This document shows, piece by piece, positions 1 through 64,000 of a stretch of DNA of 64,000 bases. Positions within the stretch are counted from its first letter, which is position 1, and each line of letters starts with the position of its first letter. Source of the DNA: Candidatus Woesearchaeota archaeon. GTDB taxonomy: Archaea; Nanobdellota; Nanobdellia; SCGC-AAA011-G17; PNOQ01. A program made the translations under genes and the position numbers. The notes below the pieces were generated by a model that worked only from the letters and a program-made list of their open reading frames with translations, made no database searches and had not been told where the DNA came from. Location: contig JBDRML010000016.1 in the NCBI GenBank assembly GCA_043812195.1, positions 22,093 to 86,092 on the forward strand. The letters run 5' to 3'.

Positions 1-321
1 AAATGTATAGAGGGAGATTTAGAATTAATTATTTCAAAGGAACAGCTTAAAGAATTAAATAAAGTAATGAATTATCCTAAATTCAAATTTAGTGATGAAC
101 AAAAAGAAACTTTTATTTCAATTATATTAGAAATTGCTAAAGTTGTTGAAATTAAAAATAGCTTAAAAGTTATCAAGGATGATCCAGATGATAATATGAT
201 TTTAGAGACTGCTTTAGCATCGAATGTAGATTACATTATTTCAGGAGACCCGCATTTATTAAATCTTGAAGAATTTAAAGGGATAAAAATTTTAAAAGCA
301 TCTGACTTTTTAGATTTGTAG
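1..321 (+). CDS. PIN-domain protein, C-terminal part (VapC-like toxin); 5' end lies outside the window
   Basis: Frame is open from base 1 into ORF 67..321. C-terminal sequence DPDDNMILETALASNVDYIISGDPHLL is typical of PIN-family toxin components. Confidence 0.55.
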   Translation, partial: KCIEGDLELIISKEQLKELNKVMNYPKFKFSDEQKETFISIILEIAKVVEIKNSLKVIKDDPDDNMILETALASNVDYIISGDPHLLNLEEFKGIKILKASDFLDL

Positions 322-397
322 TAATTTTTTTGTAGTTCAAAATCTGGAGAATAGGAAATCTGTATAAAAATTACCAAAAAATAACAAAAACCAAAAA

Positions 398-441
398 CTA
401 TATAAACCCATAGTTTACATATATAAACTGTGAGTTTATAT
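398..441 (+). promoter_or_regulatory. TATA-like AT box plus two tandem palindromes with TAAAC/GTTTA half-sites overlapping the start of the HTH-nucleotidyltransferase gene; putative autoregulatory operator
   Basis: Seen directly: ataaacccatagtttac (402-418) and perfect 9-bp inverted repeat atataaact-gtg-agtttatat (421-441); acatatataaa lies ~20 nt upstream of the ATG at 440. Confidence 0.3.
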
Positions 442-1024
442 GAAAGATGTAACTAAAAATGAGATGTCTCTCATTCTAACTATTTTTAAAAGCCCTGAAA
501 AAGACTATAATGCAAGAACGATAGCCAAAGAAATAAAGATAACCCACATGGGAGCATTAAAAATAGTCAAAAGATTAGAAAACGAAGGAATTTTAAAATC
601 TAAAGAACTAGGCAAAGCTAAATTTTATACATTAAACTTTGATAATGATTATGTAGAACAATATCTAAAGTTTTTGCTAAAAAGGGAAGTTGAACAATCT
701 AATCCTTATGTAAAAAGATGGATTAAAGAAATTAAAAAAATAAAGAATGCTGACTCTGCAATTTTATTCGGATCTATATTAATAAAACATAAAAAAGCTA
801 AAGATATAGACATTCTATTTATTATAGATAGCAAAAAATTTTCAAAGCTAAAAGATGAAATAACAAAAATAAACTCAATTAACATTAAGAAATTACATCC
901 AATATACCAAACAAAACAGGATATAAAAGACAATATTAAAGAAGAAGATAAACCATTATTAAATGCTATTAAAGGAATAATTATATTTGGAGATAACACA
1001 ATTATAAATCTATTAAGAAAATAA
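440..1024 (+). CDS. winged-helix HTH + minimal nucleotidyltransferase (MNT-type) protein
   Basis: N-terminal HTH-like segment; nucleotidyltransferase motif ILFGSILIKHKKAKDIDILFII (G-S...D-x-D). Confidence 0.55.
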   Translation: MKDVTKNEMSLILTIFKSPEKDYNARTIAKEIKITHMGALKIVKRLENEGILKSKELGKAKFYTLNFDNDYVEQYLKFLLKREVEQSNPYVKRWIKEIKKIKNADSAILFGSILIKHKKAKDIDILFIIDSKKFSKLKDEITKINSINIKKLHPIYQTKQDIKDNIKEEDKPLLNAIKGIIIFGDNTIINLLRK

Positions 1025-1101
1025 CACATGCTAAAAATAAAGTTGATTGGTGTATTAAAAAGGCTGAGAAAGAATTACAAAAATTAAATAGGCACAGAGG
1101 A

Positions 1102-1530
1102 TTGATTAAAACCAGCTCAAATAAAGGAAAATCTAATAATTTTATAGAAAAGGCAGAACATAACTTAAATGCAGCAATAGAGTTTGAAAAAGGAAATTAT
1201 TCTGATTGGTCACCAATTGCCTTTTTCTATTCTATGTATCATTGTTTATTAGCTATAAGTGCAAAATTTGGATATGAATCAAGAAACCAAGAATGTACTC
1301 TTGCACTAATATATAACTTAATTGAAGATAAAAAGATAGATTTTAATAAAAGATTATTAGATGAGATATCAATGTTAGGCATTCCTAAAGATAAAGAAAG
1401 AAGCATTGTAGATATTAGAGAATTTTATCAGTATGGAACTTCACTTTCTATTAAAAAAGATGTATACAAAGATTTATTAAAACTAGCAAAAGAGGTTCTC
1501 TCAAGAACCAAGGATTTATTGGAAGAATGA
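1102..1530 (+). CDS. HEPN-domain protein, likely partner of the upstream nucleotidyltransferase (MNT-HEPN toxin-antitoxin-like pair)
   Basis: AEHNLNAAIEFEKGNY...FFYSMYHCLLAISAKFGYESRNQEC resembles the HEPN fold; stop overlaps next start (ATGA). Confidence 0.5.
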   Translation: MIKTSSNKGKSNNFIEKAEHNLNAAIEFEKGNYSDWSPIAFFYSMYHCLLAISAKFGYESRNQECTLALIYNLIEDKKIDFNKRLLDEISMLGIPKDKERSIVDIREFYQYGTSLSIKKDVYKDLLKLAKEVLSRTKDLLEE

Positions 1531-1859
1531 AAATAAAAGAAAATAAAAGTCTGTTTTTAAAACAGTTTGGGGATACTCCTCAATTAAGAGTATTAGACTT
1601 CCTTATAGATAACCATATGTTTGATTTCCCTATGACAGAGATAGCAAGAGAAAGCAATGTTAGTTATAACTCTATCAAAATCTTTTTTCCTAACCTCGTA
1701 AAATCCAAAGTACTAATCAAAACTAGAAAAATAGGAAAGTCTGACTATTACAAATTAAACATGGAAAACCATTTTATTAAGAACCTTATAAAACTTGATT
1801 GGACGCTAACCAAAGAAAGTATTCCACCAAAAAAGGAAAAACCATTGATTCCTGCCTAA
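1527..1859 (+). CDS. small putative winged-helix DNA-binding protein
   Basis: 110-aa ORF translationally coupled to the HEPN gene; basic helix-turn-helix-like segment. Weak. Confidence 0.3.
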   Translation: MKIKENKSLFLKQFGDTPQLRVLDFLIDNHMFDFPMTEIARESNVSYNSIKIFFPNLVKSKVLIKTRKIGKSDYYKLNMENHFIKNLIKLDWTLTKESIPPKKEKPLIPA

Positions 1860-1907
1860 ACCTCAAAAAAGAATACTTTTATTAAATAAAACAAAGTTCT
1901 CACCTTA

Positions 1908-3527
1908 ATGACCAGTATATCTAAAAAACATATAGTTTACTTCTTAATTCTAATCTTATTTCTAACAGGATTATTCTTTAGAGTATCATTAGATGGCTTG
2001 CCTGAAAATCACCCAGGAAATCTAAAAGCTGCAAATGCATTCTATCACACAATAGCAGCAGATCATATAGCAGAAACAGGGAAAATATTCAATCATCCTT
2101 GGTGGGATGCAGAAGGTCATGATGACATAATAAGCACAGTATCACAACACGAAGCAGTATTAATAGCTCCTTTAATAAAACTCACAGGAATTCCAGATTG
2201 GAACGCAGCATACTTAATTGTCTGTATATTATCAGCATTAGCTATTCCCCTAATGTACATGTTAACAAGAAAACTATTTAATTCTCATCTTATCGGAATC
2301 ATAGCAGCAGGCGTTTTAGTTTTACCTTTAGACTTATCAAACTGGCTTTATTACCAATATATTGGAATTTGGCTACAATCAAGTGTAACACCTTTCATGT
2401 TATTATCCTTCATATTAATAATTGATATCCTTAAAAAACCAGAAACTTGGAAAATTCTAGCACTAGGAATAAACATAGCAGCAGTATTCCTAATGTTCCC
2501 TCCAGTATTAATTTTCTTATTCCCATTATTACTAATAGTTTTATGGAAATTAGCATTCAAAGAAAAAAAGAAAGCAAAAAGATTAGCAGCATACATCATA
2601 ATCCCATTAATCGCAATTATAATCTTCATGCCTAGTTTATTAGTAGGAGATATTGGAGCAAGAATAAACAATGAAGAATCTCCATTTTATTTTGCAACTC
2701 CAAACTATGATAGCACTCCATTCGCAAAAGGATTTGAAGGCACACCAATCATTTTACTAATCTTATTCGGATTAGGAATAATACAATTATTGTTAAACTA
2801 TAAAAAGTATAGACCATTAATAGCTTATTCAATATACTTTGTAGCTGTAGTATATTTATTCCCATTTTTCATACACAATATGGAATACTATCTAATGAGA
2901 ATGAAAGGATTCTTAATTTACTTAATGGCTCCAATAATAGCTTACGGGATATATTATTTCATAATTAAAAATATAGCAAAATATTTCAACAAAAAAACAT
3001 TAATCACAATAGTAATATTAATCTTATTAGTACTTGGAGGAATATCTCAATTTAACACACTAAAAAGTCAATTAAATTATGAACACATCCCAGCAGACAA
3101 ATATGTAGTAGCTAAATGGATACAAGAAAACATACCAGAAGATGAACATTTATTCATGCTTGAAGGAGATTATCAATTAGAAGCAACTTATTTCCAAAGA
3201 GTTAGATTTACATTATACCAAGAAGAATTCGCTAACTACATAAAACAATTACAAGAAACAGGAGACCCAACAGAAGTAACAGGCCATTGGTCAGGATACA
3301 TAGATTGGAGTAAATGGAAAACAAGAACTGGATATCTAAGTTTTGAAGAATACGAACCACTAAGTAAAACTCAAAAAATAACAGACTTCAATTACATTTA
3401 TCTAGAATCATTAAACCAACAATTACTAGAACTAAACCAATATATCGCATCTTGGCTAGTACAAGAAAATAACTATGAACCAATATATGAACAAGGAAGG
3501 TTCCTAATATTAAAGAAAAATGAATAA
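1908..3527 (+). CDS. polytopic integral membrane protein, putative GT-C fold glycosyltransferase (ArnT/PMT/Gtr-type)
   Basis: 539 aa, about 12 predicted TM helices followed by a ~140-aa hydrophilic C-terminal domain; sits in a three-gene overlap with a small membrane protein and a GT2 dolichyl-phosphate sugar synthase. Confidence 0.4.
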   Translation: MTSISKKHIVYFLILILFLTGLFFRVSLDGLPENHPGNLKAANAFYHTIAADHIAETGKIFNHPWWDAEGHDDIISTVSQHEAVLIAPLIKLTGIPDWNAAYLIVCILSALAIPLMYMLTRKLFNSHLIGIIAAGVLVLPLDLSNWLYYQYIGIWLQSSVTPFMLLSFILIIDILKKPETWKILALGINIAAVFLMFPPVLIFLFPLLLIVLWKLAFKEKKKAKRLAAYIIIPLIAIIIFMPSLLVGDIGARINNEESPFYFATPNYDSTPFAKGFEGTPIILLILFGLGIIQLLLNYKKYRPLIAYSIYFVAVVYLFPFFIHNMEYYLMRMKGFLIYLMAPIIAYGIYYFIIKNIAKYFNKKTLITIVILILLVLGGISQFNTLKSQLNYEHIPADKYVVAKWIQENIPEDEHLFMLEGDYQLEATYFQRVRFTLYQEEFANYIKQLQETGDPTEVTGHWSGYIDWSKWKTRTGYLSFEEYEPLSKTQKITDFNYIYLESLNQQLLELNQYIASWLVQENNYEPIYEQGRFLILKKNE

Positions 3528-3849
3528 ATCAATAAAATTATTAATAATAGAAATAATAATCGTTTTCATAATCAGTATTGTATTAAATAACTTCATAGAT
3601 ATGATAAAATTCACAACCTTTTTCATACTCTTATACTTTATCCCAATTCTTCCATGGGTATCAAAAATAAAAATGAACCTTTTAGAAAAAATGATAATAA
3701 TCAACACAATAGGTTTAGCTTTAATACCAATAGTATACATAATAATAGGATCTTTCACAAAACTATCAACAATCTTATATATTTTAGGAGCAGCAGCAAT
3801 ATTTATAGTTGGGATATTAAAAAATAGAAAAGAAAATGAAAAACATTAG
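3520..3849 (+). CDS. small 3-4 TM membrane protein, GtrA-like (putative lipid-linked sugar translocation helper)
   Basis: 109 aa, entirely hydrophobic helices; start overlaps the upstream gene end and its end overlaps the GT2 start. Confidence 0.35.
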   Translation: MNKSIKLLIIEIIIVFIISIVLNNFIDMIKFTTFFILLYFIPILPWVSKIKMNLLEKMIIINTIGLALIPIVYIIIGSFTKLSTILYILGAAAIFIVGILKNRKENEKH

Positions 3850-4561
3850 TCTATCAGTATTCTTTCCATTCTACAATGATGAAGGAAGTATAAGAAAAAT
3901 AGTTAATGATACTTTAGAAACTCTAAAAGAAATTACAGAAGATTATGAAATAATTCTAGTAGATGATCACAGCCCAGACAAAGTAGGAGAAATAGCAGAT
4001 GAATTAGCCAAAGAAAATCCAAAAATAAAAGTTATTCACCATGAAAAAAACAGAGGTTACGGAGGAGCATTAAAATCCGGTTTTTCAAACTCAACAAAAG
4101 AATACATTTTCTACACAGATGGTGATAATCAATACGATGTAAAAGAACTAAAACTATTAGTAGACAAATTAGATGAAGACACAGACTTAGTAAATGGCTA
4201 TAAATTAAGTAGAGGAGATCCTTGGTATAGAAAATTAATAGGAAGAACATATCACTGGACTGTAAAAATATTATTCAATTTAAAAATAAGAGATGTAGAT
4301 TGTGATTTTAGATTAATAAGAAGAAAATTATTTGATCAATTTGATTTGGAGTCTAATTCTGGCGTTATATGTGTAGAACTAATGAAAAAAATTCATATGC
4401 AAAAAGCTAAAATTAAAGAAGTCCCTGTTCATCATTATCCAAGATATTATGGCAAGTCTCAATTTTTTAATTTTAAAAGAATTTTTAAAGTTGGAATAGG
4501 AATTCTAAACCAATGGTATAAATTAATTTTATTAAAAAAAAATGGAAAAAGAAGCATATAA
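3836..4561 (+). CDS. GT2 family glycosyltransferase, dolichyl-phosphate mannose/glucose synthase-like
   Basis: YEIILVDDHSPD ... NRGYGGALKSGF ... YTDGDNQYD motifs of GT-A/GT2 polyprenyl-phosphate sugar synthases. Confidence 0.8.
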   Translation: MKNISLSVFFPFYNDEGSIRKIVNDTLETLKEITEDYEIILVDDHSPDKVGEIADELAKENPKIKVIHHEKNRGYGGALKSGFSNSTKEYIFYTDGDNQYDVKELKLLVDKLDEDTDLVNGYKLSRGDPWYRKLIGRTYHWTVKILFNLKIRDVDCDFRLIRRKLFDQFDLESNSGVICVELMKKIHMQKAKIKEVPVHHYPRYYGKSQFFNFKRIFKVGIGILNQWYKLILLKKNGKRSI

Positions 4562-5264
4562 ACAAACATATGAAGCTGAGGAAAATCACTGGTGGTTTAA
4601 AGGAATCAGAAAAATAATATTTTCAATTTTAGACAAAAAAATAAAAAGAAATGATTTAAAGATATTAGATTCTGGATGTGGAACAGGAATTCTTTTGACT
4701 AAATTAAAAAAATATGGTGAGCCTTCTGGAGTAGATATATCTGAAGAAGCACTAAAATACTGCAAAGAAAGAGGTTTAAAAAAGTTATACAAATCTTCTG
4801 TAGAAAACCTGCCTTTCAAAGAAAACACATTTGATTTAGTGACATCCATAGATGTAATCTACCATAAAGAAGTTCAATCAGATATAAAAGCATTAAAAGA
4901 AATAAATAGGGTATTAAAAAAAGATGGCCTTGCCTTAATTCAGGTTGCAGCTTACAATTTCATGCTTAGTAATCATGATAAGTTTGTTCACACTCAAAGA
5001 AGATACACAAAAAAAGAATTAGAAAAAAAATTAAGAGAGATGGGCTTTAAAATTGAAAAAATAACATATATTAACACATTTTTATTTCCAATAGCATTAA
5101 TTAAAAGACTAACAGAATCAAAAAATACAAAATCAGAACTAAAACCACTTCCAAAAATAATTAATGATTTATTTATAAATATTCTATATTTAGAATCAAA
5201 AATAATAAATATCATAAACCTGCCTTTTGGCCTTTCAATTATTTGTTTAGCTAGAAAACAATAA
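4542..5264 (+). CDS. class I SAM-dependent methyltransferase
   Basis: Motif I ILDSGCGTGILL; acidic loop and VLKKDGLALI motif. Confidence 0.7.
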   Translation: MEKEAYKQTYEAEENHWWFKGIRKIIFSILDKKIKRNDLKILDSGCGTGILLTKLKKYGEPSGVDISEEALKYCKERGLKKLYKSSVENLPFKENTFDLVTSIDVIYHKEVQSDIKALKEINRVLKKDGLALIQVAAYNFMLSNHDKFVHTQRRYTKKELEKKLREMGFKIEKITYINTFLFPIALIKRLTESKNTKSELKPLPKIINDLFINILYLESKIINIINLPFGLSIICLARKQ

Positions 5265-5297
5265 TTTTAAATAACCAGCTTAAATAATCAACATATT

Positions 5298-6248
5298 ATG
5301 TTAAGTTATTTCCAAGAAAAAATTAAAAATAAACAAACCTTAATTTCGTTTATAATTGTAGCAATAATTCTAATCTTTTTGGTTCTCAATGCAAATATAA
5401 ATGAATTAATAAAACATATTTCTCAAATAAACCTAATATATTTCATATTAGCTATAATTGTATTTTACTTATCAATATTTCCAAGAGCATTAAGATACAA
5501 TATATTATTAAAAAATATAGGAATAAATCAAAGATTAAAGAATATCACAGAAATTTATTTTCTTTCCTGGTTTGCAAATTTAATAGCTCCTGCAAAGCTT
5601 GGGGATTTATACAGGAGTTATTTAATAAAAAAGAATTATGGCAATTCAAAATCTGAAACCCTAGGAACAACCTTTGTAGAGAGATTAATGGATTTGATTT
5701 TATTAATTATCTTAATAAGTATAGCTGGCTTTTTAATAATAGAAGAAGCAGTTTCAGGACAAATAAAAAATTTCTTAATAATAGCATACTTAATACTGAT
5801 CATTCTTATAATTTCAATTTTCATTCTAAAAGGATTTAGAGCAAAGCTAACAAGACTACTACCAGAAAGATTCCAACACATAGTACCAAACTTTGAAAAT
5901 AGTATGTCAACATGTTTAACCAAAAAAACAATATTACAAATAGTATTATTAACTATAATTTATTGGGCATTAGAAATTGGAACTCTTTATTTTGTTACTT
6001 TAGCACTAAACACAAATTTATCCTTAATGTTAATAATATTTGTAACTCTGATTTCAGCTTTAACAAGTGTAATTCCACTAACACCATCAGGAGCCGGAGC
6101 AGCAGAAGCAGGAGTAACAGCTACATTAGTAATATTTGGAATACCTTACAGCTTAGCATTCGCAATAGCAATCGTTCATAGAAGCATAGATTATTATTCA
6201 GGTTTAATCATAGGTACAATTGTTTATATTAAATCAAAATTAAAATAG
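5298..6248 (+). CDS. flippase-like / lysylphosphatidylglycerol-synthase TM-region family membrane protein (UPF0104-like)
   Basis: 316 aa, ~8 TM helices; C-terminal PLTPSGAGAAEAGVTATLV motif typical of this family, which often accompanies archaeal GT2 genes. Confidence 0.45.
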   Translation: MLSYFQEKIKNKQTLISFIIVAIILIFLVLNANINELIKHISQINLIYFILAIIVFYLSIFPRALRYNILLKNIGINQRLKNITEIYFLSWFANLIAPAKLGDLYRSYLIKKNYGNSKSETLGTTFVERLMDLILLIILISIAGFLIIEEAVSGQIKNFLIIAYLILIILIISIFILKGFRAKLTRLLPERFQHIVPNFENSMSTCLTKKTILQIVLLTIIYWALEIGTLYFVTLALNTNLSLMLIIFVTLISALTSVIPLTPSGAGAAEAGVTATLVIFGIPYSLAFAIAIVHRSIDYYSGLIIGTIVYIKSKLK

Positions 6249-6440
6249 ATTAAAACTGTGGAGAATTAATCTTTTTTTCAAGACCTGCCTCTATATCATA
6301 CTCAATCCATACATCATTTGATTTAAAATAAACAACAGCTTCTTCTTTAAAAATAATTGGTTCACCCATATCATTTAGATCTTTTAACCCATACCCATAT
6401 CTTCTTCCAATCTCTCTTTCCATAATAAAAAGCAGCAGTA

Positions 6441-7058
6441 TTAAACTTTTAAATCTTTCTTTTTCAAAACAAAAACAGAATAAAACCATAAACCACTTTT
6501 CATAGGATAAAACTTCTCTACATTAAACTTACTCTTTAACATTGAAAGATACTCATTCCCGTTCCTAATATTAGCTCCAACATCATATTTTTGAAGTCTT
6601 TTACTAATAAAATTCTTTGCGGGAGCATCTTCAATTAATAAAAAAACACCATTCTTCTTTAAAACTCTATGGACTTCATCAATAACTTTTCCAGTCTCTT
6701 CTTCACTCAAATGATGAAAAAATCCACTAACTAAAACAGAATCAAAATATTCATCTCCAAAATCCAAATTCAAAGCATCACCAACCACCATATTTTTACC
6801 ATACTTCTCTTTTCCATAATTAACATAGGCCTCAGATAAATCCACACCAGTATAGTTTTCCTTATCAAAAAACACAGAAAATTCACCAACACCGCAAGGA
6901 ATATCTAAAACCAGTCCATGCTTAGGCAATTCATTAGCAATTATCTTTCTTTGACTTTTAAAATTTGCCTCTATAACTTTTCTCAAAAAAGTATAAATTC
7001 CAGGATACTCCGATAATTTATTAGATAACCTCTTTAACATAAAAGAAGTCAATTTCAA
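6441..7058 (-). CDS. class I SAM-dependent methyltransferase (type 11-like)
   Basis: VLDIPCGVGEFS motif I; LKKNGVFLLIE motif. Confidence 0.7.
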   Translation of the reverse strand: MKLTSFMLKRLSNKLSEYPGIYTFLRKVIEANFKSQRKIIANELPKHGLVLDIPCGVGEFSVFFDKENYTGVDLSEAYVNYGKEKYGKNMVVGDALNLDFGDEYFDSVLVSGFFHHLSEEETGKVIDEVHRVLKKNGVFLLIEDAPAKNFISKRLQKYDVGANIRNGNEYLSMLKSKFNVEKFYPMKSGLWFYSVFVLKKKDLKV

Positions 7059-7092
7059 TATATATTTAAGGTTTTACCTTTTTCAAAATAAT

Positions 7093-8307
7093 ATGAAAGC
7101 TCTATTAATAACTGAATACTTTCCACCAATAATACATGGGGGAGGTGAAATAAGCGCATATTCCCTAGCACAAGCTTTAGCAAAAAATAATATAGAAGTT
7201 CATGTTCTTACTTCTTACTTTCCAAACCTCAAAAAATATGAAGAAAAAGATAATATAAAAATATACAGGCTCTTAGAAACAGGATTAAATCCAAGAAAAC
7301 TAACAGATAATATAAAAAGAAACATTCTATTAAAAAGATCTATAAAAAAATACGCCACAGAACTAAATAAAAAAGAAAATTTTGATATAATACACTTTCT
7401 AAATACAACTTCAATAACAAACTTACCAGAGATAAAAGCAAAAAAAATAGCAACAATAAACAATTACACAAACTTCTGTCCCAAATCAGATTTATATTAT
7501 ACAAAAACAAACTTTTCACCAGGAGAAAAAAATTTCAGAAAATATATAATAGAAATGCTTAATACAAACTACATAGGAAAACAAAAATTAAGATTCTATT
7601 TAAAATACAACCCAGCGTTTTTAACATGGCTATATTTAAATTATCTTCAAAGAAGAAAACAAATAAATTATGTAGATAAATTAATAGTCTTAAATGATCT
7701 CATAAAAAGAAAAAACACAGAAAAAATATACAACATAGCAAATATAGAAACAAAAATAACATTCTATCCAATAAAATCAGAAAACAAAAACCCAATAATT
7801 ACATTTATAGGAACTTTAGAAAAAATAAAGGGGGTAGATCTATTAATAAAAGCTTTCTCAAAAACAAAAGAAGCAAATCTATTAATAGTTGGTTCAGGCT
7901 CAGAAGAAAATAATCTCAAACAACTCTGCAAAGAGCTTAATATAGAAAATAAAGTAGAGTTCACAGGAAAACTAAACCAAAAATACTTACCATATATTTA
8001 TTCAAAAACAGACATAGTAGTATTACCAACAAGATGGCCAGAACCATTTGCTAGAGTTCTATTAGAAGCCACATTTTTCAAAAAACCAATAATAGCTACA
8101 AACACAGGTGGAAATCCAGAAGCAGTAATAGAAAATCTAAACGGGTTCCTAATAAACACAGAACAAGAACTAGCAAACAAGCTAAATATACTAATTAACA
8201 ATAAAAATCTAAGGGAAAAAATGGCTATAGAATCAGGAAATATATACAAAACTAAATTCATAACAGAAAAAATTATAAAGCAAATAATACACCTCTATCA
8301 AAAATGA
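7093..8307 (+). CDS. GT4 family (group 1) glycosyltransferase
   Basis: N-terminal ITEYFPPIIHGGGE; C-terminal EPFARVLLEATFFKKPIIATNTGGNPE (E-x7-E GT4 signature). Confidence 0.8.
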   Translation: MKALLITEYFPPIIHGGGEISAYSLAQALAKNNIEVHVLTSYFPNLKKYEEKDNIKIYRLLETGLNPRKLTDNIKRNILLKRSIKKYATELNKKENFDIIHFLNTTSITNLPEIKAKKIATINNYTNFCPKSDLYYTKTNFSPGEKNFRKYIIEMLNTNYIGKQKLRFYLKYNPAFLTWLYLNYLQRRKQINYVDKLIVLNDLIKRKNTEKIYNIANIETKITFYPIKSENKNPIITFIGTLEKIKGVDLLIKAFSKTKEANLLIVGSGSEENNLKQLCKELNIENKVEFTGKLNQKYLPYIYSKTDIVVLPTRWPEPFARVLLEATFFKKPIIATNTGGNPEAVIENLNGFLINTEQELANKLNILINNKNLREKMAIESGNIYKTKFITEKIIKQIIHLYQK

Positions 8308-8849
8308 ATAAGAAACTCAATATGGGATGTAATAGAAAAAAATTAAATGGTTATCTAAACGCAGATATAAATAATAATACAAATCCAGATATGGTAGTTC
8401 CACCATTACCTCAAAGACAACCATTTAAAGATAAAGAATTTGATGAAGTATTATTTGATAATTGCATGCAATATGTCCCTGTAATAGATATAGTTCCTAG
8501 TTTAAAAGAAATGTGTAGAATAGGTAAAAAAGTTATAGTCAGTTTTAGTCCTAAAAATATGGTTGGTAGTACTATATTTGAAAGAGGGATAAATATGATT
8601 GGTTATTCTATATTAAGTTTTTATTATTTGGATGAAGAAAATAGAAAAAGTAAATCATGGAGAGATTGGGATTATGATTTTAAGATAAATAAAATTTGGT
8701 TTGAATTAAATTTTAGAAGGTTTTGGCATGTTAGATTATTGGAATGGTGGGTAAATAAATCTAAAAGAAATCAGCAACTGTATGAAAACTCATGTTTATT
8801 TTATTTATTTCCTGCCAGATGGATATGGATAGAATTTAAAGGAGTTTAA
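8304..8849 (+). CDS. small putative SAM-dependent methyltransferase-like protein
   Basis: LNMGCNRKKLNGYLNADI N-terminus and later FDEVLFDNCMQYV...EMCRIGKKVIVSF resemble class I methyltransferases. Weak. Confidence 0.35.
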   Translation: MNKKLNMGCNRKKLNGYLNADINNNTNPDMVVPPLPQRQPFKDKEFDEVLFDNCMQYVPVIDIVPSLKEMCRIGKKVIVSFSPKNMVGSTIFERGINMIGYSILSFYYLDEENRKSKSWRDWDYDFKINKIWFELNFRRFWHVRLLEWWVNKSKRNQQLYENSCLFYLFPARWIWIEFKGV

Positions 8850-8899
8850 AAAGAACCAGATGAAAATGATGATTTTGAGAATTTAAAATAAGTTAAAAA

Positions 8900-9382
8900 A
8901 TGGAAACGAAGAAAATAAATTTCGGCTGTGGAAAAGATATAAAAAAGGGTTTTTTAAATGTCGATTACCCAGAGATTAATTTGAATAAACCATTACATTA
9001 TCAAGATAATGAATTTGATTATGGTTTGTGTAAATCAGTTATACCTTACTTAAAAAATTTGCATTTTTCATTAAAAGAAATGAAAAGAATATGTAAAAAA
9101 TTAGAAGTTGCATTTCCACATTTCTCTGTTGGGACCCCTAATCAAATATCTTATGGTAAGGTCTATTACTTGGGATTTAGTATTAACAATATGTTTCTAT
9201 TAAAACCTGATGAGATTATAGTTAAAAATTCTTTCTTTAAAATAAAATTAAAGAAGAAGAATTGGAAAGGGAAATTAATGATTTATTTTGAGCAGTATCT
9301 TAGTGCTATAATTAAAATAAGAGAAATGTATTTAATATGGAATAAAAAATCTAATAATTCGCAGGAGAAAACAGGGAGTTGA
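8900..9382 (+). CDS. small putative SAM-dependent methyltransferase-like protein, paralog of 8304..8849
   Basis: INFGCGKDIKKGFLNVD N-terminus; similar layout to the upstream gene. Confidence 0.35.
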   Translation: METKKINFGCGKDIKKGFLNVDYPEINLNKPLHYQDNEFDYGLCKSVIPYLKNLHFSLKEMKRICKKLEVAFPHFSVGTPNQISYGKVYYLGFSINNMFLLKPDEIIVKNSFFKIKLKKKNWKGKLMIYFEQYLSAIIKIREMYLIWNKKSNNSQEKTGS

Positions 9383-9478
9383 TTAAGAATGGAAAACCAA
9401 AACAATCAAGAAAAATATATGAAACAAAATTCAATCCTCAAAAACTAATAAAGCAAATAATAACCCTATACCAAAATG
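9383..9478 (+). repeat. degenerate copy of the 3' end of the GT4 gene 7093..8307
   Basis: Seen directly: ~75% identity to 8235..8310, including the ...aaagcaaataata...ccaaaATGA stop/start overlap arrangement. Confidence 0.5.
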
Positions 9479-9850
9479 AAAATAGCATTACTAATACCAT
9501 CTTTTCTTCCAATGAATGAAGGAGCAAAAAATGGATTTTTAGTTCCTTCTCAAGATTTAGAATTATTTACAGAAAAAGTAACCGTTTAGCTACCTTTTGC
9601 TTTATCGACGATAAACATGATTTTTCACAAAAATGGCCAAAATTGGCTCAGTGACGTTTTTATTCTCGATAAATTAGTTTTTCACTTTCTTTCAGTGGGC
9701 GATCAGCTAAACGGTTACCAGAAAAACAAACATTTTAATACAAAATAAAGACTTAAGAGAAAAATGTCTTTAGAATCAGAAAATATATACAAAACTAAAT
9801 TCATAACAGAAAAAATTATAAAGCAAATAATTGATCTTTATAGTAAATGA
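9477..9850 (+). pseudogene. remnant glycosyltransferase gene: ~34 N-terminal codons (MKIALLIPSFLPMNEGAKNGF...) and ~37 C-terminal codons (near-identical to the GT4 7093..8307 C-terminus) separated by a 141-bp inverted-repeat element
   Basis: Seen directly: 9735..9850 matches 8193..8307 (…ESENIYKTKFITEKIIKQII…*); 9477..9577 encodes a GT4-like N-terminus with no downstream body. Confidence 0.5.
9578..9718. repeat. inverted-repeat element: 14-bp perfect terminal inverted repeats (GTAACCGTTTAGCT / AGCTAAACGGTTAC) around a 113-bp core with internal imperfect direct repeats (CGATAAAc.tgaTTTTTCAC); MITE-like or recombination scar
   Basis: Seen directly in sequence; the same 14-20 nt motif recurs at 39831..39881 and 55901..55918. 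Confidence 0.6.
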
Positions 9851-9891
9851 GTTCATAAGTTTTATAAAACAAATCTCGATTATTTCTGATA

Positions 9892-10869
9892 ATGAAAAAA
9901 GCACTTATTACAGGTATTACTGGTCAAGATGGTTCTTACTTAGCAGAATTATTATTAAATAAGGAATATGAAGTTCACGGAATCGTAAGAAGAGCAGCAA
10001 TAGAAGATTCCAATCATAGATTAAGTAGAATTAAACATATAGAAGACAGCATAGAACTACATCCGGGATCTCTCGAAGCATATCCTACCATATTCAATAT
10101 TTTTCAAGAAGTCAAACCAGATGAATGTTATCATCTGGCATCACAGAGTTTTGTTTTTGAATCATTTAAAGATCCATTCACAACATTCAATACAAACATT
10201 TATGGAACACTTCATGTTTTAGAAGCATTAAAAAGAGTAACACCAAATTGTAGATTCTATTTTGCAGGCACATCTGAAATGTTCGGAAATATAAAAGAAT
10301 CACCACAAAATGAAAAAACCCCTTTCCACCCAAGATCTCCATATGGAATATCTAAAAACACTGGATTTGATTTAACTAGAAATTATAGGGAAGGTCACAA
10401 TATATTTGGAGCTTCTGGAATATTATTCAACCATGAATCGCCGAGAAGAGGCCTAGAATTTGTTACAAGAAAAATAACAGATGGAGTTGCAAAAATAAAA
10501 CATGGTTTAGAAAGTGAATTAAGATTAGGAAACTTAGACGCTAAAAGAGATTGGGGGTTTGCTAAAGACTATGTAGAAGCCATGTGGATGATGTTACAAG
10601 CTGAAGAACCATCAGATTATGTGGTTTCCTCAGGAAGATCGCACTCCATAAGAGATTTCTTAGATATCGCATTCAACCATGTTGGTTTAGAATTTAGGGA
10701 TTATGTCAAAGTTGATCCAAAATTCTTAAGACCAGCAGAGGTACACACACTACAAGGAGATTCATCAAAAATAAAAACAGAACTTGGATGGGAACCCAAA
10801 ACAGAATTTGGGGATCTAATAAAAATGATGGTAGATCATGATATGGAAAGAGTCAAAAAAGAATTGTAA
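9892..10869 (+). CDS. gmd: GDP-mannose 4,6-dehydratase
   Basis: MKKALITGITGQDGSYLAELLLNKEYEVHGIVRR N-terminus and overall length are characteristic of Gmd. Confidence 0.9.
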   Translation: MKKALITGITGQDGSYLAELLLNKEYEVHGIVRRAAIEDSNHRLSRIKHIEDSIELHPGSLEAYPTIFNIFQEVKPDECYHLASQSFVFESFKDPFTTFNTNIYGTLHVLEALKRVTPNCRFYFAGTSEMFGNIKESPQNEKTPFHPRSPYGISKNTGFDLTRNYREGHNIFGASGILFNHESPRRGLEFVTRKITDGVAKIKHGLESELRLGNLDAKRDWGFAKDYVEAMWMMLQAEEPSDYVVSSGRSHSIRDFLDIAFNHVGLEFRDYVKVDPKFLRPAEVHTLQGDSSKIKTELGWEPKTEFGDLIKMMVDHDMERVKKEL

Positions 10870-10870
10870 A

Positions 10871-12025
10871 ATGAATATTTGTTTGATAAACCCTTCTTTC
10901 TTTCCAGTTAGAGGGGGAGGAGAACAATTAACATATGACGTTGCAAAGGAATTATCAAATTCAAACAAAGTAGTAATCGCAACAGAACAGTTACCAAACA
11001 CAAAACCTATAGAAATAATAAACAACATAAAGGTATACAGAGCAAAAACTTCAAAAATTCCATTCTTAAGATTATTTTTAAATCAAATATATTTCTACAA
11101 AATGTTGCTAAAAATAATCGATAAAGAAAAAATAAATTTGCTTCATATGTTTCACCTTTTCAATTTGGGAGGTGCGGCAGTTTTAGCCAAAAGAAAGAAA
11201 AAATTAAAACTAATAACTAGTCTAATTGGATGGGACACATATGATCCAATAAAACCTGTTCCAAAATACGCATTTCCATACATGGCATGGGTAATGAACA
11301 ACTCAGACACTGTATTAACTAGCTCTAAACACTTATTAAAATCTGCAAGAAAACAAGGTGCAAGAAAACAAATTCCAATAATCTCACATGGAACAAATTT
11401 GCATAGAATAAAGCAAAAAACAATAGATATAAAAAAAAAATATAACATAAAAAAAGATGAAAAAATTGTTTTCTCTCTTCAAAGACTTCACAAAAGAAAA
11501 GGTTTAGAATATTTAATTCTTGCAGCCAAAAAAGTTCTGGCAAACAAACCAAATATAAAATTCATAATCGGAGGAAAGGGTCCTGAACTAAATAATTTAA
11601 AAGTACTTGCCAAAAGACTAAGACTAGAAAAAAATATTATATTCGCTGGATTCATACCAGACGAAGAATTAAACAATTACTATCAAACTGCAGATCTCTT
11701 CTCATTGCCAAGTCTTTACGAAGGGTTTGGAATAGTTTATGTGGATGCTCTAATCAATGGATTACCAATAGCAACAACAAAATGTGGCGGTTCAGAAGAA
11801 ATGGTAAACAAATCAAATGGAATTTTAGTAAAACCAAAAAGTAGCGAACAATTAGCCAATGCAATCTTAGAAGTATTAAACAAAACATGGAATAAAAAAG
11901 AAATCAAGAAAAATGCTGAAAAATATAAATGGGAAAATATAATAAAAAAATACGAAGAAATTTATGAAAAACTATCTTTTTCTGTATCTAATAACCCAAA
12001 ACAACACATTCTTAATCCAAGCTAA
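10871..12025 (+). CDS. GT4 family glycosyltransferase
   Basis: Start moved to in-frame ATG at 10871 (MNICLINPSFFPVRGGGEQ), just after the gmd stop; C-terminal EGFGIVYVDALINGLPIATTKCGG GT4 signature. Confidence 0.8.
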   Translation: MNICLINPSFFPVRGGGEQLTYDVAKELSNSNKVVIATEQLPNTKPIEIINNIKVYRAKTSKIPFLRLFLNQIYFYKMLLKIIDKEKINLLHMFHLFNLGGAAVLAKRKKKLKLITSLIGWDTYDPIKPVPKYAFPYMAWVMNNSDTVLTSSKHLLKSARKQGARKQIPIISHGTNLHRIKQKTIDIKKKYNIKKDEKIVFSLQRLHKRKGLEYLILAAKKVLANKPNIKFIIGGKGPELNNLKVLAKRLRLEKNIIFAGFIPDEELNNYYQTADLFSLPSLYEGFGIVYVDALINGLPIATTKCGGSEEMVNKSNGILVKPKSSEQLANAILEVLNKTWNKKEIKKNAEKYKWENIIKKYEEIYEKLSFSVSNNPKQHILNPS

Positions 12026-12619
12026 ATTAAACAAAACTGCAAACAACAACAACAAAACCACTAATTGATTAAAAATAATCAAAACAGATATAACTAAATT
12101 CTGTATTGCAACATCTACTTCAATTGGTTTCTGATCTTTTGGTTTTGAATCTTCAACATTAAATTTAACTTTAGTAAATAATGCACTATGTCTCCAAAAC
12201 AAGGTGCTTATAATAGCCAAAATAGATAAAACCATAACAAAAAGAGAGGGTTCATTAATATAAATCACAACAGAAATTGCTATAAGAATTATCAATTCCC
12301 TTATTCTATCTAATATTCCATCAAGCCATGCTCCAAATTGAGAAGCTTTTCCTTTAAGTCTAGCAAGTTCTCCATCAACCAAATCAAAAACCCAAGAAAA
12401 CCAATAAACTATTCCTGCAAATACATAATTCCCATTTAATAAGAGAAAAGCAGAAAAGACACCAATTAAAAAACTGAGAACCGTCACAAAATTTGGAGAA
12501 ATAAATCTAAGCTTATAAAAAAGCACAGTAAAGGGATATGAAAACAACCTACTAAACTCGAACAAATAAGATTCCTTAAAAGATTTTCTTCTCCTTCTCC
12601 ATAAAGATTGCATTCTCAA
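11972..12619 (-). CDS. CDP-alcohol phosphatidyltransferase family membrane protein
   Basis: DLVDGELARLKGKASQFGAWLDGILDRIRE matches D-G-x2-A-R-x8-G-x3-D-x3-D. Confidence 0.7.
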   Translation of the reverse strand: MRMQSLWRRRRKSFKESYLFEFSRLFSYPFTVLFYKLRFISPNFVTVLSFLIGVFSAFLLLNGNYVFAGIVYWFSWVFDLVDGELARLKGKASQFGAWLDGILDRIRELIILIAISVVIYINEPSLFVMVLSILAIISTLFWRHSALFTKVKFNVEDSKPKDQKPIEVDVAIQNLVISVLIIFNQLVVLLLLFAVLFNLAWIKNVLFWVIRYRKR

Positions 12620-12709
12620 AAACTACAAAACCTCGTATATAAAGTTTATTAAAATTAATTTAGAATCCACAAAGCTTAAGAATAGTATAACATTCCAAAT
12701 CATGTTTAA

Positions 12710-13471
12710 ATGAATTTAAAAGAGAGATACAATAAAATAAAAGAGCACTCATTCAGCAGAGCCAGAAAATACAAAGGATTTGACAAAATCTACGATACAT
12801 TTATGAGAGTTATAACATTTATACCAGTATTCATTTTATCCTTTTTTCCTATAACAGGTAACGCTGTATCAATATTAGCCATTTTAGGTAATTTTCTAGC
12901 ATTCTATTTATTTATAACTCAACAATTTATTTTAGGTATAATAATCATTTTTGCTACTGAAGTATTAGATTACATGGATGGAACTGTAGCAAGGATAAGA
13001 AATGAAAAAAATCCAATAATGGGTAGCTTTTTAGGAAGGTTATATCATGTAGTTAGTTTTGGGATAATTTTTATCGGTATTTGTATAGGAATTGGTATTT
13101 GGGAGATGGGTATAGTATTAGGGATTAGTTATTATATCAGAGTATATATGATAGAATTAAGAAATAGTCTATTAAACATAGTCCACAAAGATATTCAAAA
13201 ACCAGAAGAAACAAAAAAACAAAACAAATTATATAAATTTATCAAAAATCTTATAGTATTTCCAATAAGTGATGGAAAGGTTATTATTCTAATAATTTTA
13301 ATTAGCATAATATTGGGCATTTTAAAAGAAGTTATGATATTTTATGCAATTCATTCAGTAATTTTAGCTTTAGCAGTATTTGTAATAACATATAGACAAT
13401 TAATAGCAAAAAAGAAGGAACCTACAGAAAATAGTAACATAAACATTAAAAAAGAAGAAGAGGTAAATTAA
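12710..13471 (+). CDS. CDP-alcohol phosphatidyltransferase family membrane protein (second copy)
   Basis: EVLDYMDGTVARIRNEKNPIMGSFLGRLYH; multi-TM. Confidence 0.6.
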   Translation: MNLKERYNKIKEHSFSRARKYKGFDKIYDTFMRVITFIPVFILSFFPITGNAVSILAILGNFLAFYLFITQQFILGIIIIFATEVLDYMDGTVARIRNEKNPIMGSFLGRLYHVVSFGIIFIGICIGIGIWEMGIVLGISYYIRVYMIELRNSLLNIVHKDIQKPEETKKQNKLYKFIKNLIVFPISDGKVIILIILISIILGILKEVMIFYAIHSVILALAVFVITYRQLIAKKKEPTENSNINIKKEEEVN

Positions 13472-13506
13472 AAAATCGTTTCAAAAAACAAAGGAGGAAA
13501 TAAAAA

Positions 13507-13941
13507 ATGAAAATAGTTTATTCATATTATGTATTAGATTTGGTACATAAAGGACACATTCTTCAAATGAGAAATTCTAAAAACTTTGCAGGTGAAGATG
13601 GAAAACTAGTTGTTGGGATTTTAACAGATGAAGCCGCAATGGAAAAAAAACCAAAACCAATTATGCCATTTGACGAGAGGGTAATTCTCGCTAAAGCCAT
13701 AAAATATGCAGATGTAGTTATTCCGCAAGAAACTTATTCTCCAATAGATAATATAAGAAGAATAAAACCAGATATTTTAATGGAATCAGTAAGCCACAAT
13801 GAAAAAGATATAAAAGAAGCGATTGAAGTAATGAAAGAATGGGGTGGTAAAGTCATAATAACTCCAAATTACCCACAACAATCTTCAACAAATTTAAAAA
13901 AAGAATTAAGAAGAACTAACGCTAAAAGGGAGGAAATATAA
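13507..13941 (+). CDS. small cytidylyltransferase, TagD / glycerol-3-phosphate (or ethanolamine-phosphate) cytidylyltransferase-like
   Basis: 144 aa with HxGH motif (VHKGH) near the N-terminus and the TagD-like size. Confidence 0.6.
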   Translation: MKIVYSYYVLDLVHKGHILQMRNSKNFAGEDGKLVVGILTDEAAMEKKPKPIMPFDERVILAKAIKYADVVIPQETYSPIDNIRRIKPDILMESVSHNEKDIKEAIEVMKEWGGKVIITPNYPQQSSTNLKKELRRTNAKREEI

Positions 13942-14876
13942 TGAAAAAAACAAATTTGGCAATCGGAGCGTTAGTAATACTCTTAGGAATAGTATTAATT
14001 TTTCCAATTATATCTGGAGAAGAAAAATTACAGGAAGAGATAACAGGAGACATTGTTAAAAATACAAATGAAATAAAAGTCTTAAAGATGGGTTTAATCC
14101 CTGCAGATGACGCAGCAGAAATGCTAAGAAATTATGAACCTATTAAAGAATACCTATCTGAAAAATTAGGAATTCCAGTAGAAATTCAAGTAACTTCAGA
14201 TTATACTGCTGCAATTGAAGCAATGAGAGCAAAACATATTGATATGGCATGGTTTGGACCATTCTCATACATAATAGCAGCCAATGTTGCAGACGCAGAA
14301 GCAATAGTTAATGGAGTTAAAGAAGATGGAAAATCTACCTACAAATCAATAATAGTAGTTAATGCAAATAGTGGAATAAAAACATTAGAAGATTTAAAAG
14401 GCAAAAGTTTCGCTTTTGTAGATCCAGCATCAACGTCAGGAAATTTAATACCTAGAAAGATGTTAATTGAAAATGGAATAGATCCAGACAACGATTTTAG
14501 CACTCAATATTATGCTGGCACACACAATGCAGTACAATATGCAATAGCAAACGGAAAAGTAGATGCAGGAGCAGATAGTGATAATTCATATTACAGAATG
14601 TTAGAAGCTGGAGAAATAGATTCTGAAGTTAATATAATCATTTACGAATCTGAACCAATTCCGGGATCTCCAATAGCAGTTAGGGGAGGCTTACCTAAAG
14701 ATTTCAAAAAAGCCATCCAAGATGCTTTAATAGCAATGGAAGAACAGACAATCCATAAAGTAGATGGTTGGGGTGGAATTATAAGGTATCAAGCAGTCAC
14801 AGATAGTGATTACGACATTATTAGAGATACTGCAAAAATATTAGGAATGGATGTAACAAACCCAGACGCTACTTAA
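13941..14876 (+). CDS. phnD: phosphonate/phosphite/phosphate ABC transporter substrate-binding protein (PhnD family)
   Basis: Signal/anchor N-terminus; LKMGLIPADDAAEMLRNYEPIKEYLSEKLGIPVEIQVTSDYTAAIEAMRAKHIDMAWFGPFSY matches PhnD-family binding proteins. Confidence 0.7.
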   Translation: MKKTNLAIGALVILLGIVLIFPIISGEEKLQEEITGDIVKNTNEIKVLKMGLIPADDAAEMLRNYEPIKEYLSEKLGIPVEIQVTSDYTAAIEAMRAKHIDMAWFGPFSYIIAANVADAEAIVNGVKEDGKSTYKSIIVVNANSGIKTLEDLKGKSFAFVDPASTSGNLIPRKMLIENGIDPDNDFSTQYYAGTHNAVQYAIANGKVDAGADSDNSYYRMLEAGEIDSEVNIIIYESEPIPGSPIAVRGGLPKDFKKAIQDALIAMEEQTIHKVDGWGGIIRYQAVTDSDYDIIRDTAKILGMDVTNPDAT

Positions 14877-14929
14877 ATAAATTATTTTTTATTTTTTTAT
14901 AATTCTAAAATAAGAAAAATAAAATAAAA

Positions 14930-15676
14930 ATGATAAAAATAGAAAACCTAACCCATACTTACAAAAATAGAAATGAAGAAGCAATTAAATGTATTAATTT
15001 GCACATCAAAAAAGGAGAAAGTATAGTTATAATAGGATCAAGTGGATCTGGAAAATCAACATTACTAAGATGTATCAATAAATTAATAGAACCTAATTCT
15101 GGAAAAATATTAATAGAAGATGAAGATATTATAAATTGTTCAGCTAAAAAAGCAGAAAAAATACGTGGAAAAATTGCAATGATTTTCCAGAATTTCAACC
15201 TTATAGAAAGAGAGAGTGTTCTTAAAAACGTTTTAAATGGAAGATTAAAATATAATAGCACAATCAAAACTTTATTCGGAAAGTTTTCTAAAGAAGATTA
15301 TAATATTGTAAAAGAAAACATCAAAATAGTTGGATTGGAAGGATACGAAGAAGAAAGAATCAATAATTTAAGTGGCGGACAAAAACAAAGAGTCGCTATA
15401 GCAAGAGCATTGTCACAAAAACCAGATATCATTCTAGCTGATGAACCAGTATCAAACTTAGATCCAATGCTAATGACAGAAATAATGGATTTACTTAAAA
15501 GTATTTGTGATAAAAAAAATATAACACTTATAACAAGTTTGCATTTTCTTGAATTTGCAAAAAGATATGGTACAAGAATAATAGGAATGCGAAACGGGCA
15601 GATTGTTTTTAATGGGACCCCAGAAGAACTTACAGAAAGAGACATAGTAGAAATATACCAAAAAACTCAAAACTAA
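14930..15676 (+). CDS. phnC: ABC transporter ATP-binding protein, phosphonate type (PhnC-like)
   Basis: Walker A GSSGSGKST, ABC signature LSGGQKQRVAIARAL, Walker B ILADEP. Confidence 0.8.
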   Translation: MIKIENLTHTYKNRNEEAIKCINLHIKKGESIVIIGSSGSGKSTLLRCINKLIEPNSGKILIEDEDIINCSAKKAEKIRGKIAMIFQNFNLIERESVLKNVLNGRLKYNSTIKTLFGKFSKEDYNIVKENIKIVGLEGYEEERINNLSGGQKQRVAIARALSQKPDIILADEPVSNLDPMLMTEIMDLLKSICDKKNITLITSLHFLEFAKRYGTRIIGMRNGQIVFNGTPEELTERDIVEIYQKTQN

Positions 15677-15677
15677 C

Positions 15678-16478
15678 TTGCCAAAAATGACTAAACTAAA
15701 ACTCCCAAAAAATAAGTATAAAGGAATTATTATAGGTATATTAATAGTCATAATCTATTACTGGGCCATTACTGGAACTGAAACAAGCCCTATTAATTTT
15801 GTCAAAGGTCTTCCAAATATGGCAGATTTCATCAGTAGAATGTTCCCACCAGACATAACTAACTTAGAAAGATTTCTATTAAAAGCTGTAGAAACTCTAC
15901 AAATGGCTATAGTAGGATCAACATTAGGAGCATTAATAGCACTACCATTATCATTTTTGGCTGCAAGAAATATAATGCACAATAAATTAATATATCATAC
16001 AACAAGAACTATATTTGATGCTTTAAGAGGAATTAACGAAATAGTATGGGGTCTAATTTTTGTTTCAATGGTAGGACTAGGACCATTTCCAGGAGTATTA
16101 GCATTAACAGCGCACGTTACAGGTGCGTTAGGAAGATATTTTTCAGAAGCAATAGAAACAGTAGATCCAGAATCAATAAGAGCTATTGTCTCAACAGGAG
16201 CAAGCAAAATTCAAGTAATAGCTAGAGGAATTTTCCCACAAGTTAAACCACTATTTGCCAATTATTCCTTGTACTATTTAGAAAATAATTTCAGAGCTGC
16301 AACAGTCTTAGGATTGGTAGGAGCAGGAGGAATAGGTATGGAGCTCATCACAAGTATGAGACTATTCAAAAACCAAGAAGTTCTAACTATTCTAATAATA
16401 ATGGTATTAATGGTTATAATGATAGATCGATTAAGTGCATTCGTTAGAAAAAAGATAATTAAAATTGAAAATGTTTAA
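15678..16478 (+). CDS. phnE: ABC transporter permease, phosphonate type (PhnE-like)
   Basis: 266 aa, 6 TM helices; position after the PhnD/PhnC genes. Confidence 0.65.
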   Translation: MPKMTKLKLPKNKYKGIIIGILIVIIYYWAITGTETSPINFVKGLPNMADFISRMFPPDITNLERFLLKAVETLQMAIVGSTLGALIALPLSFLAARNIMHNKLIYHTTRTIFDALRGINEIVWGLIFVSMVGLGPFPGVLALTAHVTGALGRYFSEAIETVDPESIRAIVSTGASKIQVIARGIFPQVKPLFANYSLYYLENNFRAATVLGLVGAGGIGMELITSMRLFKNQEVLTILIIMVLMVIMIDRLSAFVRKKIIKIENV

Positions 16479-16723
16479 CAAAAATTAAATAAGACTTTAT
16501 TGCATAATTGCTTCTTCACTCAATTTACCTTCTTTTAAAGCTTGTACCCTTTCACAAACCTCAAAAATTCTTGACAATCCAATATTCATTGCTTTAACCA
16601 AAGTAGGATTAAATTTAGAAAGAACAGAATCTTCATAATACCTTGATTTAATATCAGCTATTCTTTATCTAAAAAACATTCTCGCACCATTTACATTACA
16701 TGCATAGCCCACTTATAATCTCA

Positions 16724-17386
16724 TTATGCATCAATCTTTGATACAGCCTTATAACTATTCTTAAATGAATAAATAACCATTAAACTTGTTATCAACAAAT
16801 AACCTAAATTTAATACCATCATTAAACCAAGTATTTTACCAATAATTATCATAGGCAAATAACCTTCAAAACTTAAAGCAATTCTTATTACTTCGTTCTG
16901 TTTTCCACCGACTTTCTTACTTTTTTTGTTTGTAGTTTTTAGTAGATTATCTTTGTATCTAAAAGAAATCTGACTAAGCAAATAAAATATTGCAGATGTT
17001 ACACCAACCACTAAATAACCACTTCCAATTCCAACACCTATTAAAAGCGTTATTAAAGATACAATATGAAACATGTGGTCTAAATATGCATATGTCTTAT
17101 TGTTTAAGTTATTTGTTGAGTGTGCTATTGCACCATCTACGCAATCTAAAATATGGCCCAAAATTAAGAACAACATTCCAATCCAAAACTCATTAGATAA
17201 AAAGAAAATTATTGCAGGTATTCTACTTAAGATTGCTAACCAAGTGATTGTATCTGGCTTTATCTTTAACCATTTAAATGAATAATAGAATGGAATTGAA
17301 AGTATTATTAAACAACAATATACTATCTTCCATATTAAAGGATTATTCTTAAACTTCCTTTTTATGGTTACTTCGTATAGTTCCAA
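16724..17386 (-). CDS. CDP-alcohol phosphatidyltransferase-like membrane protein (third, divergent copy)
   Basis: DCVDGAIAHSTNN...GVGIGSG is a D-x2-D-G-x2-A-[RH] variant; multi-TM. Confidence 0.4.
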   Translation of the reverse strand: MELYEVTIKRKFKNNPLIWKIVYCCLIILSIPFYYSFKWLKIKPDTITWLAILSRIPAIIFFLSNEFWIGMLFLILGHILDCVDGAIAHSTNNLNNKTYAYLDHMFHIVSLITLLIGVGIGSGYLVVGVTSAIFYLLSQISFRYKDNLLKTTNKKSKKVGGKQNEVIRIALSFEGYLPMIIIGKILGLMMVLNLGYLLITSLMVIYSFKNSYKAVSKIDA

Positions 17387-19292
17387 GTATCACATCTCCT
17401 GATTTTTTTGAAGAATCAAATAAATTTTCCCTTATGGATAAATTCCTCTTCTTTATGCTTTCTAATATTCTTAAAAAATGTTCAATACTAACATTTCTAA
17501 TATCAACTTCTAATAACTCGTGTTTCCCCAAACATTTTTCTGAAAATCCTTCCGTATCTTTATATTTTATTATTATTATTGGTCTATCTACGTATATTGC
17601 TTCTAACACTATTGATGAAAAAAATGTTATTACTAAATCATATTTTTTTAGAAAATCATATTTATCACCCACATTTTTATCTTCATAAACTTTATTAGAA
17701 ATTTTATTATAGATTTCTTTATTTTCTTCAGATGGATGCATCTTTATATCTAACTCAAAATCTCCCTTCAATTTTTCACTTAATTCTTTTATATAACTCT
17801 CATACTCTTTGATTGTTGATGTTCCTTCTTCCACAAAAGCATTTGTGCATAACAAAACTTTCTTCTTTGGTTTCTTTACAAAACTATATCCCACCAAATG
17901 TAAGTTTTCTTTCTTCGCCCCATTCTTTAATAACATATCTTTTAATAAATGATTATAACACAATACATGGCAATTATCTGGGTATGTATATTCTACATCG
18001 GGAATAAGGAAACCATGTGTCAATCTAAAACAAGGTATATTCATAGACTTACCCGCAATAATCATACACTTTTCAACAAGGTTTCCAAATCCATCTAACA
18101 AAACACATTTACAATCGTACTTTTTTATTATATCCAAACAAATTTTATAATAAATGTTTATTAATCGTATTACTTCTTTTGAATATATAAAATCTTCTGG
18201 AGGAATCTTTGTTTTTTTATATTTAATATTATTCGATTGAAAAATAGAGTCAAAATAATTGTATATCATATCCTCCCTATACCTAATTCTTTTACTTGAT
18301 AACTTATCGAAATAGATTACTTTTTGTGCATGTCCCAAACTTTTTATGTAATTATAAATATCGCCAACTCTTTCTAGTTCATCACCTTTCTTTCTTATTA
18401 ATGGCAGTAAGTATAGTATATCATACTTATTATTATCTTTTATTTTTTTAGACGCAATCAGCTTTGTTATTTGAGAGATATACATTGCTTTTCTATATAT
18501 ATTTCTTTTTTCACCGTATACCCATTTTGGCATTTCACCAACTAATATTTTCTGTTTAAAAAACAATCCAATGTTATAATCGCCGATTTTATAATTCTCA
18601 TCTATACTAAAATTGCCAGATTTTTTATTGATAGATGAACCTTGCATAAGATCTTGCCCCTCCATTATTTTTACTCTTTTTTCTTTTTTCTTTTCAATAA
18701 TTAAATTCATCCATTTTTTTTGGTATTTTATGTTATAATCTTCATAAAATTCAATTACATCAAACCCATTTTCATTAAACATCTCAATAAACTCATCTTT
18801 AACAAATCGCCTTCTAAATCTTTTAGTTACATTTTTATAATCTTCTTTAATAAAATACCCTTCTTCTGATTTTTCATTTATAGTGGTACAAACAAAAATA
18901 CATCCATTCGGCATTAATAATGATTTTAATTTGTTTAATATTATTTTTGTTTCATCTTTTGGAAATAAGTGTATAAAAGCATCTAAAATTATTCCATCAT
19001 ATTTTCTATCAAATTCCTTTTTTAAGAAATCTATAACTTCTAATTTTGCTTCTGGAACATTCTTTTTAGCAAATTTAATCATCTCTTTTGAACAATCAAT
19101 ACCATAGGTTTTAAATCCAAAATTATTTAAAATATGTAAATCAAGACCAACGCCGCAACCAATATCTAAAACTTCTGGTTTCTTGAATCTTTTTGCTAAT
19201 ATTTTTTTAAAGGGTAATAATACTTTTGTTTGATACAAAATATTATTTTTATTTCTTTCATTATATTCTTTAGCAACAGAATCATAGTTCAT
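17349..19292 (-). CDS. fusion protein: N-terminal class I SAM methyltransferase + C-terminal CDP-glycerol glycerophosphotransferase (TagB/TagF, Glyphos_transf)-like domain
   Basis: N-terminal VLDIGCGVGLDL motif I. C-terminal KKVLLCTNAFVEEG...DIKMHPSEEN...YDLVITFFSSIVLEAIYVDRPIII resembles TagF (HP motif, DYSS-like motif). Confidence 0.55.
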   Translation of the reverse strand: MNYDSVAKEYNERNKNNILYQTKVLLPFKKILAKRFKKPEVLDIGCGVGLDLHILNNFGFKTYGIDCSKEMIKFAKKNVPEAKLEVIDFLKKEFDRKYDGIILDAFIHLFPKDETKIILNKLKSLLMPNGCIFVCTTINEKSEEGYFIKEDYKNVTKRFRRRFVKDEFIEMFNENGFDVIEFYEDYNIKYQKKWMNLIIEKKKEKRVKIMEGQDLMQGSSINKKSGNFSIDENYKIGDYNIGLFFKQKILVGEMPKWVYGEKRNIYRKAMYISQITKLIASKKIKDNNKYDILYLLPLIRKKGDELERVGDIYNYIKSLGHAQKVIYFDKLSSKRIRYREDMIYNYFDSIFQSNNIKYKKTKIPPEDFIYSKEVIRLINIYYKICLDIIKKYDCKCVLLDGFGNLVEKCMIIAGKSMNIPCFRLTHGFLIPDVEYTYPDNCHVLCYNHLLKDMLLKNGAKKENLHLVGYSFVKKPKKKVLLCTNAFVEEGTSTIKEYESYIKELSEKLKGDFELDIKMHPSEENKEIYNKISNKVYEDKNVGDKYDFLKKYDLVITFFSSIVLEAIYVDRPIIIIKYKDTEGFSEKCLGKHELLEVDIRNVSIEHFLRILESIKKRNLSIRENLFDSSKKSGDVILGTIRSNHKKEV

Positions 19293-19626
19293 TTATCTAT
19301 TTCCTTCCTAATTTTTATCAATAAATATTCTTATTATTCTTTTTAGGCATACTAAAAATTCTAGCTCTTGCCTTAACATACACAAAAAGATATTTACCCC
19401 TCTTTATAAATTTTATTAAAAAAGAAACCCATAAAACTTAAAAAGACAAATATATTTTAAAATCTAAAAGAAATACTGCAAAAACACAGCATATATTAAA
19501 AAGTTAATCTATATATTAATTATAATTACTACCTTAAAAACTACTTAGAAAGATAATAGAACCTATCAGTAAAAATAAATTCATTTTTAATAAAATTTAT
19601 AAGGTATAAAAAAAACACTTAATTTA

Positions 19627-21120
19627 ATGACTGATTATTCTAAAACTTTGATAAAAGGAACAAGTGTTATTTTCATTGCAACAATAAGCACAAGTCTAAT
19701 TGGTTATTTTCTAAAATTATTATTAGCAAAAAACTTAACTATAACGGAATTTGGATTAGTTTATTCAATAATAGCATTATTCGGAGTTTTTCTAATATTG
19801 CCTGGAATAGGATCAGGCAAAGCATTAGTTAGATTTATAACAGAATACAAGACCAAAAATAAATTAAAAGAAATTAAAACAACCATACTAACAAGTTTCT
19901 TAATCAACATGTGTTTATCTCTAACAATAGGCCTTATATTAATTATATTTTCAGAACCAATAGCTCTAAATTATTTACATGATATAACCAAATCATCTTA
20001 CATAAGATTATATGCTATAGCATTTATTCTTACCCCTACAATAAGTATATTTAAATCTATTTTTGCAGGATTCAAAAAAAGTAAATATTATTCAATAATA
20101 GACTTATCAAAAATGTTAACAATCCTAATTTTCGCTTATATCTTCCTAAAATTAAACTTGGGTGTAACAGGGGTATTTTTAGCCTACATTTTAGTATATA
20201 TTCTACCAATAATATTCTATTTCCCATTACTAATAAAAAAAGTATTTCCAACTTTCTTAAAGGTAAAAGCAGGAATCAAATCACAAAAAGCAAAAAGATT
20301 AATAAAATTTGGGATACCCCTCACAATAGCAAGTACAGCAGGTATGATATTTGGATACATGGACACAGTGATAATCACTTTCTTTAGATCTCTAGAAGAA
20401 GTAGCACTATACAATGTAGGATTGCCAACTATAAGAATTGTATGGAACTTTGAAAGGGCTCTAACTGTAATACTTTTTCCAATAGCAGTAGAATTATGGC
20501 TCCAAAAAGATAAAACCAGATTCAGAAACGGAATAAAAAATCTCTACAAATACATTTTAATTATAATAATACCATTTACTATGGTCTTATTCATATTTCC
20601 TGAATTAATCCTCAAAGTATTATTTGGCCAAGCATTTGTGGGGGCTGCTAGTGTAGTGAGAATTCTTGCAATCACATCGCTAATTATAGTTTTAGCAAGA
20701 ATAAATATAGCCATAATAACCAGCATAGGAAAACCAAGCATTATAACTAAAGTAATGGTAATAGGCGCGCTGATAAATATTATAATAAACCTAATTTTAA
20801 TCCCGATAATAGGTATAAATGGTGCTGCGATATCCACAGCAGCCGCCTTTTCATTTATATTGATTTACACACATAATAATCTAAAAAAATTAGCACAAAT
20901 AAATTTCCCAGTAGGAAAAATAATCAAAATATTATTAATCAGCACAATTATAACTATTACAGCTTACATTTTAAAAGAAATTATTCAAATAAATATCTAT
21001 TTAGAATCTATAATTATAATATTAATAGGAATGATAATCTACACAACTCTGATTTTTGTATTCAAAGTCTTAACTCCAAAAGAAGTTAAAAATCTGCTTA
21101 ACAAGCTTAAAAATAAATAA
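19627..21120 (+). CDS. Wzx-type oligosaccharide/polysaccharide flippase (MOP superfamily)
   Basis: 497 aa, ~14 TM helices; Wzx-like N-terminus. Confidence 0.7.
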   Translation: MTDYSKTLIKGTSVIFIATISTSLIGYFLKLLLAKNLTITEFGLVYSIIALFGVFLILPGIGSGKALVRFITEYKTKNKLKEIKTTILTSFLINMCLSLTIGLILIIFSEPIALNYLHDITKSSYIRLYAIAFILTPTISIFKSIFAGFKKSKYYSIIDLSKMLTILIFAYIFLKLNLGVTGVFLAYILVYILPIIFYFPLLIKKVFPTFLKVKAGIKSQKAKRLIKFGIPLTIASTAGMIFGYMDTVIITFFRSLEEVALYNVGLPTIRIVWNFERALTVILFPIAVELWLQKDKTRFRNGIKNLYKYILIIIIPFTMVLFIFPELILKVLFGQAFVGAASVVRILAITSLIIVLARINIAIITSIGKPSIITKVMVIGALINIIINLILIPIIGINGAAISTAAAFSFILIYTHNNLKKLAQINFPVGKIIKILLISTIITITAYILKEIIQINIYLESIIIILIGMIIYTTLIFVFKVLTPKEVKNLLNKLKNK

Positions 21121-21146
21121 TAAATCTGACAAAACTAAAAAGATAA

Positions 21147-21920
21147 TTAATATTCAACTTTGAAAGTATTTTCTAAAGCTGTGGGCCCATGAGAAAACAC
21201 ACGAGTCCCTTCAGCCATTGTTTCGAGTATTATTCTATCCATAAATTCTCTTTGTGAAGGTAAGGTTCTACCAGTTTCACCTAATTTAGGTTTATAAAAA
21301 TAATTACCACCATAATAACTAGAATCACTAGAAACCTCATTACTAAATTCAACACCATACAAATGAATTGAAGATGCACCCATGACATGAGCGACTTGTA
21401 GAGCCATACATGCACTTGTACCCCCAACATTAATCGCCTTTTGATGTCTTCTAGAAACTGGAACAGGATTCTTAGATCCAGCAATATAATGCATTAATAA
21501 ATGTGGCTCAGAAGGGCTAGGTAATTGTAAAAAAAGATTATTGATATGTTCATCTCTGCTAGAAACCCATCTTAATCCTAATTCAGTAGTTTTAACTAAA
21601 CTAGGTTTCTCATCCATATATTTTTCATATTCATTAATAAATTTATTCCTAATCTTTTCATCAGGATAAAATTTGGGAGAGTAAATAGCTGAATGTGGTT
21701 TAATTATACATTGCACATCCTCATCCAAATCCAAAAACCAACTTCTAGTATGTGCAGCTTGGTCTCCAGAAAGAAAAATATCTCTTCCATGAAGTAAATA
21801 ACCCGCACCATTAACACCAATAACAATGTCTTCCCCTCTATTAAAAATCATAACAGAAGGAGCAGAACCTAAAACAGCAATTTCAGTACCATAATAAATA
21901 TTTCTTACTTTATCAAGCAT
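21147..21920 (-). CDS. GT42-like sialyltransferase-fold protein (Cst-II / DUF115 / Maf-like); candidate nonulosonic-acid transferase
   Basis: IAVLGSAPS (compare GNGPSL) and INVGGTSACMALQVAHVMGASSIHLYGVEF (compare Cst-II ITSGVYMCAVAIALGYKEIYLSGIDF). Visibly more GC-rich than its neighbours. Confidence 0.45.
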   Translation of the reverse strand: MLDKVRNIYYGTEIAVLGSAPSVMIFNRGEDIVIGVNGAGYLLHGRDIFLSGDQAAHTRSWFLDLDEDVQCIIKPHSAIYSPKFYPDEKIRNKFINEYEKYMDEKPSLVKTTELGLRWVSSRDEHINNLFLQLPSPSEPHLLMHYIAGSKNPVPVSRRHQKAINVGGTSACMALQVAHVMGASSIHLYGVEFSNEVSSDSSYYGGNYFYKPKLGETGRTLPSQREFMDRIILETMAEGTRVFSHGPTALENTFKVEY

Positions 21921-22947
21921 TTTTTAACGTTTTAATCAGTTTTTTCTCTAATCCTAAAGCAATTTCTGTTCTATTATTGAAAAAATCATATCTTCTACTA
22001 AAATAATCTCTCTCAGCATCTGAAGACGTAGGTAAATATCCTTCACCCCACGTAACTATTAAACTATTTAACCCAACATCAGCAAGCATTAAGGGTAAGC
22101 TCTCAATCTGATCTCTAATAGAAGGATCAAATTTCCTATATTCAGAAAAACATTCTTTTAATTTATCCCAATCAACCCTATCATCAAGAGCAATATCTTT
22201 TGTTTCTTTATCAAAACAATATAAATCAGAGGTATGTATCGCATCAGTCCCTCTAAAATCCATTCTAACTAAATCATAATCAACAACAGCAACCAATTTG
22301 CCATTGTTTATCAACGCGCACCCTAAATTAAAGTCGCCATGAATCAATTGCTTAGGTTTACCTAATTTAGGTAATCTTTCTTCAACTGTACTTATCATCT
22401 CTCTAACTCTACTAACCTGAGAAAGAACATATTCATCCGTATCATTACATGCACTTCTGGGCAAATGTGGTTCTAATTCTTCAAGCAATCTTCTATGGGA
22501 TTTAAAAAATCTTGGCAAAGCTTCATATTCTTCTAAATTCTCAAATTGGCCCAATGCTAAATTAAATCTAGCTAAACCATGAAATGCTAAATTTATTTCT
22601 GATTGAACAGATTCTCTTGGATGTCTCCCTTCAACAAATGTCATCAAGGAATAAAGGTTATTTTCAAAAGTCGTTAAGTTTTCTCCATTTATACTCTTCA
22701 AAATCTTTGGTGTAGGCACTCCACAAGCATAAACAAAATCATTTAACCTTAGTTGAAATTCTGCTATTTGGGGTGTAAAATCATAAGAATATTTCTTAAC
22801 AACATACTTAGATGCATTAGAATCAGTCAAAAAAACGACTTGGTTTTTGTCTCCTTTTTCAGGAAATTCTTGATTTGGGGTAAAATCTAAATCATATGCA
22901 CGTGATAAAAAATCAATCTCTTCCGGTGTAAATTTTTCCCTTAACAT
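21913..22947 (-). CDS. phosphotransferase of the aminoglycoside-phosphotransferase / choline-kinase family
   Basis: Brenner motif HGDFNLGCALINNGK and VVDYD (D-x-E/D) motif. Confidence 0.6.
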   Translation of the reverse strand: MLREKFTPEEIDFLSRAYDLDFTPNQEFPEKGDKNQVVFLTDSNASKYVVKKYSYDFTPQIAEFQLRLNDFVYACGVPTPKILKSINGENLTTFENNLYSLMTFVEGRHPRESVQSEINLAFHGLARFNLALGQFENLEEYEALPRFFKSHRRLLEELEPHLPRSACNDTDEYVLSQVSRVREMISTVEERLPKLGKPKQLIHGDFNLGCALINNGKLVAVVDYDLVRMDFRGTDAIHTSDLYCFDKETKDIALDDRVDWDKLKECFSEYRKFDPSIRDQIESLPLMLADVGLNSLIVTWGEGYLPTSSDAERDYFSRRYDFFNNRTEIALGLEKKLIKTLKNA

Positions 22948-23045
22948 AAAAAAAGAATTTAACGACTACTTATAAAGTTTACTAATATTAAAAAAATTAG
23001 AAATTATTCCACAAGCTTTTTAAACAAATATCATTTCTCAAACTC

Positions 23046-23795
23046 ATGCAAAACAATAAAGTATTAGCTATAATCCCTGCAAGAGGTGGTTCTAAAGGAA
23101 TTCCAAGAAAAAACATAAAACCATTTCTAGGCAAACCATTAATAACATACACAATTAAATTAGCATTATCTTGTCCAGAAATAGACAAAGTAATTGTTTC
23201 TACAGATGACGAAGAAATAGCTCAAATTTCTAAAGAAGCTGGAGCAGAAATACCTTTCATAAGACCTGAAGAATTGGCAAGAGATGATACACCAGCCATT
23301 CCTGTATTCAGACATGTTATAAAATTCTTAGAAGAAAAAAACGAACATTATGAAAATATATTAATTCTAGAACCAACAGCACCACTAAGAACAAAAGAAC
23401 ACATTTTACAAACAATAAAAACACTAAAAGAAGAAGATGTTGAAACAGTAGTAAGCGTCAGAAAATTTGATATAGATTTCACAGATGTACTTGAAAAAAA
23501 TGAAAACAATTATCTAACACCTTTTTTAGGAACTAAAACAACAATCAGAAGACAAGATACAAAAGATGTCTACATAATGGATGCAGCAATCTACGGAGTC
23601 AAAAGAGATGCATTAATGGATGAATCATTAATCATGCTTAACCCATACAAAGGAAGAAATCCACAATTAAAAACAAAAATGGTATTATCAAATCCAAATC
23701 TATCTTGTGAGATTGATAATGAAGAAGATTGGGAATATGCTGAATTTTTATACAACAAATACAAAAAAGAAATAGAAAGAGAAAAAAATGATTAA
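23046..23795 (+). CDS. neuA: CMP-nonulosonic acid synthetase (acylneuraminate cytidylyltransferase family)
   Basis: LAIIPARGGSKGIPRKNIKPFLGKPLITYTI N-terminal motif of CMP-NeuAc/CMP-Kdo synthetases. Confidence 0.8.
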   Translation: MQNNKVLAIIPARGGSKGIPRKNIKPFLGKPLITYTIKLALSCPEIDKVIVSTDDEEIAQISKEAGAEIPFIRPEELARDDTPAIPVFRHVIKFLEEKNEHYENILILEPTAPLRTKEHILQTIKTLKEEDVETVVSVRKFDIDFTDVLEKNENNYLTPFLGTKTTIRRQDTKDVYIMDAAIYGVKRDALMDESLIMLNPYKGRNPQLKTKMVLSNPNLSCEIDNEEDWEYAEFLYNKYKKEIEREKND

Positions 23796-24501
23796 CATAA
23801 TAGGTCCATCTACTGGATGGTTATACGCAATTGGAACAAATACATTAGAAGAACAAGAAAAAATAATAAAAGAAGCAAATGCAAACGCATTTGAAATTTC
23901 ATTCGAGCCAGAAGTACCAAGAATTAGATCTTTATTAAATGGAAGCTTTAATGGTTTCAAATATAGATCAATGCATCTACCTGAAATAGATCCAGCAAAA
24001 CCTCTAGAAGCACAATTAGGAGCAATGAAATCAGTAATAAGCAAACATAAAATAGAAACAGGAGTAATTCATCCTTGTGATGTCTCTTCAAGAGATTACT
24101 GGAGAAGAATGGTTACTTACACAATTCCTGTAGCAGCAGAAAATATGGACAAAAATAAACCAAGCGGATTCAAATTAGAAGAACTAAGAGAATTAAACGA
24201 AATTTATGGAGTAAATTTTGTATTAGATGTTCAACACGCATATGAACATGATCCAACTATGAATTATGCTAAAGAATTATTAAATATGATGGAACCTAAT
24301 TTAAAACACCTACATGTTAGTGGAGAAACAGAAGACAACTGTCATTCATTAGTATATAAAGCAAGAAACGCAGATACAATAACAGATTTCATAGGAACAG
24401 TATTATCAAGAAAGGAAGTTCCGATAATACTTGAAGGACAGTATTCAAATGCAGAAGAATTAAAAACAGAAATAGATTTCCTAAATGGTGAATTAAAATG
24501 A
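23788..24501 (+). CDS. hypothetical protein, possibly TIM-barrel sugar-phosphate isomerase/epimerase-like
   Basis: Lies within the sugar-modification operon; His/Glu-containing segments (HLHVSGETED). Weak. Confidence 0.25.
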   Translation: MINIIGPSTGWLYAIGTNTLEEQEKIIKEANANAFEISFEPEVPRIRSLLNGSFNGFKYRSMHLPEIDPAKPLEAQLGAMKSVISKHKIETGVIHPCDVSSRDYWRRMVTYTIPVAAENMDKNKPSGFKLEELRELNEIYGVNFVLDVQHAYEHDPTMNYAKELLNMMEPNLKHLHVSGETEDNCHSLVYKARNADTITDFIGTVLSRKEVPIILEGQYSNAEELKTEIDFLNGELK

Positions 24502-25808
24502 TAGAACCTAAAAAATTAACATTAACAAAATCTTATGATTATTGGAAAAGAGCCGTAGAAGTAATTCCAAATGGTTGCATGACCATAAGCAATGGACCAA
24601 TAAGTTACATAACAAATGTTTCACCAATATACATTCAAAAAGGAAAGGGATGTAATGTATGGGATGTAGATGGAAATAAATTTTTAGATTTAGCTCCAGG
24701 AGGTTATTTAAAAATATTAGGCCATAACTACAAACCATTAACAAAAGCCATAATAAAACAAGTAAAAGATGATTCAATTTTCCAAATGCCACATCCGCTA
24801 GAAGTAGAAACAGCAGAAACAATAGTAAAGACAATTCCTAGTGCAGAAATGGTTAAATTTGCAAAAAACGGTGCAGATGTTTTAACTATGGGTGTAAGAG
24901 CAGCTAGAGCATACACAAACAGAGACATGATAGCTTCAGAAGGTTACCATGGAATACACGATTGGTATATCGGAACCACAGAAAGAAACAAAGGAGTTCC
25001 AGAAGCAGTCAAAAGATTAACAGCCACATTTAATTACAATGATATAGATTCACTTAAAAAAATATTCGAAAAATATCCAGACCAGATAGCATGCGTAACT
25101 TTAGAACCAGTTCAATTATCAGAGCCAAAAAATAACTTTTTACATCAAGTTAAAAAAATCACACATGAAAATGGCGCAGTATTAATGTTTGACGAGATAA
25201 TAACTGGATTCAGATTTTCACTCGCTGGAGCACAAGGTTATTTTGATATAAAACCAGATTTGTCAGCATTTGGCAAAGCAATGTCAAACGGATTCTCCTG
25301 TTCAGCTTTAGTTGGAAAATCAGATATAATGATGGAATTTGAAAAAGGTGCATTTTTCTCAACAACATACGGTGGAGAAACAACTGGACTAATAGCAGCA
25401 AAGAAAACAATAGAAATAATGAAAGAAAAAAATGTTCACGACCATCTTTGGAAAATGGGATCCATACTAAAAAATGGAATAAATAAAATCATAAAACAAA
25501 ATAATCTACAAGACCATTATTATATTCATGGATATCCTGTTTGGACAGTAATAAAAGCAAAAGGTGATGATAAAATAGGAACAGAAAACGAAAAAACTGG
25601 CTTATTGCAACAAGAAGCAATGCAAAGAGGAATGTTAGCAGGATTATTCCATGGATTATGCTACGCACATAAAGAAAAAGATATTCAAAAAGGATTAGAG
25701 ATTTACGAAGATTCTTTCAAAAAAGTTAAAAAGTACATTAATGAAGGGGATATCAAAAAACATCTAAAGGGAGAATACGGAGGAAAAGTATTCAGAAAAG
25801 TAGGTTAA
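24498..25808 (+). CDS. class III PLP-dependent aminotransferase (glutamate-1-semialdehyde aminomutase-like)
   Basis: FDEIITGFRFSLAGAQGYF ... AFGKAMSNG (PLP-lysine region) motifs. Confidence 0.65.
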   Translation: MIEPKKLTLTKSYDYWKRAVEVIPNGCMTISNGPISYITNVSPIYIQKGKGCNVWDVDGNKFLDLAPGGYLKILGHNYKPLTKAIIKQVKDDSIFQMPHPLEVETAETIVKTIPSAEMVKFAKNGADVLTMGVRAARAYTNRDMIASEGYHGIHDWYIGTTERNKGVPEAVKRLTATFNYNDIDSLKKIFEKYPDQIACVTLEPVQLSEPKNNFLHQVKKITHENGAVLMFDEIITGFRFSLAGAQGYFDIKPDLSAFGKAMSNGFSCSALVGKSDIMMEFEKGAFFSTTYGGETTGLIAAKKTIEIMKEKNVHDHLWKMGSILKNGINKIIKQNNLQDHYYIHGYPVWTVIKAKGDDKIGTENEKTGLLQQEAMQRGMLAGLFHGLCYAHKEKDIQKGLEIYEDSFKKVKKYINEGDIKKHLKGEYGGKVFRKVG

Positions 25809-25809
25809 T

Positions 25810-26613
25810 ATGAAATCAATAAAAGAACTATCAGATTTAAATAAAAAAGTAGCTATAATAACTGGAGCAGTCGGCAATCTGGGAATAGTTCATGCAGAAG
25901 CTCTAGCAGAATTAGGTTGTAATTTAGCACTAATAGATATTTTAGAAGATAAAGCAAGAGAATTAGCTCAAGACATTTCAAATAGATTTGGAGTTAAAGC
26001 TATAGGTCTAAAAATAGATTTATTCAAAAAAGAATCAATTGAAGAAACATTTCAAAAAATACATAATGAGATGGGAAGGATAGACATTCTAATTAACAGC
26101 GCGCAATATTCACCACCAGAAGATATAGAACCTGTAGAAACTTTTGATAAAGATGTTTGGGATAAAGTAATGGCAATAAATGTGACTGGAACTTTCTTGT
26201 GTTGTCAACAAGCATTAAAATATATGAAAGAAGGTGGATCAATTCTAAACATGGGCTCAATAATGGGAGTGATTGCACCAGACAGAAGAATCTATGAGGG
26301 TTCAACTTATGATGGAAAACAAATGAACAGCCCATTAGTATATTCAACTAGTAAAGCAGCCATAATTGGATTAACAAGATATTTAGCAGTAGATTTCGCA
26401 AAGAAAAATATCAGAGTAAACTGCATATCAGCAGCAGGCTTTGAAAGCGGCCAAACAGATTTATTCAAATCAAAATATAAAGACAAAATTCCAATGGCTA
26501 GAATGGCAAACAAAGAAGAACTTAAAGGAGCTATAGCCTATTTATGTTCAGATAATTCATCTTTCGTAACAGGTCATAATTTAATTTTAGATGGCGGCAT
26601 GTCTAGCTGGTAG
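25810..26613 (+). CDS. short-chain dehydrogenase/reductase (SDR)
   Basis: Gly-rich NAD(P) motif ITGAVGNLG; YSTSK catalytic Y-x3-K. Confidence 0.8.
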   Translation: MKSIKELSDLNKKVAIITGAVGNLGIVHAEALAELGCNLALIDILEDKARELAQDISNRFGVKAIGLKIDLFKKESIEETFQKIHNEMGRIDILINSAQYSPPEDIEPVETFDKDVWDKVMAINVTGTFLCCQQALKYMKEGGSILNMGSIMGVIAPDRRIYEGSTYDGKQMNSPLVYSTSKAAIIGLTRYLAVDFAKKNIRVNCISAAGFESGQTDLFKSKYKDKIPMARMANKEELKGAIAYLCSDNSSFVTGHNLILDGGMSSW

Positions 26614-27748
26614 ATTTTTTCAGTCTATAACTTTTATCATAATCTCCAGCCGAAAAATATCCTTTATACGCAGGGAAGAATTTATCATTAAATTCAATAT
26701 TATTCTCTTTACAGTAATTTCTTCTTAAATCAACAAATTTACCATAAACTTCTTGGTTAAAAATAATACCAGCACCTCTAAACATTCCTCTATCATCAGA
26801 AAACCCATATTTAAAATGATACAAAGAATCTCCAGGAGAATTTCCAGCACCTAAATGCAACCTTTTAACTCCTTTTTCCTTTAGATACTTAAAAGCCTCC
26901 CATAAAATAAGATTAGCAGGAGATAACGTCCAATAATCTTTATCTGAACCAGAGAAATGATAATGTGCGTAATCATTTCTATGAATAAAAAAAGAGCCAG
27001 CTATTACTTTCCCATCATATTTAGCAATAAACAAAGAAGCATCATCACCTAAAAAATCCATTGTATTTTTATAAAACTCAAATGGAAAAAAATACTTCTT
27101 TCCAGTATTAACAGCACGCATTCTTCCCAAATATAAATCAACAAAAGATTCAAGATCTCTCATATCTTTACTTTTATAAACTTGAATGCCACTTTTTTCA
27201 GCTTTTCTTATTTGATTTCTTGTTTTCTTCTTCATACTCATCAATATTTCATCAAGACTTTTAGTCAAATCAACATAAACCACATCTCTCTCATCAATAA
27301 GATTAACATGATCTTTAAAATCAAGATAATTATCAGTCATTGGGTGAAATCTAACAAATCCAGAAACTATATTATTCTTTAAACAATATTTATTCAAACT
27401 GGCCATAGATTCTTCAATAAGATCTTCTTTTTTACTTTGATTAGAACATTTTACAATTGGTCCATTGTATCCATAAACAGAAATTAAATCATAAAAATCA
27501 GAATTTTCAATGTAGGGCAAATCAATTTTTCTTTTCATAAAAGGAATTAAAACATAATCATTTTCATCCCCATAAACAAACATAAACGCCTCACCATTAA
27601 AAGCATCATCAATGTCTTTTCCATAACTCTGCTCATAAATTTTATTGTATCCACAAGAATAATACACATCACAGCCACAAGAACCATCTATTAAAGAATT
27701 CCACTCTTTTTCATCCTTTGTAGTTAAAACTCTGTTAGTGTAAACCAT
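26603..27748 (-). CDS. FemAB-like / GNAT-fold acyl- or aminoacyl-transferase
   Basis: 381 aa, size and pattern of FemAB-family transferases. Weak motif evidence. Confidence 0.35.
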   Translation of the reverse strand: MVYTNRVLTTKDEKEWNSLIDGSCGCDVYYSCGYNKIYEQSYGKDIDDAFNGEAFMFVYGDENDYVLIPFMKRKIDLPYIENSDFYDLISVYGYNGPIVKCSNQSKKEDLIEESMASLNKYCLKNNIVSGFVRFHPMTDNYLDFKDHVNLIDERDVVYVDLTKSLDEILMSMKKKTRNQIRKAEKSGIQVYKSKDMRDLESFVDLYLGRMRAVNTGKKYFFPFEFYKNTMDFLGDDASLFIAKYDGKVIAGSFFIHRNDYAHYHFSGSDKDYWTLSPANLILWEAFKYLKEKGVKRLHLGAGNSPGDSLYHFKYGFSDDRGMFRGAGIIFNQEVYGKFVDLRRNYCKENNIEFNDKFFPAYKGYFSAGDYDKSYRLKKSTS

Positions 27749-28775
27749 TTATCACCCCAACAATTCTATACATATCTCTCAAATTATACCTTTGATCTAT
27801 AGGGATAGTTAAAATATTATCTGAAACATCCCACGACTCTGAAAATTCTTCTTTACTAACATCTTTAGGCAAGATCCAATGAATAGAGGGATAAATCTTA
27901 TTCTGTATCAAAAACTTTCTAATTTTATCTCTATCTTTAACTATAATAGGACATCCTAAAGGACAAACATTCTTAGAAATCTTAGGAAATAAAACCTTAA
28001 CATTTTTCATAGTTTTTAGTTTATTAACTAAGTATAAATAATTTCTTCTTCTCTTAAAAATAATCTCTCTCAAATCTATTCTATTCAATAAAAACTTAGA
28101 AATTCCAGACATTGCAACAGGCCTATCATAACTATCAATAGATCTATCTTCAGCTTCAACAAAAAATTTCCTATAATGTTTCTTAAGAAAAATAAAATTC
28201 TTTAACAAACCACCAATTAACCTATTAGAAACAAAATCAGTTTTAGTATGATTAACCTTAACTCTCTTATTAAAATTGCCTAAAAGAAATGCACCATCTG
28301 GCAAAGGTAAAAACTTTCTATAACTATTAAATACATAATCTCCAACAAAAGGATAGCCAGATAAAAATGATTGAACATAATCCTCAACTAATTTAATTTC
28401 ATTTTTTTCACAAATTTCTTTTATTTTATTTATTTCAGGCTGAATAAACCCAAAGTAATGAATAACTAAAACAAATTTAGGTTTTTTCTTTAAAACTTTC
28501 TTCTTTAAATCAACAATATCAACATTCAAATTCTTATCAATTTTATAAAATCCACAATCTAACCCCCATTTCTTTAATGGATCTAAAATAGAATCACAAA
28601 AATAAGAAGGCAAAAGAATATAAGAATCTTTATTTAATCCAAGATCTTTAATAATATAATCTATACAATCCCTTCCGCTAGTTAAAAGAATAGAATTTCT
28701 TAAAATATTATTCCTCTTACTATTAAAAAACAATTCAAATCCTATTTCAAAATCACTACCAATTTCTCTAATCAT
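27735..28775 (-). CDS. divergent DegT/DnrJ/EryC1-like PLP-dependent sugar aminotransferase (or dehydratase)
   Basis: 346 aa; N-terminal GSDFE...LTSGRDCIDY resembles the DegT family. Confidence 0.35.
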   Translation of the reverse strand: MIREIGSDFEIGFELFFNSKRNNILRNSILLTSGRDCIDYIIKDLGLNKDSYILLPSYFCDSILDPLKKWGLDCGFYKIDKNLNVDIVDLKKKVLKKKPKFVLVIHYFGFIQPEINKIKEICEKNEIKLVEDYVQSFLSGYPFVGDYVFNSYRKFLPLPDGAFLLGNFNKRVKVNHTKTDFVSNRLIGGLLKNFIFLKKHYRKFFVEAEDRSIDSYDRPVAMSGISKFLLNRIDLREIIFKRRRNYLYLVNKLKTMKNVKVLFPKISKNVCPLGCPIIVKDRDKIRKFLIQNKIYPSIHWILPKDVSKEEFSESWDVSDNILTIPIDQRYNLRDMYRIVGVINGLH

Positions 28776-28777
28776 TT

Positions 28778-29908
28778 TTAATAGGTCATTTTTTTATTTA
28801 ATAGCTTCTCACCTAATTCTATCTCTTCTAATACTTCACAAATATTTTTTTCTACATTCTCAGAATGATAAGGATTAACCATATCTTTTAACTTTTCTTT
28901 AAATTCATTAGACAAAGCCAAAGAAATAGCTTCTCTAATCTTTTCTTCATCATGTGGAACATCAATAACATTGCCAGCTCTTTCACGTCCTTCTTCCCTA
29001 ATACCTATATTAATACAAGGCAATTTAAACATAGGGGTTTCAACAATACCTGAACTAGAATTTCCAACCATTAAAGAAACATTTCTCAAAATCCCCATAT
29101 AAACTTCCGGACTCAGATTTTTGAATACATGAAAATTAGGTAAATATTCATATCTTTTAATAGCCTCTATTATCTTATCAGAACCAGGATCATTACTTGG
29201 ATAAATAACAACAACCTGTTTATTTAAATCTCTAACAACTTTAAGGGTTAATTCCATGTATTCTCCTGCTTTCTCAAACTCAGTACTAACAGGGTGTTGC
29301 AAAACCAATATAGTCTCCTTAGAAAAATCTACTCCAATTTTCCTTTCTAACTCTTCTTTTGAATCATATTCTTTATACAAAGGTGTTCCAGTCATAAAAA
29401 CTCTCCAAGGTTCTTCACCCATTTTAATTATTCTTTCAGCGCTTTGATAAGAACCAGGTAAATGGATATGTGCAAATTTAGTTATAGAATGTCTAGTAGA
29501 ATCATCAATAGATTTAGAAACATCACCACCACAAGCATGAGCTACAGGAATATTCAAATGTGCAGCAGCAATAGCAGCAGGTAATTTCTCAAAACGATCT
29601 CCTTCTATTAATAATATATCTGGCTTAATTTCATCTAATGCTTTAGTAATTTCAATTAAAAATTTACCAAAAAAAATCGGTGTATTTAGATTACTTTCTT
29701 GGGTATCAACTCCTATATCAATTACCTTAGCAATCTTCAATCCAGTTTCCCTAACAAAATCCAAAGTATATCCATGTTCTCTAGATAAATGCATACCAGT
29801 AACAATTAAAGATAATTCTAAATTAGAATTTTCATCAATAGCTTTTAAGGTAGAATAGAGTAATCCAAACTCAGATCTAGATCCTGTAACACAAACAATC
29901 TTTCTCAT
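28778..29908 (-). CDS. neuC: UDP-N-acetylglucosamine 2-epimerase (hydrolysing), NeuC-like
   Basis: KIVCVTGSRSEFGLL N-terminus; IEGDRFE...PVAHACGGDVSKSIDDSTRHSITKFAHIHL core motifs. Confidence 0.8.
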   Translation of the reverse strand: MRKIVCVTGSRSEFGLLYSTLKAIDENSNLELSLIVTGMHLSREHGYTLDFVRETGLKIAKVIDIGVDTQESNLNTPIFFGKFLIEITKALDEIKPDILLIEGDRFEKLPAAIAAAHLNIPVAHACGGDVSKSIDDSTRHSITKFAHIHLPGSYQSAERIIKMGEEPWRVFMTGTPLYKEYDSKEELERKIGVDFSKETILVLQHPVSTEFEKAGEYMELTLKVVRDLNKQVVVIYPSNDPGSDKIIEAIKRYEYLPNFHVFKNLSPEVYMGILRNVSLMVGNSSSGIVETPMFKLPCINIGIREEGRERAGNVIDVPHDEEKIREAISLALSNEFKEKLKDMVNPYHSENVEKNICEVLEEIELGEKLLNKKMTY

Positions 29909-31080
29909 TCAAAATCATCATAAGAAGCAAGCTGGTCTTTATTAACATTATGCTTCAATTTTCTACCAATAACTTCTTCATATTTATTTGCTGTAATTCC
30001 CCTAGCATCTGCTCTTTTCATAACTAAATGAGCCTCATTCAAAACAGTCCCAGCAACCAATCCATCTCTAAAAACAACAGATTTTTGTACAACTGGTTTA
30101 ATAGTAATTTCTCTTTCACAAGGTTTTTTTTCAAAAGATCCAGCAATCAAATCAAAATATTTCGCACCAATTTTCTCTTTAAGATAATCTACTCTTTTAT
30201 TAATTGGTATCTTTTCCATCTCCTTTATTTCTTGGATCATTTCTTTCAGTTGGTCTACTGATAATGACGCTTTATGATCTGGGCCATATGCCATTCTATC
30301 ATACGTAAAATGTTTTTCAATAAGCTGCGCACCTAATGCAACTGCAACTAAAGAAACATGTATTCCAATTGTATGATCAGAATACCCAAATAAAGTTCCT
30401 AATTCATCTTTCATAGTTAACATAGCATTTATGTTAGAATCTTCATAACGAGCAGGATAATCGGTAGTACAATGTAAAAATATAACATCTTTATTACCTT
30501 GGCTATATATTGCTTCTTGAGCAGCTTTAATCTCTTTGATATTTCCCATACCTGTAGAGACAACTAATGGTTTCCCTAAAGATGCTAAAAATTTCAAATA
30601 AGAAATATTAGTTAATTCCCCAGAACCAACTTTAATAGCAGGAACCTTAGTTTCATTTACTAAAAACCTAGCACTCTTTTCCTCATCAGGAGTTGACATA
30701 AAAATTATTCCTTTTTCATCACAATATTTTTTTAATCCAACAAAATCATCATAACTTAATTCTAATTTTTTAATCATATCAAACTGAGTTTCACCAGCAC
30801 CCGTCTGTTCCTCTTGATAAGAAGCCTTAGCTGTATCTGGTAAACAAAGTTCTTCAGTTATCCATGTTTGAAACTTAACAGCATCAGCGCCAGCATCTTT
30901 AGCAATATCTATTAACTGTTTAGCCTTCTCAACATCTGCATCATGGCAAACTCCAGCCTCAGCAATTATAAAAACAGGATTTCCAGGACCTATTTTTTTC
31001 CCAGTTATGTTTAACTCCATTAAATATAGAAACAAATAACTCCTTATAAAAATTATGTAAAGATGTTCTAAAACTAACAA
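29905..31080 (-). CDS. neuB: N-acetylneuraminate (nonulosonic acid) synthase, NeuB-like, with C-terminal SAF domain
   Basis: GPGNPVFIIAEAGVCHDADVEKAKQLIDIAKDAGADAVKFQT. Confidence 0.85.
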   Translation of the reverse strand: MLVLEHLYIIFIRSYLFLYLMELNITGKKIGPGNPVFIIAEAGVCHDADVEKAKQLIDIAKDAGADAVKFQTWITEELCLPDTAKASYQEEQTGAGETQFDMIKKLELSYDDFVGLKKYCDEKGIIFMSTPDEEKSARFLVNETKVPAIKVGSGELTNISYLKFLASLGKPLVVSTGMGNIKEIKAAQEAIYSQGNKDVIFLHCTTDYPARYEDSNINAMLTMKDELGTLFGYSDHTIGIHVSLVAVALGAQLIEKHFTYDRMAYGPDHKASLSVDQLKEMIQEIKEMEKIPINKRVDYLKEKIGAKYFDLIAGSFEKKPCEREITIKPVVQKSVVFRDGLVAGTVLNEAHLVMKRADARGITANKYEEVIGRKLKHNVNKDQLASYDDFE

Positions 31081-31089
31081 AAATAATAC

Positions 31090-31887
31090 TCAAAGAGCAA
31101 TAGAATATCCACAATCTACTAGAATATTTTGTCCAGTTATTGCACTACTTCTATCAGAAAGCAAAAATAAAACAGAGTCAGCAACTTCCTCAGGCCTAAC
31201 ACCTCTGTGCAAAGGAGCCCTTTCATTAAAACGATCAATCAAATCCTTCTTCTCTTTACTACTAGAACAAGCTTCTAAAACCTTACGTGTTTCAACATTT
31301 CCAGGAGAGACCGTATTAACCCTTATTCTTTTCTCTCCAAAAGTATTTGCATAAGCTCGAGTCATAGCTCCAAGACCTCCTTTAGAAATTGCATATAAAA
31401 CAGTATTAGGATTTTGCATATCTGCATTAATAGAACTTATGTTAACAATAGATCCACCTTCAGACATTTTAGGATACAATAATTCTATCAAATTGAATGG
31501 TGCTCTAGTGTTCACTGAAATAACTCTATCAAAAGATTCAATAGATCTTCCACCATGAGAGTCATCCTTTCCTAAAATAGCAGCATTATTCACTAAGCCA
31601 TAAATAGTATCAAATCTATCACTATCAAAAATTTCTTTCATTCTATCAAAATCAGAAACATCGCCTTGAAAATAATCAATTTTTTGGTGAGGAACCAATA
31701 AATTACTAAGTTCTGATTTATCAAATTCCAAAGAATCTATTCCAATAACATAAGCATTTTCTTGCACCAATTCACTAGAGATTATTGCACCTATTCCACT
31801 TCCAGCACCAGTAACTACAACCTTTTTTCCTTTTAAATTTAAATTCATTTTAAAATAATCTCTCAATAACTTTATGTTCAAGCCCAT
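31090..31887 (-). CDS. short-chain dehydrogenase/reductase (SDR)
   Basis: KKVVVTGAGSGIGA; YAISKGG Y-x3-K. Confidence 0.75.
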   Translation of the reverse strand: MGLNIKLLRDYFKMNLNLKGKKVVVTGAGSGIGAIISSELVQENAYVIGIDSLEFDKSELSNLLVPHQKIDYFQGDVSDFDRMKEIFDSDRFDTIYGLVNNAAILGKDDSHGGRSIESFDRVISVNTRAPFNLIELLYPKMSEGGSIVNISSINADMQNPNTVLYAISKGGLGAMTRAYANTFGEKRIRVNTVSPGNVETRKVLEACSSSKEKKDLIDRFNERAPLHRGVRPEEVADSVLFLLSDRSSAITGQNILVDCGYSIAL

Positions 31888-32602
31888 TTAACCCCTCTTG
31901 AACCCTTGGTTCTTTTAAGGGAAGCATCCATAATCTACCATTATTCACATGTTCATTATTTTCATCCAACATAGGAAACTTAGCTATATATTTTAAACCT
32001 ACTAACTCTTGCATTTTTTCTGCAAATTTAGTAGATGCTAAATCATCAGACTCTATAGAAGTATATGTAGTAATATGTTCAGCACCTTCTTGTTCAGAAA
32101 GCCTCACTGCAGCCAAATAAGCAAATGTTCCAAATCCTTTTCTTCTTACACTCTCCAAAAAAGCCATTTCCCAACAATGTGCTTGATTAGACCATTCTCC
32201 ATGAATCTCTAATTCAGAATCTCCATTTTTATCTTTTCCAGCCTTATAATGATAACCATCTGTAGGTTTAGCATGAACCCTAACACCCACAATCTCATCA
32301 TTAGAATCATAACACATTACAACACTATTTCCTACTTTATCTTCAAACTCCCTACTCCTAATATAAAACTCGTCTCTTAAATGAACATCTCCTCTTCTAA
32401 CTAAATCAATAACACGTTTAGGCAAGGGATTCCCTTCACAATCAGTCAAATCCATTTCAGTAATTACACAATTATAAAGAGTGTCATTATAAACGTTCTT
32501 AGACAATCTCAAAAGATCATTAGCAAGCCCATCAACACTACCTTGTCTAAAAACATGACCATCTTTGGTAGGTTGGCCCAAATAATCTAAAACTTTTTTC
32601 AT
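31850..32602 (-). CDS. hypothetical protein, possible GNAT-type N-acetyltransferase
   Basis: RRKGFGTFAYLAAVR resembles the acetyl-CoA binding motif; context in a nonulosonic acid operon. Weak. Confidence 0.3.
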   Translation of the reverse strand: MKKVLDYLGQPTKDGHVFRQGSVDGLANDLLRLSKNVYNDTLYNCVITEMDLTDCEGNPLPKRVIDLVRRGDVHLRDEFYIRSREFEDKVGNSVVMCYDSNDEIVGVRVHAKPTDGYHYKAGKDKNGDSELEIHGEWSNQAHCWEMAFLESVRRKGFGTFAYLAAVRLSEQEGAEHITTYTSIESDDLASTKFAEKMQELVGLKYIAKFPMLDENNEHVNNGRLWMLPLKEPRVQEGLNGLEHKVIERLF

Positions 32603-32723
32603 AATTTAAAGAAATTTACAACCGTTTTTAAAGCTTATGGTGGCATTTTAAAGTGTATAAAAACCGAACATATAGTCTTTAATTACACATTATTTATAAA
32701 CAAAACCACTTTTCCAAAAATGA

Positions 32724-33830
32724 ATGATACCAATTACAAAACCAACATTACCAAAATATGAAGAGGTAGAAAAAGAGCTAAGAAATATAATTGAAAGTGG
32801 CATGATTACAAATGCCAAATATGTAAGAGAATTAGAAAAAAATGCAGCAGAATATATTCAAATCCCAGACACTGCGGCACTCTCATCATGCACATCTGGT
32901 TTAATCCTAACACAAAAACTATTAAATCTAAAAGGAGAAGTAATACTTCCAAGTTTCACATTTCATGCAACTGCACATTCATTAGTTTGGAACAATTTAA
33001 AACCTAAATTCGTAGACATAGAAGAAAATCACTACAATATAGATCCACAAAAAGTAAATGAAGCCATAACTCCAAACACATCAGCAATTCTAGCAGTACA
33101 CATGTTTGGTCATCCAGCAGATACAAAAGCACTTCAAGAAATAGCAAAAGATAACAACTTAAAATTAATTTTTGATGCTGCACACGCCTTCGGCTCTAAA
33201 ATAAACAATTTAAACATAGGTAGATTTGGAGATGCAGAGGTCTTCAGTCTATCACCAACAAAATTATTAACCGCAGGTGAAGGAGGAATAGTATCTTCCA
33301 ATAATAAAGTGTTAATAAAAAAATTAAAAATAGCAAGAAATTACGGAGATGATGGAAGTTATAATTGTGAATATTCTGGATTAAATGCAAGAATGTCTGA
33401 ATTAAATGGAATTTTAGGCATTAAAACATTACAACAATTAGACCAAAATATAGAAAATAGAAACAAGCTAGCAGAATTCTACAAACAAAAATTATCAAAA
33501 TTAAAGATAGGTTTTCAAAAAATAGCTCCAAATGTAAAAACTACTTACAAAGATTTCTCTTTATATATTAACCCAGAAGAAATAGGCATTAACAGAGATG
33601 AATTATGTAATCAATTGGAAAAGAAAGGGATTATATCTAAAAAATACTTTTACCCTCCAGTCCACAAACAAACAGCATTTAAAGAATTCAACAATTTAAG
33701 GTATCCAATTACAGAAAAAGTTTCCACAAACGTTTTAAGTGTACCACTTTACTCCCACATGAAAAAAACAGAGGTAGAAAAGGTGTGTGATGCTATTTCT
33801 ACTATAATTCAAGAAAATGGAAGAAAATAA
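32724..33830 (+). CDS. DegT/DnrJ/EryC1/StrS family PLP-dependent sugar aminotransferase
   Basis: 368 aa; FDAAHAFGSK and SLSPTKLLTAGEGG (PLP-lysine region). Confidence 0.8.
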   Translation: MIPITKPTLPKYEEVEKELRNIIESGMITNAKYVRELEKNAAEYIQIPDTAALSSCTSGLILTQKLLNLKGEVILPSFTFHATAHSLVWNNLKPKFVDIEENHYNIDPQKVNEAITPNTSAILAVHMFGHPADTKALQEIAKDNNLKLIFDAAHAFGSKINNLNIGRFGDAEVFSLSPTKLLTAGEGGIVSSNNKVLIKKLKIARNYGDDGSYNCEYSGLNARMSELNGILGIKTLQQLDQNIENRNKLAEFYKQKLSKLKIGFQKIAPNVKTTYKDFSLYINPEEIGINRDELCNQLEKKGIISKKYFYPPVHKQTAFKEFNNLRYPITEKVSTNVLSVPLYSHMKKTEVEKVCDAISTIIQENGRK

Positions 33831-35238
33831 CAAGATAGACATGATACTTATACAAGAAAATGCAACTTTAAGAGATGTAATGAACAATATTGATAATTCT
33901 GGATTAGGCATATGCATAATAATAAACAATGAAAAGAAAATAAAGGGAATATTATCTGATGGAGATATAAGAAGAGCAATTCTAACAGGACACTCAATAG
34001 AAGATTCCGCATCTAAAATAATGAATAAAAATCCAACTATAGTTACAGGAAACTTCTCACTAAAAGAATTAGAAAAAACAATAAAAGAAAAAAAAATAAA
34101 CGGAAAAATACCAATAATAGATGAAGATGGGAAAATTATAGATTTAGCAATAATACCAGAACAAAAAATTAGATTCTTATCAAAACATAACGTAGCTGAA
34201 ATGCCAATGAAAAAAATACTGATCACAGGTGGTGCCGGTTATTTAGGATCAATCCTTTGTAGAAAGTTGTTAGAAAGGGGTTATGAAGTAAGAGTTTTAG
34301 ACAATTTAACATATGGAGATGATTCAATAAAAGATCTTTATGATAATCCAAATTTCGAACTAAAAATAGGAGACATTAGGCATATTGAAAACATAAGTAA
34401 AAATATACAAGACGTAAATGCAGTTGTTCATTTAGCAGGCATAGTAGGAGATCCTGCATGTGGGTTAGATCCACAACAAACCATAGAACAAAATCTTTTA
34501 GCAACTATGGCATTAGCACAAACTTGCAAGCATTTCCAAGTAAACAGATTTTTATTCGCATCAAGCTGTTCAGTTTACGGAGAAAATAATGATGTTCTTA
34601 CAGAAGAATCAAAATTAAATCCAATATCAGTTTATGGAAAAGATAAAATAGAAAGTGAAAAAGCTATCTTAAATTTAGCAAATGAAAACTTTTCCCCAAC
34701 AATACTAAGAATGGGAACACTATATGGTCCTTCTTATAGGATGAGATTTGATTTAGTATTGAACACAATAACTACATTAGCAATAAAAGAAGGAAAATTC
34801 TGCATATTCGGTGGAAACCAATGGAGACCTATGTTACATGTAAACGATGCGGCAGATGCTTACATAAAAGTTCTTGAAGCCCCGCTAAACAAAATAGGAA
34901 GAGAAATATTTAATATTGGTTCTGACGAAGGAAACCACAAAATCATAGATATTGGGAAAAAAGTAAAAGAAATTATTCCAGAAGCAATAATGGAAATAAA
35001 TGCAGAAGAAGTAGACGAAAGAAACTATAGAGTAAGTTTCAAAAAACTAAGAGAAACTCTAAGTTTTGAACCAAAAAAAACTATAAAAGATGGAATAATT
35101 GAAATTAAAACTATGACAGAAAGAGGAGAACATATAGACTTCAGAAATCCAAAATATAATAATTATATTTTTCTTAAAAATAAAAATTTAAAAGAATATA
35201 GGAGTAATATAAACTTCCAAGAAAGCAGCAAACAATAG
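33817..35238 (+). CDS. CBS-domain pair fused to NAD-dependent nucleotide-sugar epimerase/dehydratase (extended SDR)
   Basis: N-terminal CBS pair; KKILITGGAGYLGSILCRKL Rossmann motif; YGKDK catalytic Y-x3-K. Confidence 0.75.
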   Translation: MEENNKIDMILIQENATLRDVMNNIDNSGLGICIIINNEKKIKGILSDGDIRRAILTGHSIEDSASKIMNKNPTIVTGNFSLKELEKTIKEKKINGKIPIIDEDGKIIDLAIIPEQKIRFLSKHNVAEMPMKKILITGGAGYLGSILCRKLLERGYEVRVLDNLTYGDDSIKDLYDNPNFELKIGDIRHIENISKNIQDVNAVVHLAGIVGDPACGLDPQQTIEQNLLATMALAQTCKHFQVNRFLFASSCSVYGENNDVLTEESKLNPISVYGKDKIESEKAILNLANENFSPTILRMGTLYGPSYRMRFDLVLNTITTLAIKEGKFCIFGGNQWRPMLHVNDAADAYIKVLEAPLNKIGREIFNIGSDEGNHKIIDIGKKVKEIIPEAIMEINAEEVDERNYRVSFKKLRETLSFEPKKTIKDGIIEIKTMTERGEHIDFRNPKYNNYIFLKNKNLKEYRSNINFQESSKQ

Positions 35239-36036
35239 CATCGCCACAGCAATCAAAACTAAATCAATAGCATCTATCATTATATTCTTAAATCTGCCAG
35301 TTTCTAAATCCTTATTTATCATAGCAACAGAAATTATTCCGCCAGCTAATCCACCAACAAAATAAGCAGCAATCTCTGGAACACCATGAATAATATATCT
35401 CAATAACCCTAAAGAAAAAGCATGGAAATAACTAACAGCTCCAACACCACCAGCAGCTGCCCACATAGCTAACTTATCTTTAATGAAACTACCCATCGCA
35501 GCAGATATCACAGAAGCATTCCAAGTCAAAATAAATATAGCTCCAGCTCCAAAAAAGAACGCAAAGAATAATGAAAATAATAAGACTTTAAAATTATTCA
35601 AAAATATATGTAAAAAAATAGCGCCAGAACCAACAGCATCACCAACAATTTTACTATTAATCGCGCCAATAGTTTCTAATTGACTAGAAAATAAAGATTG
35701 AACTATAGTTGTAGGCAACACAACAAACCATACTGCAAATGCCAATAAAAACCCAACAAACATAAACAATAAATAACGCAAAGTCTTTCCATGATGGCTC
35801 AATAAATCTACTTGATCTTTAGACTTAGCAGCCTCTTCCTCTTCAGATTTCATAGATTTGTACATTAAAGGAACACTAACTAAAACAGTCAACAAAACCA
35901 TAATTAAACTAGAATAAGCTCTAAATATCCATGTAGCCAAAAACACAGCCACAGTAGCATATAAAAAACCTATAAACAAAAGTTCCCAAGGTCTTTTTAT
36001 TGCCCTTATCGGCGTTGACAAAGATTCTAAAGCCAT
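35188..36036 (-). CDS. SpoIIM/DUF95-like integral membrane protein
   Basis: 282 aa, 6 TM helices, Gly/Ala-rich helices resembling the stage II sporulation protein M family. Confidence 0.35.
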   Translation of the reverse strand: MALESLSTPIRAIKRPWELLFIGFLYATVAVFLATWIFRAYSSLIMVLLTVLVSVPLMYKSMKSEEEEAAKSKDQVDLLSHHGKTLRYLLFMFVGFLLAFAVWFVVLPTTIVQSLFSSQLETIGAINSKIVGDAVGSGAIFLHIFLNNFKVLLFSLFFAFFFGAGAIFILTWNASVISAAMGSFIKDKLAMWAAAGGVGAVSYFHAFSLGLLRYIIHGVPEIAAYFVGGLAGGIISVAMINKDLETGRFKNIMIDAIDLVLIAVAMLLFAAFLEVYITPIFF

Positions 36037-36069
36037 AACTAAAAGTACTCTACTTTATTTATATAGCTT

Positions 36070-36441
36070 TTGGAAAACAATATAACTTTAGAGGTTTTTA
36101 CATCAAAAAAACAAACAAATATTACAAATGATGGTGAAAGGGAATTCGATTTAATAGAACAATCAATTTCTGTTAAAAGTGACTTTTCTAGTTTAGAAAG
36201 TTTCAACTTAGACAATAAAAAATATTATATGCAATATGTTGGTAAAAACTTGCTTGGAGCACATTTAATTAGAATAGCAACTACAAAAAATAGAAAATAT
36301 CCAGACTTAAACAAAAAAACTGCAGTTTTACAACCAAGCTTAAATGAAGGTAGTTTTGAATTAGATGGATACACAGTAGACTACAATATTAAAGAAGGTA
36401 AAAGAAGAAGCGCTAAGATATATTTGAATAAAGCTAAATAA
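36070..36441 (+). CDS. hypothetical protein
   Basis: 123-aa ORF; no recognisable motif. Confidence 0.3.
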   Translation: MENNITLEVFTSKKQTNITNDGEREFDLIEQSISVKSDFSSLESFNLDNKKYYMQYVGKNLLGAHLIRIATTKNRKYPDLNKKTAVLQPSLNEGSFELDGYTVDYNIKEGKRRSAKIYLNKAK

Positions 36442-36471
36442 TACAAACAACAATATTTTTCTTTTTTATTT

Positions 36472-37506
36472 TTAATTTAATAATTCTTTCTGACTAATAT
36501 GTATATTCTTTTCTTCATATATCTTGTATATAACTAATAATATAGATAAAATCAAAGGACCAACTATAATTCCAACCATTCCAAATAAAGATATTCCTCC
36601 AACTATCCCTAACAAAATTATTACTGGATCTATTTTGGATCTTTTTCCTATAAAAATAGGTTTAAGGAAAGTATCTACATAAGTCAACAAAATTCCAGAA
36701 TAAATTATCAAAAGAATCCCATTTGTTACTTGGTTATTAATTAAAAGATATATAGCAGCAAATGGCCATACTAATAAAGGTCCAACAACAGGAATCATTG
36801 CAAACAAAGCTATAACAAGTGCCCATATAATTGGATTAGGAACTCCAAATAAAGAAAAACCAATCCACGCTATTACACCTTCTAAAATAGCAATTAAAAA
36901 TAAGCCCTTGAACAAACCTTTAATTATGCTATTTATTTCAGAGAATAATTTATCTTTATCCTCTTTTTTCATTGGAAACAATTTCTTAATTTTTGAAATT
37001 ATTTCAGTGCCTCTAATTAAAAGAAGATAAATTAGAAAAAACATTATTAAAAGACTAATTGTTCCCTTAGCCAAAAATTCTATTATTTTAGAACTTGATA
37101 GCAAGAAGAACTTTGATACTTCTTCTAAATTTTCCCTTATATGTCTCTCAAAATTTATGTTTAACCCAGTTACTTCTTTAAGAGTTTCTGAAACAGATGT
37201 CAACTCTAAATTATTAGCAGAATTAAAGGTATTTATAGCCTGATTAAATAAAGTATTTGCAAAAAAGATTAGTGGAATTATTATAAAAACAACTATAAGT
37301 ACTATAATAATAAGAGATGATAATCCTTTCTTTTTAATCTTTTTATTTATCCTTAAGTATACTGGATGTAATAATATAGTAAAGATTATTGCCCCTAAAA
37401 GAGCTGGCAACAAAGGTTCTATTACTTTATATGATAAATATATTAGTAATAATACTATTATTAGCAAAATATATCTACTATAATCTTTAAGATTTACTGA
37501 AACCAT
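36472..37506 (-). CDS. AI-2E family transporter (PerM/UPF0118-like membrane protein)
   Basis: 344 aa, 7-8 TM helices; family-typical segment GLFKGLFLIAILEGVIAWIGFSLFGVPNPIIWALVIALFAMIPVVGPLL. Confidence 0.6.
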   Translation of the reverse strand: MVSVNLKDYSRYILLIIVLLLIYLSYKVIEPLLPALLGAIIFTILLHPVYLRINKKIKKKGLSSLIIIVLIVVFIIIPLIFFANTLFNQAINTFNSANNLELTSVSETLKEVTGLNINFERHIRENLEEVSKFFLLSSSKIIEFLAKGTISLLIMFFLIYLLLIRGTEIISKIKKLFPMKKEDKDKLFSEINSIIKGLFKGLFLIAILEGVIAWIGFSLFGVPNPIIWALVIALFAMIPVVGPLLVWPFAAIYLLINNQVTNGILLIIYSGILLTYVDTFLKPIFIGKRSKIDPVIILLGIVGGISLFGMVGIIVGPLILSILLVIYKIYEEKNIHISQKELLN

Positions 37507-37583
37507 TAATAAAATACTCTTGTTTTAGTTTATAAATATTATCATTAGTTAGAATTATTTAAAAATAAAGAAGAAGAAAAAAA

Positions 37584-39593
37584 TTATTTTTTCTTTTTCA
37601 ACACACTGAATAATATTATTGCTATTATAACTATCGCAACAATAACTATTATCCATACATAGCCTGTCGTACTTGGCACAGTAGATGTATCTCCAGCCGT
37701 AGTTGTAGTATCTGATTCATCATCACCTGACGTAGTCTGAGTTTCAACAAGACCTGTTATCCTAAAGTCGGCTTCATTATTCACATTTATTCTCAATAAT
37801 TTAACCATGGTATCGTCAATTCCGTTATCATTCAAATCAAATTGTTTTTCCTGTCCGACTGTAAATGTCGATGTAACAGGTGCAGATCTAATTGTTATTG
37901 TTGCTGTACCAGTAACAGAATCAGCTGAATCTACAGTAATTGAATGTCCAATTCCACTTAATCTAAAGCTATGGCTTTCTCCAGCTCCTAATCCTCTTGC
38001 AGTAGTGCTTCCACCATCTTCTATATCAACTAATTCCTCTGTTTCTGTTTCATCTCCAGTATCACTAGCTCCACCACCAGTATCTGTATCACCACTACCT
38101 CCAGACGCAGCTATCGCAACTGTAATTTGTCTCGTTCCGGATGCTCCTCGTCTTCCAGATTTGTCGTAACAATAAATATACCAATCGACATTTTCACCTT
38201 CTAGGTTACTATTATCTGTAGTAGTTATTGTGAAATTAACCACAGTATCTGTAATCGTAGTTGTATTAGAAAATAACACATTATTAAGACTTAGTGTACA
38301 ATTATTCACAATACCATTCTCACCCGTCACATCACTAACAACATATATAAAAGTCGTAGAACCATCTATATCAGAATCGCCATCTACTGGAGATAATGAA
38401 GTTATATTTGGATCCCAAGTATCAATAGCAAATGTTCTATTACTCGTCACATTAAACATTGCATTTGAATTGTTATCATAAGCTAAGCAATTCCACTTAT
38501 ATGTAACATTAGTTCCATTATCAGTGCTCTGATCACTTGCATTAGTCAAATTAGTGTAACCAGTTATGTTAAATAATTCAGACCAAGTTCCATTTTCTGC
38601 TCCGCTAACATTAATACTATAATTAAATGCCTGTGCCCCACTAGTAGCATTCCAAACCATAAAGACCATACTTGATATATTAGCTGCACGATTAACACTA
38701 TTGGGTGTTGTAGGTGTCGCACTACAATTAAATCCATTAGGACTAGTATTGGTAAACCATGTATCATTGTTAACTCCCGCGTGTGTTGTAGCTATAGTCA
38801 AAGTATCAAAGATAAATGTGCTACTTACATTACTATTACTAGCATTGTCAAAACACTGCACATACCATTCTAATGTATCATCAAAAATATCCAACGATGT
38901 AATTGAAAAATTAGTCATTGATCCGTTTCTATGTGTTGATGTATTAGTTTCATTTATTGCACCATTCAAATACAAACTACAATTCTTCTCAACCCTTACA
39001 GCACCAGATAAAGCACCTATAGAATCTGATACGTTAAATGAAAATTGGAACGCTCTACTATTAGTAGGTCCACTAAATATTGTTCTGTTCAGTGTATCGC
39101 CATGCCAATTCATAGTAATGGCTGGAGCTACAGAATCTAAACCAAACGTACGGTTAGATGTATTATAACTATAATTACCATCTTTAAATGCAGCATAACA
39201 ATTCCATGACCAATTAAGTCCTCCATCCATCTCAGTTAAATTTGTAACAGTAAAATTTACAGTTAAAGTTCCATTAACCGCGCTCTCATTACTATAACCA
39301 TAATCTGCACTAGTTGAATTTACTAATACTTGCAAAGCAGTAGAATTTCCACTTGTATTTGTAGTATTCCAAACCAAAAGAGTTATACTAGTAACATTAG
39401 TATCTCCTGTAGCTGTTGCAGAACAATTAAAAGTCATATTATTTCCTGAAGTGGTCCAATAATTATCAGCTGGTGAATTAAAAGTAACAGGCCCTACATC
39501 ACCCTTAGCCATAAAAGCCATAACAATAATAATTAAAATATATATAAAGATTCTCCCGTAATTAAAATTTTTCTTCAATAAAAACACCTCCAT
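37584..39593 (-). CDS. cell-surface glycoprotein: N-terminal signal/anchor, ~600-aa ectodomain saturated with N-x-S/T sequons, Thr/Ser-rich linker, C-terminal TM anchor + KKKK
   Basis: Seen directly: dozens of N-x-T/S sequons (NMTFNCSATATGDTNVTSITLLVWNTTNTSGNSTALQVLVNSTS...); C-terminus ...TTTTAGDTSTVPSTTGYVWIIVIVAIVIIAIILFSVLKKKK. Confidence 0.6.
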   Translation of the reverse strand: MEVFLLKKNFNYGRIFIYILIIIVMAFMAKGDVGPVTFNSPADNYWTTSGNNMTFNCSATATGDTNVTSITLLVWNTTNTSGNSTALQVLVNSTSADYGYSNESAVNGTLTVNFTVTNLTEMDGGLNWSWNCYAAFKDGNYSYNTSNRTFGLDSVAPAITMNWHGDTLNRTIFSGPTNSRAFQFSFNVSDSIGALSGAVRVEKNCSLYLNGAINETNTSTHRNGSMTNFSITSLDIFDDTLEWYVQCFDNASNSNVSSTFIFDTLTIATTHAGVNNDTWFTNTSPNGFNCSATPTTPNSVNRAANISSMVFMVWNATSGAQAFNYSINVSGAENGTWSELFNITGYTNLTNASDQSTDNGTNVTYKWNCLAYDNNSNAMFNVTSNRTFAIDTWDPNITSLSPVDGDSDIDGSTTFIYVVSDVTGENGIVNNCTLSLNNVLFSNTTTITDTVVNFTITTTDNSNLEGENVDWYIYCYDKSGRRGASGTRQITVAIAASGGSGDTDTGGGASDTGDETETEELVDIEDGGSTTARGLGAGESHSFRLSGIGHSITVDSADSVTGTATITIRSAPVTSTFTVGQEKQFDLNDNGIDDTMVKLLRINVNNEADFRITGLVETQTTSGDDESDTTTTAGDTSTVPSTTGYVWIIVIVAIVIIAIILFSVLKKKK

Positions 39594-39728
39594 ATTTTTA
39601 TAGTAGTTTTTATAATAGTATTATATCCTATTTTTTAGTATCATAATCCTTATATATAAAACTTTTGATTTTTGCAGAATTTTTTTAAATACTTTATTTG
39701 TTTGGTATAAAATATCAAATAAAAAAAA

Positions 39729-39741
39729 CGCCGCGACTGGG
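39729..39741. repeat. 13-bp copy of the 3' end of the tRNA gene at 40446..40560 (att-like direct repeat)
   Basis: Seen directly: CGCCGCGACTGGG at 39729..39741 equals 40446..40458. Confidence 0.55.
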
Positions 39742-39830
39742 CTTGAGGAGTTTAGGTAGAAATCCGTATTGTTATTTCTACTTTATTTTTATTACTATTA
39801 ATTTAAAGATATATAAATATTTGTTAACTT

Positions 39831-39881
39831 CGTAACCATTTAGTATGCTTAGGCAAACCCTAAGCAGCTAAACGGTTACCG
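39831..39881. repeat. long near-perfect hairpin (22-bp stem, 5-nt loop) whose arms carry the GTAACC(A/G)TTTAG...AGCTAAACGGTTACC motif
   Basis: Seen directly: cgtaaccatttagtatgcttagg-caaac-cctaagcagctaaacggttaccg. Confidence 0.6.
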
Positions 39882-39922
39882 GAAACAGAAATCTTTAAAA
39901 ACAATCATAATAACACTAAAAT

Positions 39923-40072
39923 ATGGAAACTGTAACAATACCAAAGGAAGAGTATGAATGCTTAAAAGAGAAAGCAGAATTAGATGAAGATTTATTAATT
40001 TCATTAGTCAGAGGTTTAGAAGATATAAAATCCGGCAGAATAAAACCATGGAAAAGCAAAATTAAAGATTAA
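39923..40072 (+). CDS. small ORF (49 aa) with antitoxin-like C-terminus (…GLEDIKSGRIKPW), convergent with and overlapping the RelE-like gene
   Basis: Not in the supplied ORF track (<60 aa); ATG at 39923, TAA at 40070. Weak. Confidence 0.25.
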   Translation: METVTIPKEEYECLKEKAELDEDLLISLVRGLEDIKSGRIKPWKSKIKD

Positions 40073-40373
40073 GTTTTCTTTTGATTTCTTCTTTATAGGT
40101 GGGTATTAAACTTTTTATTTTATCGATTGCTTTTTGTTGATCCCTTTTAGTGCTTATAGCAATTAAAAAAACTACAACATGTTCTTCATAAATTAGATAG
40201 TATATTCTATGGTTTTTAATTTTCTTCTCTCTGAAGAATTTATAACCTAAAGATCTACCAACGTAGGGATTCATTTCTAATTGTTCAATTTCGTTATCGA
40301 TCATTATTTGAAGAGATTTATCTAATCTATCAAAATACTTATCATATTCATCTGTAGTGAATATATTGTACAT
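40062..40373 (-). CDS. RelE/ParE-family type II toxin
   Basis: 103 aa; ...KKIKNHRIYYLIYEEHVVVFLIAISTKRDQ matches the RelE/StbE family C-terminal pattern. Confidence 0.55.
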   Translation of the reverse strand: MYNIFTTDEYDKYFDRLDKSLQIMIDNEIEQLEMNPYVGRSLGYKFFREKKIKNHRIYYLIYEEHVVVFLIAISTKRDQQKAIDKIKSLIPTYKEEIKRKLNL

Positions 40374-40445
40374 ATGAAATCAGTAATGGCTTATTGTTTT
40401 TAAATTATTTGATTTCAGTGGTGGGATTTCGACCTAAACATAGGA

Positions 40446-40560
40446 CGCCGCGACTGGGATTCGAACCCAGATATCCTTTCGGAAACAGGTTTTCAAGACT
40501 TACGCTTCAAAGATATTAAATCACTTGAATCTGCGCGATACCAGATTACGCGATCGCGGC
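40446..40560 (-). tRNA. tRNA gene (~115 nt, probably intron-containing and/or with long variable arm); anticodon not confidently assigned (candidate CAA/Leu from loop UUCAAGU)
   Basis: Perfect 7-bp acceptor stem GCCGCGA/UCGCGGC, discriminator G, T-arm CUGGG-UUCGAAU-CCCAG, D-loop with GG. Too long for an intron-less type I tRNA; anticodon-stem partner strand is not contiguous. Confidence 0.65.
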
Positions 40561-41208
40561 ATAAACTTTGTAAAACCATGTTGCTTTCAGCCATATTTAA
40601 ATTTAACTGATATGAAAAATATTTGTTTTTTTGTATAACAGCTTTAACAGGTTTATTAAATCCCAATAAACTTTCAGTTATCTTGCCTATATCCAATAAT
40701 AAACCCCTACTAGCCATATGAAATAATACTCTCCCTCTTTTATTTATCACTCTATCTGTTAATAATAATCCAAGGAAAAAATATTTTTTAACTTTCCTAC
40801 ATGAATTCAATATTAAATTCGGAACCCTTACAATAGATGCTTTCTTTCCTGAAGGAATATTCAATTCATTTACTAAATAATCAAACATTGATCTTGAGTA
40901 TTTAAAAAATTCATAGATAGTCTTTCTATTTGACCTAGTTCTATTTATTATCTTTCCTTTCTCACCAAATAAATCAAAGTATAAATTATAAAATAAGTCA
41001 ACTAAAGATTAGAAGTATTATAGAACATAATTGAATAAGTAAGATAACCAGATCCATTCATTACGGTTAGAAATACTACCATCTCCGATTACCATCCCCA
41101 AAAAAAGAGCTAATTTATTAATATTTATATCTTCCACGCCATCCTATAGATTTACAGATTTATAAATTCTGAACCAACATATGATAAAATTTCGGAAAAT
41201 CTTTTTAT

Positions 41209-41892
41209 TTAAAATATTCCAACTAAATGGTAAACTAACTTAGTAGAAACAGCAATTGCATCATCATAATCAATAAATTCTAAGATAATACAGTCATTAT
41301 CTGTTAAATAAATCTGATTCTCATCCCCTTTCTCAAATAATATTATGGTTCTCCCATTACCAGAATCATCACATGTTCTTACAGGAATATCTATATCTTG
41401 TGTAAACTCATTCTCTTCAGTCAACGCACTAATAGTATTTATCTTAAAAACAGCAGGCTCAACACCAGTACTTAATATTCTCTGAGCAGTCAATATAGCA
41501 ATTGCCATTTTTCCATCTGATTCAATATCAAGATCAACATCTCTAGTAATATAAATATTCTTAGTTTTAGACTTATTAAATATTAAATCATTTATAGTAT
41601 CATCTAAAGGGATACCTTCTAACTCTTCAGGACCATATTCAAAGGGAACCTTATACTCCTTTCTAAATTGAGGTACATTATTAACTGTTCTATAATCAAT
41701 CCAAAAAGATACTATATGTATCGGTTTTCCAGTATGTTTATCTACACTTATATTATATTCAATCCCATCAGCCCCAAGATAGCTATACTCATAGGAAATT
41801 CTAGATAAAGTAGGCACAAAAATAACTATTAAAAGTAAAACAACTAAAACAATAATACCTATTGTTATATTTCTTCCCTGTTTTTTATCCAT
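41209..41892 (-). CDS. membrane-anchored extracellular protein (N-terminal TM), paralog of 41895..42395 in its C-terminal Cys-loop region
   Basis: N-terminal MDKKQGRNITIGIIVLVVLLLIVIF; C-terminal CDDSGNGRTIILFEKGDENQIYLTDNDCIILEF similar to DCDGDNFVVVLDSSADEDFYLEDNCIFING. Confidence 0.4.
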   Translation of the reverse strand: MDKKQGRNITIGIIVLVVLLLIVIFVPTLSRISYEYSYLGADGIEYNISVDKHTGKPIHIVSFWIDYRTVNNVPQFRKEYKVPFEYGPEELEGIPLDDTINDLIFNKSKTKNIYITRDVDLDIESDGKMAIAILTAQRILSTGVEPAVFKINTISALTEENEFTQDIDIPVRTCDDSGNGRTIILFEKGDENQIYLTDNDCIILEFIDYDDAIAVSTKLVYHLVGIF

Positions 41893-41894
41893 TT

Positions 41895-42395
41895 TTAAAC
41901 AATAATCCCGAATACAACGTAAGCGAGAAAGTCTATTCCTTTATTAAGATTTCCATTAATAAAAATACAATTATCTTCCAAATAAAAATCTTCATCAGCA
42001 GACGAATCTAATACAACCACAAAATTATCCCCATCACAATCAATAATAGGTAATGTGCTGTTATCATCCAAACTACCAAATTGACTAATTATACCAGCAG
42101 AAGTAAAAACATCTCTCAATCTGGCTCCCTGATACCCATTACTTTTATCAACAACATAAATCAAATTGCCTTTAATATCTATAGGACCCATATCTTCTAC
42201 TTCACTTGGCAAATATGTAAAAGTTTGATAAGAATTAGTTCTTGAAACAAAAGTGGCCCATCCTTGATCAGTTTGTTGAAATTTATATCCGTTGTATTTT
42301 TCAGAACCACCCCCACTATAAATAAATCCCAAAGTACTCATTACCATTATAAATATAATAAAAAGAGCTGCAAACAGATTTTTAGATTTTTTCAT
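41895..42395 (-). CDS. secreted/membrane-anchored small protein with C-terminal Cys-x(~20)-Cys loop
   Basis: Signal peptide MKKSKNLFAALFIIFIMVMS; downstream of the S-layer-like gene in the same orientation. Confidence 0.4.
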   Translation of the reverse strand: MKKSKNLFAALFIIFIMVMSTLGFIYSGGGSEKYNGYKFQQTDQGWATFVSRTNSYQTFTYLPSEVEDMGPIDIKGNLIYVVDKSNGYQGARLRDVFTSAGIISQFGSLDDNSTLPIIDCDGDNFVVVLDSSADEDFYLEDNCIFINGNLNKGIDFLAYVVFGIIV

Positions 42396-42477
42396 AAATA
42401 ATTAGAATTTAATCTTAATTAAAAAGGTTTCGTAAAAAATTAAAAAGAAAAAAAGAAAGAAAAAGTGTAAAATTTAT

Positions 42478-44685
42478 TTACACTATTTGTTCTGTTCCAG
42501 TTAGGCCACTAGCTGCTACACTACTTGCTGCTCTTGCAGTATCTGCTTTCTCCCATCCAGCTACAATCAATGCCATCTTATCGCCATCTTCCATTAACTT
42601 AATAACGGCTGTATCTGCTGCGATTCCAGAAGCACTTTCACAAGCTGGGTAAGTTAAGCTCATCCATTCTGCAGTTAAGCTATTAACACATGGTCCACCA
42701 ACAAGGATTAAATTGTTATAACCAGCTGCTCCAGATTCAGTTACAAGTACTGCTTCAACATTTGTTGCTGCTCCACCTTCATAAACTCCTACATTAGCTT
42801 TTACCTGATCACCAGGAATTTGTAATGTAAACAAGTCGTTGTCTCCAGAAGAATCAGTTTCATCTGCCCTGATACCATATCCAGTTAACAAGTCATATTT
42901 CTTAGCTCCAACCATTACTCTTTCTACAGCAGTTGCAGTTGCACTTGGTGCCAATGTTGCTCCCCATACAACTTCAGTACTTTCAGAGTTATCTGTAGTT
43001 CCAAATCCTAGATAGTTACCAGCTGTAGCGTTTGTAGATTGTATTCTCCACCATAAGTTATCATTCACATCAGTTGCGTTATCTGGAATAATCCCTAAAT
43101 ACCATGCGTCATCTGCACCAATATCTCCGTATGATCCAAAAACCATATCTGTAGATTTAGTATTTCTGTAGTTCACATATCCCCATGCAGTATAATTAGC
43201 ATTATTAGATATATTTCCTGCGTGTTGCACCTTGTTATCTGAGTCTGTATAGAAGATTAAAGTTCTTCCTACATCCCTATCTGCTGTAGCAGAATTATTT
43301 CCAGCAAAAGTGGTATTAGTCCATAAAAAAATCTCGTCTGTTTTTATATCAGATGTTATCTTTGCTGTACCTGCAGCCTCTATTGCACTTTGATCAAGCA
43401 CCAATCCCTCATTTTCATCAGACACTATAGAAATAACAATAGCTGCGCTTGGGAAAAGTCCTGCATTGGTAAGATCTTCTGTATTTTGACTATCTGTATA
43501 AATTTGTACCTGCATATAGTCATCATCAGCCACATTGAAGTCTTTAACTCCTATGTAAGCATATCCCTCTGGCAATCCATAATACTCTCCAGTTCCAGCA
43601 GGGTCTTTATTATAGTTATATGCTTCAAAGTCGTTTTCTATACAAACCTCATTAAAAGATCCAGATGCTCCAGATGTCAAAGCTCCTGCTTGCAATCCCT
43701 TAATATCCCAAACCCAATCAGGATTATTCTTATCACAATCAGGATCACCATGTGCGTCACTTGGAGAACAATATGTAGGATACTTATCTCCATCTTTATA
43801 AGTTACTCTAGCGTCTTCACCAATCACGAATGTTGCAACTGCTTCAGCTGCAGTACCAACACCAGCTATAGCAGAGTCCAAATAAACATCGATTTCTCCT
43901 TCAGAAACTGTAGAACCTTCACTAATTGTTCTCTGGTCATTTCCAAAATCAATAATAGCACTAGTTCCATCTACAGCAACTACTTCCATTGTTATTCCAT
44001 TACCAGAGTATACTTCTCCTGTGTGTCCAACCCAAGTATCACCAACTTGTGCAGTAAAAGATGAGTTGCTTGCAATAGCGTCAACTCTTAATGTCTTTCC
44101 TAAAAACATCATATCAAATGGATTTGAAGTACTAACTATTCCACTCACATTAATATGTTCATCAAAAGTATAACAATACTTAATTGCATCTTTTCTAATC
44201 TCTAACTTAGGATCCCATTCATACTTATCATCACTACTTGTTAGACTAGTTTCCATATCAAAGTTATTAGCAGTAGCTGTTATTTGAAGTTCATGATGGT
44301 AATCATAACTTGTTCCAGCAATACTCACTTCTGCATCATCAAAGATAGCAGAATCTGAGTCATCATAAATTGTATCCAAACCAGTACTTGTTGCAATGTT
44401 ATCTTGTAATTTAATTTCTTCTATCTGAATTAAATCCCCTAGACCTGCAGCTTCAGCTGTAGCTAAACCATCAAAATATGTTTTCAAAGTGCTTCTTGCA
44501 GCGTCATCATTTGTTCCAGCAGCGCTACCTACAACCATTGCAGTATCTACATAAGAATCACTTACAATAAATGGCGCAGGTAAATCAGCTAAAGTTTCTC
44601 CAGCTGCGAATGCGCCCCCGAAAGCAGACAATAACATTAGTCCACCAGCACCAGCTGCTGCTACTTTTTTAATTATTCGTTTCAT
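42478..44685 (-). CDS. large secreted acidic Thr/Ser/Ala/Gly/Asp-rich protein, candidate S-layer or major surface protein
   Basis: Signal peptide MKRIIKKVAAAGAGGLMLLSAFGGAFAAGE; 735 aa, no TM, low-complexity acidic composition; gene visibly more GC-rich than its surroundings. Confidence 0.5.
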   Translation of the reverse strand: MKRIIKKVAAAGAGGLMLLSAFGGAFAAGETLADLPAPFIVSDSYVDTAMVVGSAAGTNDDAARSTLKTYFDGLATAEAAGLGDLIQIEEIKLQDNIATSTGLDTIYDDSDSAIFDDAEVSIAGTSYDYHHELQITATANNFDMETSLTSSDDKYEWDPKLEIRKDAIKYCYTFDEHINVSGIVSTSNPFDMMFLGKTLRVDAIASNSSFTAQVGDTWVGHTGEVYSGNGITMEVVAVDGTSAIIDFGNDQRTISEGSTVSEGEIDVYLDSAIAGVGTAAEAVATFVIGEDARVTYKDGDKYPTYCSPSDAHGDPDCDKNNPDWVWDIKGLQAGALTSGASGSFNEVCIENDFEAYNYNKDPAGTGEYYGLPEGYAYIGVKDFNVADDDYMQVQIYTDSQNTEDLTNAGLFPSAAIVISIVSDENEGLVLDQSAIEAAGTAKITSDIKTDEIFLWTNTTFAGNNSATADRDVGRTLIFYTDSDNKVQHAGNISNNANYTAWGYVNYRNTKSTDMVFGSYGDIGADDAWYLGIIPDNATDVNDNLWWRIQSTNATAGNYLGFGTTDNSESTEVVWGATLAPSATATAVERVMVGAKKYDLLTGYGIRADETDSSGDNDLFTLQIPGDQVKANVGVYEGGAATNVEAVLVTESGAAGYNNLILVGGPCVNSLTAEWMSLTYPACESASGIAADTAVIKLMEDGDKMALIVAGWEKADTARAASSVAASGLTGTEQIV

Positions 44686-44910
44686 TTAATCTAAACACCT
44701 CCTCGTGTTCATTTTTTCATTGTATCAAGAACACTGTCACCTCTACAAATGTCATACTGTCGTCTTATTAATCTTAATTAAATCTAACGCATTTCGTCTA
44801 TTTATAAACATTTATACACTATAGTAAACAAAATAATGTCAATTCCTTATAATTTAGCAATTTCAAGCCCCAATTCCTTATAATTTCAATTATAGAAGAT
44901 ACTTCTATAA

Positions 44911-44945
44911 AAAACATCATTTCTCACAAATTACAACATAAAATA
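44911..44945 (+). repeat. copy 1 of a 33-35 bp intergenic direct-repeat family (AAACaTyaTTTyTCACAAATTACAACATAAAA)
   Basis: Seen directly; near-identical copies at 46009, 47378, 47535. Confidence 0.6.
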
Positions 44946-45016
44946 TCTTTCATCAAAAATTTGAAAAGCTTTTTATATTGATAGTAATTCCCACCCAACA
45001 ATAGAAAAACTTATAA

Positions 45017-45029
45017 ATGTAGTCACCCA
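45017..45029 (+). repeat. 13-bp direct repeat ATGTAGTCACCCA bracketing the Fic gene (left copy)
   Basis: Seen directly; identical copy at 45993..46005, immediately after the Fic stop codon. Confidence 0.55.
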
Positions 45030-45039
45030 TATATTAAAT

Positions 45040-45990
45040 ATGAATTTAGAAGTAAGAAATGTTGGGAAAAAGAAAAAGTATTATTTAGCTCACTCATTCA
45101 GAGAAGGAAAAAAAGTAAAGAAAATAAGAAGATATTTAGGCTCAAATCTAAATAAAATTCAACTAGAAAAACTAAAAGAAAGATCAGAAGAAATCATAAA
45201 GCAACAAATAGAAAACTATAAGATCATAGCAGATCCATTAAAACACGAATTAACAGAAAAAGAATTAGAATTCCTAAAAAATTTAGAAACAAAAGGAAAA
45301 ATAGAAATAAAACATCTTTCCAAAGAGCAATGGACTAAATTCACAGAGCTTTTTACATATAACACAAATGCCATTGAAGGCTCTGAAGTAAATCAAAAAG
45401 AAGTTAAAGAAATTTTAGAAGAAAACAAATGGCCAAAAGAAGTAGATAGGGAAGATATTTCAGAAACATACGGGGTAGCAGAAGCAATTGAATTCATAAG
45501 AAAAACAAAAGAACATATATCCCTTTCCTTGATTAAAAAAATACACCAAATAATTTTCAAAAATTCCAAATCATTTGCAGGGAAATTTAGAACCAAAGGT
45601 ATTGAAGTAGCTATTAGGGATAAATTAGGAAATATAGCCCATATAGGGGCTCCTGCCAATAGAATTAGAGGATTATTAGAAGAACTAATAGATTGGCATA
45701 ATAAAAATAAGAATAAATATCCCCCAATACTATTAGCCGCTGTTGTTCATAATCAATTTGAAAATATCCACCCTTTTCAAGATGGCAATGGGAGAGTGGG
45801 AAGGCTATTGTTAAATAATATTTTATTAAAAAATAACCTGCCTCCAGTAAATATAAGTCTTGGAAATAGAAGAGAATATTATTCAACTCTACAATCTTAT
45901 CAAAAAAAAGGAGACATAAAACCCACAATTAAATTGATTTTAAAAGAATATAAAGAATTAAAGAAAGAATTAGGTGTCTACAAAAATTAA
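45040..45990 (+). CDS. Fic/Doc family protein (AMPylation/phosphocholination-type)
   Basis: Canonical Fic motif HPFQDGNGRVGRLL. Confidence 0.85.
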   Translation: MNLEVRNVGKKKKYYLAHSFREGKKVKKIRRYLGSNLNKIQLEKLKERSEEIIKQQIENYKIIADPLKHELTEKELEFLKNLETKGKIEIKHLSKEQWTKFTELFTYNTNAIEGSEVNQKEVKEILEENKWPKEVDREDISETYGVAEAIEFIRKTKEHISLSLIKKIHQIIFKNSKSFAGKFRTKGIEVAIRDKLGNIAHIGAPANRIRGLLEELIDWHNKNKNKYPPILLAAVVHNQFENIHPFQDGNGRVGRLLLNNILLKNNLPPVNISLGNRREYYSTLQSYQKKGDIKPTIKLILKEYKELKKELGVYKN

Positions 45991-45992
45991 TG

Positions 45993-46005
45993 ATGTAGTC
46001 ACCCA
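45993..46005 (+). repeat. 13-bp direct repeat ATGTAGTCACCCA (right copy)
   Basis: Seen directly. Confidence 0.55.
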
Positions 46006-46008
46006 ACA

Positions 46009-46043
46009 TCAAAACATTATTTTTTACAAATTACAACATAAAA
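46009..46043 (+). repeat. copy 2 of the 33-35 bp repeat family
   Basis: caaaacattattttttacaaattacaacataaaac. Confidence 0.6.
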
Positions 46044-46052
46044 CTCAAATGC

Positions 46053-47330
46053 CTATAACAACCATTTCCACAAAGAAATATATTTTATCTTTTTACCATT
46101 AATTCTCTCTTCACCATCCTTATCATTGGTTATAATAACTAAATTATTGCATTTAAGCTCTATACTCGCTTTCAATAATGATTTAATCTCTCTGCTTTTC
46201 GTATTTTCACTTTCAATATCATAGCATACCTGAATTAGTTCTTTAATCTTTAATCCTTCCTTAACAACAAAATCAACTTCATTTTGTTGATGGTCCTTCC
46301 AATAATAAACTTCAGTATTAATTTTATCGTTTTTGAACTTTCTTCTTAATAATTCTATAACGACTATATTTTCGAATAATTTACCATTATCTTTCGACAA
46401 CCTAAAACTAACAAAATTGCAGAATCCATGATCAACAGAATAAACCTTTTTAGGAGCAATTATTTGCTGTTTCAATTTATTTGAATATCTTTCCAAAACT
46501 ATTATCAAAAAAGCTTCCTTTAAATAATTAACATAGTTTTTAATCGTATGAGGATCTTTTATATTAAATATTTTAGAAAGTTTTGAATATGTAAATTCAC
46601 TAGAAAAATTGCTTATGAGATAGCTAGAAAGTTCTCTAAAAGTGCCTTTTTTTTCAATAGCATATCTTCTCAAACAATCTTTGTTTATTATATCCTCGTA
46701 AATTCTCACAACCATATTTGAGCCAAACTTTGCAAATTCAGGAAATCCGCTGCCATGAAGATACTTATTAAACTCCCGCCTTATTTTGGCGCGATCTTCA
46801 GTTGCATAAATATTAGGCTTAAAGCTTAATGTTTCTTTAAATGAAAACGGATATAAAACAAAATCTATGTATCTGCCAGTTAAATGAGTAGCTAACTCAC
46901 CGGATAATAATTTAGAATTACTGCCGGTTATAATAACTTTCTTGCTTCTTCTAAGCCTTGTCGCAAATAATTCCCAGCCAGTTACATTTTGAATTTCATC
47001 CAAAACTACAAGGTCTATATCACCATACATTTCATAAAATGCTTCCAATATTTTATTCAAATCAGATGTCTTGACATTAATCAGCCTTTCATCGTCAAAG
47101 TTTATATAAGCAAAATTTTGTTTTAATTCTTTTGATAAAATCAGAGAAAAAATAGACTTTCCGCTTCTTCTAACACCAAGTATAGCAAGTATATTAGGAT
47201 ACTTAAGATATTTTTTCTCGTAGTCTATGAGCTCTCTTTCTACTATTTTCTCTTCACTAAATTTCTTTTCCAGCTCTCTCCTTTGGTCTTCTATTATCCT
47301 TTTTAGTATCTCTAATTGCATAGGAATCAA
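46053..47330 (-). CDS. AAA+ superfamily ATPase with DUF4143-like C-terminus (COG1373-type predicted archaeal ATPase)
   Basis: P-loop GVRRSGKS; Walker B LVVLDEIQ; 425 aa. Confidence 0.7.
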   Translation of the reverse strand: MIPMQLEILKRIIEDQRRELEKKFSEEKIVERELIDYEKKYLKYPNILAILGVRRSGKSIFSLILSKELKQNFAYINFDDERLINVKTSDLNKILEAFYEMYGDIDLVVLDEIQNVTGWELFATRLRRSKKVIITGSNSKLLSGELATHLTGRYIDFVLYPFSFKETLSFKPNIYATEDRAKIRREFNKYLHGSGFPEFAKFGSNMVVRIYEDIINKDCLRRYAIEKKGTFRELSSYLISNFSSEFTYSKLSKIFNIKDPHTIKNYVNYLKEAFLIIVLERYSNKLKQQIIAPKKVYSVDHGFCNFVSFRLSKDNGKLFENIVVIELLRRKFKNDKINTEVYYWKDHQQNEVDFVVKEGLKIKELIQVCYDIESENTKSREIKSLLKASIELKCNNLVIITNDKDGEERINGKKIKYISLWKWLL

Positions 47331-47377
47331 AACACAAACATCTTTATAAAGTTTGCGGTTACGAACTACATACTTTT

Positions 47378-47470
47378 AAACCTTTATTTTTCACAAATTA
47401 CAACATAAAATTCAAATTCCCAAGATCTCCTAAAAGATTCAGAATTAATGCCTAAAAAACAATCTCCAAC
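47378..47470 (+). repeat. copy 3 of the 33-bp repeat plus ~60 bp duplicate of the 3' end of the pilin-like gene 47541..47951 (93-bp segment ~90% identical to 47535..47628)
   Basis: Seen directly: ...cacaaattacaacataaaattcaaattcccaagatctcctaaaagattcagaattaatgcctaaaaaacaatctccaact versus 47535 onward. Confidence 0.6.
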
Positions 47471-47534
47471 TACGCTCAAACTATGCCATTATTCACAAAA
47501 AGTTTAGTATTCTTAAATAAAAAGTGAATAATAG

Positions 47535-47569
47535 AAACATTTATTTTTCACAAATTACAACATAAAATT
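47535..47569 (+). repeat. copy 4 of the 33-bp repeat, overlapping the true 3' end of pilin-like gene 47541..47951
   Basis: aaacatttatttttcacaaattacaacataaaatt. Confidence 0.6.
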
Positions 47570-47951
47570 CAAACTCTCCAGACCTTCTAAAAGATTCAGA
47601 ATTAATGCCTAAAAAACAATCTCCAACTCTAATTTCTTCACCACTACTGCATTCCATTACAAATCCAGAATCCTCATCAACAAAATTCATATTCCCAGAT
47701 ACAAAATTTCTCAATGTATTACAATCAACTTCTTCACCCAAACAACAACTAGTTGCTAAATCTCCAAAATTAGTTCCGCTAACATCAGCTTTAGCCAAAG
47801 CATTAGCAAAATTATACGCTTTATTATTCAAATAAACATTCCTATCATCTCCTCCACTCCTAGAAAACAATAAAGCAAACAACCCAATAAACACAACTAA
47901 CAAAACAATAATAACCAATCCAAATGTTTCTATTTGTCCTTTTTTAAACAT
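47541..47951 (-). CDS. class III signal peptide (archaeal type IV pilin-like) protein
   Basis: N-terminus MFKKGQIETFGLVIIVLLVVFIGLFALLF: basic residues, G-Q processing motif, hydrophobic helix. Confidence 0.5.
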   Translation of the reverse strand: MFKKGQIETFGLVIIVLLVVFIGLFALLFSRSGGDDRNVYLNNKAYNFANALAKADVSGTNFGDLATSCCLGEEVDCNTLRNFVSGNMNFVDEDSGFVMECSSGEEIRVGDCFLGINSESFRRSGEFEFYVVICEK

Positions 47952-48396
47952 ACCTCTCTACCTCCAGAACACCAACATAATACTTCTCATCCCATGCATT
48001 ATACACACTAACAGGACTAGTTATTTTTCTTATTCCAGTATAACTTGATAATTTATTATCATACAAAACTAAAGTATCAGCAGAAACTTTCAATGTAATT
48101 TTCTTATAACCGAACAAATTCTTATAATATTCATTATCACTCACATCAGCAAAAGCTCTTGCCTTATAAAAATCAATACTTCCTTTTTGATCTCCTCTAA
48201 CAGAATAACTCAATTCAGGCATACTAGGAACAAAACTAATCATATCTTCAAATTTATCTTCTTGATACTTCTCATTTAGATTCTCAATAGATCTAATTTG
48301 AAATTGATAAAACAAAACAAAACCAATCAATAAAATAACCACAACTATAAATATAACAAATCCTGTTTCCTGTATTTGTAATTGTCCTTTTTTCAT
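47944..48396 (-). CDS. class III signal peptide (pilin-like) protein
   Basis: MKKGQLQIQETGFVIFIVVVILLIGFVLFY. Confidence 0.5.
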   Translation of the reverse strand: MKKGQLQIQETGFVIFIVVVILLIGFVLFYQFQIRSIENLNEKYQEDKFEDMISFVPSMPELSYSVRGDQKGSIDFYKARAFADVSDNEYYKNLFGYKKITLKVSADTLVLYDNKLSSYTGIRKITSPVSVYNAWDEKYYVGVLEVERYV

Positions 48397-49217
48397 TAAT
48401 AAATTACCTCACAACCATGATTATCCAAAGCCTCATTCAAACTAATAATTGAATTAATATTATCATCTCTTAAAGCACCTATAATTTGTCCATATTCAGC
48501 ACATTTACTTCCAAAATATTGTGCCTTCTTGATATAAAGTTCTTTCAAACTATTCTTCCTTTCTTCTAAATAATTCTTACTACATTCAAAAACATCCGGA
48601 CTTGAAAACATCGCACCATAAACAAAAACATTATCTCCATTATAATTAAAATATTTATCTTCATTAACATACCAAATCTGATTTCCATTAAAAGCTATAA
48701 CTTTTTTATTAGGATTAGGTTCAGCACCTCCAAAATAAACCAAAACATCAGCATTCCCTTCACTAGTTATTTTCAATTCATTAGGTATCTCATCCATAAA
48801 TTCTTCATTAACACCAGAAAAATAAAATTTCAAATCAGAATTCCATAAATAAACCACAGTATCAATCAAATAAGGTTTTTCATAATTCTGACTCCACATA
48901 CTAAAAGGACCTTCGCTTTTATCTTCAACAAAGATTACACTACTAGATTCAATAGACTGATCTTCATTAATATACATCCTCTCACAATTATATTCTAAAA
49001 CAAAATCTGAAAAATCTTCTCCAAAAACTTTATACTGAGAAATTCCTTTAGCACCCAAAATAGAACTATCCAAAGCCCTTACAATCTTACCATTTTCTTT
49101 ACTCTGCTCTAAATCAATATATCTTACACTAAAGAATGCAAAAAATATTAAAAACAACGCACCAGCAATAATAACAAAAATCCAATTAAACTGAATGCCC
49201 TGACCTCTTTTTTCCAT
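48396..49217 (-). CDS. class III signal peptide (pilin-like) protein, larger (273 aa), possible minor pilin or adhesin
   Basis: MEKRGQGIQFNWIFVIIAGALFLIFFAF. Confidence 0.45.
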   Translation of the reverse strand: MEKRGQGIQFNWIFVIIAGALFLIFFAFFSVRYIDLEQSKENGKIVRALDSSILGAKGISQYKVFGEDFSDFVLEYNCERMYINEDQSIESSSVIFVEDKSEGPFSMWSQNYEKPYLIDTVVYLWNSDLKFYFSGVNEEFMDEIPNELKITSEGNADVLVYFGGAEPNPNKKVIAFNGNQIWYVNEDKYFNYNGDNVFVYGAMFSSPDVFECSKNYLEERKNSLKELYIKKAQYFGSKCAEYGQIIGALRDDNINSIISLNEALDNHGCEVIY

Positions 49218-49322
49218 AACCTAAATTCAGAATTATTATTTAAATAGATTGTGTTAAGGTAAAAACCCAAAGGTTTATATATATTAACGTATTTATGTTT
49301 TTTAACGTAAGGAGGTTTAAAA

Positions 49323-49565
49323 ATGGTGAGCATCACATTATCTGTCCCAGAAGAAATTAAAAAAAGCATGGAAACATTTTCAGAAATAAACTGGTCTGGA
49401 TTTGTCAGAAAATCCATCATAGAAAAAACACAAGAACTAACAAAAAAAGAAGAGTTATTAAAAGAATTAGAAAAAGAAAAAGATATAATAGATTGGTCTG
49501 TAAAACTTCAAAGAGTATCAAGGAAAGGAAGATTCCAAGATTTAAAAAAGAAGGGATTAATATGA
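49323..49565 (+). CDS. ribbon-helix-helix (CopG-like) antitoxin
   Basis: MVSITLSVPEEIKKSMETFSE... beta-strand/helix pattern of RHH antitoxins; stop overlaps the PIN gene start (ATGA). Confidence 0.45.
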   Translation: MVSITLSVPEEIKKSMETFSEINWSGFVRKSIIEKTQELTKKEELLKELEKEKDIIDWSVKLQRVSRKGRFQDLKKKGLI

Positions 49566-49990
49566 AATTGGTAACTGATACAAACATATTATTCACTTTT
49601 TTCTGGAAAAACTCCTATACAAGAAAATTATTCATAAATCAAGATTTAGAATTAATATCTCCAGAATTCGCTTTAGAAGAAATAAAAAAATATTCCGAAG
49701 AAATAATTAGAAGAGCAAAAATATCAAAAAAAGAATTTCAGGATATCAGAAAAGAACTCGCTCTTATGGTTGAATTTATACCTTTAAAAGAATATTCAGA
49801 ATATTTAAAAAAAGCATCAGAAATTTCTTATGATAAAGATGATGTTGATTTTATTGCTTTAGCTTTAAAACTAAAATCCCCCATATGGTCTAATGATAAA
49901 GAATTTAAGAAACAAAATAAAATTAAAGTTTACTCTACTCTAGAAGTTTTAAAAGAATTAAACTATGGATCAATTAATAATGAAAAGTAA
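49562..49990 (+). CDS. PIN-domain toxin (VapC-like)
   Basis: Start moved to in-frame ATG at 49562: MKLVTDTNILF ... DFIALALKLKSPIWSNDKEF (PIN acidic residues). Confidence 0.55.
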   Translation: MKLVTDTNILFTFFWKNSYTRKLFINQDLELISPEFALEEIKKYSEEIIRRAKISKKEFQDIRKELALMVEFIPLKEYSEYLKKASEISYDKDDVDFIALALKLKSPIWSNDKEFKKQNKIKVYSTLEVLKELNYGSINNEK

Positions 49991-50121
49991 AAAAATGCCA
50001 GAAAATCCTTTAAAAGATTGTTTAGGAATTCTAAAAAAAGATAAAGAATGGGAAGAATTAGAAAAAAATCTAAAAATAGATTGGAAAAATTTTAACGAAA
50101 AATTAAAAAGGACTTAAAGGA

Positions 50122-50613
50122 TTAAATATGTTCCGCTAATACTAATTCTCCTTTATTAGTAAATCTAATGTCAATTTTATTATCAATTAAGTTATCACAT
50201 AATGGATTCAAACCTTCAATATAAATTCTTTCGAATTCTTTAGATCTTAATTTCTCATCAGCAAAAAACACATTTTCATCTTGAAAACCAGAATAAGACA
50301 AATTAATAAATTCTCTCAAATTAAAATTATTAACCAAACTTAAATCAATTTCACTATTTCTATCAATAATACAAATTTCAGAAATACTATTTGGAATATT
50401 AATATTTTCTAAAGACATTATACTTCCAAAACTATCATGATAAACCTTACTTTCAACTTCCTCTATATCACTAACAAATCTTTGATACTCAACTTCCTGT
50501 CCAGTATTTATAACATTAATAATAGCTTTCACTCCAAAAAATAAAATAATAGCAGCAACTATCAAAAGAAAAATATACACAAAAGGTTGCCCCATTAATT
50601 GTCCTTTTCTCAT
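50122..50613 (-). CDS. class III signal peptide (pilin-like) protein
   Basis: MRKGQLMGQPFVYIFLLIVAAIILFFGV; start overlaps the end of the giant gene. Confidence 0.5.
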   Translation of the reverse strand: MRKGQLMGQPFVYIFLLIVAAIILFFGVKAIINVINTGQEVEYQRFVSDIEEVESKVYHDSFGSIMSLENINIPNSISEICIIDRNSEIDLSLVNNFNLREFINLSYSGFQDENVFFADEKLRSKEFERIYIEGLNPLCDNLIDNKIDIRFTNKGELVLAEHI

Positions 50614-53600
50614 CTTGGATAAACTGTAAATGGATTAGTATTCTTATTGTCCCATTTATCTAAACACTTAATATAATAAACATCTTCACCTAAAGAAGCA
50701 TAGTGTTCTTTCTCGTTTCTAGCAGAAATCATAGTAAAGACTGTATCTTCATTTTCATCCTGCACATCAAAGTTATCTTTCTCACTACTATATTTACATA
50801 CACTTTCTTCATTCATCAAAACATGTAATTGCTGACTTGTTGTCCAAACTCTTAATAAAATAGGAGCATCTAAGTCCTTGAATATAACTATAGTTCTTTC
50901 TTCCTGCACCACATTACCAGCAAAATCAGTACACTCATATAAAACAGGATAATGCAGACCTTCAGGAGTTCCTTCAATATCTTCATGTAAAGTCTTATGT
51001 GTTCTTGAAAACAAAGTAGTTACATTATACCAATTATCTCCTATCTGATATTTACATATAGCATCATTTCCTGTTTCAATCTCAATTTCAAATTTATCAT
51101 CATATGTTTCAAATGTTGCATTAGGCTCAATAATATCCATTTCAAATGTTGGCCAAATCATTGCAGTCCATAAGTAAGGATCTTCCATAACATTAGATTC
51201 CTCCCCAATATCAGGTACATCTCCACATTTAATCCATAATGGACAGAAAGTACTATTAAATGGTTTTGTAATTCCATTACCTTCAGGTATATTAATTTCT
51301 TCACACCAGCCAGCTTCTCCTAAATTAAACTCAGTTTGGAATTTCTGGCAAGTTTCATCAGTCTGACTACATGGAGTATTTCCTTTACCACCAAAGCTTG
51401 TCATATCTCCATAATTCAAAGTATCATTATCCTTAGAATATTTACAATCTTGAACATTATTCTTATCATAAGCATACAATATAAATGGAATATTTGTAGT
51501 TCCTTCAGGTACATTAATATTCACAGGATTAATATAATCAATAATTGGAGGCAATTCATCAGGAGCCTCTTTAAAACTAAAACTCACATAATCTTTATCT
51601 TCTTTATTAGTATTTCCAGCTATATCTTGGCATTTAATATAAATATAAGTTTTGTCTCTAACTTTATCTTCAGCTCTAAATGTAATATTCACTCCATGAT
51701 CAGCAGATGCACCCCATGGGAATGAAGTCATATCATCATATTCAGTACTTCTAGCAAAACTATATTTACAATGTCCTATTTCACTAGTATTTATTTTTAG
51801 AAGAGTATAAGAAGTTTCCCATTCAATTTTATCACTAATTTCTAATTTTCTTCCTTCACCCTTAAATTCTTGTATTGTTAAATTATCTTCACCCTTAAAT
51901 TCAATCTCTATAGATTCTAAATAAGGGGAACTATGATCATCAGGCTCAGAAGGCAAACACAATCCTCCAACAACCCCATTTTCTTCAAAAGGAACATAAC
52001 TACACCAATCACTCTCAGCTCCTAAAATCTTACATCTCTTTTCAGTGCAATCCCATTGTCCTTCTAATCCACACTCAGCACAATGAATATTATCAGTATA
52101 TGGTTTCTCCGGAATACATTCTCCTGTTTTAAATGAGGTTGTTACAGTATAAATTGAAGCTATATATGATGCTATAATCAAAATCTTACTAACAGCCTGA
52201 GAAGAAATTTTACCAAATAAACCACCACTAGAAACTTCACCACCTTCAAGAGTATAAGCAACCCCTTCAACACTTTGTGTCACTTGTAAATTAAATTTTA
52301 CTAATGGAGAAATCATATTAGGAGCAATCTTAGAAAATACAATAGTTAAAACATTAGCAGCAGCAGAATAATAGAATGAATTAGGAAATTTTCTATCAGA
52401 ATCAATACCACTAGCCTCAAATATTTCATTTTTTTCTTCTTCGCTCAAAATCTTATCTAAATGGTTAGCCCAAGATAAGATATAAGATAATCTCAATTTA
52501 TCATTATAATATAAATCTCCAGCATCTTTCGGAGTATCGTGTGTACCTGTAGCAGCAGTATAACCATAAACAATAGATAAAACACCCCAATATATTACCG
52601 CACCAAGCGACATAAATCCACCAACAACACCAGACGCACATGCAGCCCACCCTGGGAACCCAACACCAGGAAGTGCAGCAACAACACCACAAACTGCAAT
52701 CATAGATCCCATTGTACCTACAGCAATTGCTCCAGTAGTTGCAAGCCCTGCTGTTGAAAAACCATCAGCTTCGAACTGGCAATCTCCTAAAGCATTACAC
52801 TCAAAATCAGTACAAACATTTACAGAACCATCGCCACCTTTTCCACACTGGCTACATCTATTTCCTGAATCACCATATCCTTCAGCTCCTTCACCAGGAG
52901 GATACAAAGCATTACAACTTCCAATTGGTGCCCAAACATCCCTATCATAACCTTCCTCTTGCATTAAAGGTCCACCACCACAATTACCAAAATCAGAACA
53001 TTTATCTTGATTATTAAACCACCCATTATCATCAGTACATTGTTTGCCAACAACATTAGCTAAAAATTGTCCAACACCTGGCGCATAATTAAAAAAATCA
53101 ATCACAGAACGCCCATCTCCACAATCCTTATGACATTTTTCCCAGGCATTATCAACCAAATCAGCCTCTACCCTTGTTAAATTTCCAATCTTAGTTACAG
53201 ATTCTTCACATCTCATTCCCCTATTTTTATCATCATAATCAGGTTCTATTTCTCTATTCTGGCATGTTAACACATAATTATGCAATCCAGTACTTTTTCT
53301 ATCATTCAAAAAATGTCCAGAAAGAACATTCATACAAATAGACTCTCCACTTTTAAAAGTATTTGGCCATGTATTAGGAGAATCTTCAACACAATCAGTA
53401 CTTAAACAAACCGCATCTTCACCACCAACCACATTATCAGGGTCATCACACATTCCACCAGGCCTGCATTCATCAAATATTTCTTCTCTATTTCCATCAG
53501 AATCATAATAATAAACATCCCACTTATCATCATCAGTAGTTCCATCGCCGCAGCTTTTAAACTTATGACCTTCTCTATAACTAGGACACCCAACAACTTC

Positions 53601-54221
53601 AGAACATAAAGTACTTTCAAAGAAATTAGCCCTTTCAAATCCAGGAGCATCTTTAAATCTATCTAAAGGACCATATTCACAAACTCCACCACCCGCACTC
53701 TTATAACATCCAGTTACAGAACCAGAACATTCTAAATTACAATCTTGTCTATTTGTAATTCCACCAATAAATTGTTCGCCACCTAAATCAGTTCTACAAA
53801 CTTTTTCTTCTTGAACACTACAAGAACCAAATTGTATGCAACATCCAGATTGACAAGCACTAACAGATTCCTTAGAAGCACCTAAATGAAAAGTGCCGCC
53901 ATCTGTTTTACATCTAACTTCTTCAACATTATCTAAACAACCACCAACATCAGAAGGGACACATGCACCTTTTTGACACTCATTTATTTCTCCTTTAGTC
54001 TGAAAATTCCATTCATGCCCTCCTGCACATCCACCATAAGCATCCCAACCTTGTCCATTAGAAACTTCAACACAATAATCTCCATTATTAGTTAAACCGC
54101 AAGTATCAACATTAGCAGCTGAAACTTCTTCAGTATTTAAAACCAAAGCAAAATTAATAACAGCTACAATCATTATAACTGAGAAAAATACAGCAATTGA
54201 TTTTCTAATAGCATATTTCAT
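50610..54221 (-). CDS. giant (1203 aa) cysteine-rich secreted/polytopic surface protein of unknown function
   Basis: Signal peptide MKYAIRKSIAVFFSVIMIVAVINFALVLNTEEVSAA; ~480-aa Cys-rich ectodomain; central Gly/Ala-rich hydrophobic block (~aa 490-690, 2-4 TM helices); ~500-aa C-terminal domain with further Cys pairs. Confidence 0.6.
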   Translation of the reverse strand: MKYAIRKSIAVFFSVIMIVAVINFALVLNTEEVSAANVDTCGLTNNGDYCVEVSNGQGWDAYGGCAGGHEWNFQTKGEINECQKGACVPSDVGGCLDNVEEVRCKTDGGTFHLGASKESVSACQSGCCIQFGSCSVQEEKVCRTDLGGEQFIGGITNRQDCNLECSGSVTGCYKSAGGGVCEYGPLDRFKDAPGFERANFFESTLCSEVVGCPSYREGHKFKSCGDGTTDDDKWDVYYYDSDGNREEIFDECRPGGMCDDPDNVVGGEDAVCLSTDCVEDSPNTWPNTFKSGESICMNVLSGHFLNDRKSTGLHNYVLTCQNREIEPDYDDKNRGMRCEESVTKIGNLTRVEADLVDNAWEKCHKDCGDGRSVIDFFNYAPGVGQFLANVVGKQCTDDNGWFNNQDKCSDFGNCGGGPLMQEEGYDRDVWAPIGSCNALYPPGEGAEGYGDSGNRCSQCGKGGDGSVNVCTDFECNALGDCQFEADGFSTAGLATTGAIAVGTMGSMIAVCGVVAALPGVGFPGWAACASGVVGGFMSLGAVIYWGVLSIVYGYTAATGTHDTPKDAGDLYYNDKLRLSYILSWANHLDKILSEEEKNEIFEASGIDSDRKFPNSFYYSAAANVLTIVFSKIAPNMISPLVKFNLQVTQSVEGVAYTLEGGEVSSGGLFGKISSQAVSKILIIASYIASIYTVTTSFKTGECIPEKPYTDNIHCAECGLEGQWDCTEKRCKILGAESDWCSYVPFEENGVVGGLCLPSEPDDHSSPYLESIEIEFKGEDNLTIQEFKGEGRKLEISDKIEWETSYTLLKINTSEIGHCKYSFARSTEYDDMTSFPWGASADHGVNITFRAEDKVRDKTYIYIKCQDIAGNTNKEDKDYVSFSFKEAPDELPPIIDYINPVNINVPEGTTNIPFILYAYDKNNVQDCKYSKDNDTLNYGDMTSFGGKGNTPCSQTDETCQKFQTEFNLGEAGWCEEINIPEGNGITKPFNSTFCPLWIKCGDVPDIGEESNVMEDPYLWTAMIWPTFEMDIIEPNATFETYDDKFEIEIETGNDAICKYQIGDNWYNVTTLFSRTHKTLHEDIEGTPEGLHYPVLYECTDFAGNVVQEERTIVIFKDLDAPILLRVWTTSQQLHVLMNEESVCKYSSEKDNFDVQDENEDTVFTMISARNEKEHYASLGEDVYYIKCLDKWDNKNTNPFTVYPR

Positions 54222-55054
54222 TCTTCAATTATAAAGTGAAATCTTAAAGCTTCACCATCCTCCTCATCTTCATATCCTTCTAAATACCACGGCTTAAATC
54301 CTTCATCATTAGGACCATTTGCAATTGAAGCAGCTAAAATATCTCCCCCTTGCTCATGATCCCACACATAATCATCAATTTCAAATCCTTCTCCACCACA
54401 TTCTCCATTCACAACATCAATAGCAATCATATAAATGTCAAACAAATTAGAATCCAAATCAATAGATAAATCTCTAAAATCAGTGCTATAACCAGATTTA
54501 CTTATTTTAACTGGAAAACTAACATCCTGTCTTATTTTTTTAGGTAAAATATCAGGAGCATCTAAATTCAATTTTAAAAATTCATAATCTAAATCCAAAC
54601 CTTCTCTTTCAAATTCTACAAAAGAACTACCAATACAATTCTCCAAATCTTCTCTCTGCTCAGCACTATTCATAAATAACTTTATCTGTTTAGCAACATT
54701 AAAAAGCAAAGGCAATGTATTTGCATCACCTTTACAAGCATAACCAATACTTATATTTTCAAAACATTCTTCAGAATTTAAATCATAATCAACACACACA
54801 TTTTCATAATAAACAGGATTGTAAAATCCACCTTGCCAAGAAACTAATCTAACACCTTCCATCAGCTTAGAACTCACACAATTTCTAACAACATTCTTAA
54901 TAGGTTCAACTCTAGCAGAAACAAATCTCTCAGCTTCTTCATCATCTAAATCTCCTTTAAATATAGTATCTCTAAAAAAGAATAAAAGCCCAACTATAAT
55001 TAAAACAACAATACCCAGAATAATAAAAATTGTTACTTGACCTCTTTTATTCAT
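54218..55054 (-). CDS. class III signal peptide (pilin-like) protein, 278 aa
   Basis: MNKRGQVTIFIILGIVVLIIVGLLFF; end overlaps the giant gene start. Confidence 0.5.
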   Translation of the reverse strand: MNKRGQVTIFIILGIVVLIIVGLLFFFRDTIFKGDLDDEEAERFVSARVEPIKNVVRNCVSSKLMEGVRLVSWQGGFYNPVYYENVCVDYDLNSEECFENISIGYACKGDANTLPLLFNVAKQIKLFMNSAEQREDLENCIGSSFVEFEREGLDLDYEFLKLNLDAPDILPKKIRQDVSFPVKISKSGYSTDFRDLSIDLDSNLFDIYMIAIDVVNGECGGEGFEIDDYVWDHEQGGDILAASIANGPNDEGFKPWYLEGYEDEEDGEALRFHFIIEE

Positions 55055-55267
55055 TATTAACTTAAAAACAAGATAGAAACTTATAAACTTTTCCTTTTAT
55101 TAGTTTACGACATAAATAAAATATAAAAACTATTAAAGATTTTTCCATTATTTAACACCTTAAGCTATTTCTAAGATATATTAATATAACTTACTTTTGT
55201 CCAGTAACTATATCAATCTTGAAACTATTAATAATTAGAAAAAACAAGATTTATAATATTTAATTAT

Positions 55268-55609
55268 TCACCTACCTTCTGCCCCTATCACAATTTTATT
55301 TCCAATTTTTGTTATAGATATTTCAGTATGCTCATCCAATTTAAGTTGTTTTTCTAAGTCACTGGGTATTCTAAATGTTAAACCACCCCCGCTTTTTGAC
55401 AGATGTCTATAAAGCTTTAACGGCTCAGGCCAAACACCTAATTTTCTTGCTACTTCAATTGTTTTTTGTGTTTCTTCTTCAAAAGGGAACTCTTCATTAC
55501 AATTAATACATCTCTCCCCCTTAACTATAAACACATAACCTTCAATTTCTAATACTATATCCTCTACTTTTATTAAATTTCCTTTCTCACATGTTAGACA
55601 TTTTCTCAT
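55268..55609 (-). CDS. putative antitoxin: YgiT/MqsA-type zinc ribbon + AbrB/SpoVT-like C-terminal domain
   Basis: CLTCEKG...CINCNEE zinc-ribbon pattern; C-terminal GGGLTFRIPSDLEKQLKL...ISITKIGNKIVI swapped-hairpin-like. Confidence 0.4.
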   Translation of the reverse strand: MRKCLTCEKGNLIKVEDIVLEIEGYVFIVKGERCINCNEEFPFEEETQKTIEVARKLGVWPEPLKLYRHLSKSGGGLTFRIPSDLEKQLKLDEHTEISITKIGNKIVIGAEGR

Positions 55610-55848
55610 TTTCCTTCAGCTCCAGTTATTATGAAAATTTCTTTATAATCCTCATCCTTTATAAATATTAATTTCCTACTTTTTCTTTTTGTCCTCATAT
55701 ATGCCTCATATTTATTTTTGCCAACTTTGTCAATCTTATACGCATTCTCCAATGCATTTTTTAGTGAATAAATATCATAATCCCACTTTCTCATCCATGT
55801 TAAAATAAAATGCTTGCTTGGTCTAATTTTGTAGTTACTTATGTCCAT
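55606..55848 (-). CDS. putative toxin, DUF4258-like (RelE/BrnT fold)
   Basis: 80 aa; HFILTWMRKWDYDIYSLKNALENA...KLIFIKDEDYKEIFIITGAE resembles DUF4258; 4-nt overlap with the downstream gene. Confidence 0.35.
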   Translation of the reverse strand: MDISNYKIRPSKHFILTWMRKWDYDIYSLKNALENAYKIDKVGKNKYEAYMRTKRKSRKLIFIKDEDYKEIFIITGAEGK

Positions 55849-55900
55849 ACTTTTTCACTACTTTTTGTGGTATTTTTGATATATATAAATCTTTCTTTTT

Positions 55901-55918
55901 TAGTAGCTAAACGGTTAC
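55901..55918. repeat. single copy of the AAAAAGTAACCGTTTAGCTAC motif (reverse orientation) between the toxin-antitoxin pair and PCNA
   Basis: Seen directly: tagtagctaaacggttac; reverse complement matches 9572..9592 over 21 nt. Confidence 0.55.
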
Positions 55919-55954
55919 TTTTTTAGAACCCTCATTTCACTTGTCTATCAACTA

Positions 55955-56728
55955 CTATTTGTTCTCAACTCTCGGAGCCAAGATAGTCATCAAATGTAAT
56001 TTATCAGTAACTCTGTACTCAACTTGTAATGGATAGTCATCAGAAAACTTTATAGAAACATTATCAGCCAATCTAGCACCTTTTACAATTTTTTTCAAAT
56101 ACTCTGCAGAATATTTTGCTTTTGTAATTTTATCATTATCAAACTTAAACTTATTTTCCTCACTTCTTCTAACTTCAAATCTTGCATCACTAACATTTCC
56201 ACTAGATTCTAAAACAAAAATATCACCATCTGCAACTAAAGAAATAGAATCCGCAACAATTCCCATATCATCTACAGCATCACTAAAGAAATGTGCAGCT
56301 ATTTCAACACTAGCAGCAAAATTCAAATCTGGAACATTCTGGGCTTTATCCTGTAAATCAATTAAACCTATATTAAAACTTCTATTAATCTCTCCTTTCA
56401 AATCAACTTTTAATTTATTCTTGCCTTCATCTAATTCCATTATAATACTATCAGAAGGTTTAGCTCTGCCTAAAATCTGTCTAAACAAATCTAAATTAAT
56501 AGCAAAACTTTCTTCATCCTTAACATCATACTCGACAAAAGCGCTACTTAACAAATTAAAAACAACCATGGCAACATTAGCAGGATCCATAGCAACTATC
56601 TCTAATTTATTAGAATCCAATTTAATCCGAACATCATTAACAAGTTCAGAAATGATATTTATACCTTCTTTCAAAAGTCGTGGTTCAGCTAATACTAATT
56701 TCATCAAAAAAAGAGATGGGTATCTCAT
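55955..56728 (-). CDS. pcn: DNA polymerase sliding clamp (PCNA)
   Basis: …LVLAEPRLLKEGINIISELVNDVRIKLDSNKLEIVAMDPANVAMVVFNLLSSAFVEYDV matches the archaeal PCNA N-terminal domain; true start probably the second Met (56704). Confidence 0.8.
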   Translation of the reverse strand: MRYPSLFLMKLVLAEPRLLKEGINIISELVNDVRIKLDSNKLEIVAMDPANVAMVVFNLLSSAFVEYDVKDEESFAINLDLFRQILGRAKPSDSIIMELDEGKNKLKVDLKGEINRSFNIGLIDLQDKAQNVPDLNFAASVEIAAHFFSDAVDDMGIVADSISLVADGDIFVLESSGNVSDARFEVRRSEENKFKFDNDKITKAKYSAEYLKKIVKGARLADNVSIKFSDDYPLQVEYRVTDKLHLMTILAPRVENK

Positions 56729-56750
56729 TTAAATCTATTTCGATTCTGTA

Positions 56751-57077
56751 CTAATACACTCGCCATCTATATCCGCATTTAGTACACTCATAAAATTGGG
56801 TTTCAGACTCATCACTTGACCTTGTTTGTAATGTCCAGTAATATGCTTGTTTATTTCCACATTTCTTACAATCTTCTTTAACTTTTGGTAAAGTCTCTAC
56901 TTTTTTATCACTAACCTCAATTTCTTGACTTTTAGTTAAAGCAACTTTTTCTTTTAAAATTATATTCTCGCTCTTTCCTCTAGGAGAATAATTACAACTA
57001 GGACATTTCATTTTTTTCTTATCACTATCAAGAATCATTATGGTCCCACACTTTTGACAAAATAGATTCGCCATCAT
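56751..57077 (-). CDS. tfs: transcription factor S (TFS) / RNAP subunit M-like
   Basis: N-terminal zinc ribbon CQKCG...CPSCNY; C-terminal TFIIS-type ribbon CKKCG...QTRSSDESETQFYECTKCGYRW with acidic hairpin. Confidence 0.85.
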   Translation of the reverse strand: MMANLFCQKCGTIMILDSDKKKMKCPSCNYSPRGKSENIILKEKVALTKSQEIEVSDKKVETLPKVKEDCKKCGNKQAYYWTLQTRSSDESETQFYECTKCGYRWRVY

Positions 57078-57078
57078 T

Positions 57079-57663
57079 TTATATCAACTCCGAAAACGCA
57101 ATTTTTAACCAGCCAAGATAAGGCACCTTAAAAACGGCCCTCCCAACAACTCTATCTTCTGTAATATCTAATTCATTTAATCCTTGGCCACTATCCACAT
57201 TATTATCTCCTTTTGTCTGGAAATGATACTCTCCATCTACATCCCAAACCTTTACAACCCTATGTATGATTGGATTGTCTAAATTTGATTGAAATACTAG
57301 TATATCCCCTATATTTATATTTTGTGGAGATTCACCAACTAGTATCATAATATCTCCTTTATTAAATCCATTCTTAAATTCAAAGTTTTCAAAGTCTTCT
57401 ATTTTTATATTATTACTCTCGTACCATTCTTTATTATCTTCCCACCAAGCAAAAAAATCATTATTATCATGCTCCATACTCCCAGAAACAACAGCCACAA
57501 TAGGAAACCCAGTTCCCAATAGTAAACCTAATCCAGGATATATTAAAAATTTAACAATTATAAATGCTAATACAAAAGATACTAACCAACTCCAAACTGA
57601 ATCACTTTTCCATAAAAAATTCCAAGTCTTTTTTAAAGTACTAACCATAAGAATATATGACAA
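57079..57663 (-). CDS. signal peptidase I, archaeal/eukaryotic Sec11-type
   Basis: N-terminal TM; VAVVSGSMEH catalytic Ser box. Confidence 0.75.
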   Translation of the reverse strand: MSYILMVSTLKKTWNFLWKSDSVWSWLVSFVLAFIIVKFLIYPGLGLLLGTGFPIVAVVSGSMEHDNNDFFAWWEDNKEWYESNNIKIEDFENFEFKNGFNKGDIMILVGESPQNINIGDILVFQSNLDNPIIHRVVKVWDVDGEYHFQTKGDNNVDSGQGLNELDITEDRVVGRAVFKVPYLGWLKIAFSELI

Positions 57664-57675
57664 AAATAACCCTTT

Positions 57676-57948
57676 TTAAATCTTTTGAATTTTCTGAAGA
57701 ATTTCGTTGTTTTTTTTCTTAAGTCTATCAACAGCATCAAATAAAGCTTTTCTAGCTTCTTTCTTGCCAGAAGTCTCTACAGTCAAAACAGGATTACTAA
57801 CTAATGGATGTTCTATATTATAACCAGAAATAGTTACATCAGCCTCATTCCACAACTCTTGTCTCAAAGCATCAGCTAAAGTATGATCTTCTCCAATTAT
57901 CTCAACATTAATTAATTTCTTATCCTCTTCTAAAACTTTAACTTCCAT
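57676..57948 (-). CDS. rpoL: DNA-directed RNA polymerase subunit L (Rpo11)
   Basis: MEVKVLEEDKKLINVEIIGEDHTLADALRQELW...GYNIEHPL typical of Rpo11. Confidence 0.8.
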   Translation of the reverse strand: MEVKVLEEDKKLINVEIIGEDHTLADALRQELWNEADVTISGYNIEHPLVSNPVLTVETSGKKEARKALFDAVDRLKKKNNEILQKIQKI

Positions 57949-57994
57949 TTTATAAATGGAAAAAATATAGTCTTTTAAACCTTTCGTTTTTCAA

Positions 57995-58360
57995 TTATTT
58001 AACAAATTCAACATTATCAAGATTTTCAAACTCTTTATCTCCTGTAACAAACTTCCATTTCCTATTTATTGATATAGCATATCCCAAACAATCTATATAA
58101 CTAAATTTTTTTGGTTTAAATTTAGATTTTAATTTTGAAGCAAGTTTTATATCTTCTATGTCAAATGATATTAAAAGTTCTTTAAATTTTTCAGTTATTT
58201 CATCCGCTTTTCCCTCTCCAAAAGATTTAAGAATAGCATTATGTAACTCTAAAAGATTAAGTAATGATGTAAAATTTATAGTGTCCTTAAACTTTTCATA
58301 ATTATTATTTTCCTTAACAATTTCAATTAATGCATAAGTGTCTAAGAGATATTCTTCCAT
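57995..58360 (-). CDS. vapC: PIN-domain toxin VapC
   Basis: MEEYLLDTYALIEIVKEN... N-terminal Asp; 121 aa; overlaps the upstream AbrB-type antitoxin gene by 19 nt. Confidence 0.5.
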   Translation of the reverse strand: MEEYLLDTYALIEIVKENNNYEKFKDTINFTSLLNLLELHNAILKSFGEGKADEITEKFKELLISFDIEDIKLASKLKSKFKPKKFSYIDCLGYAISINRKWKFVTGDKEFENLDNVEFVK

Positions 58361-58596
58361 TTCCTTTTTTCAGCTTCATACTCCTCTTTTCTAATCTCAT
58401 CCTTAAATTTCTGTGTATCTATTTTCCAATTCTTTAAAGTCCCAAAAGTCTCTCTTAAAACATTCCTGCCTTCTCTTTTAACCAAAACTGTAACTTCATC
58501 TCCTTCTTTTATATTCTCATCTTTAACTTCACCAATAGGTATAATTACACCAAACGAATTTCCCCATTTCCTTAATTTAGATTTGATTTCTATCAT
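58342..58596 (-). CDS. vapB: AbrB/MazE/SpoVT-type antitoxin VapB
   Basis: MIEIKSKLRKWGNSFGVIIPIGEVKDENIKEGDEVTV swapped-hairpin signature (WGNS..IP). Confidence 0.6.
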   Translation of the reverse strand: MIEIKSKLRKWGNSFGVIIPIGEVKDENIKEGDEVTVLVKREGRNVLRETFGTLKNWKIDTQKFKDEIRKEEYEAEKRKWKNIS

Positions 58597-58641
58597 GTAT
58601 AAACAGTATAATTATTTATATAAAAACCTTTCGTTTTTCAA

Positions 58642-59106
58642 TTATTCTACTTTTTTGAGTATATCACCAATAGTCACAGCCTTATCCCCAAAATTCACAG
58701 ATTTTTCTTTTTTAGACATACTTTGCTCAACACTCTCAACCAAATCTATTGCTAAAAACACAGAAATTTTTTTAGCTAATTTAAAACTAGGTTTTAATCT
58801 TCCAGTCTCTAACTGATGTATCACAGATTCTTTCTCAGCAATAGCTTTAGCCAAATCTTCTTGTTTCATTCCTCTTCTCTCTCTAGCTCTTTTAATTCTA
58901 TCTGGAAAATCCTCTTTAATAATATCCACATATTGAAAAGTAGCTTCTTCCTCTCGTCTCCTCTCTAATTGTTTTTCAACAACAGGTTGATTAACCGCAA
59001 TTACATTGCCATGTTTAGAACAATCAAGACAAATTCTCATCATCGCACCTTCAACAATAGCATCAACTAATTCACCACCTTTTCCACACATTTCGCAACC
59101 AACCAT
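58642..59106 (-). CDS. mbf1: multiprotein bridging factor 1 (MBF1)-type HTH protein
   Basis: N-terminal zinc ribbon CEMCGKGG...CLDCSKHG; C-terminal XRE-type HTH (MKQEDLAKAIAEKESVIHQLE). Confidence 0.7.
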   Translation of the reverse strand: MVGCEMCGKGGELVDAIVEGAMMRICLDCSKHGNVIAVNQPVVEKQLERRREEEATFQYVDIIKEDFPDRIKRARERRGMKQEDLAKAIAEKESVIHQLETGRLKPSFKLAKKISVFLAIDLVESVEQSMSKKEKSVNFGDKAVTIGDILKKVE

Positions 59107-59143
59107 ACAAAAGGTAATCTACTTAAAATTAAAAAGATTGTGG

Positions 59144-59800
59144 TTATAAAAAACTCTCAATATCTTCAAAACTATGCAATCCATGCAAAACAACAGATTC
59201 ATCAATCATCACAGCAGGTGTTTCTTTAACATTATAAGTGCTAACAAATATATCAATCACACTAACATCCAAATCAATAGGTAATGGAATCAACATTATA
59301 TCTCTACCATATTTTTCTTTTAAATCTCCTAAAATACCAGATTGAACTTTCTGTTCCTGTTTTTCAAAATCAGAATTAGGATCATCCTTATAAAAATAAA
59401 CAACATTATGATAATCAGCATTACACCTCTCTTTCAATAAAATAGCATTCATAAAAAACTCAGTCTTCAACAAAGCATACTTTCTTTTTTCTTTAAGCAA
59501 TTTTTCATCAAATTTATTAGCTTGCTCATTCAACTCTATCTGTCTTCCTCTAGCATAAATAGCATCTGAAAACTCTAAATTTTCTTCAATTGCATATTCA
59601 CAAAAATCTCTTCCCAATAACTGATAAAAATCAGTCCTTAATTTAGAATCTTGCCATCTCAACTCCAAATCCTCATAACCATCTTGAATACCCTCGGTTC
59701 TAATGCTTTCTATATAAACACCCAATAAAAGCCCAACTATAAAAATAACCAAAGTAGCTATTGCAGCTTTCCAAAATACACTCTTTTGATTCTCTACCAT
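59144..59800 (-). CDS. membrane-anchored hypothetical protein, translationally coupled downstream of the processive GT2 synthase
   Basis: N-terminal TM (AAIATLVIFIVGLLLGVYI); 218 aa; start overlaps the GT2 stop. Confidence 0.3.
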   Translation of the reverse strand: MVENQKSVFWKAAIATLVIFIVGLLLGVYIESIRTEGIQDGYEDLELRWQDSKLRTDFYQLLGRDFCEYAIEENLEFSDAIYARGRQIELNEQANKFDEKLLKEKRKYALLKTEFFMNAILLKERCNADYHNVVYFYKDDPNSDFEKQEQKVQSGILGDLKEKYGRDIMLIPLPIDLDVSVIDIFVSTYNVKETPAVMIDESVVLHGLHSFEDIESFL

Positions 59801-61014
59801 TCACTATACCCCTTAATCCATTTAAAAAATGAAACTATCAAAATAACAGGAAACGTAGTTAAATAAAACAAAGCATATATAATAAATGAAAACCTAATTT
59901 TCACTTCAGCTTTCTTCAAAGTTCTTAAAGAAATTATAATTCCAACCAAAAAAATAAGAACTAATAAAATACCAAAAACAGTCAACACATTAGGCAAAAG
60001 ATTAATTTCCGGCATCCTGGCTAATCCTTCCCCTGCTTTCACACTATAACTAGCAAGTATGACCCAATTAAAAAGTCTATGCAAAATCACACCTAAAAAC
60101 ACTGAAAACCCTGCAAAAGATAAAATTATATGCGTTAAAAAGAAAGGAATCACAAATACACCAAACATTGCGTAGTTTGTCTTAAACATATACTTCCTAT
60201 GCTTCCAAAAAGTCTGAAAACCTCCAACACTCCACCGTATTCTCTGTCTCCACCAAACCTTAAGTTTACTAGGAGCTAAAGTAAAAGAATGTGCAATAGA
60301 TTCCATCCTTATCTTATATTTATATCTTAACAAATTCCACGCTATTTCAATGTCTTCAGTCATAACATTTTTATCAAAACCTCCAACTTCATTCAAAGCA
60401 GATTTTCTATACATGCTTAAAGATCCTGGAGTAACAAACACACTATCTAAAAAATCTAAAATCCTTCTTGTCCATGCAATTAAAGCATATTCCATAGCCT
60501 GCATTTTTTCCATAAGATTATTTTTATTCTTAACTAAAGCAGTTCCAGTAACAGCACCAACTCTTTCATCCTTAAAATGTCTAGACATCTTCCTAAATGC
60601 TATCGATTCAGGGTGAGAATCACTATCAATAATTCCAATTAATTCACCTTTAGCTATTTTAGTAGCTTGATTAATAGAATCTGGTTTTCCACTATTTGGC
60701 TTTGTAAAAACTTTAACTCCCCTATCTTCAAATGTCTTAGCAATTTCTTCAGTTCGGTCAGTACTGCCATCATTCACCACAATAACTTCAAATTTATCTT
60801 TAGGATAATCACTAGCTAAAACAGATTCCAGAGTATCTGCTATTGTATCTTCTTCATTATACGCAGGGATTAAAACAGTCAGACTAGGAGTATAATCTTC
60901 AGGAGTATCATCAAAATATTTAGACCTATTCTTAAAAAATACCATCAATGTGACTAATGAAAAGTACAGAGATGTCAAAATATAAAACAAATATACAATA
61001 GTTAAAGCGTTCAT
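59794..61014 (-). CDS. processive GT2 beta-glycosyltransferase (NodC / chitin / hyaluronan / cellulose-synthase-like)
   Basis: LIPAYNEE; DxD VVNDGSTD; TED motif MTEDIEIAW; QRIRW (QxxRW); TM helices at both ends. Confidence 0.75.
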   Translation of the reverse strand: MNALTIVYLFYILTSLYFSLVTLMVFFKNRSKYFDDTPEDYTPSLTVLIPAYNEEDTIADTLESVLASDYPKDKFEVIVVNDGSTDRTEEIAKTFEDRGVKVFTKPNSGKPDSINQATKIAKGELIGIIDSDSHPESIAFRKMSRHFKDERVGAVTGTALVKNKNNLMEKMQAMEYALIAWTRRILDFLDSVFVTPGSLSMYRKSALNEVGGFDKNVMTEDIEIAWNLLRYKYKIRMESIAHSFTLAPSKLKVWWRQRIRWSVGGFQTFWKHRKYMFKTNYAMFGVFVIPFFLTHIILSFAGFSVFLGVILHRLFNWVILASYSVKAGEGLARMPEINLLPNVLTVFGILLVLIFLVGIIISLRTLKKAEVKIRFSFIIYALFYLTTFPVILIVSFFKWIKGYSEW

Positions 61015-61063
61015 TCTACCTCAAAAACAGAAACCCCAGAATTATTATAAAGATTGTGATTAA

Positions 61064-61588
61064 TTATAAAGTTTTCAAACCTTCTAAACTAATTTCATTT
61101 CCACCATCTAATCTCTCTTTTAATTTATCTTCAACTACATCAAAATAATCATAAAATTTAGGAGTCAACTTCAACAACCTAGTTCTTCCAAATTTCTCAG
61201 TCACTATAAAATTTTCTTCCTTCAACTTCCTAACATGATCATAAGCCTTATTTCCCCTAATTCCAATAATATCTGCCTGGATTGCTGGTTGTCTATAAGC
61301 AATAATAGCCAAAGTCTCCTGAGTAGGTTTATCTAACTCAGCATCGCTTAATAATTGTTCAGTTAAATAAATATATTCTTTCCTTAAATTTAATTTCCAT
61401 CTATTATTCTCAAAAACAACCTCTAAAGCCCCTTCCTTTTTCCCATATTCCTCTTTTAATTCTCCCAAAATCTGTTTTAAGTATCCCACACTACCAATCC
61501 CTGCTAATTTAGATATTTCATCAATAGTCAGAAATCTCCCTGTAGTAAACAATACAGCTTCAACTCTATGCTTAGGATTATCTTCCAT
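61064..61588 (-). CDS. scpB: segregation and condensation protein B (ScpB)
   Basis: VEAVLFTTGRFLTIDEISKLAG ... ETLAIIAYRQPAIQADIIGIRG are two ScpB winged-helix signatures. Confidence 0.75.
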   Translation of the reverse strand: MEDNPKHRVEAVLFTTGRFLTIDEISKLAGIGSVGYLKQILGELKEEYGKKEGALEVVFENNRWKLNLRKEYIYLTEQLLSDAELDKPTQETLAIIAYRQPAIQADIIGIRGNKAYDHVRKLKEENFIVTEKFGRTRLLKLTPKFYDYFDVVEDKLKERLDGGNEISLEGLKTL

Positions 61589-61667
61589 AAATACATATGT
61601 GTTTTCTTAATTTATAAATCTAATGCTAAAAAGAAAGATTTAAAACAAATCCAATAAATTTAGATTT

Positions 61668-62249
61668 ATGAGAGAATTCATATATTTTTCAAGAGATGCA
61701 AGAACTTCTGGTAATTTTCAAGATTTAATGAAAGCAGGTAGAATGGATATAGCCTGCCACACAATAATAGCAGCCTTTTTCCTATCTCATAATTTAAGAG
61801 AAGACGTAAAATTGCATTTAATTTTTTACGGTCCTCCAGATCCACCAAAACATTTAGAAATTATAAGCTCAGAAAGGTTGCACGAATTCTTAAGTAAAAA
61901 AGACGTAGCAGGACTAATAAAAAGAATGTTATTCAAATATAAAAAAGGAAAGAAAACAGAACCATTTCCATCCTGTTTCATAGAAAAAAAGCCATTATTA
62001 AATTTAATAGAAGAATTAAAAAAAGAAGGTAAAGAAATATACATTCTAGACAAAAAAGGAAATTCATTAAGAAACCAAAAACTATCAAATAAATCTGTAT
62101 TTTTATTAGGAGATCACAAAGGAATACCACAAAAAGAAAAAAAGAGAATATCAAAAATCGCAGAAAAAGTTTCAATAGGTCCACAAATGTATTTTGCTAG
62201 TCACACCTTAACTATTCTACAAAATGAATTAGATATAAGAAATCTTTAA
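61668..62249 (+). CDS. trmY: tRNA (pseudouridine54-N1)-methyltransferase TrmY (Mja_1640/DUF358 SPOUT family)
   Basis: MREFIYFSRDARTSGNF...FFLSH...FLLGDHKGIPQKE closely resembles methanogen TrmY. Confidence 0.8.
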   Translation: MREFIYFSRDARTSGNFQDLMKAGRMDIACHTIIAAFFLSHNLREDVKLHLIFYGPPDPPKHLEIISSERLHEFLSKKDVAGLIKRMLFKYKKGKKTEPFPSCFIEKKPLLNLIEELKKEGKEIYILDKKGNSLRNQKLSNKSVFLLGDHKGIPQKEKKRISKIAEKVSIGPQMYFASHTLTILQNELDIRNL

Positions 62250-63346
62250 ATCTTAAACCTTAAAATTGCACCCATGCCACCAATTTTTCCCAATTGTTGA
62301 CCTTCAGCACTATCAATAGAAATCATTACAACACTAGCACCTATATCTTCTGCTTTCTTCTCCAACTCTTCAACTATTTTATCATCTAAATCTTCAGACA
62401 ACAATAATACATCAACAGCACCCATTTCTAAAGCCTTCCTAACATCTTTCTCTTTGTAAACACCTTTATTGCCACCCTTAGTAGACATAGAATTAAAAAA
62501 CCTCTCCATAATTTTCTTTTCTTCTATAATTCCTTCTTTACCCAAAACATCGTGACTCTTATCCACAAGCTCATTCAAACCAAACTCTCCAGTATAACTT
62601 AAATCCTTTACACCAATTATTTTTTCTTTAATTCTAGCATGCAAATAATCACCATCTAAAAAAGTATCTTTAGTAGGACCAGGACCTCCGACTATAATTC
62701 CTTTTAAATCTTCCATCTCAATAAATTCTTTATTACAAGCACTTCCAACTTTCTTAAAAAAATTATGAGCAGCCTCTTCTCTTAATCTAGCATACCTGGC
62801 TTGTGATTGTCCGCCTTTAGTAGTTTTTCCAGGAACATCAGATGTAAAATTAGCAATCTTAGCAATATAATTTCCTTTCAAATATCCCAAAGTTCCTTCT
62901 CTCCTATCAACAACAAGTAAACCATAAACACCTTTATGAACCATCATATCTTTCAAAATATCAACCACAAAAGTCTGATCACATCTATAAAGACGAATAT
63001 TCAAAGGATGTGAAGGTTCAATACTAAACACTTGAATATCAATCTGGTTCTCTTTATCACTAATATTACCACCAAAAACAGCTAAACCATTTTCAGGTGT
63101 TTTCTTAAATAATCTCAAATGTCTAATAACTTTCTCCAAAGCATCAATAACATTAGTTCTAGTTCTTTTATCTTTAATATTAGAAGCAGTTCCTTGTTCT
63201 TCCATTAAATGATGAATAATTTTAATCAAATCATAACCAGCAGGAACATAAACACTAACTAATTCAGTATGTCTACCTCTATACTGTTCCAAATTCTCAA
63301 TAAATTTCCTTAACTCTCTCTTTTGTTTTACTTCCATATCATTCAA
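62246..63346 (-). CDS. prf1: peptide chain release factor aRF1
   Basis: GGQ motif (KTTKGGQSQARYARLREE); NIKS-region reads TASNIKD; YRCDQTF (YxCxxxF). Confidence 0.85.
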   Translation of the reverse strand: MNDMEVKQKRELRKFIENLEQYRGRHTELVSVYVPAGYDLIKIIHHLMEEQGTASNIKDKRTRTNVIDALEKVIRHLRLFKKTPENGLAVFGGNISDKENQIDIQVFSIEPSHPLNIRLYRCDQTFVVDILKDMMVHKGVYGLLVVDRREGTLGYLKGNYIAKIANFTSDVPGKTTKGGQSQARYARLREEAAHNFFKKVGSACNKEFIEMEDLKGIIVGGPGPTKDTFLDGDYLHARIKEKIIGVKDLSYTGEFGLNELVDKSHDVLGKEGIIEEKKIMERFFNSMSTKGGNKGVYKEKDVRKALEMGAVDVLLLSEDLDDKIVEELEKKAEDIGASVVMISIDSAEGQQLGKIGGMGAILRFKI

Positions 63347-63379
63347 AATTCAAAGCCCCTGGAACGTATTTAAACCTTT

Positions 63380-64000
63380 CTAATGAATATTTTTAATGTG
63401 CCCAACTAACTTTCTCTTCTTATGATAATGGGTAATCTTAACTTTAGTTAACTTTTTTCTCTTTTTCTCTAATCCAAATAAGATAAAGAATCCAACCAAT
63501 GCCATCAGACCTACAAAAATAAAAGTATAACTAAATCCAATAAATTCTGCAATTAAAGCTCCAATTAAAGCCGTTACTGCAGTTCCTATCCCTGCTAAAG
63601 TGGAATATAAACTCCACTCAAAACTTTCATGCTTTTTATCCAAATGAGTACTCCATAATCCCAACCAAGTAGGATGAGCAAATCCTGCTCCAATACCATT
63701 CAAAATTTGAGCTAAATAAATATGCCAGATATTGGTAGAAAAAATATAAATAAACGGAACTATAGAAATCAACAAAGTTCCAAAAATCAGCCATTTTACT
63801 TTATTATCATGTGAGTCTACATATTTAGAAAAAGGAAGTTGAATAACACTTCTAGTAAGGATAAATAAAGCACTAGCCAATCCAGCAGCAAATATTGTTC
63901 CACCAATTAAATTTTCTTTTATAAAAATAGATAATATTGGAGCTATTAACCCAAAACCAGTAATCAAAAAAATATCAGAAAGCATCAACAATCTAATTGT
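63380..64000 (-). CDS. C-terminal half of an MFS-type transporter (5' part of the gene lies beyond the window end)
   Basis: Six TM helices; AGFAHPTWLGLWS-like motif. Confidence 0.45.
   Translation of the reverse strand, partial: TIRLLMLSDIFLITGFGLIAPILSIFIKENLIGGTIFAAGLASALFILTRSVIQLPFSKYVDSHDNKVKWLIFGTLLISIVPFIYIFSTNIWHIYLAQILNGIGAGFAHPTWLGLWSTHLDKKHESFEWSLYSTLAGIGTAVTALIGALIAEFIGFSYTFIFVGLMALVGFFILFGLEKKRKKLTKVKITHYHKKRKLVGHIKNIH

What the first reader, a model, noticed from the sequence alone, without database searches (positions are those of the whole stretch)
11972..19292. Teichoic-acid-like CDP-alcohol polymer module in an archaeon, embedded with a phosphonate-type ABC transporter
Within 7 kb there is a TagD-like HxGH cytidylyltransferase (13507), a TagB/TagF-like CDP-glycerol glycerophosphotransferase domain fused to a SAM methyltransferase (17349), three CDP-alcohol phosphatidyltransferase-type membrane proteins (11972, 12710, 16724) and a PhnD/PhnC/PhnE transporter (13941-16478). 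TagD plus TagF is the bacterial poly(glycerol/ribitol-phosphate) logic and is unusual in archaea. The Phn-type importer next to a cytidylyltransferase suggests that an imported phospho- or phosphono-compound (glycerol-3-P, phosphocholine, phosphoethanolamine or 2-aminoethylphosphonate) is CMP/CDP-activated and polymerised or transferred onto the glycan or a lipid. This would be a phosphodiester/phosphonate-decorated surface glycopolymer.
Basis: partly seen in the sequence, partly recalled or inferred. Interest (0 to 1): 0.7.

Follow-up and report, generated by a model that had tools for sequence, protein, structure and literature searches.

The report
Archaeal phosphonate scavenging and surface-decoration cassette
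A tiny symbiotic-type archaeon carries a conserved gene set that most likely imports a small phosphonate (or similar phospho-compound), tags it with CMP and attaches it to its membrane or surface sugars; it is not a teichoic-acid pathway, and the import-fed version has not been described.

Summary
The genes are real and at the stated coordinates, in a Woesearchaeota (DPANN) MAG. The teichoic-acid reading (TagD plus TagF) is not supported.

- **Cytidylyltransferase (144 aa).** It belongs to a very conserved clade. Its closest solved relative is the Fom1 2-hydroxyethylphosphonate cytidylyltransferase, not TagD.
- **Gene context of that clade.** In about 85% of informative loci the gene sits beside an organophosphate importer, either a GlpT-like MFS or PhnDCE. 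Otherwise it sits beside PEP mutase and phosphonopyruvate decarboxylase.
- **Sister locus L085.** It keeps CDP-OH transferase, cytidylyltransferase, PhnDCE, GT-B and Wzx (31-82% identity) and adds a complete 2-aminoethylphosphonate (AEP) pathway.
- **PhnD.** It is closest to phosphite binders but has Ser where they have the capping Tyr.
- **CDP-OH proteins.** Only one of the three keeps the catalytic motif. It resembles AF2299 and DIPP synthase.
- **"TagF" domain.** It is an unassigned GT-B enzyme, equally close to polysialyltransferase and epimerase families. It may instead transfer the nonulosonic acid made next door.

Best reading: import, CMP activation, then transfer of an AEP-like head group. 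No step has been tested biochemically. This is a new variant of known phosphonyl-tailoring logic.

The parts
11972..12619 (-). CDPOH_1: a canonical CDP-alcohol phosphotransferase, and the likely transferase for the CMP-activated head group. The full motif DLVDGELAR-x8-GAWLD-GILD lies at 12305-12385.
   Evidence: Pfam PF01066, 65 bits. The motif is complete. Best solved relatives are AF2299 (55.7 bits) and IPCT/DIPPS (45.8 bits). A 65%-identical orthologue sits in the same divergent position in L085.
12710..13471 (+). CDPOH_2: a degenerate CDP-OH_P_transf paralogue and the first gene of the cytidylyltransferase-PhnDCE operon. Its motif DYMDGTVAR-x9-GSFLG-RLYH has lost the third and fourth Asp.
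   Evidence: Pfam 22.5 bits against a gathering score of 22. Motif. No homologue other than itself among 5.8 billion proteins. 27% identical to CDPOH_3.
13507..13941 (+). A 144-aa HxGH cytidylyltransferase of the Fom1-like clade, the predicted organophosph(on)ate:CTP cytidylyltransferase. HKGH lies at 13546-13557.
   Evidence: PF01467, 46 bits. TagD model TIGR01518 scores 52.6 against a cut-off of 165. PDB best hit is the Fom1 cytidylyltransferase domain 5x3d, at 63.5 bits for the single sequence and 70.7 for the profile. More than 1200 homologues at 63-71% identity. Tree.
13941..14876 (+). PhnD-family substrate-binding protein. The STS-H head-binding motif is kept. Ser replaces the phosphite-specific capping Tyr (IPGSPI, 14658-14675). 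Its start overlaps the cytidylyltransferase stop codon (TAATG).
   Evidence: TIGR03431, 273 bits against 261. PDB hits: PtxB 180 bits, E. coli PhnD 88, GpxB 59. Alignments. Start/stop overlap. 74-78% identical to L006, L074 and L085.
14930..15676 (+). PhnC, the ABC ATPase.
   Evidence: TIGR02315, 318 bits against 266.
15678..16478 (+). PhnE, the permease.
   Evidence: TIGR01097, 298 bits against 217.
16724..17386 (-). CDPOH_3: a degenerate CDP-OH_P_transf paralogue. Its motif DCVDGAIAH...AYLDHMFH has Arg changed to His and the fourth Asp changed to His. It is co-oriented with the methyltransferase-GT-B gene and overlaps it by 38 nt.
   Evidence: Pfam 35 bits. Motif.
18681..19292 (-). N-terminal class-I SAM methyltransferase domain (aa 1-204) of the 647-aa fusion protein.
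   Evidence: Methyltransf_23/31/25, 48-51 bits. PDB hits are generic methyltransferases.
17352..18680 (-). C-terminal GT-B domain (aa 205-647) of an unassigned family related to TagF, polysialyltransferase and UDP-GlcNAc 2-epimerase. Conserved THGF lies at 18009-18020, KMHP at 17733-17744 and FFSS at 17613-17624. The donor is probably CMP-linked, either CMP-phosphonate or CMP-nonulosonate.
   Evidence: Glyphos_transf, 29 bits, partial. 221 homologues. Family Pfam spectrum. AF2 model with pLDDT 82. GT-B fold. hhalign against cytidylyltransferase-linked TagF-like proteins gives 99.4% probability.
19627..21120 (+). Wzx-type (MOP) flippase that travels with the cassette.
   Evidence: Polysacc_synt, 95 bits. 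67% identical to the Wzx in sister locus L085.

Best explanation
The region is a scavenge, activate and transfer cassette for a small organophosph(on)ate head group.

1. **Import (inferred).** PhnDCE imports the compound from outside the cell. The best guess is 2-aminoethylphosphonate (AEP) or a close derivative.
2. **Activation (inferred).** The translationally coupled 144-aa HxGH cytidylyltransferase condenses it with CTP. The product is a CMP-phosphonate, a CDP-alcohol analogue.
3. **Transfer (inferred).** The canonical CDP-alcohol phosphotransferase CDPOH_1 (AF2299/DIPPS-like) moves the phosphono group onto a membrane-bound alcohol and releases CMP. The acceptor would be a lipid or a lipid-linked glycan.
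4. **Neighbouring genes.** The methyltransferase-GT-B fusion and Wzx belong to the same surface-glycan island. The GT-B domain uses either the same CMP donor (TagF-like) or the CMP-nonulosonic acid made by the adjacent pathway. The methyltransferase tailors the product.
5. **Degenerate paralogues.** CDPOH_2 and CDPOH_3 are probably non-catalytic partners or have altered chemistry.

What is shown: domain identities, motif states, synteny and co-occurrence. What is inferred: the substrate, the direction of each reaction and the acceptor.
For: **The cytidylyltransferase clade and its neighbours**
- The closest solved relative is the Fom1 2-hydroxyethylphosphonate cytidylyltransferase: 63.5 bits for the single sequence and 70.7 bits for the family profile. 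Human ethanolamine-phosphate cytidylyltransferase scores 61.3 and TagD 49.5.
- Standalone homologues form one tight clade with 74% mean column identity. PEP-mutase-fused cytidylyltransferase domains plus Fom1 form the sister clade.
- Of 51 informative genome loci, 34 have a GlpT/PgtP-like organophosphate MFS directly downstream and 3 have PhnDCE. Another 8 have a canonical CDP-OH transferase directly downstream, several with PEP mutase plus phosphonopyruvate decarboxylase within 10 kb. Four of the remaining 6 have the transporter just upstream or slightly further away.
- These contexts are intermixed in the tree, which suggests one substrate class supplied either by synthesis or by import.

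**Sister locus L085**
- It keeps CDPOH_1 (65% identity), the cytidylyltransferase (64%), PhnD/C/E (74/73/82%), the GT-B (31%) and Wzx (67%).
- It adds PEP mutase (TIGR02320, 397 bits against a cut-off of 319), phosphonopyruvate decarboxylase (TIGR03297, 512 against 312) and an AEP aminotransferase (TIGR03301, 171 bits on a 168-aa fragment).

**The PhnD subfamily is dedicated to this cassette**
- Of 26 relatives at 70-80% identity, about 19 have a nucleotidyltransferase directly upstream. In 14 it is the HxGH cytidylyltransferase, and in 5-6 it is a LicC/PntC-like enzyme.
- PhnD keeps the phosph(on)ate head-binding residues but has Ser where phosphite binders have the essential capping Tyr. This opens the pocket for a larger R group (PMC5700983, PMC12718374).
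- The cytidylyltransferase stop codon overlaps the PhnD start.

**Transfer step and precedents**
- CDPOH_1 has the full catalytic motif and is closest to AF2299 and DIPPS, enzymes fused to cytidylyltransferase(-like) domains; DIPPS uses a soluble CDP-alcohol.
- Predicted phosphonolipid clusters with two cytidylyltransferases (one fused to Ppm) plus CDP-OH genes are already described (PMC8942020).
- E. coli PhnD and the GlpT-like AepP both handle AEP: PhnD binds it and AepP is required for its uptake (PMC8316502).
Against: - No PEP mutase, decarboxylase or AEP aminotransferase lies in the 64-kb window. The phosphonate link therefore rests on sister loci.
- L085 has both biosynthesis and the importer, so import may serve recycling rather than primary supply.
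- The residues that bind the AEP amine in E. coli PhnD (E177, D205) are not conserved here. They align to Asn and Ser.
- The margin of Fom1 over ethanolamine-phosphate cytidylyltransferase and TagD in profile scores is modest. Phosphate esters such as phosphoethanolamine, phosphocholine or glycerol phosphate remain possible.
- A close GT-B homologue (L088) sits in a nonulosonic-acid cluster with no cytidylyltransferase or PhnDCE within 8 kb. The GT-B may therefore be unrelated to the phosphonate.
- Nothing has been tested biochemically for any member of this cytidylyltransferase clade or this PhnD subfamily.
Confidence: 0.55

Rival explanations
1. Lic-like decoration with a phosphate ester. 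PhnDCE imports phosphoethanolamine or phosphocholine. The cytidylyltransferase makes CDP-ethanolamine or CDP-choline. The methyltransferase N-methylates the head group, and CDP-OH or GT-B enzymes attach it to lipid or glycan. The mechanism is the same as in the best explanation, but the head group has a P-O-C link instead of P-C.
For: - The cytidylyltransferase family profile scores 61.3 bits on human ethanolamine-phosphate cytidylyltransferase, close to the 70.7 bits for Fom1.
- Sister cassettes carry a second nucleotidyltransferase whose best solved relative is LicC, the phosphocholine cytidylyltransferase (65 bits).
- The methyltransferase next to the cytidylyltransferase in bacterial loci hits phosphoethanolamine N-methyltransferases (about 39 bits).
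- LicD genes occur in 13 of 46 large loci.
- A PhnT-family binding protein that takes phosphate monoesters is known (GpxB, PMC12718374).
Against: - PEP mutase, decarboxylase and AEP aminotransferase co-localise with the cassette in three unrelated lineages: Smithella, Thermoplasmata L028 and L085. This points to C-P compounds.
- The window's own methyltransferase domain is only generically methyltransferase-like.
Confidence: 0.17
2. Imported glycerol-1/3-phosphate is converted to CDP-glycerol by a TagD-like enzyme. A TagF-like enzyme then polymerises or transfers it, giving a teichoic-acid-like polymer.
For: - The C-terminal domain hits Glyphos_transf above the gathering score.
- It aligns with cytidylyltransferase-linked TagF-like proteins at 99.4% probability, including the HG and HP motifs.
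- Bacterial sister loci carry up to four Glyphos_transf genes and a GlpT-like MFS.
[quoted passage not shown] It also lacks the Tyr cap, with Thr at that position (PMC12718374). The window has Ser there.
Against: - The TagD equivalog model scores 52.6 against a cut-off of 165.4, and TagD ranks fourth among solved relatives.
- The GpxB head motif is S-N-S and its tail residue is Arg223. The window has S-T-S and no Arg at the E. coli E177 position, which the paper equates with GpxB Arg223; GpxB itself was not aligned. GpxB scores only 59 bits.
- Cells make glycerol phosphate themselves, so a dedicated importer fused to the pathway is hard to explain.
- The GT-B family matches Epimerase_2 and polysialyltransferase more often than Glyphos_transf.
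- The PEP mutase association is left unexplained.
Confidence: 0.1
3. The adjacency is incidental. PhnDCE serves phosphorus nutrition by taking up phosphite, phosphate or phosphonate. The cytidylyltransferase, CDP-OH proteins and GT-B belong to unrelated lipid or glycan pathways. For example, CDPOH_1 could be a normal archaeal phospholipid head-group synthase, and the GT-B could be the nonulosonic-acid transferase.
For: - The best solved relatives of PhnD are phosphite binders (180 bits).
- The GT-B homologue in L088 lies in a nonulosonic-acid cluster without the cassette.
- CDPOH_1 also hits archaetidylinositol-phosphate synthase (74 bits).
Against: - The cytidylyltransferase-transporter adjacency holds in about 41-45 of 51 informative loci across many phyla, with two unrelated transporter types.
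- About 19 of 26 close PhnD relatives have a nucleotidyltransferase directly upstream.
- The cytidylyltransferase and PhnD genes overlap at stop and start.
- The capping Tyr needed for phosphite specificity is missing.
- The Pfam/NCBIfam scans of the window's large ORFs (most ORFs of at least 120 aa) showed no ptxD, C-P lyase, phnW/X or phnA.
Confidence: 0.06
4. The cassette makes a soluble phosphodiester compatible solute by DIP-synthase logic, not a surface structure. The cytidylyltransferase makes a CDP-alcohol, and CDPOH_1 condenses it with a second soluble alcohol.
For: - The best solved relatives of CDPOH_1 are AF2299 and IPCT/DIPPS.
- Sister cassettes have an IPCT-like NTP_transf_3 gene (58 bits to the IPCT domain).
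Against: - The cassette is embedded in a glycan island with GT4 and GT2 enzymes.
- A Wzx flippase is conserved with the cassette (67% identity in L085).
- Bacterial versions carry LicD and TagF-type surface transferases.
- Nothing indicates thermophily or osmoadaptation.
Confidence: 0.04

Closest known systems
Phosphonyl-tailoring (Pnt) pathways and Group-1 'CDP-OH' phosphonolipid clusters: Ppm, Ppd, AEP transaminase, two cytidylyltransferases (one fused to Ppm) and CDP-alcohol phosphatidyltransferase (Rice et al. 2019, PMC6697681; Li & Horsman 2022, PMC8942020)
   Same: Both use CMP activation of a small phosphonate by a PF01467-type cytidylyltransferase, followed by a CDP-OH_P_transf membrane enzyme. 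Sister locus L085 and the Smithella loci have exactly this gene set around the same cytidylyltransferase clade.
   Different: The window has no Ppm, Ppd or transaminase. A PhnDCE importer is translationally coupled to the cytidylyltransferase, so supply would be by uptake. The host is a DPANN archaeon. The cytidylyltransferase is the standalone clade, not the Ppm-fused or LicC-like PntC that has been characterised.
Fom1 N-terminal cytidylyltransferase domain (PDB 5x3d), the 2-hydroxyethylphosphonate cytidylyltransferase of fosfomycin biosynthesis
   Same: It is the best solved relative (63.5-70.7 bits). It shares the HxGH and ISST motifs and the roughly 135-aa fold.
   Different: It is only about 35% identical and falls in the sister clade. 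It is fused to PEP mutase and belongs to an antibiotic pathway, not a surface pathway.
LicABCD phosphocholine salvage and decoration (H. influenzae, S. pneumoniae)
   Same: Both import a head-group precursor, CMP/CDP-activate it and transfer it to surface glycans. Sister cassettes carry LicC-like and LicD genes.
   Different: Lic imports choline through LicB and needs the kinase LicA. Here the imported molecule already carries phosphorus, because the importer is a PhnDCE or GlpT-like type, and no kinase lies in the operon. The window has no LicC or LicD.
TagD/TagF wall teichoic acid synthesis
   Same: Both have an HxGH cytidylyltransferase superfamily enzyme, a GT-B enzyme with HG and HP motifs, and a CMP leaving group.
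   Different: The cytidylyltransferase fails the TagD equivalog model. The GT-B is not a clean Glyphos_transf member. No TagA, TagB or TagO is present, and there is no evidence for a glycerol or ribitol phosphate donor.
PtxB, PhnD and GpxB substrate-binding proteins of the PhnT ABC family
   Same: The fold is the same, and the STS-His-Tyr residues that bind the phosph(on)ate head are kept.
   Different: The window has Ser at the Tyr208 (PtxB) / Asp205 (E. coli PhnD) position, which the GpxB paper equates with GpxB Thr247 (GpxB itself was not aligned here), and a DSDN loop at the E177 / Arg223 position. This is a distinct, uncharacterised subfamily found next to nucleotidyltransferases.
AF2299 and IPCT/DIPPS archaeal CDP-alcohol phosphotransferases
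   Same: They are the best solved relatives of CDPOH_1. The catalytic motif is complete, and both are partnered with a cytidylyltransferase.
   Different: There the cytidylyltransferase is fused and of a different fold class. DIPPS makes a soluble osmolyte from CDP-inositol.

Membership tests
TagD (glycerol-3-phosphate cytidylyltransferase, TIGR01518) | Score at or above the equivalog cut-off of the TagD model | tested here: not met
   52.6 bits against a cut-off of 165.4. TagD ranks fourth or fifth among solved relatives.
TagD (glycerol-3-phosphate cytidylyltransferase, TIGR01518) | HxGH nucleotide-binding motif and the C-terminal RTxGISTT-type motif of the cytidylyltransferase superfamily | tested here: met
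   HKGH at aa 14-17. QSSTN at aa 125-129, with the SST invariant across the family. This is a superfamily feature and is not specific to TagD.
Fom1-like / Ppm-associated phosphonate cytidylyltransferases (PF01467 type) | Closest characterised relative acts on a phosphonate, and the gene is associated with PEP mutase | tested here: inconclusive
   Fom1 is the best PDB hit, and the clade is sister to Ppm-fused cytidylyltransferases. Ppm and Ppd lie within 10 kb in 6 of 46 large genome loci and in L085. The window itself has no Ppm. Activity was not tested.
TagB/TagF (Glyphos_transf, PF04464) | Profile match over the catalytic GT-B domain | tested here: inconclusive
TagB/TagF (Glyphos_transf, PF04464) | Conserved catalytic His of the (W)HG motif and the second His (HP) that binds the donor phosphate | tested here: met
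   THGF at aa 425-428 and KMHP at aa 517-520 align with the TagF-like HG and LH(P) columns. Both are more than 90% conserved in the family. Equating these columns with the TagF catalytic residues rests on my own knowledge of TagF, not on a test here.
CDP-alcohol phosphatidyltransferase (PF01066) | Signature D-x2-D-G-x2-A-R-x8-G-x3-D-x3-D | tested here: met
   Applies to CDPOH_1 only: DLVDGELAR-LKGKASQF-GAWLD-GILD, 65 bits.
CDP-alcohol phosphatidyltransferase (PF01066) | The same signature in the other two proteins (12710-13471 and 16724-17386) | tested here: not met
   CDPOH_2 has lost the third and fourth Asp. CDPOH_3 has Arg changed to His and the fourth Asp changed to His. The fold-level match remains, at 22.5 and 35 bits.
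PhnCDE phosphonate ABC transporter | Scores above the NCBIfam equivalog cut-offs for all three subunits | tested here: met
   PhnD 273 against 261, PhnC 318 against 266, PhnE 298 against 217.
Phosphite-specific PtxB / picocyanobacterial PhnD1 | Capping Tyr (Te_PtxB Y208) that gives the P-H...pi contact and excludes larger groups | tested here: not met
   Ser in IPGSPI aligns with the Tyr of PQYPW (PMC5700983).
2-AEP-binding PhnD of E. coli | Glu177 and Asp205 that hold the amino group | tested here: not met
   They align to Asn and Ser, although Asp residues flank the first position in the DSDN loop. This lowers the claim that the protein is E. coli-type PhnD. It does not rule out AEP binding.
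Phosphonyl-tailoring / phosphonolipid gene cluster | PEP mutase with the EDKxxxxxNS motif in the neighbourhood | tested here: not met
   No PEP mutase or Ppd homologue appears in any ORF of the 64-kb window. Both are present in syntenic L085. The rest of the 139.8-kb contig and the MAG could not be read.

The most novel reading that the evidence does not exclude
DPANN archaea and CPR bacteria have reduced genomes. They may use a dedicated PhnDCE subfamily (Ser or Ala in place of the Tyr cap), coupled to a Fom1-like cytidylyltransferase, to scavenge environmental or host-derived phosphonates. They would then build these directly into their own lipids or surface glycans. This would be an anabolic phosphonate salvage route, the first import-fed phosphonyl-tailoring pathway. 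It would be a previously unrecognised sink in the phosphonate cycle and a possible surface signature of episymbionts.
Probability: 0.35. Interest if true: 0.75.

Novelty: new variant of a known kind. Interest (0 to 1): 0.6.

Why it matters
- **Phosphonate cycling.** Phosphonates make up a large share of dissolved organic phosphorus. Known prokaryotic uptake systems feed catabolism. A cassette that couples uptake to CMP activation and membrane transfer would mean some microbes reuse phosphonates intact as building blocks.
- **Unassigned gene families.** It would give a function to a very conserved, uncharacterised cytidylyltransferase clade with more than 1200 members across many phyla. It would do the same for a PhnD subfamily that current annotation reads as phosphorus nutrition.
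- **DPANN and CPR biology.** These organisms depend on hosts for lipids and metabolites. The cassette would point to how they remodel their surfaces.
- **Annotation caveat.** Labels such as "TagD/TagF", "PEP phosphomutase" or "ADP-heptose synthase" on these genes are misleading.

Tried and rejected
**Searches that led nowhere**
- An exact-protein lookup of the 647-aa fusion found nothing on record.
- The lookup of the cytidylyltransferase returned only short contigs from the same organism. The rest of the 139.8-kb contig could not be read.
- Word-indexed homology searches found essentially only the query itself for the 647-aa protein (plus two weak methyltransferase hits) and only the query for CDPOH_2. 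The exhaustive HMMER search was needed to find the GT-B family.
- The window has no tRNA and no Rfam match.

**Tests that did not discriminate**

**Readings considered and rejected**
- A phosphite-uptake reading of PhnD was considered because PtxB is the best hit. It was rejected because the capping Tyr is missing, no ptxD was seen in the domain scans of the window's large ORFs, and the gene is tied to nucleotidyltransferases.
- I tested whether the 231-aa protein upstream of the cytidylyltransferase in L085 is the counterpart of CDPOH_2. It is not. It carries an HD motif instead and has no PDB relative.
- The window's methyltransferase domain could not be tied to phosphoethanolamine N-methyltransferases. 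It has only a generic 26-bit hit and is 26% identical to the bacterial cytidylyltransferase-linked methyltransferase.
- Composition shows no island boundary. GC is about 0.28-0.30 throughout.

Full report
**1. What is in the sequence**

The window is about 29% G+C. It is archaeal, with aRF1 at 62246-63346 and PCNA at 55955-56728. The exact 144-aa and 647-aa proteins are recorded from a Candidatus Woesearchaeota MAG contig of 139,779 bp.

Profile searches confirm the domain calls:
- Three CDP-OH_P_transf proteins, at 65, 22.5 and 35 bits.
- A 144-aa CTP_transf_like protein with an HKGH motif.
- PhnD, PhnC and PhnE, all above the NCBIfam equivalog cut-offs.
- A 647-aa fusion of a class-I SAM methyltransferase with a C-terminal domain. 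That domain hits Glyphos_transf at 29 bits, above the gathering score, but over only 91 of 367 profile positions.

The genes form three transcription units:
- CDPOH_1 alone on the minus strand.
- CDPOH_2, cytidylyltransferase, PhnD, PhnC and PhnE on the plus strand. The cytidylyltransferase stop and the PhnD start overlap as TAATG, and GGAGG-like sites precede both.
- The methyltransferase-GT-B fusion followed by CDPOH_3 on the minus strand, overlapping by 38 nt.

A Wzx flippase follows. The surroundings are a glycan island with GT4, GT2 and GDP-mannose dehydratase genes and a full nonulosonic-acid pathway.

**2. The cytidylyltransferase is not TagD**

On the TagD equivalog model it scores 52.6 bits against a cut-off of 165.4. 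Its best solved relative is the N-terminal domain of Fom1 (5x3d), which cytidylylates 2-hydroxyethylphosphonate (PMC6697681).

| Solved relative | Single sequence | Family profile |
|---|---|---|
| Fom1 cytidylyltransferase domain | 63.5 bits | 70.7 bits |
| 5x9q, putative cytidylyltransferase | 44.6 bits | 61.7 bits |
| Human ethanolamine-phosphate cytidylyltransferase | 43.4 bits | 61.3 bits |
| TagD | about 37 bits | 49.5 bits |

The protein has more than 1200 homologues at 63-71% identity, about 140 aa long. They occur in many bacterial phyla and in Thermoplasmata and Woesearchaeota. Mean column identity is 74%. Some sources name them [quoted passage not shown], and others "ADP-heptose synthase".

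**3. Gene context of the cytidylyltransferase clade**

I fetched 75 genome loci and scanned their ORFs with phmmer, using proteins from the window and from three first loci as queries.

Of the 51 loci with enough downstream sequence:
- 34 have an MFS transporter directly downstream. It is of the organophosphate:phosphate antiporter type, PgtP/UhpC/GlpT-like.
- 3 have PhnDCE.
- 8 have a small canonical CDP-OH transferase directly downstream, several with a cytidylyltransferase-PEP-mutase fusion and phosphonopyruvate decarboxylase within 1-8 kb. These are the Smithella/Syntrophaceae loci. L046 reads radical SAM, cytidylyltransferase/Ppm, Ppd, hypothetical, cytidylyltransferase, CDP-OH, SDR, methyltransferase and two KAS III genes.
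- 6 fit none of these patterns, but 4 of them have the transporter just upstream or slightly further away.

In a neighbour-joining tree all standalone cytidylyltransferases form one tight clade in which these contexts are intermixed. Ppm-fused domains plus Fom1 form the sister clade.

The simplest reading is one substrate class, either made by the Ppm pathway or imported. Both transporter types have precedents for 2-AEP: E. coli PhnD binds it and the GlpT-like AepP is required for its uptake (PMC8316502). A cluster type with two cytidylyltransferases (one fused to Ppm) plus CDP-OH genes is already catalogued as a predicted phosphonolipid pathway (PMC8942020).

**4. The sister locus**

An exhaustive HMMER search with the C-terminal domain found 221 relatives. 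The best is P0124, at 36% identity. It lies in a locus (L085/86/87) that reads as follows:
- CDPOH_1 orthologue on the minus strand
- an HD-motif protein
- cytidylyltransferase
- PhnD, PhnC and PhnE
- B12 radical SAM enzyme
- GT-B
- two GFO genes
- Wzx
- Ppd
- cytidylyltransferase/Ppm fusion
- sulfatase-family protein
- class-V aminotransferase

Identities to the window are 65, 64, 74, 73, 82, 31 and 67% for CDPOH_1, cytidylyltransferase, PhnD, PhnC, PhnE, GT-B and Wzx.

Three genes of that locus score as follows:
- PEP mutase: 397 bits against a cut-off of 319.
- Phosphonopyruvate decarboxylase: 512 against 312.
- AEP aminotransferase model: 171 bits on a 168-aa fragment.

The same cassette therefore sits inside a complete AEP biosynthetic cluster. 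The window has none of these three genes in its 64 kb.

**5. PhnD**

Its best solved relatives are phosphite binders: PtxB at 180 bits, against 88 for E. coli PhnD and 59 for the glycerol-phosphate binder GpxB. The head-binding residues are kept, namely the hinge Tyr, STS and His.

The capping Tyr is Ser here, in IPGSPI. That Tyr gives phosphite specificity and blocks larger groups (PMC5700983). E. coli PhnD has Asp205 at this position, and GpxB, per its paper, has Thr247 (PMC12718374). The position of E. coli Glu177 is Asn inside a DSDN loop.

The Ser and DSDN features are shared with the Patescibacteria (L006) and Woesearchaeota (L074) copies. A second PhnD type next to the cytidylyltransferase in L035, L050 and L065 has Ala at the cap.

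A metagenome scan with PhnD returned 26 relatives at 70-80% identity, mostly on low-GC contigs:
- The upstream neighbour is the HxGH cytidylyltransferase in 14.
- It is a LicC/PntC-like nucleotidyltransferase in 5-6. The best PDB hits for that enzyme are LicC at 65 bits and PntC at 38 bits.
- That second nucleotidyltransferase often follows PhnE.
- B12 radical SAM, HD and CDP-OH genes recur.

This PhnDCE subfamily is thus dedicated to a nucleotidyl-activation cassette and not to phosphorus catabolism.

**6. The transferases**

*CDP-OH proteins.* CDPOH_1 has the full D-x2-DG-x2-AR-x8-G-x3-D-x3-D motif. CDPOH_2 has lost the last two Asp. CDPOH_3 has Arg changed to His and the last Asp changed to His. 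All bacterial partner CDP-OH proteins are canonical.

CDPOH_1 is closest to AF2299 and IPCT/DIPPS. Both are archaeal enzymes fused to cytidylyltransferase(-like) domains, and DIPPS uses a soluble CDP-alcohol. CDPOH_2 has no detectable homologue other than itself.

*The GT-B domain.*
- The AF2 model has pLDDT 82.
- Of 51 family members, 44 hit Epimerase_2, 21 hit polysialyltransferase, 14 hit Glyphos_transf and 6 hit Capsule_synth.
- A profile-profile comparison with 16 TagF-like partners of the cytidylyltransferase from bacterial loci gives 99.4% probability. It aligns the family's HG, K-x-HP and S-S motifs.
- By my own knowledge of these families (not tested here), TagF, polysialyltransferase and KpsC/S all release CMP, so a CMP-linked donor is likely.
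- A second close homologue, P0125 in L088, sits next to a sulfotransferase inside a nonulosonic-acid cluster. That cluster is 62-76% identical to the window's and has no cytidylyltransferase or PhnDCE within 8 kb.

The GT-B may therefore transfer the nonulosonic acid rather than the phosph(on)o group. I leave this open, at roughly even odds.

**7. Model and verdict**

The best-supported mechanism has three steps:
- Import of a small organophosph(on)ate, most likely AEP-like.
- CMP activation.
- Transfer by CDPOH_1, and possibly by the GT-B domain, to a membrane or glycan acceptor.

The methyltransferase would tailor the product, and Wzx would export it.

Its teichoic-acid headline is not.

The main rivals differ in the head group (phosphoethanolamine or phosphocholine, or glycerol phosphate) or deny the coupling altogether. 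The conserved adjacency argues strongly against the last. No member of this cytidylyltransferase clade or PhnD subfamily has been characterised, and I found no paper describing an import-fed version. A Cloacimonadota survey merely notes PhnCDE and "fom1" together (PMC12590816).

I rate this a new variant of a known kind, of moderate to high interest.

Noticed in passing
window 23046-35238: A complete nonulosonic-acid pathway lies here. It contains a CMP-sugar synthetase (CTP_transf_3), a class-III aminotransferase, two SDRs, a FemAB-like acyltransferase, two DegT aminotransferases, a NeuC-like epimerase, NeuB, a GNAT and a CBS-fused dehydratase. It is syntenic with metagenome locus L088 at 62-76% identity.
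   Followed up: partly
window 21147-22947 (-): This is a two-gene operon of a weak MptE/Maf-like protein and an APH-family kinase (47 bits to type-II homoserine kinase and CotS). The first is a possible nonulosonic-acid transferase. The kinase could phosphorylate a sugar or an amino alcohol. Its relation to the cassette is unknown.
   Followed up: no
L085 2862-3557; L006 9180-9962; homologues in L091, L094, L096, L098, L105, L106: An HD-motif protein (GGLHDIGR) with no Pfam or PDB match sits directly upstream of the cytidylyltransferase in sister cassettes. In the window that position is taken by the degenerate CDP-OH paralogue. Its role is unexplained. It could be a phosphohydrolase or a PhnZ-like oxygenase.
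   Followed up: partly
L085 6623-7987; L006 6163-7629; L091, L103, L105, L112, L113: B12-binding radical SAM enzymes recur in the PhnDCE-type cassettes. Among their weak relatives are PhpK-type P-methyltransferases (129 bits). This hints at C- or P-methylation of the CMP-activated phosphonate, as Fom3 does. The window has a SAM methyltransferase domain instead.
   Followed up: partly
window 13507-13941 and alignment A4: The cytidylyltransferase family is unusually conserved. Mean column identity is 74% and 51 columns are invariant across bacterial phyla and archaea. PhnD and PhnE are 74-82% identical between the Woesearchaeota and Patescibacteria copies. This suggests frequent horizontal transfer of the cassette.
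   Followed up: partly
L004 8430-9637; L013, L026, L036, L056, L065: Cloacimonadota and Armatimonadota loci carry two further cytidylyltransferase paralogues in tandem, one of 136 aa and one of about 266 aa with a C-terminal extension. They also carry up to four tandem Glyphos_transf genes, LicD and a 310-aa CDP-OH transferase. This is a much larger bacterial version of the system.
   Followed up: no
window 37584-39593, 42478-44685, 50610-54221: Three large ORFs of 669, 735 and 1203 aa have no NCBIfam match at all. They may be DPANN surface or host-interaction proteins.
   Followed up: no
window 1102-1530, 45040-45990, 49493-49990: HEPN, Fic/DOC and PIN_2 domain proteins are scattered around the glycan island. 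They look like toxin-antitoxin or defence modules.
   Followed up: no
window 3836-6248: A GT2, a methyltransferase and an LPG_synthase_TM membrane protein form a co-oriented trio at the 5' edge of the glycan island. A PgaC/IcaA-like GT2 lies at 59794-61014.
   Followed up: no

Follow-up and report, generated by a model that had tools for sequence, protein, structure and literature searches.

A run of sugar-pathway genes in the genome of a tiny, uncultured Candidatus Woesearchaeota archaeon (DPANN) is, we conclude with moderate confidence, an island that makes and transfers a CMP-activated nonulosonic acid (NulO), a nine-carbon sugar resembling sialic acid. The run holds 16 sugar-pathway genes in unbroken order at 21147-35238 of the window (the whole 64,000-nucleotide stretch of DNA analysed), and neighbouring genes overlap or are separated by at most 121 nt, a packing far beyond chance. 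All the genes named in an earlier sequence-only reading were found at their positions, with strong family matches for those listed except the 21147 protein, whose match is weak. That reading's NulO synthesis set (NeuC, NeuB and a CMP-synthetase, plus amino-sugar and acyl-transfer enzymes), its class for NeuB, its fold for the 21147 protein and its sequon-rich 37584 product stand; its 4,6-dehydratase label is not supported by the catalytic motif, its single transferase at the end of the block leaves out a second candidate, and its gene list missed a GNAT acyltransferase and a PF01261-type TIM barrel. Leftward, the functional unit reaches at least to 17349 and so includes two more genes, for a GT-B enzyme and for a flippase of the Wzx type. 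The features are as follows.

17349-19292, minus strand: fusion of an N-terminal SAM methyltransferase and a C-terminal GT-B glycosyltransferase, TagF/KpsS-like (Pfam Methyltransf_23 and Glyphos_transf)
19627-21120, plus strand: Wzx/MOP-family flippase for a lipid-linked glycan (Polysacc_synt 95 bits; MurJ/MatE matches; many hydrophobic segments)
21147-21920, minus strand: soluble single-domain DUF115/MptE-like protein, 257 aa; candidate CMP-nonulosonate transferase (weak PF01973 match)
21913-22947, minus strand: APH-fold small-molecule kinase (APH 78.8 bits)
23046-23795, plus strand: CMP-nonulosonate synthetase, NeuA/LegF/PseF-type (CTP_transf_3 99.8 bits; TIGR03584 PseF 182 bits, below the 205.7 cut-off)
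23788-24501, plus strand: xylose-isomerase-like TIM barrel, PF01261 family (assigned through homologues)
24498-25808, plus strand: class III (GSA-aminomutase-like) aminotransferase (Aminotran_3 146.8 bits; PRK06209 411 bits, below the 486 cut-off)
25810-26613, plus strand: classical SDR oxidoreductase, PtmA-like (adh_short_C2 188 bits; NF050062 PtmA 138 bits, under cut-off)
26603-27748, minus strand: FemAB-like/Acetyltransf_6 acyl- or aminoacyl-transferase (PF13480 75.3 bits; FemAB 53.9 bits)
27735-28775, minus strand: divergent DegT-like PLP enzyme (PF01041 47.8 bits, residues 27-138)
28778-29908, minus strand: NeuC/LegG-type hydrolysing NDP-HexNAc 2-epimerase (NeuC_NnaA TIGR03568 389 bits, exceeding the 235.9 cut-off)
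29905-31020 (ORF to 31080), minus strand: NeuB/LegI-type nonulosonate synthase (PF03102 NeuB 289 bits, and SAF)
31090-31887, minus strand: second classical SDR oxidoreductase (adh_short_C2 186 bits)
31850-32602, minus strand: GNAT N-acyltransferase (weak match, PF00583 26.5 bits)
32724-33830, plus strand: canonical sugar 4-aminotransferase, DegT/PseC/LegC-like (PF01041 DegT 315.7 bits)
33817-35238, plus strand: CBS pair fused to an extended SDR (CBS 48 bits, Epimerase 167 bits)
37584-39593, minus strand: candidate acceptor surface protein (hydrophobic segments at residues 9-38, N-terminal, and 637-669, C-terminal membrane anchor; 44 N-X-S/T sequons)
42478-44685, minus strand: S-layer-like secreted protein (PF05124 S_layer_C 35.4 bits)

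By family assignment, NeuC, NeuB and the CMP-ulosonate synthetase should alone suffice for CMP-NulO synthesis. NeuB, whose start codon is probably the ATG at 31020 rather than the TTG at 31080, scored 380 bits on the equivalog model TIGR03569 (NeuB_NnaB; cut-off 399.65) and 220 bits on PseI, and its PDB relatives are SpsE (172 bits), N. meningitidis NeuB (165 bits) and PseI (133 bits). DAHP synthase models gave only about 30 bits, confirming that the enzyme is not a KDO8P/DAHP synthase. It carries the motif KVGSGE, and in a crude NJ tree it clusters with synthases of bacterial legionaminic-type clusters (L001, L003 and L005) and of the DPANN locus L026. NeuB and NeuC share a tight minus-strand operon with the GNAT, SDR, DegT-like and FemAB-like genes. 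Among the accessory enzymes, the class III aminotransferase has aminoglycoside C-6' aminotransferases among its PDB relatives, and the divergent DegT-like protein matches best to 7b0d, a scyllo-inositol transaminase (42 bits), with a candidate PLP lysine within NSYRKF. The Pfam scan of the TIM-barrel protein itself returned no matches; PF01261 is present in about half of its 129 homologues, those named to a taxon are few and mostly Patescibacteria, and NulO genes were absent around the homologues in the two contexts examined (L014 and L015).

The canonical DegT and CBS-SDR genes overlap by 14 nt, and the pair is kept in L025 and L026. Against equivalog models the DegT protein scored 262 bits for DesI, 216 for PseC and 186 for LegC, each below its own cut-off. 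Its partner had been called a CBS-fused 4,6-dehydratase/epimerase; the CBS fusion and an epimerase-like signature are there, but the acid/base pair of a 4,6-dehydratase is not. The motif reads ASSCSVYG where the LegB-like proteins of L003 and L005 have TSTSEVYG, and at the dehydratase Asp/Glu positions the window protein and 3 of 3 DPANN homologues carry Cys/Ser; homologues at 43-48% identity that keep the motif occur in L019, L025 and L026. The GalE model (146 bits) outscored LegB (99 bits) as well as PseB and RmlB, and the best PDB match and nearest solved structure, 6vo6 (149 bits), which we take to be Cj1427, has NTNSGYG at the motif position and is not a dehydratase-type match. From these sequence features we predict that the CBS-SDR acts as a C4 dehydrogenase or epimerase and not as a 4,6-dehydratase. 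Given its missing acid/base residues and its likeness to GalE and to C4 dehydrogenases of the 6VO6 type, the enzyme probably does not deoxygenate C6, so the 9-hydroxyl may remain on the sugar, and a canonical 9-deoxy legionaminic/pseudaminic route is not demonstrated; the basis for reading no dehydration is one motif together with PDB entry 6vo6.

The 21147 protein had been assigned a Cst-II/DUF115 sialyltransferase fold. The fold, common to Maf/DUF115 and the GT42 Cst enzymes, was borne out, but GT42 membership by sequence was rejected: Pfam gave no GT42 match and a PF01973 score of 19.5 bits against a gathering score of 34.6, and the protein is a minimal member of the DUF115/MptE-like superfamily. 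Its structure model is confident (pLDDT 92.9), and in fold comparisons this predicted model matched a Maf nonulosonate transferase best, with GT42 (Cst-I among them) and GT29 sialyltransferases also matched. When the family profile was compared with PDB sequences, each of the top eight matches was to Cst-I/II and covered the nucleotide-sugar binding motif. Remote relatives are PF01973 domains fused to GT2, epimerase or FkbM methyltransferase domains, a glycan context. Of 11 independent loci with 21147 homologues, 6 have NeuB within 10 kb of the homologue, and the nearby synthases are of three types (GSGE, GSGD and PseI-like ASFE), which fits a transferase rather than a pathway step; in four loci the gene stands amid housekeeping genes with no NulO genes within reach.

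Two other readings of the transfer step were weighed. It is very unlikely that the 21147 protein is an MptE/TPK-like pyrophosphokinase that, with the APH-fold kinase, phosphorylates a small molecule such as a host-salvaged cofactor or sugar precursor. The MptE-like name of the Pfam family and the homologues among housekeeping genes would fit, as would the overlap of the kinase gene by the DUF115-like gene in the window (8 nt), L012, L010 and L021; yet the family profile matched GT42 and found neither MptE nor Maf among PDB sequences at E up to 10, the model aligned over 170 residues with Maf (at the higher Z) against 142 with MptE, the domain fusions of the remote relatives speak for glycans, the neighbourhood is free of pterin and thiamine genes, and in L019, L020 and L025 the gene is near NeuB with the kinase absent. 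Possible, if doubtful, is that the GT-B domain of 17349-19292 transfers the NulO, the DUF115-like protein being a second NulO transferase that extends the first residue, or modifying another acceptor with the kinase. Glyphos_transf/Capsule_synth GT-B proteins are encoded immediately next to NulO genes in the bacterial legionaminic-type L001 (614 aa), in L019 (492 aa) and in L026, as are Capsule_synth proteins in L009 and L010/L021. L026 has a full pathway (acetyltransferase, kinase at 47% identity, CMP-synthetase, NeuB at 43%, NeuC, DegT at 53% and CBS-SDR at 48%) with a GT-B enzyme of 619 aa directly after the CBS-SDR gene and no DUF115-like gene within 10 kb, and the window protein is 23% identical to that enzyme over 242 residues. 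In the capsule loci of Acinetobacter, KpsS-like GT-B enzymes have been proposed to transfer pseudaminic acid. Against this, the Glyphos_transf match is weak (29 bits, residues 493-584; His-Pro motif KMHPSE), no PDB sequence relatives were found, and the family is named for CDP-glycerol phosphotransferases, so that, with two CDP-alcohol phosphatidyltransferases nearby, the enzyme could build a phosphodiester-linked polymer; the DUF115-like genes beside three synthase types would also be left unexplained. As a candidate NulO transferase, rival or second, the GT-B domain just outside 21147-35238 is as plausible as the 21147 protein; naming 21147 alone overlooked it, and its type holds the transferase position in relatives' clusters.

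As to the sugar, ordinary N-acetylneuraminic acid is unlikely, with NeuC, NeuB and the CMP-synthetase working alone and the DegT, CBS-SDR, SDRs, other aminotransferases and acyltransferases making a different amino sugar that enters the same glycan. Those three enzymes are a self-sufficient Neu5Ac pathway, the NnaA and NnaB model scores above favour it, two simpler DPANN loci, L010 and L021, have only NeuB, NeuC, CMP-synthetase, kinase and DUF115 genes (a Wzx homologue at 30% identity also occurs in these related loci), and the CBS-SDR lacks the dehydratase signature. The shared operon argues against it, as do the legionaminic-type affinity of NeuB and the recurrence of CBS-SDR, DegT, NeuB, NeuC and CMP-synthetase as a unit, whole in L026 and partial in L019 and L025. 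Canonical 9-deoxy legionaminic acid, which we consider rather doubtful, would need the CBS-SDR to be a working 4,6-dehydratase despite its motif, or the GMD (GDP-mannose 4,6-dehydratase) encoded at 9892-10869 (406.8 bits) to give the 6-deoxy-4-keto intermediate. The L026 CBS-SDR does stand in the place of LegB among LegC/H/G/I/F-like enzymes that are otherwise a complete set, a GMD gene sits directly inside the L019 NulO cluster, and the best models for the DegT protein act on 4-keto-6-deoxy sugars; the motif, model scores and nearest structure of the CBS-SDR all speak against dehydration, however, and the substrate of GMD is GDP-mannose, which would make NeuC needless.

The sequon-rich 37584 product has 44 sites against 17.5 +/- 3.4 in shuffles, a strong enrichment, whereas the 42478 protein is not enriched (8 sequons, 6.5 expected). 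No STT3/AglB oligosaccharyltransferase was found among the Pfam-scanned window ORFs, a set without several smaller ones. That the NulO carries an extra acyl or amino-acid decoration and goes onto the 37584 or 42478 protein, as the sequence-only reading had proposed, is inference only.

In the pathway we propose, the translationally coupled CBS-SDR and DegT, with the GNAT enzyme, would first convert an NDP-HexNAc to a 4-acylamido sugar, and legionaminic-type pathway logic would then give a 5,7-diamino NulO. With C6 probably not deoxygenated, the 9-hydroxyl may stay on the sugar, and the kinase could plausibly act on this group or on the hexose precursor at its 6-hydroxyl, while the FemAB-like enzyme, the extra SDRs and two aminotransferases (class III and divergent DegT) may add further amino or acyl decoration. 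On the cytoplasmic side, the 21147 protein would take the NulO from CMP-NulO and pass it to a lipid-linked glycan or straight to protein, with the 17349 GT-B domain possibly a second NulO transferase; the adjoining Wzx would flip the glycan, which would end on surface glycoproteins such as the 37584 product. The exact sugar, the role of the kinase and the acceptor are all inferred. Some of the island's enzymes are non-standard, and the pathway is a known one in a new variant, not fundamentally new, by which this archaeon probably transfers a nonulosonic acid to its surface glycans.

By its gene content, the window carries a nonulosonic acid (NulO) island with legionaminic-type logic in a DPANN archaeon, with three predicted departures from the textbook pathways: a non-dehydratase SDR fused to a CBS pair (CBS-SDR), an APH-fold kinase, and a putative transferase that is a minimal DUF115-like protein. 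The sequence is AT-rich (G+C ~29%) and encodes the archaeal markers eRF1, PCNA, and an S-layer-like protein; the products of 21147-21920 and of the adjacent kinase gene match proteins of a Candidatus Woesearchaeota metagenome-assembled genome at 100% identity. An Rfam scan found no RNA genes in the window. Every gene that the sequence-only reading had listed for the interval 21147-35238 was found at its place, along with two that it had not listed, a GNAT and a TIM-barrel gene. The interval genes form four transcription units, tightly packed and partly overlapping:

Unit 1, 21913-22947 (-): APH-fold kinase
Unit 1, 21147-21920 (-): DUF115-like protein, gene overlapping the kinase gene by 8 nt
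Unit 2, 23046-23795 (+): CMP-synthetase
Unit 2, 23788-24501 (+): TIM-barrel protein
Unit 2, 24498-25808 (+): class III aminotransferase
Unit 2, 25810-26613 (+): SDR, PtmA-like
Unit 3, 31850-32602 (-): GNAT, a weak match
Unit 3, 31090-31887 (-): SDR
Unit 3, 29905-31020 (-): NeuB
Unit 3, 28778-29908 (-): NeuC
Unit 3, 27735-28775 (-): divergent DegT
Unit 3, 26603-27748 (-): FemAB-like protein
Unit 4, 32724-33830 (+): DegT
Unit 4, 33817-35238 (+): CBS-SDR, gene overlapping the DegT gene by 14 nt

The NeuB ORF opens with a TTG, and homology begins only near residue 21-36, at an ATG (coordinate 31020). Its product matches PF03102 at 289 bits and SAF at 32.9 bits, and shows the metal-site motifs LHC...SDHT. 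DAHP synthase models reach only ~30 bits (at most 32), compared with 380 bits on TIGR03569 (NeuB_NnaB), slightly under the 399.65 cut-off of that model; the proposed NeuB-like identity thus holds, and the protein does not fall among the KDO8P/DAHP synthases. The nearest solved structures are SpsE and Neisseria meningitidis NeuB, with PseI more distant, and the window enzyme has the motif KVGSGE where the PseI-like synthases of L019, L020, and L025 have KIASFE (L numbers denote comparison loci from databases). Bacterial comparators came from a contig scan with NeuB, which yielded five loci at 36-44% identity (L001-L005) and no close archaeal relatives. A crude neighbour-joining tree, built from the gathered synthases and with no biochemically characterised references, places the window NeuB with that of the DPANN locus L026 and with the five bacterial synthases, three of which (L001, L003, L005) sit in clusters bearing legionaminic-type hallmarks: a PglD-like acetyltransferase, a CBS-nucleotidyltransferase, or a LegB-like dehydratase with DegT.

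The remaining core enzymes are assigned by similar comparisons. NeuC scores 389.4 bits on TIGR03568 (NeuC_NnaA; cut-off 235.9) and 72 bits on the non-hydrolysing WecB model. The 23046 cytidylyltransferase belongs, as judged from its model scores, to the NeuA/PseF/LegF family, with 99.8 bits on PF02348, 182 on the PseF model (cut-off 205.7), and at most 51 on KdsB models. A pseudaminic-acid route was considered and excluded, because the window has a NeuC-type enzyme rather than any PseG-like gene, and because the PseB model (51 bits, cut-off 407.75) and the PseI model TIGR03586 (220 bits, cut-off 340.25) score low; no PseG, PseB, or PseI signature is present.

The logic and most of the families are shared with the legionaminic pathway (Campylobacter jejuni LegB/C/H/G/I/F; UDP-based in Legionella and Acinetobacter), namely a DegT 4-aminotransferase, an N-acyltransferase, a NeuC-type hydrolysing 2-epimerase, a NeuB-type synthase, and a CMP-synthetase. 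No Leg equivalog model reaches its cut-off for the window proteins; DegT scores 186 bits on the LegC model (cut-off 420), and the DesI and PseC models score higher. Where LegH is an LbH acyltransferase and L026 has a PglD-like one, the window has no LbH acetyltransferase, only the weak GNAT. The window also differs by its additional genes (the APH kinase, the class III aminotransferase, a second DegT-like enzyme, two SDRs, the FemAB-like protein, and the TIM-barrel protein) and by the replacement of the LegB-type 4,6-dehydratase with a CBS-fused GalE/C4-dehydrogenase-like SDR.

This replacement bears on the 4,6-dehydratase label that the CBS-SDR had been given, which its catalytic motif does not support. 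The SDR domain scores highest on the GalE model (146 bits), followed by dTDP-glucose dehydratase (110), LegB (TIGR04180; 99, cut-off 475), and PseB, and it lacks the Thr/Ser-Asp/Ser-Glu triad. In RmlB/GMD-type enzymes, an acidic residue preceding VYG is the base required for 5,6-elimination. The catalytic strand of the CBS-SDR reads ASSCSVYG, with Ser at the position of that acidic residue and Cys before it, whereas the LegB-like proteins beside DegT and NeuB in L003 and L005 have TSTSEVYG. Homologues with 43-48% identity in L019, L025, and L026, encoded there too alongside NeuB and DegT, share the CBS pair and the motif S[ST]CSVYG. The closest solved structure, 6VO6 (149 bits, ~38% identity as counted from the alignment), which we take to be C. 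jejuni Cj1427, also has Ser where dehydratases have Glu. Cj1427 is a sugar-nucleotide C4 dehydrogenase of heptose modification in C. jejuni; it frees its 4-keto product, with no dehydration, for the enzymes that follow (PMC10680097). The window protein differs from this type in its N-terminal CBS pair, its coupling to an aminotransferase, and its substrate, presumably an NDP-HexNAc instead of GDP-heptose. These residues suggest that the CBS-SDR is probably not a 4,6-dehydratase. It would instead supply a 4-keto sugar to DegT without removal of the 6-hydroxyl, and from this motif-level evidence we infer a dehydratase-free step leading to a nonulosonic acid that keeps its 9-hydroxyl. A GDP-mannose 4,6-dehydratase encoded at 9892-10869, an enzyme also found inside the L019 cluster, could still provide a 6-deoxy route.

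The second departure is the 21913 kinase, which has intact APH-fold catalytic motifs with conserved HGDFN and DYD. The canonical 9-deoxy Leg and Pse pathways are not known to contain a kinase. A PDB sequence search with the protein gave no useful match, and its homologues number only five, all from DPANN; the window and L026 each combine the kinase with the dehydratase-less SDR. Asp replaces the residue equivalent to N. meningitidis NeuB Glu134 (giving GSGD) in four of the five loci with an APH kinase (L009, L010, L021, and L026, all DPANN) and in none of the eight kinase-less loci (L001-L005, L019, L020, L025), while the window synthase retains Glu (GSGE) despite its nearby kinase. The E134D substitution is typical of eukaryotic and archaeal synthases and has been proposed to reflect use of ManNAc-6-phosphate (PMC8208679), and the co-occurrence of GSGD with the kinase fits the idea that it marks the use of phosphorylated sugars. 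As in the animal sialic-acid route, which proceeds through ManNAc-6-phosphate (GNE kinase domain, NANS, NANP), the window has a kinase by NeuC, NeuB, and a CMP-synthetase, although the animal kinase has a ROK fold and that of the window an APH fold. A dehydratase-free order could run from a CBS-regulated C4 dehydrogenase to an aminotransferase and then to an APH-fold sugar kinase, in parallel to the animal pathway. At the window locus the phosphosugar route is no more than suggestive, given that the synthase has Glu there and that the window shows no obvious phosphatase, while L009 encodes a ComB-like one.

Several accessory enzymes would fit a further amino group plus a decoration of aminoacyl or acyl type, in line with the sequence-only reading. 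The class III aminotransferase is, like aminoglycoside C-6' aminotransferases, of the GSA-aminomutase-like group and is co-transcribed with the PtmA-like SDR; our literature search on GSA-aminomutase-like enzymes in NulO clusters found nothing relevant. The NeuB operon ends with the second DegT-like PLP enzyme and the FemAB-like transferase, neither of which recurs in the related loci examined. The 237-aa protein of 23788-24501 has no PDB or Pfam match of its own, and its homologues are PF01261 TIM barrels, few of them with a taxon name and most of these from Patescibacteria (CPR bacteria). Two homologue contexts, L014 and L015, contain no NulO or glycan genes. This TIM-barrel family appears common to ultrasmall bacteria and archaea.

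The third departure is the 257-aa product of 21147-21920, a candidate CMP-NulO transferase. Alone it scores 19.5 bits on PF01973 (gathering score 34.6), but 28 of 29 family members match that model (best E 3e-7), with scores of 45-132 bits among remote relatives. The family spans 30 clusters in a set of 5.8 billion proteins and 494 representatives at E ≤0.001 among 1.84 billion, and it is small, since a metagenome scan with its DUF115 profile gave just 10 loci. The five members with a taxon name are Woesearchaeota or Nanoarchaeota, and the others are metagenome sequences. Conserved across the family are the motifs GSAPS, IGVNGAG, GGTSAC.A.Q.A..MGA.EIHLYGVEFSN, and NYFY...GE.G.T. Two tandem DUF115-like genes, 30-37% identical to the 21147 protein, occur in L022 (1-1483) and L023 (1328-2966), the latter adjoining a PtmA-like SDR; such paralogous pairs would be expected if copies serve different donors or acceptors.

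The sequence-only reading had assigned this protein a Cst-II/DUF115 sialyltransferase fold with a GT42-like function. The fold is borne out by structure matches, whereas membership in GT42 by sequence is not: the GT42 model PF06002, applied at E up to 1 to the 29 family members, matches none. In the confident AlphaFold model (pLDDT 92.9) the fold is of the modified GT-A/Rossmann type, and the protein carries the G-x-x-P-S loop near its N-terminus as well as the donor motif TS...G..EI.L.G.DF. Resemblance to the GT42 enzymes Cst-I and Cst-II of C. jejuni (PDB 1RO7, 2P2V) is marginal; they supply all of the top eight sequence matches of the family profile in the PDB, over the donor-binding motif (E 0.03-0.1), and they come first but weakly in Foldseek (E 4e-3, TM 0.36). 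The sole invariant His (H186) aligns in sequence to the EI-Y-LSG strand of Cst-II and not to His188, and the region corresponding to His188 is a low-confidence loop (190-215) bearing the conserved NYFY..E.G.T. Structure comparison of the model gave the following Z scores:

Structure comparison of the 21147 protein model
Maf: 13.1 (170 residues)
Methanocaldococcus jannaschii MptE pyrophosphokinase: 12.4 (142 residues)
SteA: 11.0
Cst-I: 10.3
Thiamine pyrophosphokinases: 7-9
GT29 sialyltransferases: 7-9

Judged on the model, the fold by itself cannot tell a sialyltransferase-like enzyme from a pyrophosphokinase, and an MptE orthologue was considered as a competing identity. MptE and Maf are both absent from the PDB matches of the family profile, even at E up to 10, and an MptE orthologue was rejected as the main reading for want of sequence relatedness to MptE or a pterin-biosynthesis context. 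Fusions and neighbourhoods tip the balance towards a transferase role. The remote relatives found by profile are multi-domain proteins in which PF01973 is fused to GT2, an SDR epimerase, or an FkbM methyltransferase. NeuB lies within 10 kb of a 21147 homologue in 6 of 11 independent loci (the window, L009, L010/L021, L019, L020, L025; L010 and L021 counted once). Elsewhere the homologue is followed by a kinase and the contig end (L012), occurs as tandem copies on short contigs (L022/L023), or sits amid housekeeping genes (L006/7/17, L008, L011, L013). Three synthase types neighbour the 21147-type gene (GSGE in the window; GSGD in L009, L010, and L021; PseI-like KIASFE in L019, L020, and L025), the pattern expected of a transferase downstream of varied donors, as with Maf, and not of one specific biosynthetic step. 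The protein has no membrane segment, and its gene and a Wzx flippase gene, which converge, are 26 nt apart. Unlike Maf proteins (PF01973/DUF115, PDB 5MU5), which are ~600 aa, carry flanking domains, and act on bacterial flagellins, the 21147 protein is a bare archaeal catalytic domain of 16% identity to Maf, and neither the Maf-type multi-domain architecture nor a flagellin substrate was found for it.

A second candidate transferase lies immediately left of the interval, at 17349-19292, where a methyltransferase is fused to a GT-B domain (Glyphos_transf, 29 bits) with a KMHPSE His-Pro motif. A PDB sequence search with the GT-B half gave no useful match. GT-B relatives with Glyphos_transf, Capsule_synth, or Epimerase_2-like signatures adjoin NulO genes in L001 (a bacterial legionaminic-type cluster), L019, L009, L010, L021 (Capsule_synth in these last three), and L026; the last has a complete pathway and a GT-B gene, with no DUF115-like gene within 10 kb. 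As a pathway companion the GT-B gene is therefore at least as consistent as the DUF115-like gene, and its product may be the main NulO transferase or an additional one. In L019, a DUF4910/DUF2172/HTH_47 protein of the CA_C2195 type (3882-5231, +) adjoins the GT-B gene; proteins of this type have been proposed to act in modified polysaccharide biosynthesis (PMC4000134).

Two acceptors had been suggested. The 37584-39593 (-) product is indeed rich in sequons, with 44 N-X-S/T sites compared with 17.5 +/- 3.4 in shuffles, and has a hydrophobic segment near its N-terminus together with a membrane anchor and Lys tail at the C-terminus, making it a convincing N-glycoprotein candidate on predicted features. 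It seems internally repetitive, with Cys modules such as FNCSAT...WNC occurring ~3 times, followed by a Thr/Ser/Asp/Gly-rich stalk and the anchor, which ends in KKKK. The S-layer-like 42478 product shows no enrichment (8 sequons, 6.5 expected). A Pfam scan that covered the window ORFs except several smaller ones gave no STT3/AglB. Downstream of the S-layer-like gene, 45040-47330 and 50610-54221 encode a Fic/DOC protein, an AAA_14/DUF4143 ATPase, and a 1203-aa protein that has a hydrophobic segment at its N-terminus and matches no Pfam family.

The upstream 15 kb (3836-17386) is envelope-related, encoding a GT2, methyltransferases, LPG_synthase_TM, two GT4s, and the GDP-mannose 4,6-dehydratase, with a phosphonate-type ABC importer at 13941-16478 flanked by two CDP-alcohol phosphatidyltransferases. 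At the edge of the glycan island, 1908-3527 (+) encodes a 539-aa protein that has ~12 hydrophobic segments, lacks sequons, and matches no Pfam family; it may act as a GT-C type transferase, polymerase, or ligase. The NulO genes of L026 also adjoin LPG_synthase_TM, methyltransferases, Wzx, and two CDP-alcohol phosphatidyltransferases, and because these envelope genes recur there the larger island seems conserved. A SpoIIM-family membrane protein at 35188-36036 (-) is 60% identical to proteins beside Wzx and NulO genes in L010 and L021.

Archaeal nonulosonic (legionaminic) acid is already known from Halorubrum sp. PV6 (PMC6137143); among the best-ranked literature matches we found no publication on nonulosonic acids in DPANN, Woesearchaeota, or Nanoarchaeota. 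The fullest reading of the locus is an undescribed 5,7-diamino NulO that keeps or phosphorylates its 9-hydroxyl, is made without a dehydratase, and is attached by the smallest known single-domain Maf-like enzyme of sialyltransferase fold, a combination that we consider rather unlikely. If true, the dehydratase-free, kinase-containing route would be a new branch of nonulosonic-acid biosynthesis and would allow the phosphosugar hypothesis for archaeal synthases to be tested (PMC8208679). The minimal DUF115-like protein, if it is a NulO transferase, would be a compact enzyme for the study and engineering of sialic-acid-like glycosylation. More broadly, nonulosonic acids shape cell-surface recognition by hosts, viruses, and partners, and because a DPANN archaeon lives attached to another cell, its surface glycans probably play a central part in that way of life.

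What the first reader, a model, noticed from the sequence alone, without database searches (positions are those of the whole stretch)
37584..39593. Surface protein with extreme N-glycosylation sequon density next to the glycan factory
The ectodomain reads like a string of N-x-S/T sites (roughly every 8-12 residues). It ends in a Thr-rich linker, a single TM helix and KKKK, the layout of archaeal S-layer or surface glycoproteins. It is separated from the 35-kb glycan island only by a transporter and a membrane protein. It is likely the principal acceptor for the N-glycan assembled by the island, and a possible host-interaction or immune-evasion coat.
Basis: seen in the sequence. Interest (0 to 1): 0.5.

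Follow-up and report, generated by a model that had tools for sequence, protein, structure and literature searches.

The report
Sequon-dense membrane-anchored archaeal surface glycoprotein
This gene from an uncultured Woesearchaeota (DPANN) archaeon encodes a membrane-anchored surface protein made of immunoglobulin-like modules; its 44 N-glycosylation motifs are far more than chance gives and are conserved in relatives, but it is not the S-layer protein and belongs to a kind of DPANN surface protein already described.

Summary
ORF 37584-39593 (-) encodes 669 aa with 44 N-x-S/T sequons, all in residues 52-455. Composition-matched shuffles give 17.8 +/- 3.5. Control patterns sit at background, and every other protein in the window has at most 2.4 sequons per 100 aa against 6.6 here. 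The sequons are under selection: 33-34 of 44 are kept in register in orthologs of about 41-48% identity, where about 4 are expected by chance.

The protein has a signal peptide and four Cys-paired Ig-like modules (an A-B-A-B duplication). These are followed by a linker, a sequon-free, confidently modelled beta-barrel domain, a Thr-rich stalk, a TM helix and KKKK.

It is not the S-layer protein. A PF05124 S-layer homolog lies 2.9 kb away, is sequon-poor and has no anchor.

The link to the glycan island is supported for close orthologs only. In two of them the gene sits inside a legionaminic-acid-type nonulosonic-acid operon. Positional orthologs always lie in one conserved surface block.

No oligosaccharyltransferase is in the window. 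"Principal acceptor" cannot be tested, and "immune evasion" has no evidence here.

The module family is large in DPANN archaea, and comparable proteins were described in Nanobdella. This is a new member of a known kind, of moderate interest.

The parts
37584..39593 (-). Whole ORF, 669 aa from ATG 39593. The probable true start is TTG 39578, giving the 664-aa NCBI product ABIH25_01815 of a Candidatus Woesearchaeota MAG.
39651..39660 (-). TATA-like box TTTATATATA, about 60 nt upstream of the start
   Evidence: Read directly from the sequence. That it acts as a promoter is inferred.
39585..39591 (-). GGAGGTG Shine-Dalgarno-like motif, 6 nt upstream of TTG 39578
   Evidence: the NCBI start comes
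39504..39593 (-). Signal peptide region (residues 1-30): basic n-region, hydrophobic helix 12-26, then AKG/D
   Evidence: Sequence plus model helix 12-26. No signal-peptide predictor was run.
39123..39500 (-). Ig-like module A1 (residues 32-157), Cys57-Cys132 pair, 15 sequons
38799..39122 (-). Ig-like module B1 (residues 158-265), Cys205-Cys247 pair
38409..38798 (-). Ig-like module A2 (residues 266-395), Cys290-Cys369 pair; paralog of A1
   Evidence: The two halves align end to end
38100..38408 (-). Ig-like module B2 (residues 396-498), Cys432-Cys475 pair; paralog of B1; the most widely repeated module of the family
38223..39440 (-). Sequon-bearing stretch (residues 52-457) holding all 44 N-x-S/T sites
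38031..38099 (-). Gly/Asp/Thr-rich disordered linker 1 (residues 499-521)
   Evidence: pLDDT below 50; a 21-nt x2 DNA repeat lies here
37749..38030 (-). Sequon-free membrane-proximal beta-barrel domain (residues 522-615). It recurs just before the C-terminal anchor in many DPANN surface proteins.
37659..37748 (-). Thr/acidic-rich stalk linker 2 (residues 616-645)
37587..37658 (-). C-terminal TM helix (646-665) plus KKKK cytoplasmic tail (666-669)
   Evidence: the same tail occurs in orthologs
36472..37506 (-). AI-2E-family transporter, 77 bp downstream on the same strand; a conserved neighbour in syntenic loci
35188..36036 (-). SpoIIM-like membrane protein, conserved neighbour that marks the edge of the glycan island
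23046..35238 (.). Legionaminic-acid-type nonulosonic-acid gene set: CMP-sugar synthetase 23046-23795, FemAB-like 26603-27748, DegT-like 27735-28775, NeuC-like 28778-29908, NeuB 29905-31020, SDR, GNAT, DegT 32724-33830, CBS-fused dehydratase 33817-35238
   Evidence: compared with the Halorubrum Leg set in PMC6137143
42478..44685 (-). S-layer candidate (735 aa; PF05124 S_layer_C, E 1e-8). It has a signal peptide, no TM anchor and only 8 sequons.

Best explanation
The gene encodes a Sec-exported, type-I membrane-anchored surface glycoprotein of a Woesearchaeote.

Anatomy. Four disulfide-bearing Ig-like beta-sandwich modules form the outer part; they arose by tandem duplication of a two-module A-B unit. 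They sit on a pedestal made of a flexible Gly/Asp/Thr linker, a compact sequon-free beta-barrel domain and a Thr-rich acidic stalk. A single TM helix and a KKKK cytoplasmic tail follow.

Shown. The Ig-like part carries an N-x-S/T sequon about every nine residues. These motifs are maintained by purifying selection.

Inferred. During or after translocation the archaeal oligosaccharyltransferase AglB loads most of these Asn residues with a lipid-linked glycan. The Ig-like rod would then be almost fully covered by glycan. It would project from the membrane past the sequon-poor, unanchored S-layer protein encoded 2.9 kb away. The sequon-free pedestal would stay in the space under the S-layer. The glycan probably includes a legionaminic-acid-type nonulosonic sugar made by the adjacent island. 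The protein would then act mainly as a glycan-presenting, protease-resistant outer coat or contact surface, in which the conserved functional surface is the glycan rather than the polypeptide.

It is one small member of a very large DPANN family of sequon-dense surface proteins. These share the Ig-like modules, and many also share the pedestal plus TM anchor.
For: Sequon excess and specificity: 44 sequons against 17.8 +/- 3.5 expected, with control patterns at background. The target is the lone outlier among the window's proteins.

Selection on sequons:
- 33 and 34 of 44 sequons are kept in register in P0002 and P0003, against about 4 expected. 29 are shared by all three proteins.
- Sequon Asn is conserved 75-82%, against 28-31% for other Asn.
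- There are 14-15 S<->T swaps that keep the sequon.

Fold: the AlphaFold model is all-beta with five domains. Helices appear only at the signal peptide and the TM segment. Foldseek hits are strings of Ig/FN3/MG domains. Distant relatives carry Pfam Big_7, Big_3_3 and Big_13. 39 of 44 sequon Asn lie in strands or at strand edges.

Internal duplication and Cys pairs.

Pedestal domain: pLDDT above 90 and no sequon. It is found immediately before the anchor in proteases, giant proteins and 400-aa short forms.

Family-wide trait: 163 relatives have a median of 5.65 sequons per 100 aa, 2.6 times expectation. Genome loci reach z = 24.

Context:
- Orthologs sit inside NeuB/NeuC/DegT operons.
- Positional orthologs are always in the block flippase - SpoIIM - ... 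- AI-2E - ... - S_layer_C.
- In every such locus the S-layer homolog is sequon-poor (1.1-1.7 per 100 aa) and unanchored. The Ig-like protein is sequon-dense (5.0-6.9 per 100 aa) and TM-anchored.

Literature:
- DPANN archaea have AglB (aglBDE in Nanobdella).
- An archaeal N-glycan capped with legionaminic acid exists in Halorubrum sp. PV6, with the same enzyme set (PMC6137143).
Against: - No glycan, glycopeptide or expression data exist for this organism.
- No AglB gene is in the 64-kb window, and the rest of the genome could not be examined.
- Nothing shows that the island's product is N-linked. The island also carries a teichoic-acid-type glycerophosphotransferase, an LPG-synthase-like protein and a phosphonate-type ABC transporter.
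- Linkage to nonulosonic-acid genes holds only within one lineage. RuBisCO/AMP-salvage genes are equally syntenic there, so inheritance alone may explain part of it.
- The Ig-like part of the model has only moderate confidence (pLDDT 50-85).
- The placement relative to the S-layer is pure inference.
Confidence: 0.6

Rival explanations
1. It is a SlaB-like S-layer anchor. In this reading the TM-anchored, glycosylated beta-sandwich protein tethers the unanchored S_layer_C protein lattice to the membrane, as SlaB does for SlaA in Sulfolobales.
For: - The layout is signal peptide, beta-sandwich domains, S/T-rich linker and C-terminal TM helix. This resembles SlaB (PMC6911244).
- The S-layer candidate has no TM or lipid-anchor signal.
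- The two genes lie within 2.6-7 kb of each other in 5 of 7 loci.
- A comparable Nanobdella protein was proposed as SlaB-like.
Against: - There is no coiled-coil. The model has helices only at the signal peptide and the TM segment.
- The gene is never adjacent to the S-layer gene. Here a tRNA, a ParE module and two other genes lie between them.
- The genes that always flank the S-layer gene are two small membrane proteins (p166, p227). These are better anchor candidates.
- Positional orthologs have two, three or four Ig modules, which a fixed-spacing lattice anchor would not tolerate easily.
- The pedestal plus TM module is shared with proteases and proteins of 2,000 aa and more, so it is a generic anchor.
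Confidence: 0.2
2. It is primarily a protein-mediated adhesin or receptor, for example for a host cell or a substrate. The Ig-like polypeptide surface would bind the ligand, and the glycans would only be protective decoration.
For: - Foldseek matches include cell-adhesion molecules and the bacterial adhesin MpIBP.
- DPANN Ig/PKD-fold surface proteins are widely predicted to mediate host contact.
Against: - The invariant columns among orthologs are mostly core residues (W, C, F, G, P) and sequon Asn. No conserved non-sequon surface stretch stands out in that list, although no surface analysis was done.
- With a sequon about every nine residues, and 39 of 44 in or at the edge of strands, little polypeptide surface would stay accessible if the sites are occupied.
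- There is no head or ligand-binding domain, unlike the protease-bearing relatives.
Confidence: 0.15
3. The sequon excess is a by-product of beta-strand polar alternation and AT-rich codon bias, and the sites are not glycosylated.
For: - The genome has about 29% GC, and the protein contains 10.9% Asn and 24.8% Ser+Thr.
- Most sequons lie in or next to strands, where i/i+2 polar alternation is expected.
Against: - Shuffles that keep composition give 17.8, not 44.
- The mirror pattern [ST]-x-N, which alternation would enrich equally, is at expectation (18).
- Sequons are kept in register with S<->T swaps across about 55% sequence divergence.
- Other AT-rich secreted proteins of the same window are not enriched.
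Confidence: 0.03

Closest known systems
[quoted passage not shown]
   Same: - DPANN origin.
- 4-7 Ig-like folds, many predicted N-glycosylation sites (13-52) and a C-terminal TM helix.
- Enzyme-headed variants exist, as with the subtilisin-headed relatives P0006 and P0008 found here.
   Different: - No sequence relationship to those proteins was tested here.
- The present protein has a higher site density (6.6 per 100 aa overall, about 10 per 100 aa in the Ig-like part).
- Conservation of its sequon positions is demonstrated.
- It has a defined non-Ig pedestal domain.
- In its orthologs it lies in or next to a nonulosonic-acid cluster.
SlaB, the membrane stalk of the Sulfolobales S-layer (PMC6911244)
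   Same: Sec signal, consecutive beta-sandwich domains, an S/T-rich glycosylated linker, a C-terminal TM helix and heavy N-glycosylation. It is encoded in a genome whose canopy protein lacks an anchor.
   Different: - No coiled-coil trimerisation domain.
- Not adjacent to or co-transcribed with the S-layer gene.
- The number of modules varies among orthologs.
- No sequence similarity.
Haloarchaeal S-layer glycoproteins (Haloferax volcanii; Halorubrum sp. PV6, PMC6137143)
   Same: Archaeal surface glycoprotein with a Thr-rich membrane-proximal region and a C-terminal hydrophobic segment. In Halorubrum the N-glycan is capped by a legionaminic acid made by the LegB/C/H/G/I/F set, which is also present in this window.
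   Different: - Those proteins have 7 sequons in about 800 aa, against 44 in 669 here.
- They form the lattice themselves.
- They carry a PGF-CTERM/ArtA signal, which is absent here.
Bacterial Ig-like domain families Big_7 (PF17957), Big_3_3 (PF13750) and Big_13 (PF19077)
   Same: Distant relatives of the target carry these Pfam domains. The target's modules are Ig-like beta-sandwiches in the model.
   Different: The target itself does not reach significance for any of them; the best is Big_7 at E = 0.33. In this archaeal branch the modules carry consensus sequons and a Cys pair.
Domain I of class II fusion proteins (flavivirus E, alphavirus E1, EFF-1/HAP2, archaeal Fsx1) and the Methanosarcina S-layer DUF1608 domain
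   Different: - Only a single small barrel is shared.
- There is no domain II or fusion loop, and the domain order differs.
- The Foldseek match is not significant (E 0.019), and identity is about 10%.
- This is fold resemblance only.

Membership tests
Archaeal S-layer protein (Methanococcales type, PF05124 S_layer_C / TIGR01564) | Significant match to the S-layer family profiles | tested here: not met
   The target has no Pfam or NCBIfam hit. The neighbour 42478-44685 matches PF05124 at 1e-8.
AglB-dependent N-glycoprotein | N-x-S/T sequons in an exported, extracytoplasmic segment | tested here: met
   All 44 sequons lie between the signal peptide and the C-terminal TM helix. They are enriched and conserved.
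AglB-dependent N-glycoprotein | An oligosaccharyltransferase (AglB/STT3, WWDxG motif) encoded in the genome | not testable with these tools
   None is in the 64-kb window. The contig could not be extended. The 539-aa island membrane protein has no OST similarity. The literature reports AglB in DPANN archaea.
AglB-dependent N-glycoprotein | Glycan demonstrably attached to Asn | not testable with these tools
   This needs mass spectrometry or deglycosylation experiments.
SlaB-like S-layer anchor | Signal peptide, consecutive beta-sandwich domains and a C-terminal TM helix | tested here: met
   SlaB layout from PMC6911244
SlaB-like S-layer anchor | Alpha-helical coiled-coil stalk for trimerisation | tested here: not met
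   The model has helices only at 12-26 and 647-665.
SlaB-like S-layer anchor | Gene adjacent to and co-transcribed with the canopy S-layer gene | tested here: not met
   The two genes are 2.9 kb apart here, with a tRNA, a ParE module and two other genes between them. They are never adjacent in the syntenic loci.
Archaeosortase substrate (PGF-CTERM and related) | PGF/PEF/VPXXXP motif before the C-terminal TM helix, with a match to the sorting-signal models | tested here: not met
   The tail scanned at E <= 1 gave no CTERM sorting model. The sequence reads ...STTGYVWIIV..., without PGF.
Bacterial Ig-like domain families (Big_7, Big_3_3, Big_13) | Pfam profile match at or above the gathering score | tested here: inconclusive
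   For the target's modules the best is Big_7 at E 0.33. Relatives P0004, P0005, P0009 and others carry these domains. The fold is Ig-like.
Class II fusion protein / fusexin | Three-domain ectodomain: domain I barrel with domain II insertions bearing a fusion loop, domain III, stem and TM | tested here: not met
   Only a domain-I-like barrel without insertions is present. The Ig modules precede it rather than follow it.
Legionaminic-acid-type nonulosonic-acid pathway (for the neighbouring island) | LegB-like dehydratase, LegC-like aminotransferase, acyltransferase, NeuC-like LegG, NeuB-like LegI and a CMP-sugar synthetase | tested here: met
   Met at the Pfam-family level only: Epimerase+CBS, DegT, GNAT/FemAB-like, Epimerase_2, NeuB and CTP_transf_3. 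The reference set is in PMC6137143. The identity of the sugar was not tested.

The most novel reading that the evidence does not exclude
The protein is a dedicated glycan carrier, a mucin-like protein with N-linked rather than O-linked glycans. In the closest relatives it is encoded inside the nonulosonic-acid operon. Its legionaminic-acid-type capped glycan coat, rather than any polypeptide surface, would be what this Woesearchaeote presents to partner cells or viruses. The sequon-free pedestal resembles domain I of class II fusion proteins and recurs before the anchor in many DPANN surface proteins. It would then be a so far unnamed DPANN-wide display module that carries glycan-cloaked rods, proteases and giant adhesins out through the S-layer.
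Probability: 0.15. Interest if true: 0.65.

Novelty: new member of a known kind. Interest (0 to 1): 0.35.

Why it matters
No cell-surface protein of Woesearchaeota has been characterised, and little is known about S-layers in the newer archaeal phyla (PMC5744192).

This locus gives a clean pair for that question. One protein is an unanchored, sequon-poor S-layer candidate. The other is an anchored protein whose conserved features are almost only its fold and its glycosylation sites. If the sites are occupied, the site density exceeds the archaeal examples met here (7 sequons in about 800 aa in haloarchaeal S-layer glycoproteins; 13-52 sites in the Nanobdella proteins). Glycans, possibly capped with a sialic-acid-like sugar, would then be the main outward face of these small, possibly partner-dependent cells.

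The register-conserved sequons are concrete targets for metaproteomic glycopeptide searches. The pedestal domain is a candidate for a new domain family covering many DPANN proteins.

The general picture is already in the literature: DPANN surface proteins with Ig-like folds, many sequons and a C-terminal TM helix. This is an incremental, well-documented example rather than a surprise.

Tried and rejected
- Pfam and NCBIfam on the whole protein and on each module, at E <= 1, gave nothing significant.
- A sequence profile against the PDB gave no hit.
- WWDxG/AglB motif search in six frames found none, either in the window or in about 800 kb of fetched DPANN loci.
- Extending the 139.8-kb NCBI contig beyond the window failed, because the record is not indexed.
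- The unannotated 539-aa multi-TM island protein (1908-3527; "PWWDAEG" in its first loop) was tested as a possible OST. Its homologs are all hypothetical, and it has no PDB or Pfam similarity. It is rejected as evidence for an OST.
- A general link between the module family and nonulosonic-acid genes was tested. None of about 44 distant genome loci has NeuB, NeuC or DegT within 10 kb. The link is rejected beyond the orthologous lineage.
- DNA-level repeats as the cause of the sequons were rejected.
- The fusogen reading of the pedestal domain was rejected. There is no domain II or fusion loop, and the Foldseek match is not significant.
- The afdb50 fold library was unavailable.
- Rfam found no RNA family in the window.
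Full report
**1. The observation**

It is the hypothetical protein ABIH25_01815 of a Candidatus Woesearchaeota MAG, on a 139,779-bp contig. NCBI starts it at the TTG at 39578. That codon is preceded by GGAGGTG at a 6-nt spacing, and a TATA-like TTTATATATA lies about 60 nt upstream. The 664-aa form is therefore probably the real one.

The protein has 44 N-x(not P)-S/T sequons, all between residues 52 and 455, with median spacing 8 residues.

- 20,000 composition-preserving shuffles give 17.8 +/- 3.5, and none reaches 44.
- The excess is directional. The mirror pattern [ST]-x-N occurs 18 times, N-[ST] 14 times and N-x-x-[ST] 13 times, all at background. This argues against simple polar alternation in beta-strands.
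- Among about 65 ORFs in the window, the target has 6.6 sequons per 100 aa and no other ORF exceeds 2.4.
- No DNA tandem repeat underlies the sequon-rich part.

**2. Selection on the sequons**

Only three full-length relatives exist among 5.8 billion clustered proteins: P0002 (44%), P0003 (41%) and the shorter P0004 (28%).

- In the alignment, 33 and 34 of the 44 sequons are kept in exact register in P0002 and P0003, where about 4 would be shared by chance. 29 are shared by all three proteins.
- Asn inside sequons is conserved 75-82%, against 28-31% for other Asn.
- In 14-15 sites the hydroxy residue has swapped between S and T while the sequon is retained.
- The middle position is no more conserved than the background.

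This is the signature of purifying selection on the motif itself.

**3. Anatomy**

The two halves of the ectodomain align end to end. This gives an A-B-A-B arrangement with one Cys pair per module: 57/132, 205/247, 290/369 and 432/475.

The AlphaFold model (18-sequence alignment, mean pLDDT 66.8) is all-beta. It shows:

- four sandwich modules (32-498);
- a disordered Gly/Asp/Thr linker (499-521);
- a fifth, well-predicted domain (522-615, pLDDT 86-93);
- a disordered Thr/acidic linker (616-645);
- a TM helix (647-665).

The only other helix is the signal-peptide core.

Foldseek against the PDB returns strings of Ig/FN3/macroglobulin domains: PirB, alpha-2-macroglobulins, NCAM2, the MpIBP adhesin and the Deinococcus HPI S-layer protein. 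This is a generic beads-on-a-string Ig-like fold. The target matches no Pfam or NCBIfam model, even module by module, and no PDB sequence. Its distant relatives carry Big_7, Big_3_3 and Big_13.

39 of the 44 sequon Asn lie in strands or within two residues of a strand end. No PGF-CTERM-type sorting signal is present.

**4. The sequon-free pedestal**

The region from about residue 470 to the TM helix has no sequon in the target, P0002, P0003 or P0004.

An HMM of residues about 525-612 finds the same domain in a range of DPANN surface proteins. In most hits it lies within about 60-100 residues of the C-terminus, and in several with a recognisable anchor it sits just before it. The proteins include subtilisin-headed ones (P0006, P0008), giant proteins (L011, L017, L022, L027) and others.

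Modelled alone, the domain reaches pLDDT above 90.

- Foldseek gives the same top hit, but at E = 0.019.

There are no domain II insertions and no fusion loop. I take this as a fold resemblance, not as membership of the fusogen family.

**5. The family**

A profile search of 1.84 billion representatives finds 4,876 proteins at E <= 1e-3, 2,118 at E <= 1e-10 and 242 at E <= 1e-30. They include proteins of up to 7,719 aa with up to 31 matched repeats. There is also a set of roughly 400-aa short forms with the layout signal peptide - A - B - pedestal - TM - KKKK.

Across 163 fetched relatives the median is 5.65 sequons per 100 aa, 2.6 times the compositional expectation. In 46 genome loci from Woese-, Pace-, Nano- and Aenigmatarchaeota MAGs, the matched ORFs reach z = 24.

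Sequon density is therefore an ancestral property of this module family. The target ranks only 44th of 163.

[quoted passage not shown] One of them was proposed as a SlaB-like anchor, and aglBDE genes are present in that genome (bioRxiv 10.1101/2023.10.27.564410).

**6. Context**

The window's first 35 kb are indeed a glycan island. It contains:

- GT2 and GT4 glycosyltransferases, a Wzx-type flippase, GDP-mannose dehydratase and methyltransferases;
- a CDP-glycerol glycerophosphotransferase domain;
- a full legionaminic-acid-type nonulosonic-acid set: a CBS-fused dehydratase, two DegT aminotransferases, GNAT and FemAB-like acyltransferases, NeuC-like, NeuB and a CMP-sugar synthetase.

The nonulosonic-acid set matches the LegB/C/H/G/I/F set of Halorubrum sp. 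PV6, whose N-glycan is capped by a legionaminic acid (PMC6137143).

In the two closest orthologs the gene lies inside the sugar cluster on the same strand as its neighbours:

- in L001, 68 bp upstream of NeuB-NeuC-DegT-FemAB;
- in L002, between two GFO/IDH-type oxidoreductase genes.

P0004 and the short forms P0036, P0045 and P0056 are positional orthologs in one conserved block: glycosyltransferases/flippase - SpoIIM - (e2B2, HAD, RuBisCO) - Ig-like protein - AI-2E/AMP phosphorylase - ... - two small membrane proteins - S_layer_C protein. In L052 and L054 a run of small, unannotated ORFs follows, and in L052 a roughly 1,200-aa protein as well. The window has a similar order from 35 to 54 kb.

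The RuBisCO salvage genes are equally syntenic. None of the distant module-sharing loci has nonulosonic-acid genes within 10 kb. The linkage is therefore suggestive for this lineage only.

**7. It is not the S-layer protein**

The 735-aa protein at 42478-44685 matches PF05124 at E 1e-8 and, more weakly, TIGR01564. It has a signal peptide, the typical ...VAGWEKADT... C-terminus, no TM helix and 8 sequons.

In every syntenic locus where both genes are present, the S-layer homolog has 1.1-1.7 sequons per 100 aa (z 0.3-2.7) and no anchor. The Ig-like neighbour has 5.0-6.9 per 100 aa (z 5-10) and a TM helix with a basic tail (KKKK in the short forms). This consistent division of labour is the most informative new observation.

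**8. Mechanism**

- Shown: the topology signals, the fold class, the internal duplication, the sequon excess and its conservation, and the neighbourhood.
- Inferred: that AglB, which is known in DPANN archaea, loads most sites; that the glycan comes at least partly from the island; that the pedestal stays below the S-layer while the glycan-covered rod projects beyond it; and that the function is a protective or recognition glycan coat.

The SlaB-like anchor reading is the main rival, at about 0.2. In its favour are the layout and the unanchored S-layer protein. Against it are the missing coiled-coil, the lack of adjacency to the S-layer gene, the variable module number and the generic use of the pedestal plus TM module by enzymes and giant proteins.

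No oligosaccharyltransferase was found in the window. The 539-aa multi-TM island protein is not recognisably one.

**9. Verdict**

The protein is a new, small, duplicated member of a known kind: DPANN Ig-like, sequon-dense, TM-anchored surface proteins.

Two modestly new points emerge. The first is the register-conserved sequons and the operonic placement with nonulosonic-acid genes in close orthologs. The second is an unnamed, widespread pedestal domain with a fold like domain I of class II fusion proteins.

Interest is about 0.35.

Noticed in passing
window 40443-40561 (-); repeat copies at 39728-39744 and 40445-40461: A tRNA-Ser(TGA) with a 31-nt intron is found only by intron-aware ARAGORN; default ARAGORN and Rfam miss it. 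Its 3' 17 nt are duplicated 717 bp away. The two copies bracket a ParE toxin gene (40062-40373) and a 49-aa antitoxin-like ORF (39923-40072, + strand). This looks like a small element integrated at the tRNA 3' end, directly upstream of the target gene.
   Followed up: partly
window 40493-41137 (-): A LAGLIDADG-motif ORF (41018-41137, 'LALFLGMVIGDGSI') and the 131-aa ORF 40493-40888 look like a frame-shifted, decayed homing endonuclease. An intact 211-aa LAGLIDADG gene sits at a comparable position, upstream of the p227/p166/S-layer genes, in L003. The 131-aa ORF overlaps the tRNA-Ser gene.
   Followed up: partly
window 41209-42395 (-) and 42478-44685 (-): Two small N-terminally anchored membrane proteins (227 and 166 aa, no family) lie immediately downstream of the S_layer_C gene here and in L003, L052, L054 and L056. 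They are candidate S-layer partners or anchors. The S-layer gene has a higher GC content (0.36) than its surroundings.
   Followed up: partly
window 47541-55054 (-): Several small ORFs start with an M-K/R-K/R-G-Q motif followed by a hydrophobic stretch, resembling class III (type IV pilin-like) signal peptides: 47541-49217, 50122-50613 and 54218-55054. They flank a 1,203-aa protein with no family (50610-54221). L052 has a similar run of small unannotated ORFs and a 1,207-aa protein next to its S-layer gene.
   Followed up: no
window 45040-47321: A Fic/DOC protein (45040-45990) and an AAA_14/DUF4143 ATPase (46053-47321) lie between the S-layer gene and the pilin-like block. No Fic or AAA/DUF4143 gene was annotated at the corresponding place in L052, so this is probably an insertion.
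   Followed up: no
window 1908-3527 (+): A 539-aa multi-TM protein at the start of the glycan island has a soluble C-terminal part and 'PWWDAEG' in its first loop. It is conserved (41-60% identity) in a handful of metagenomic or MAG proteins, one on the same contig as ortholog P0003, but has no Pfam, NCBIfam or PDB match. It may be an unclassified GT-C-like enzyme.
   Followed up: partly
window 13941-19292: Inside the glycan island there is a phosphonate-type substrate-binding protein with ABC components (13941-16478). There is also a 647-aa fusion of a SAM methyltransferase with a CDP-glycerol glycerophosphotransferase domain (17349-19292). This suggests that a teichoic-acid-like or phosphonate-decorated polymer is made in addition to any N-glycan.
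   Followed up: no
L001, L002, L003, L052, L054, L056 versus window 35000-40000: In all related loci a form III RuBisCO/AMP-salvage set (e2B2-like isomerase, HAD, RuBisCO, often AMP phosphorylase) lies next to the Ig-like protein gene. In the window these genes are absent from that position, so this lineage has rearranged the block.
   Followed up: partly
P0006, P0008 (relatives, not in the window): Subtilisin-family proteases carry the same sequon-dense Ig modules, pedestal domain and TM anchor at their C-terminus. The module set therefore serves as a general surface-display stalk for enzymes in DPANN archaea.
   Followed up: partly
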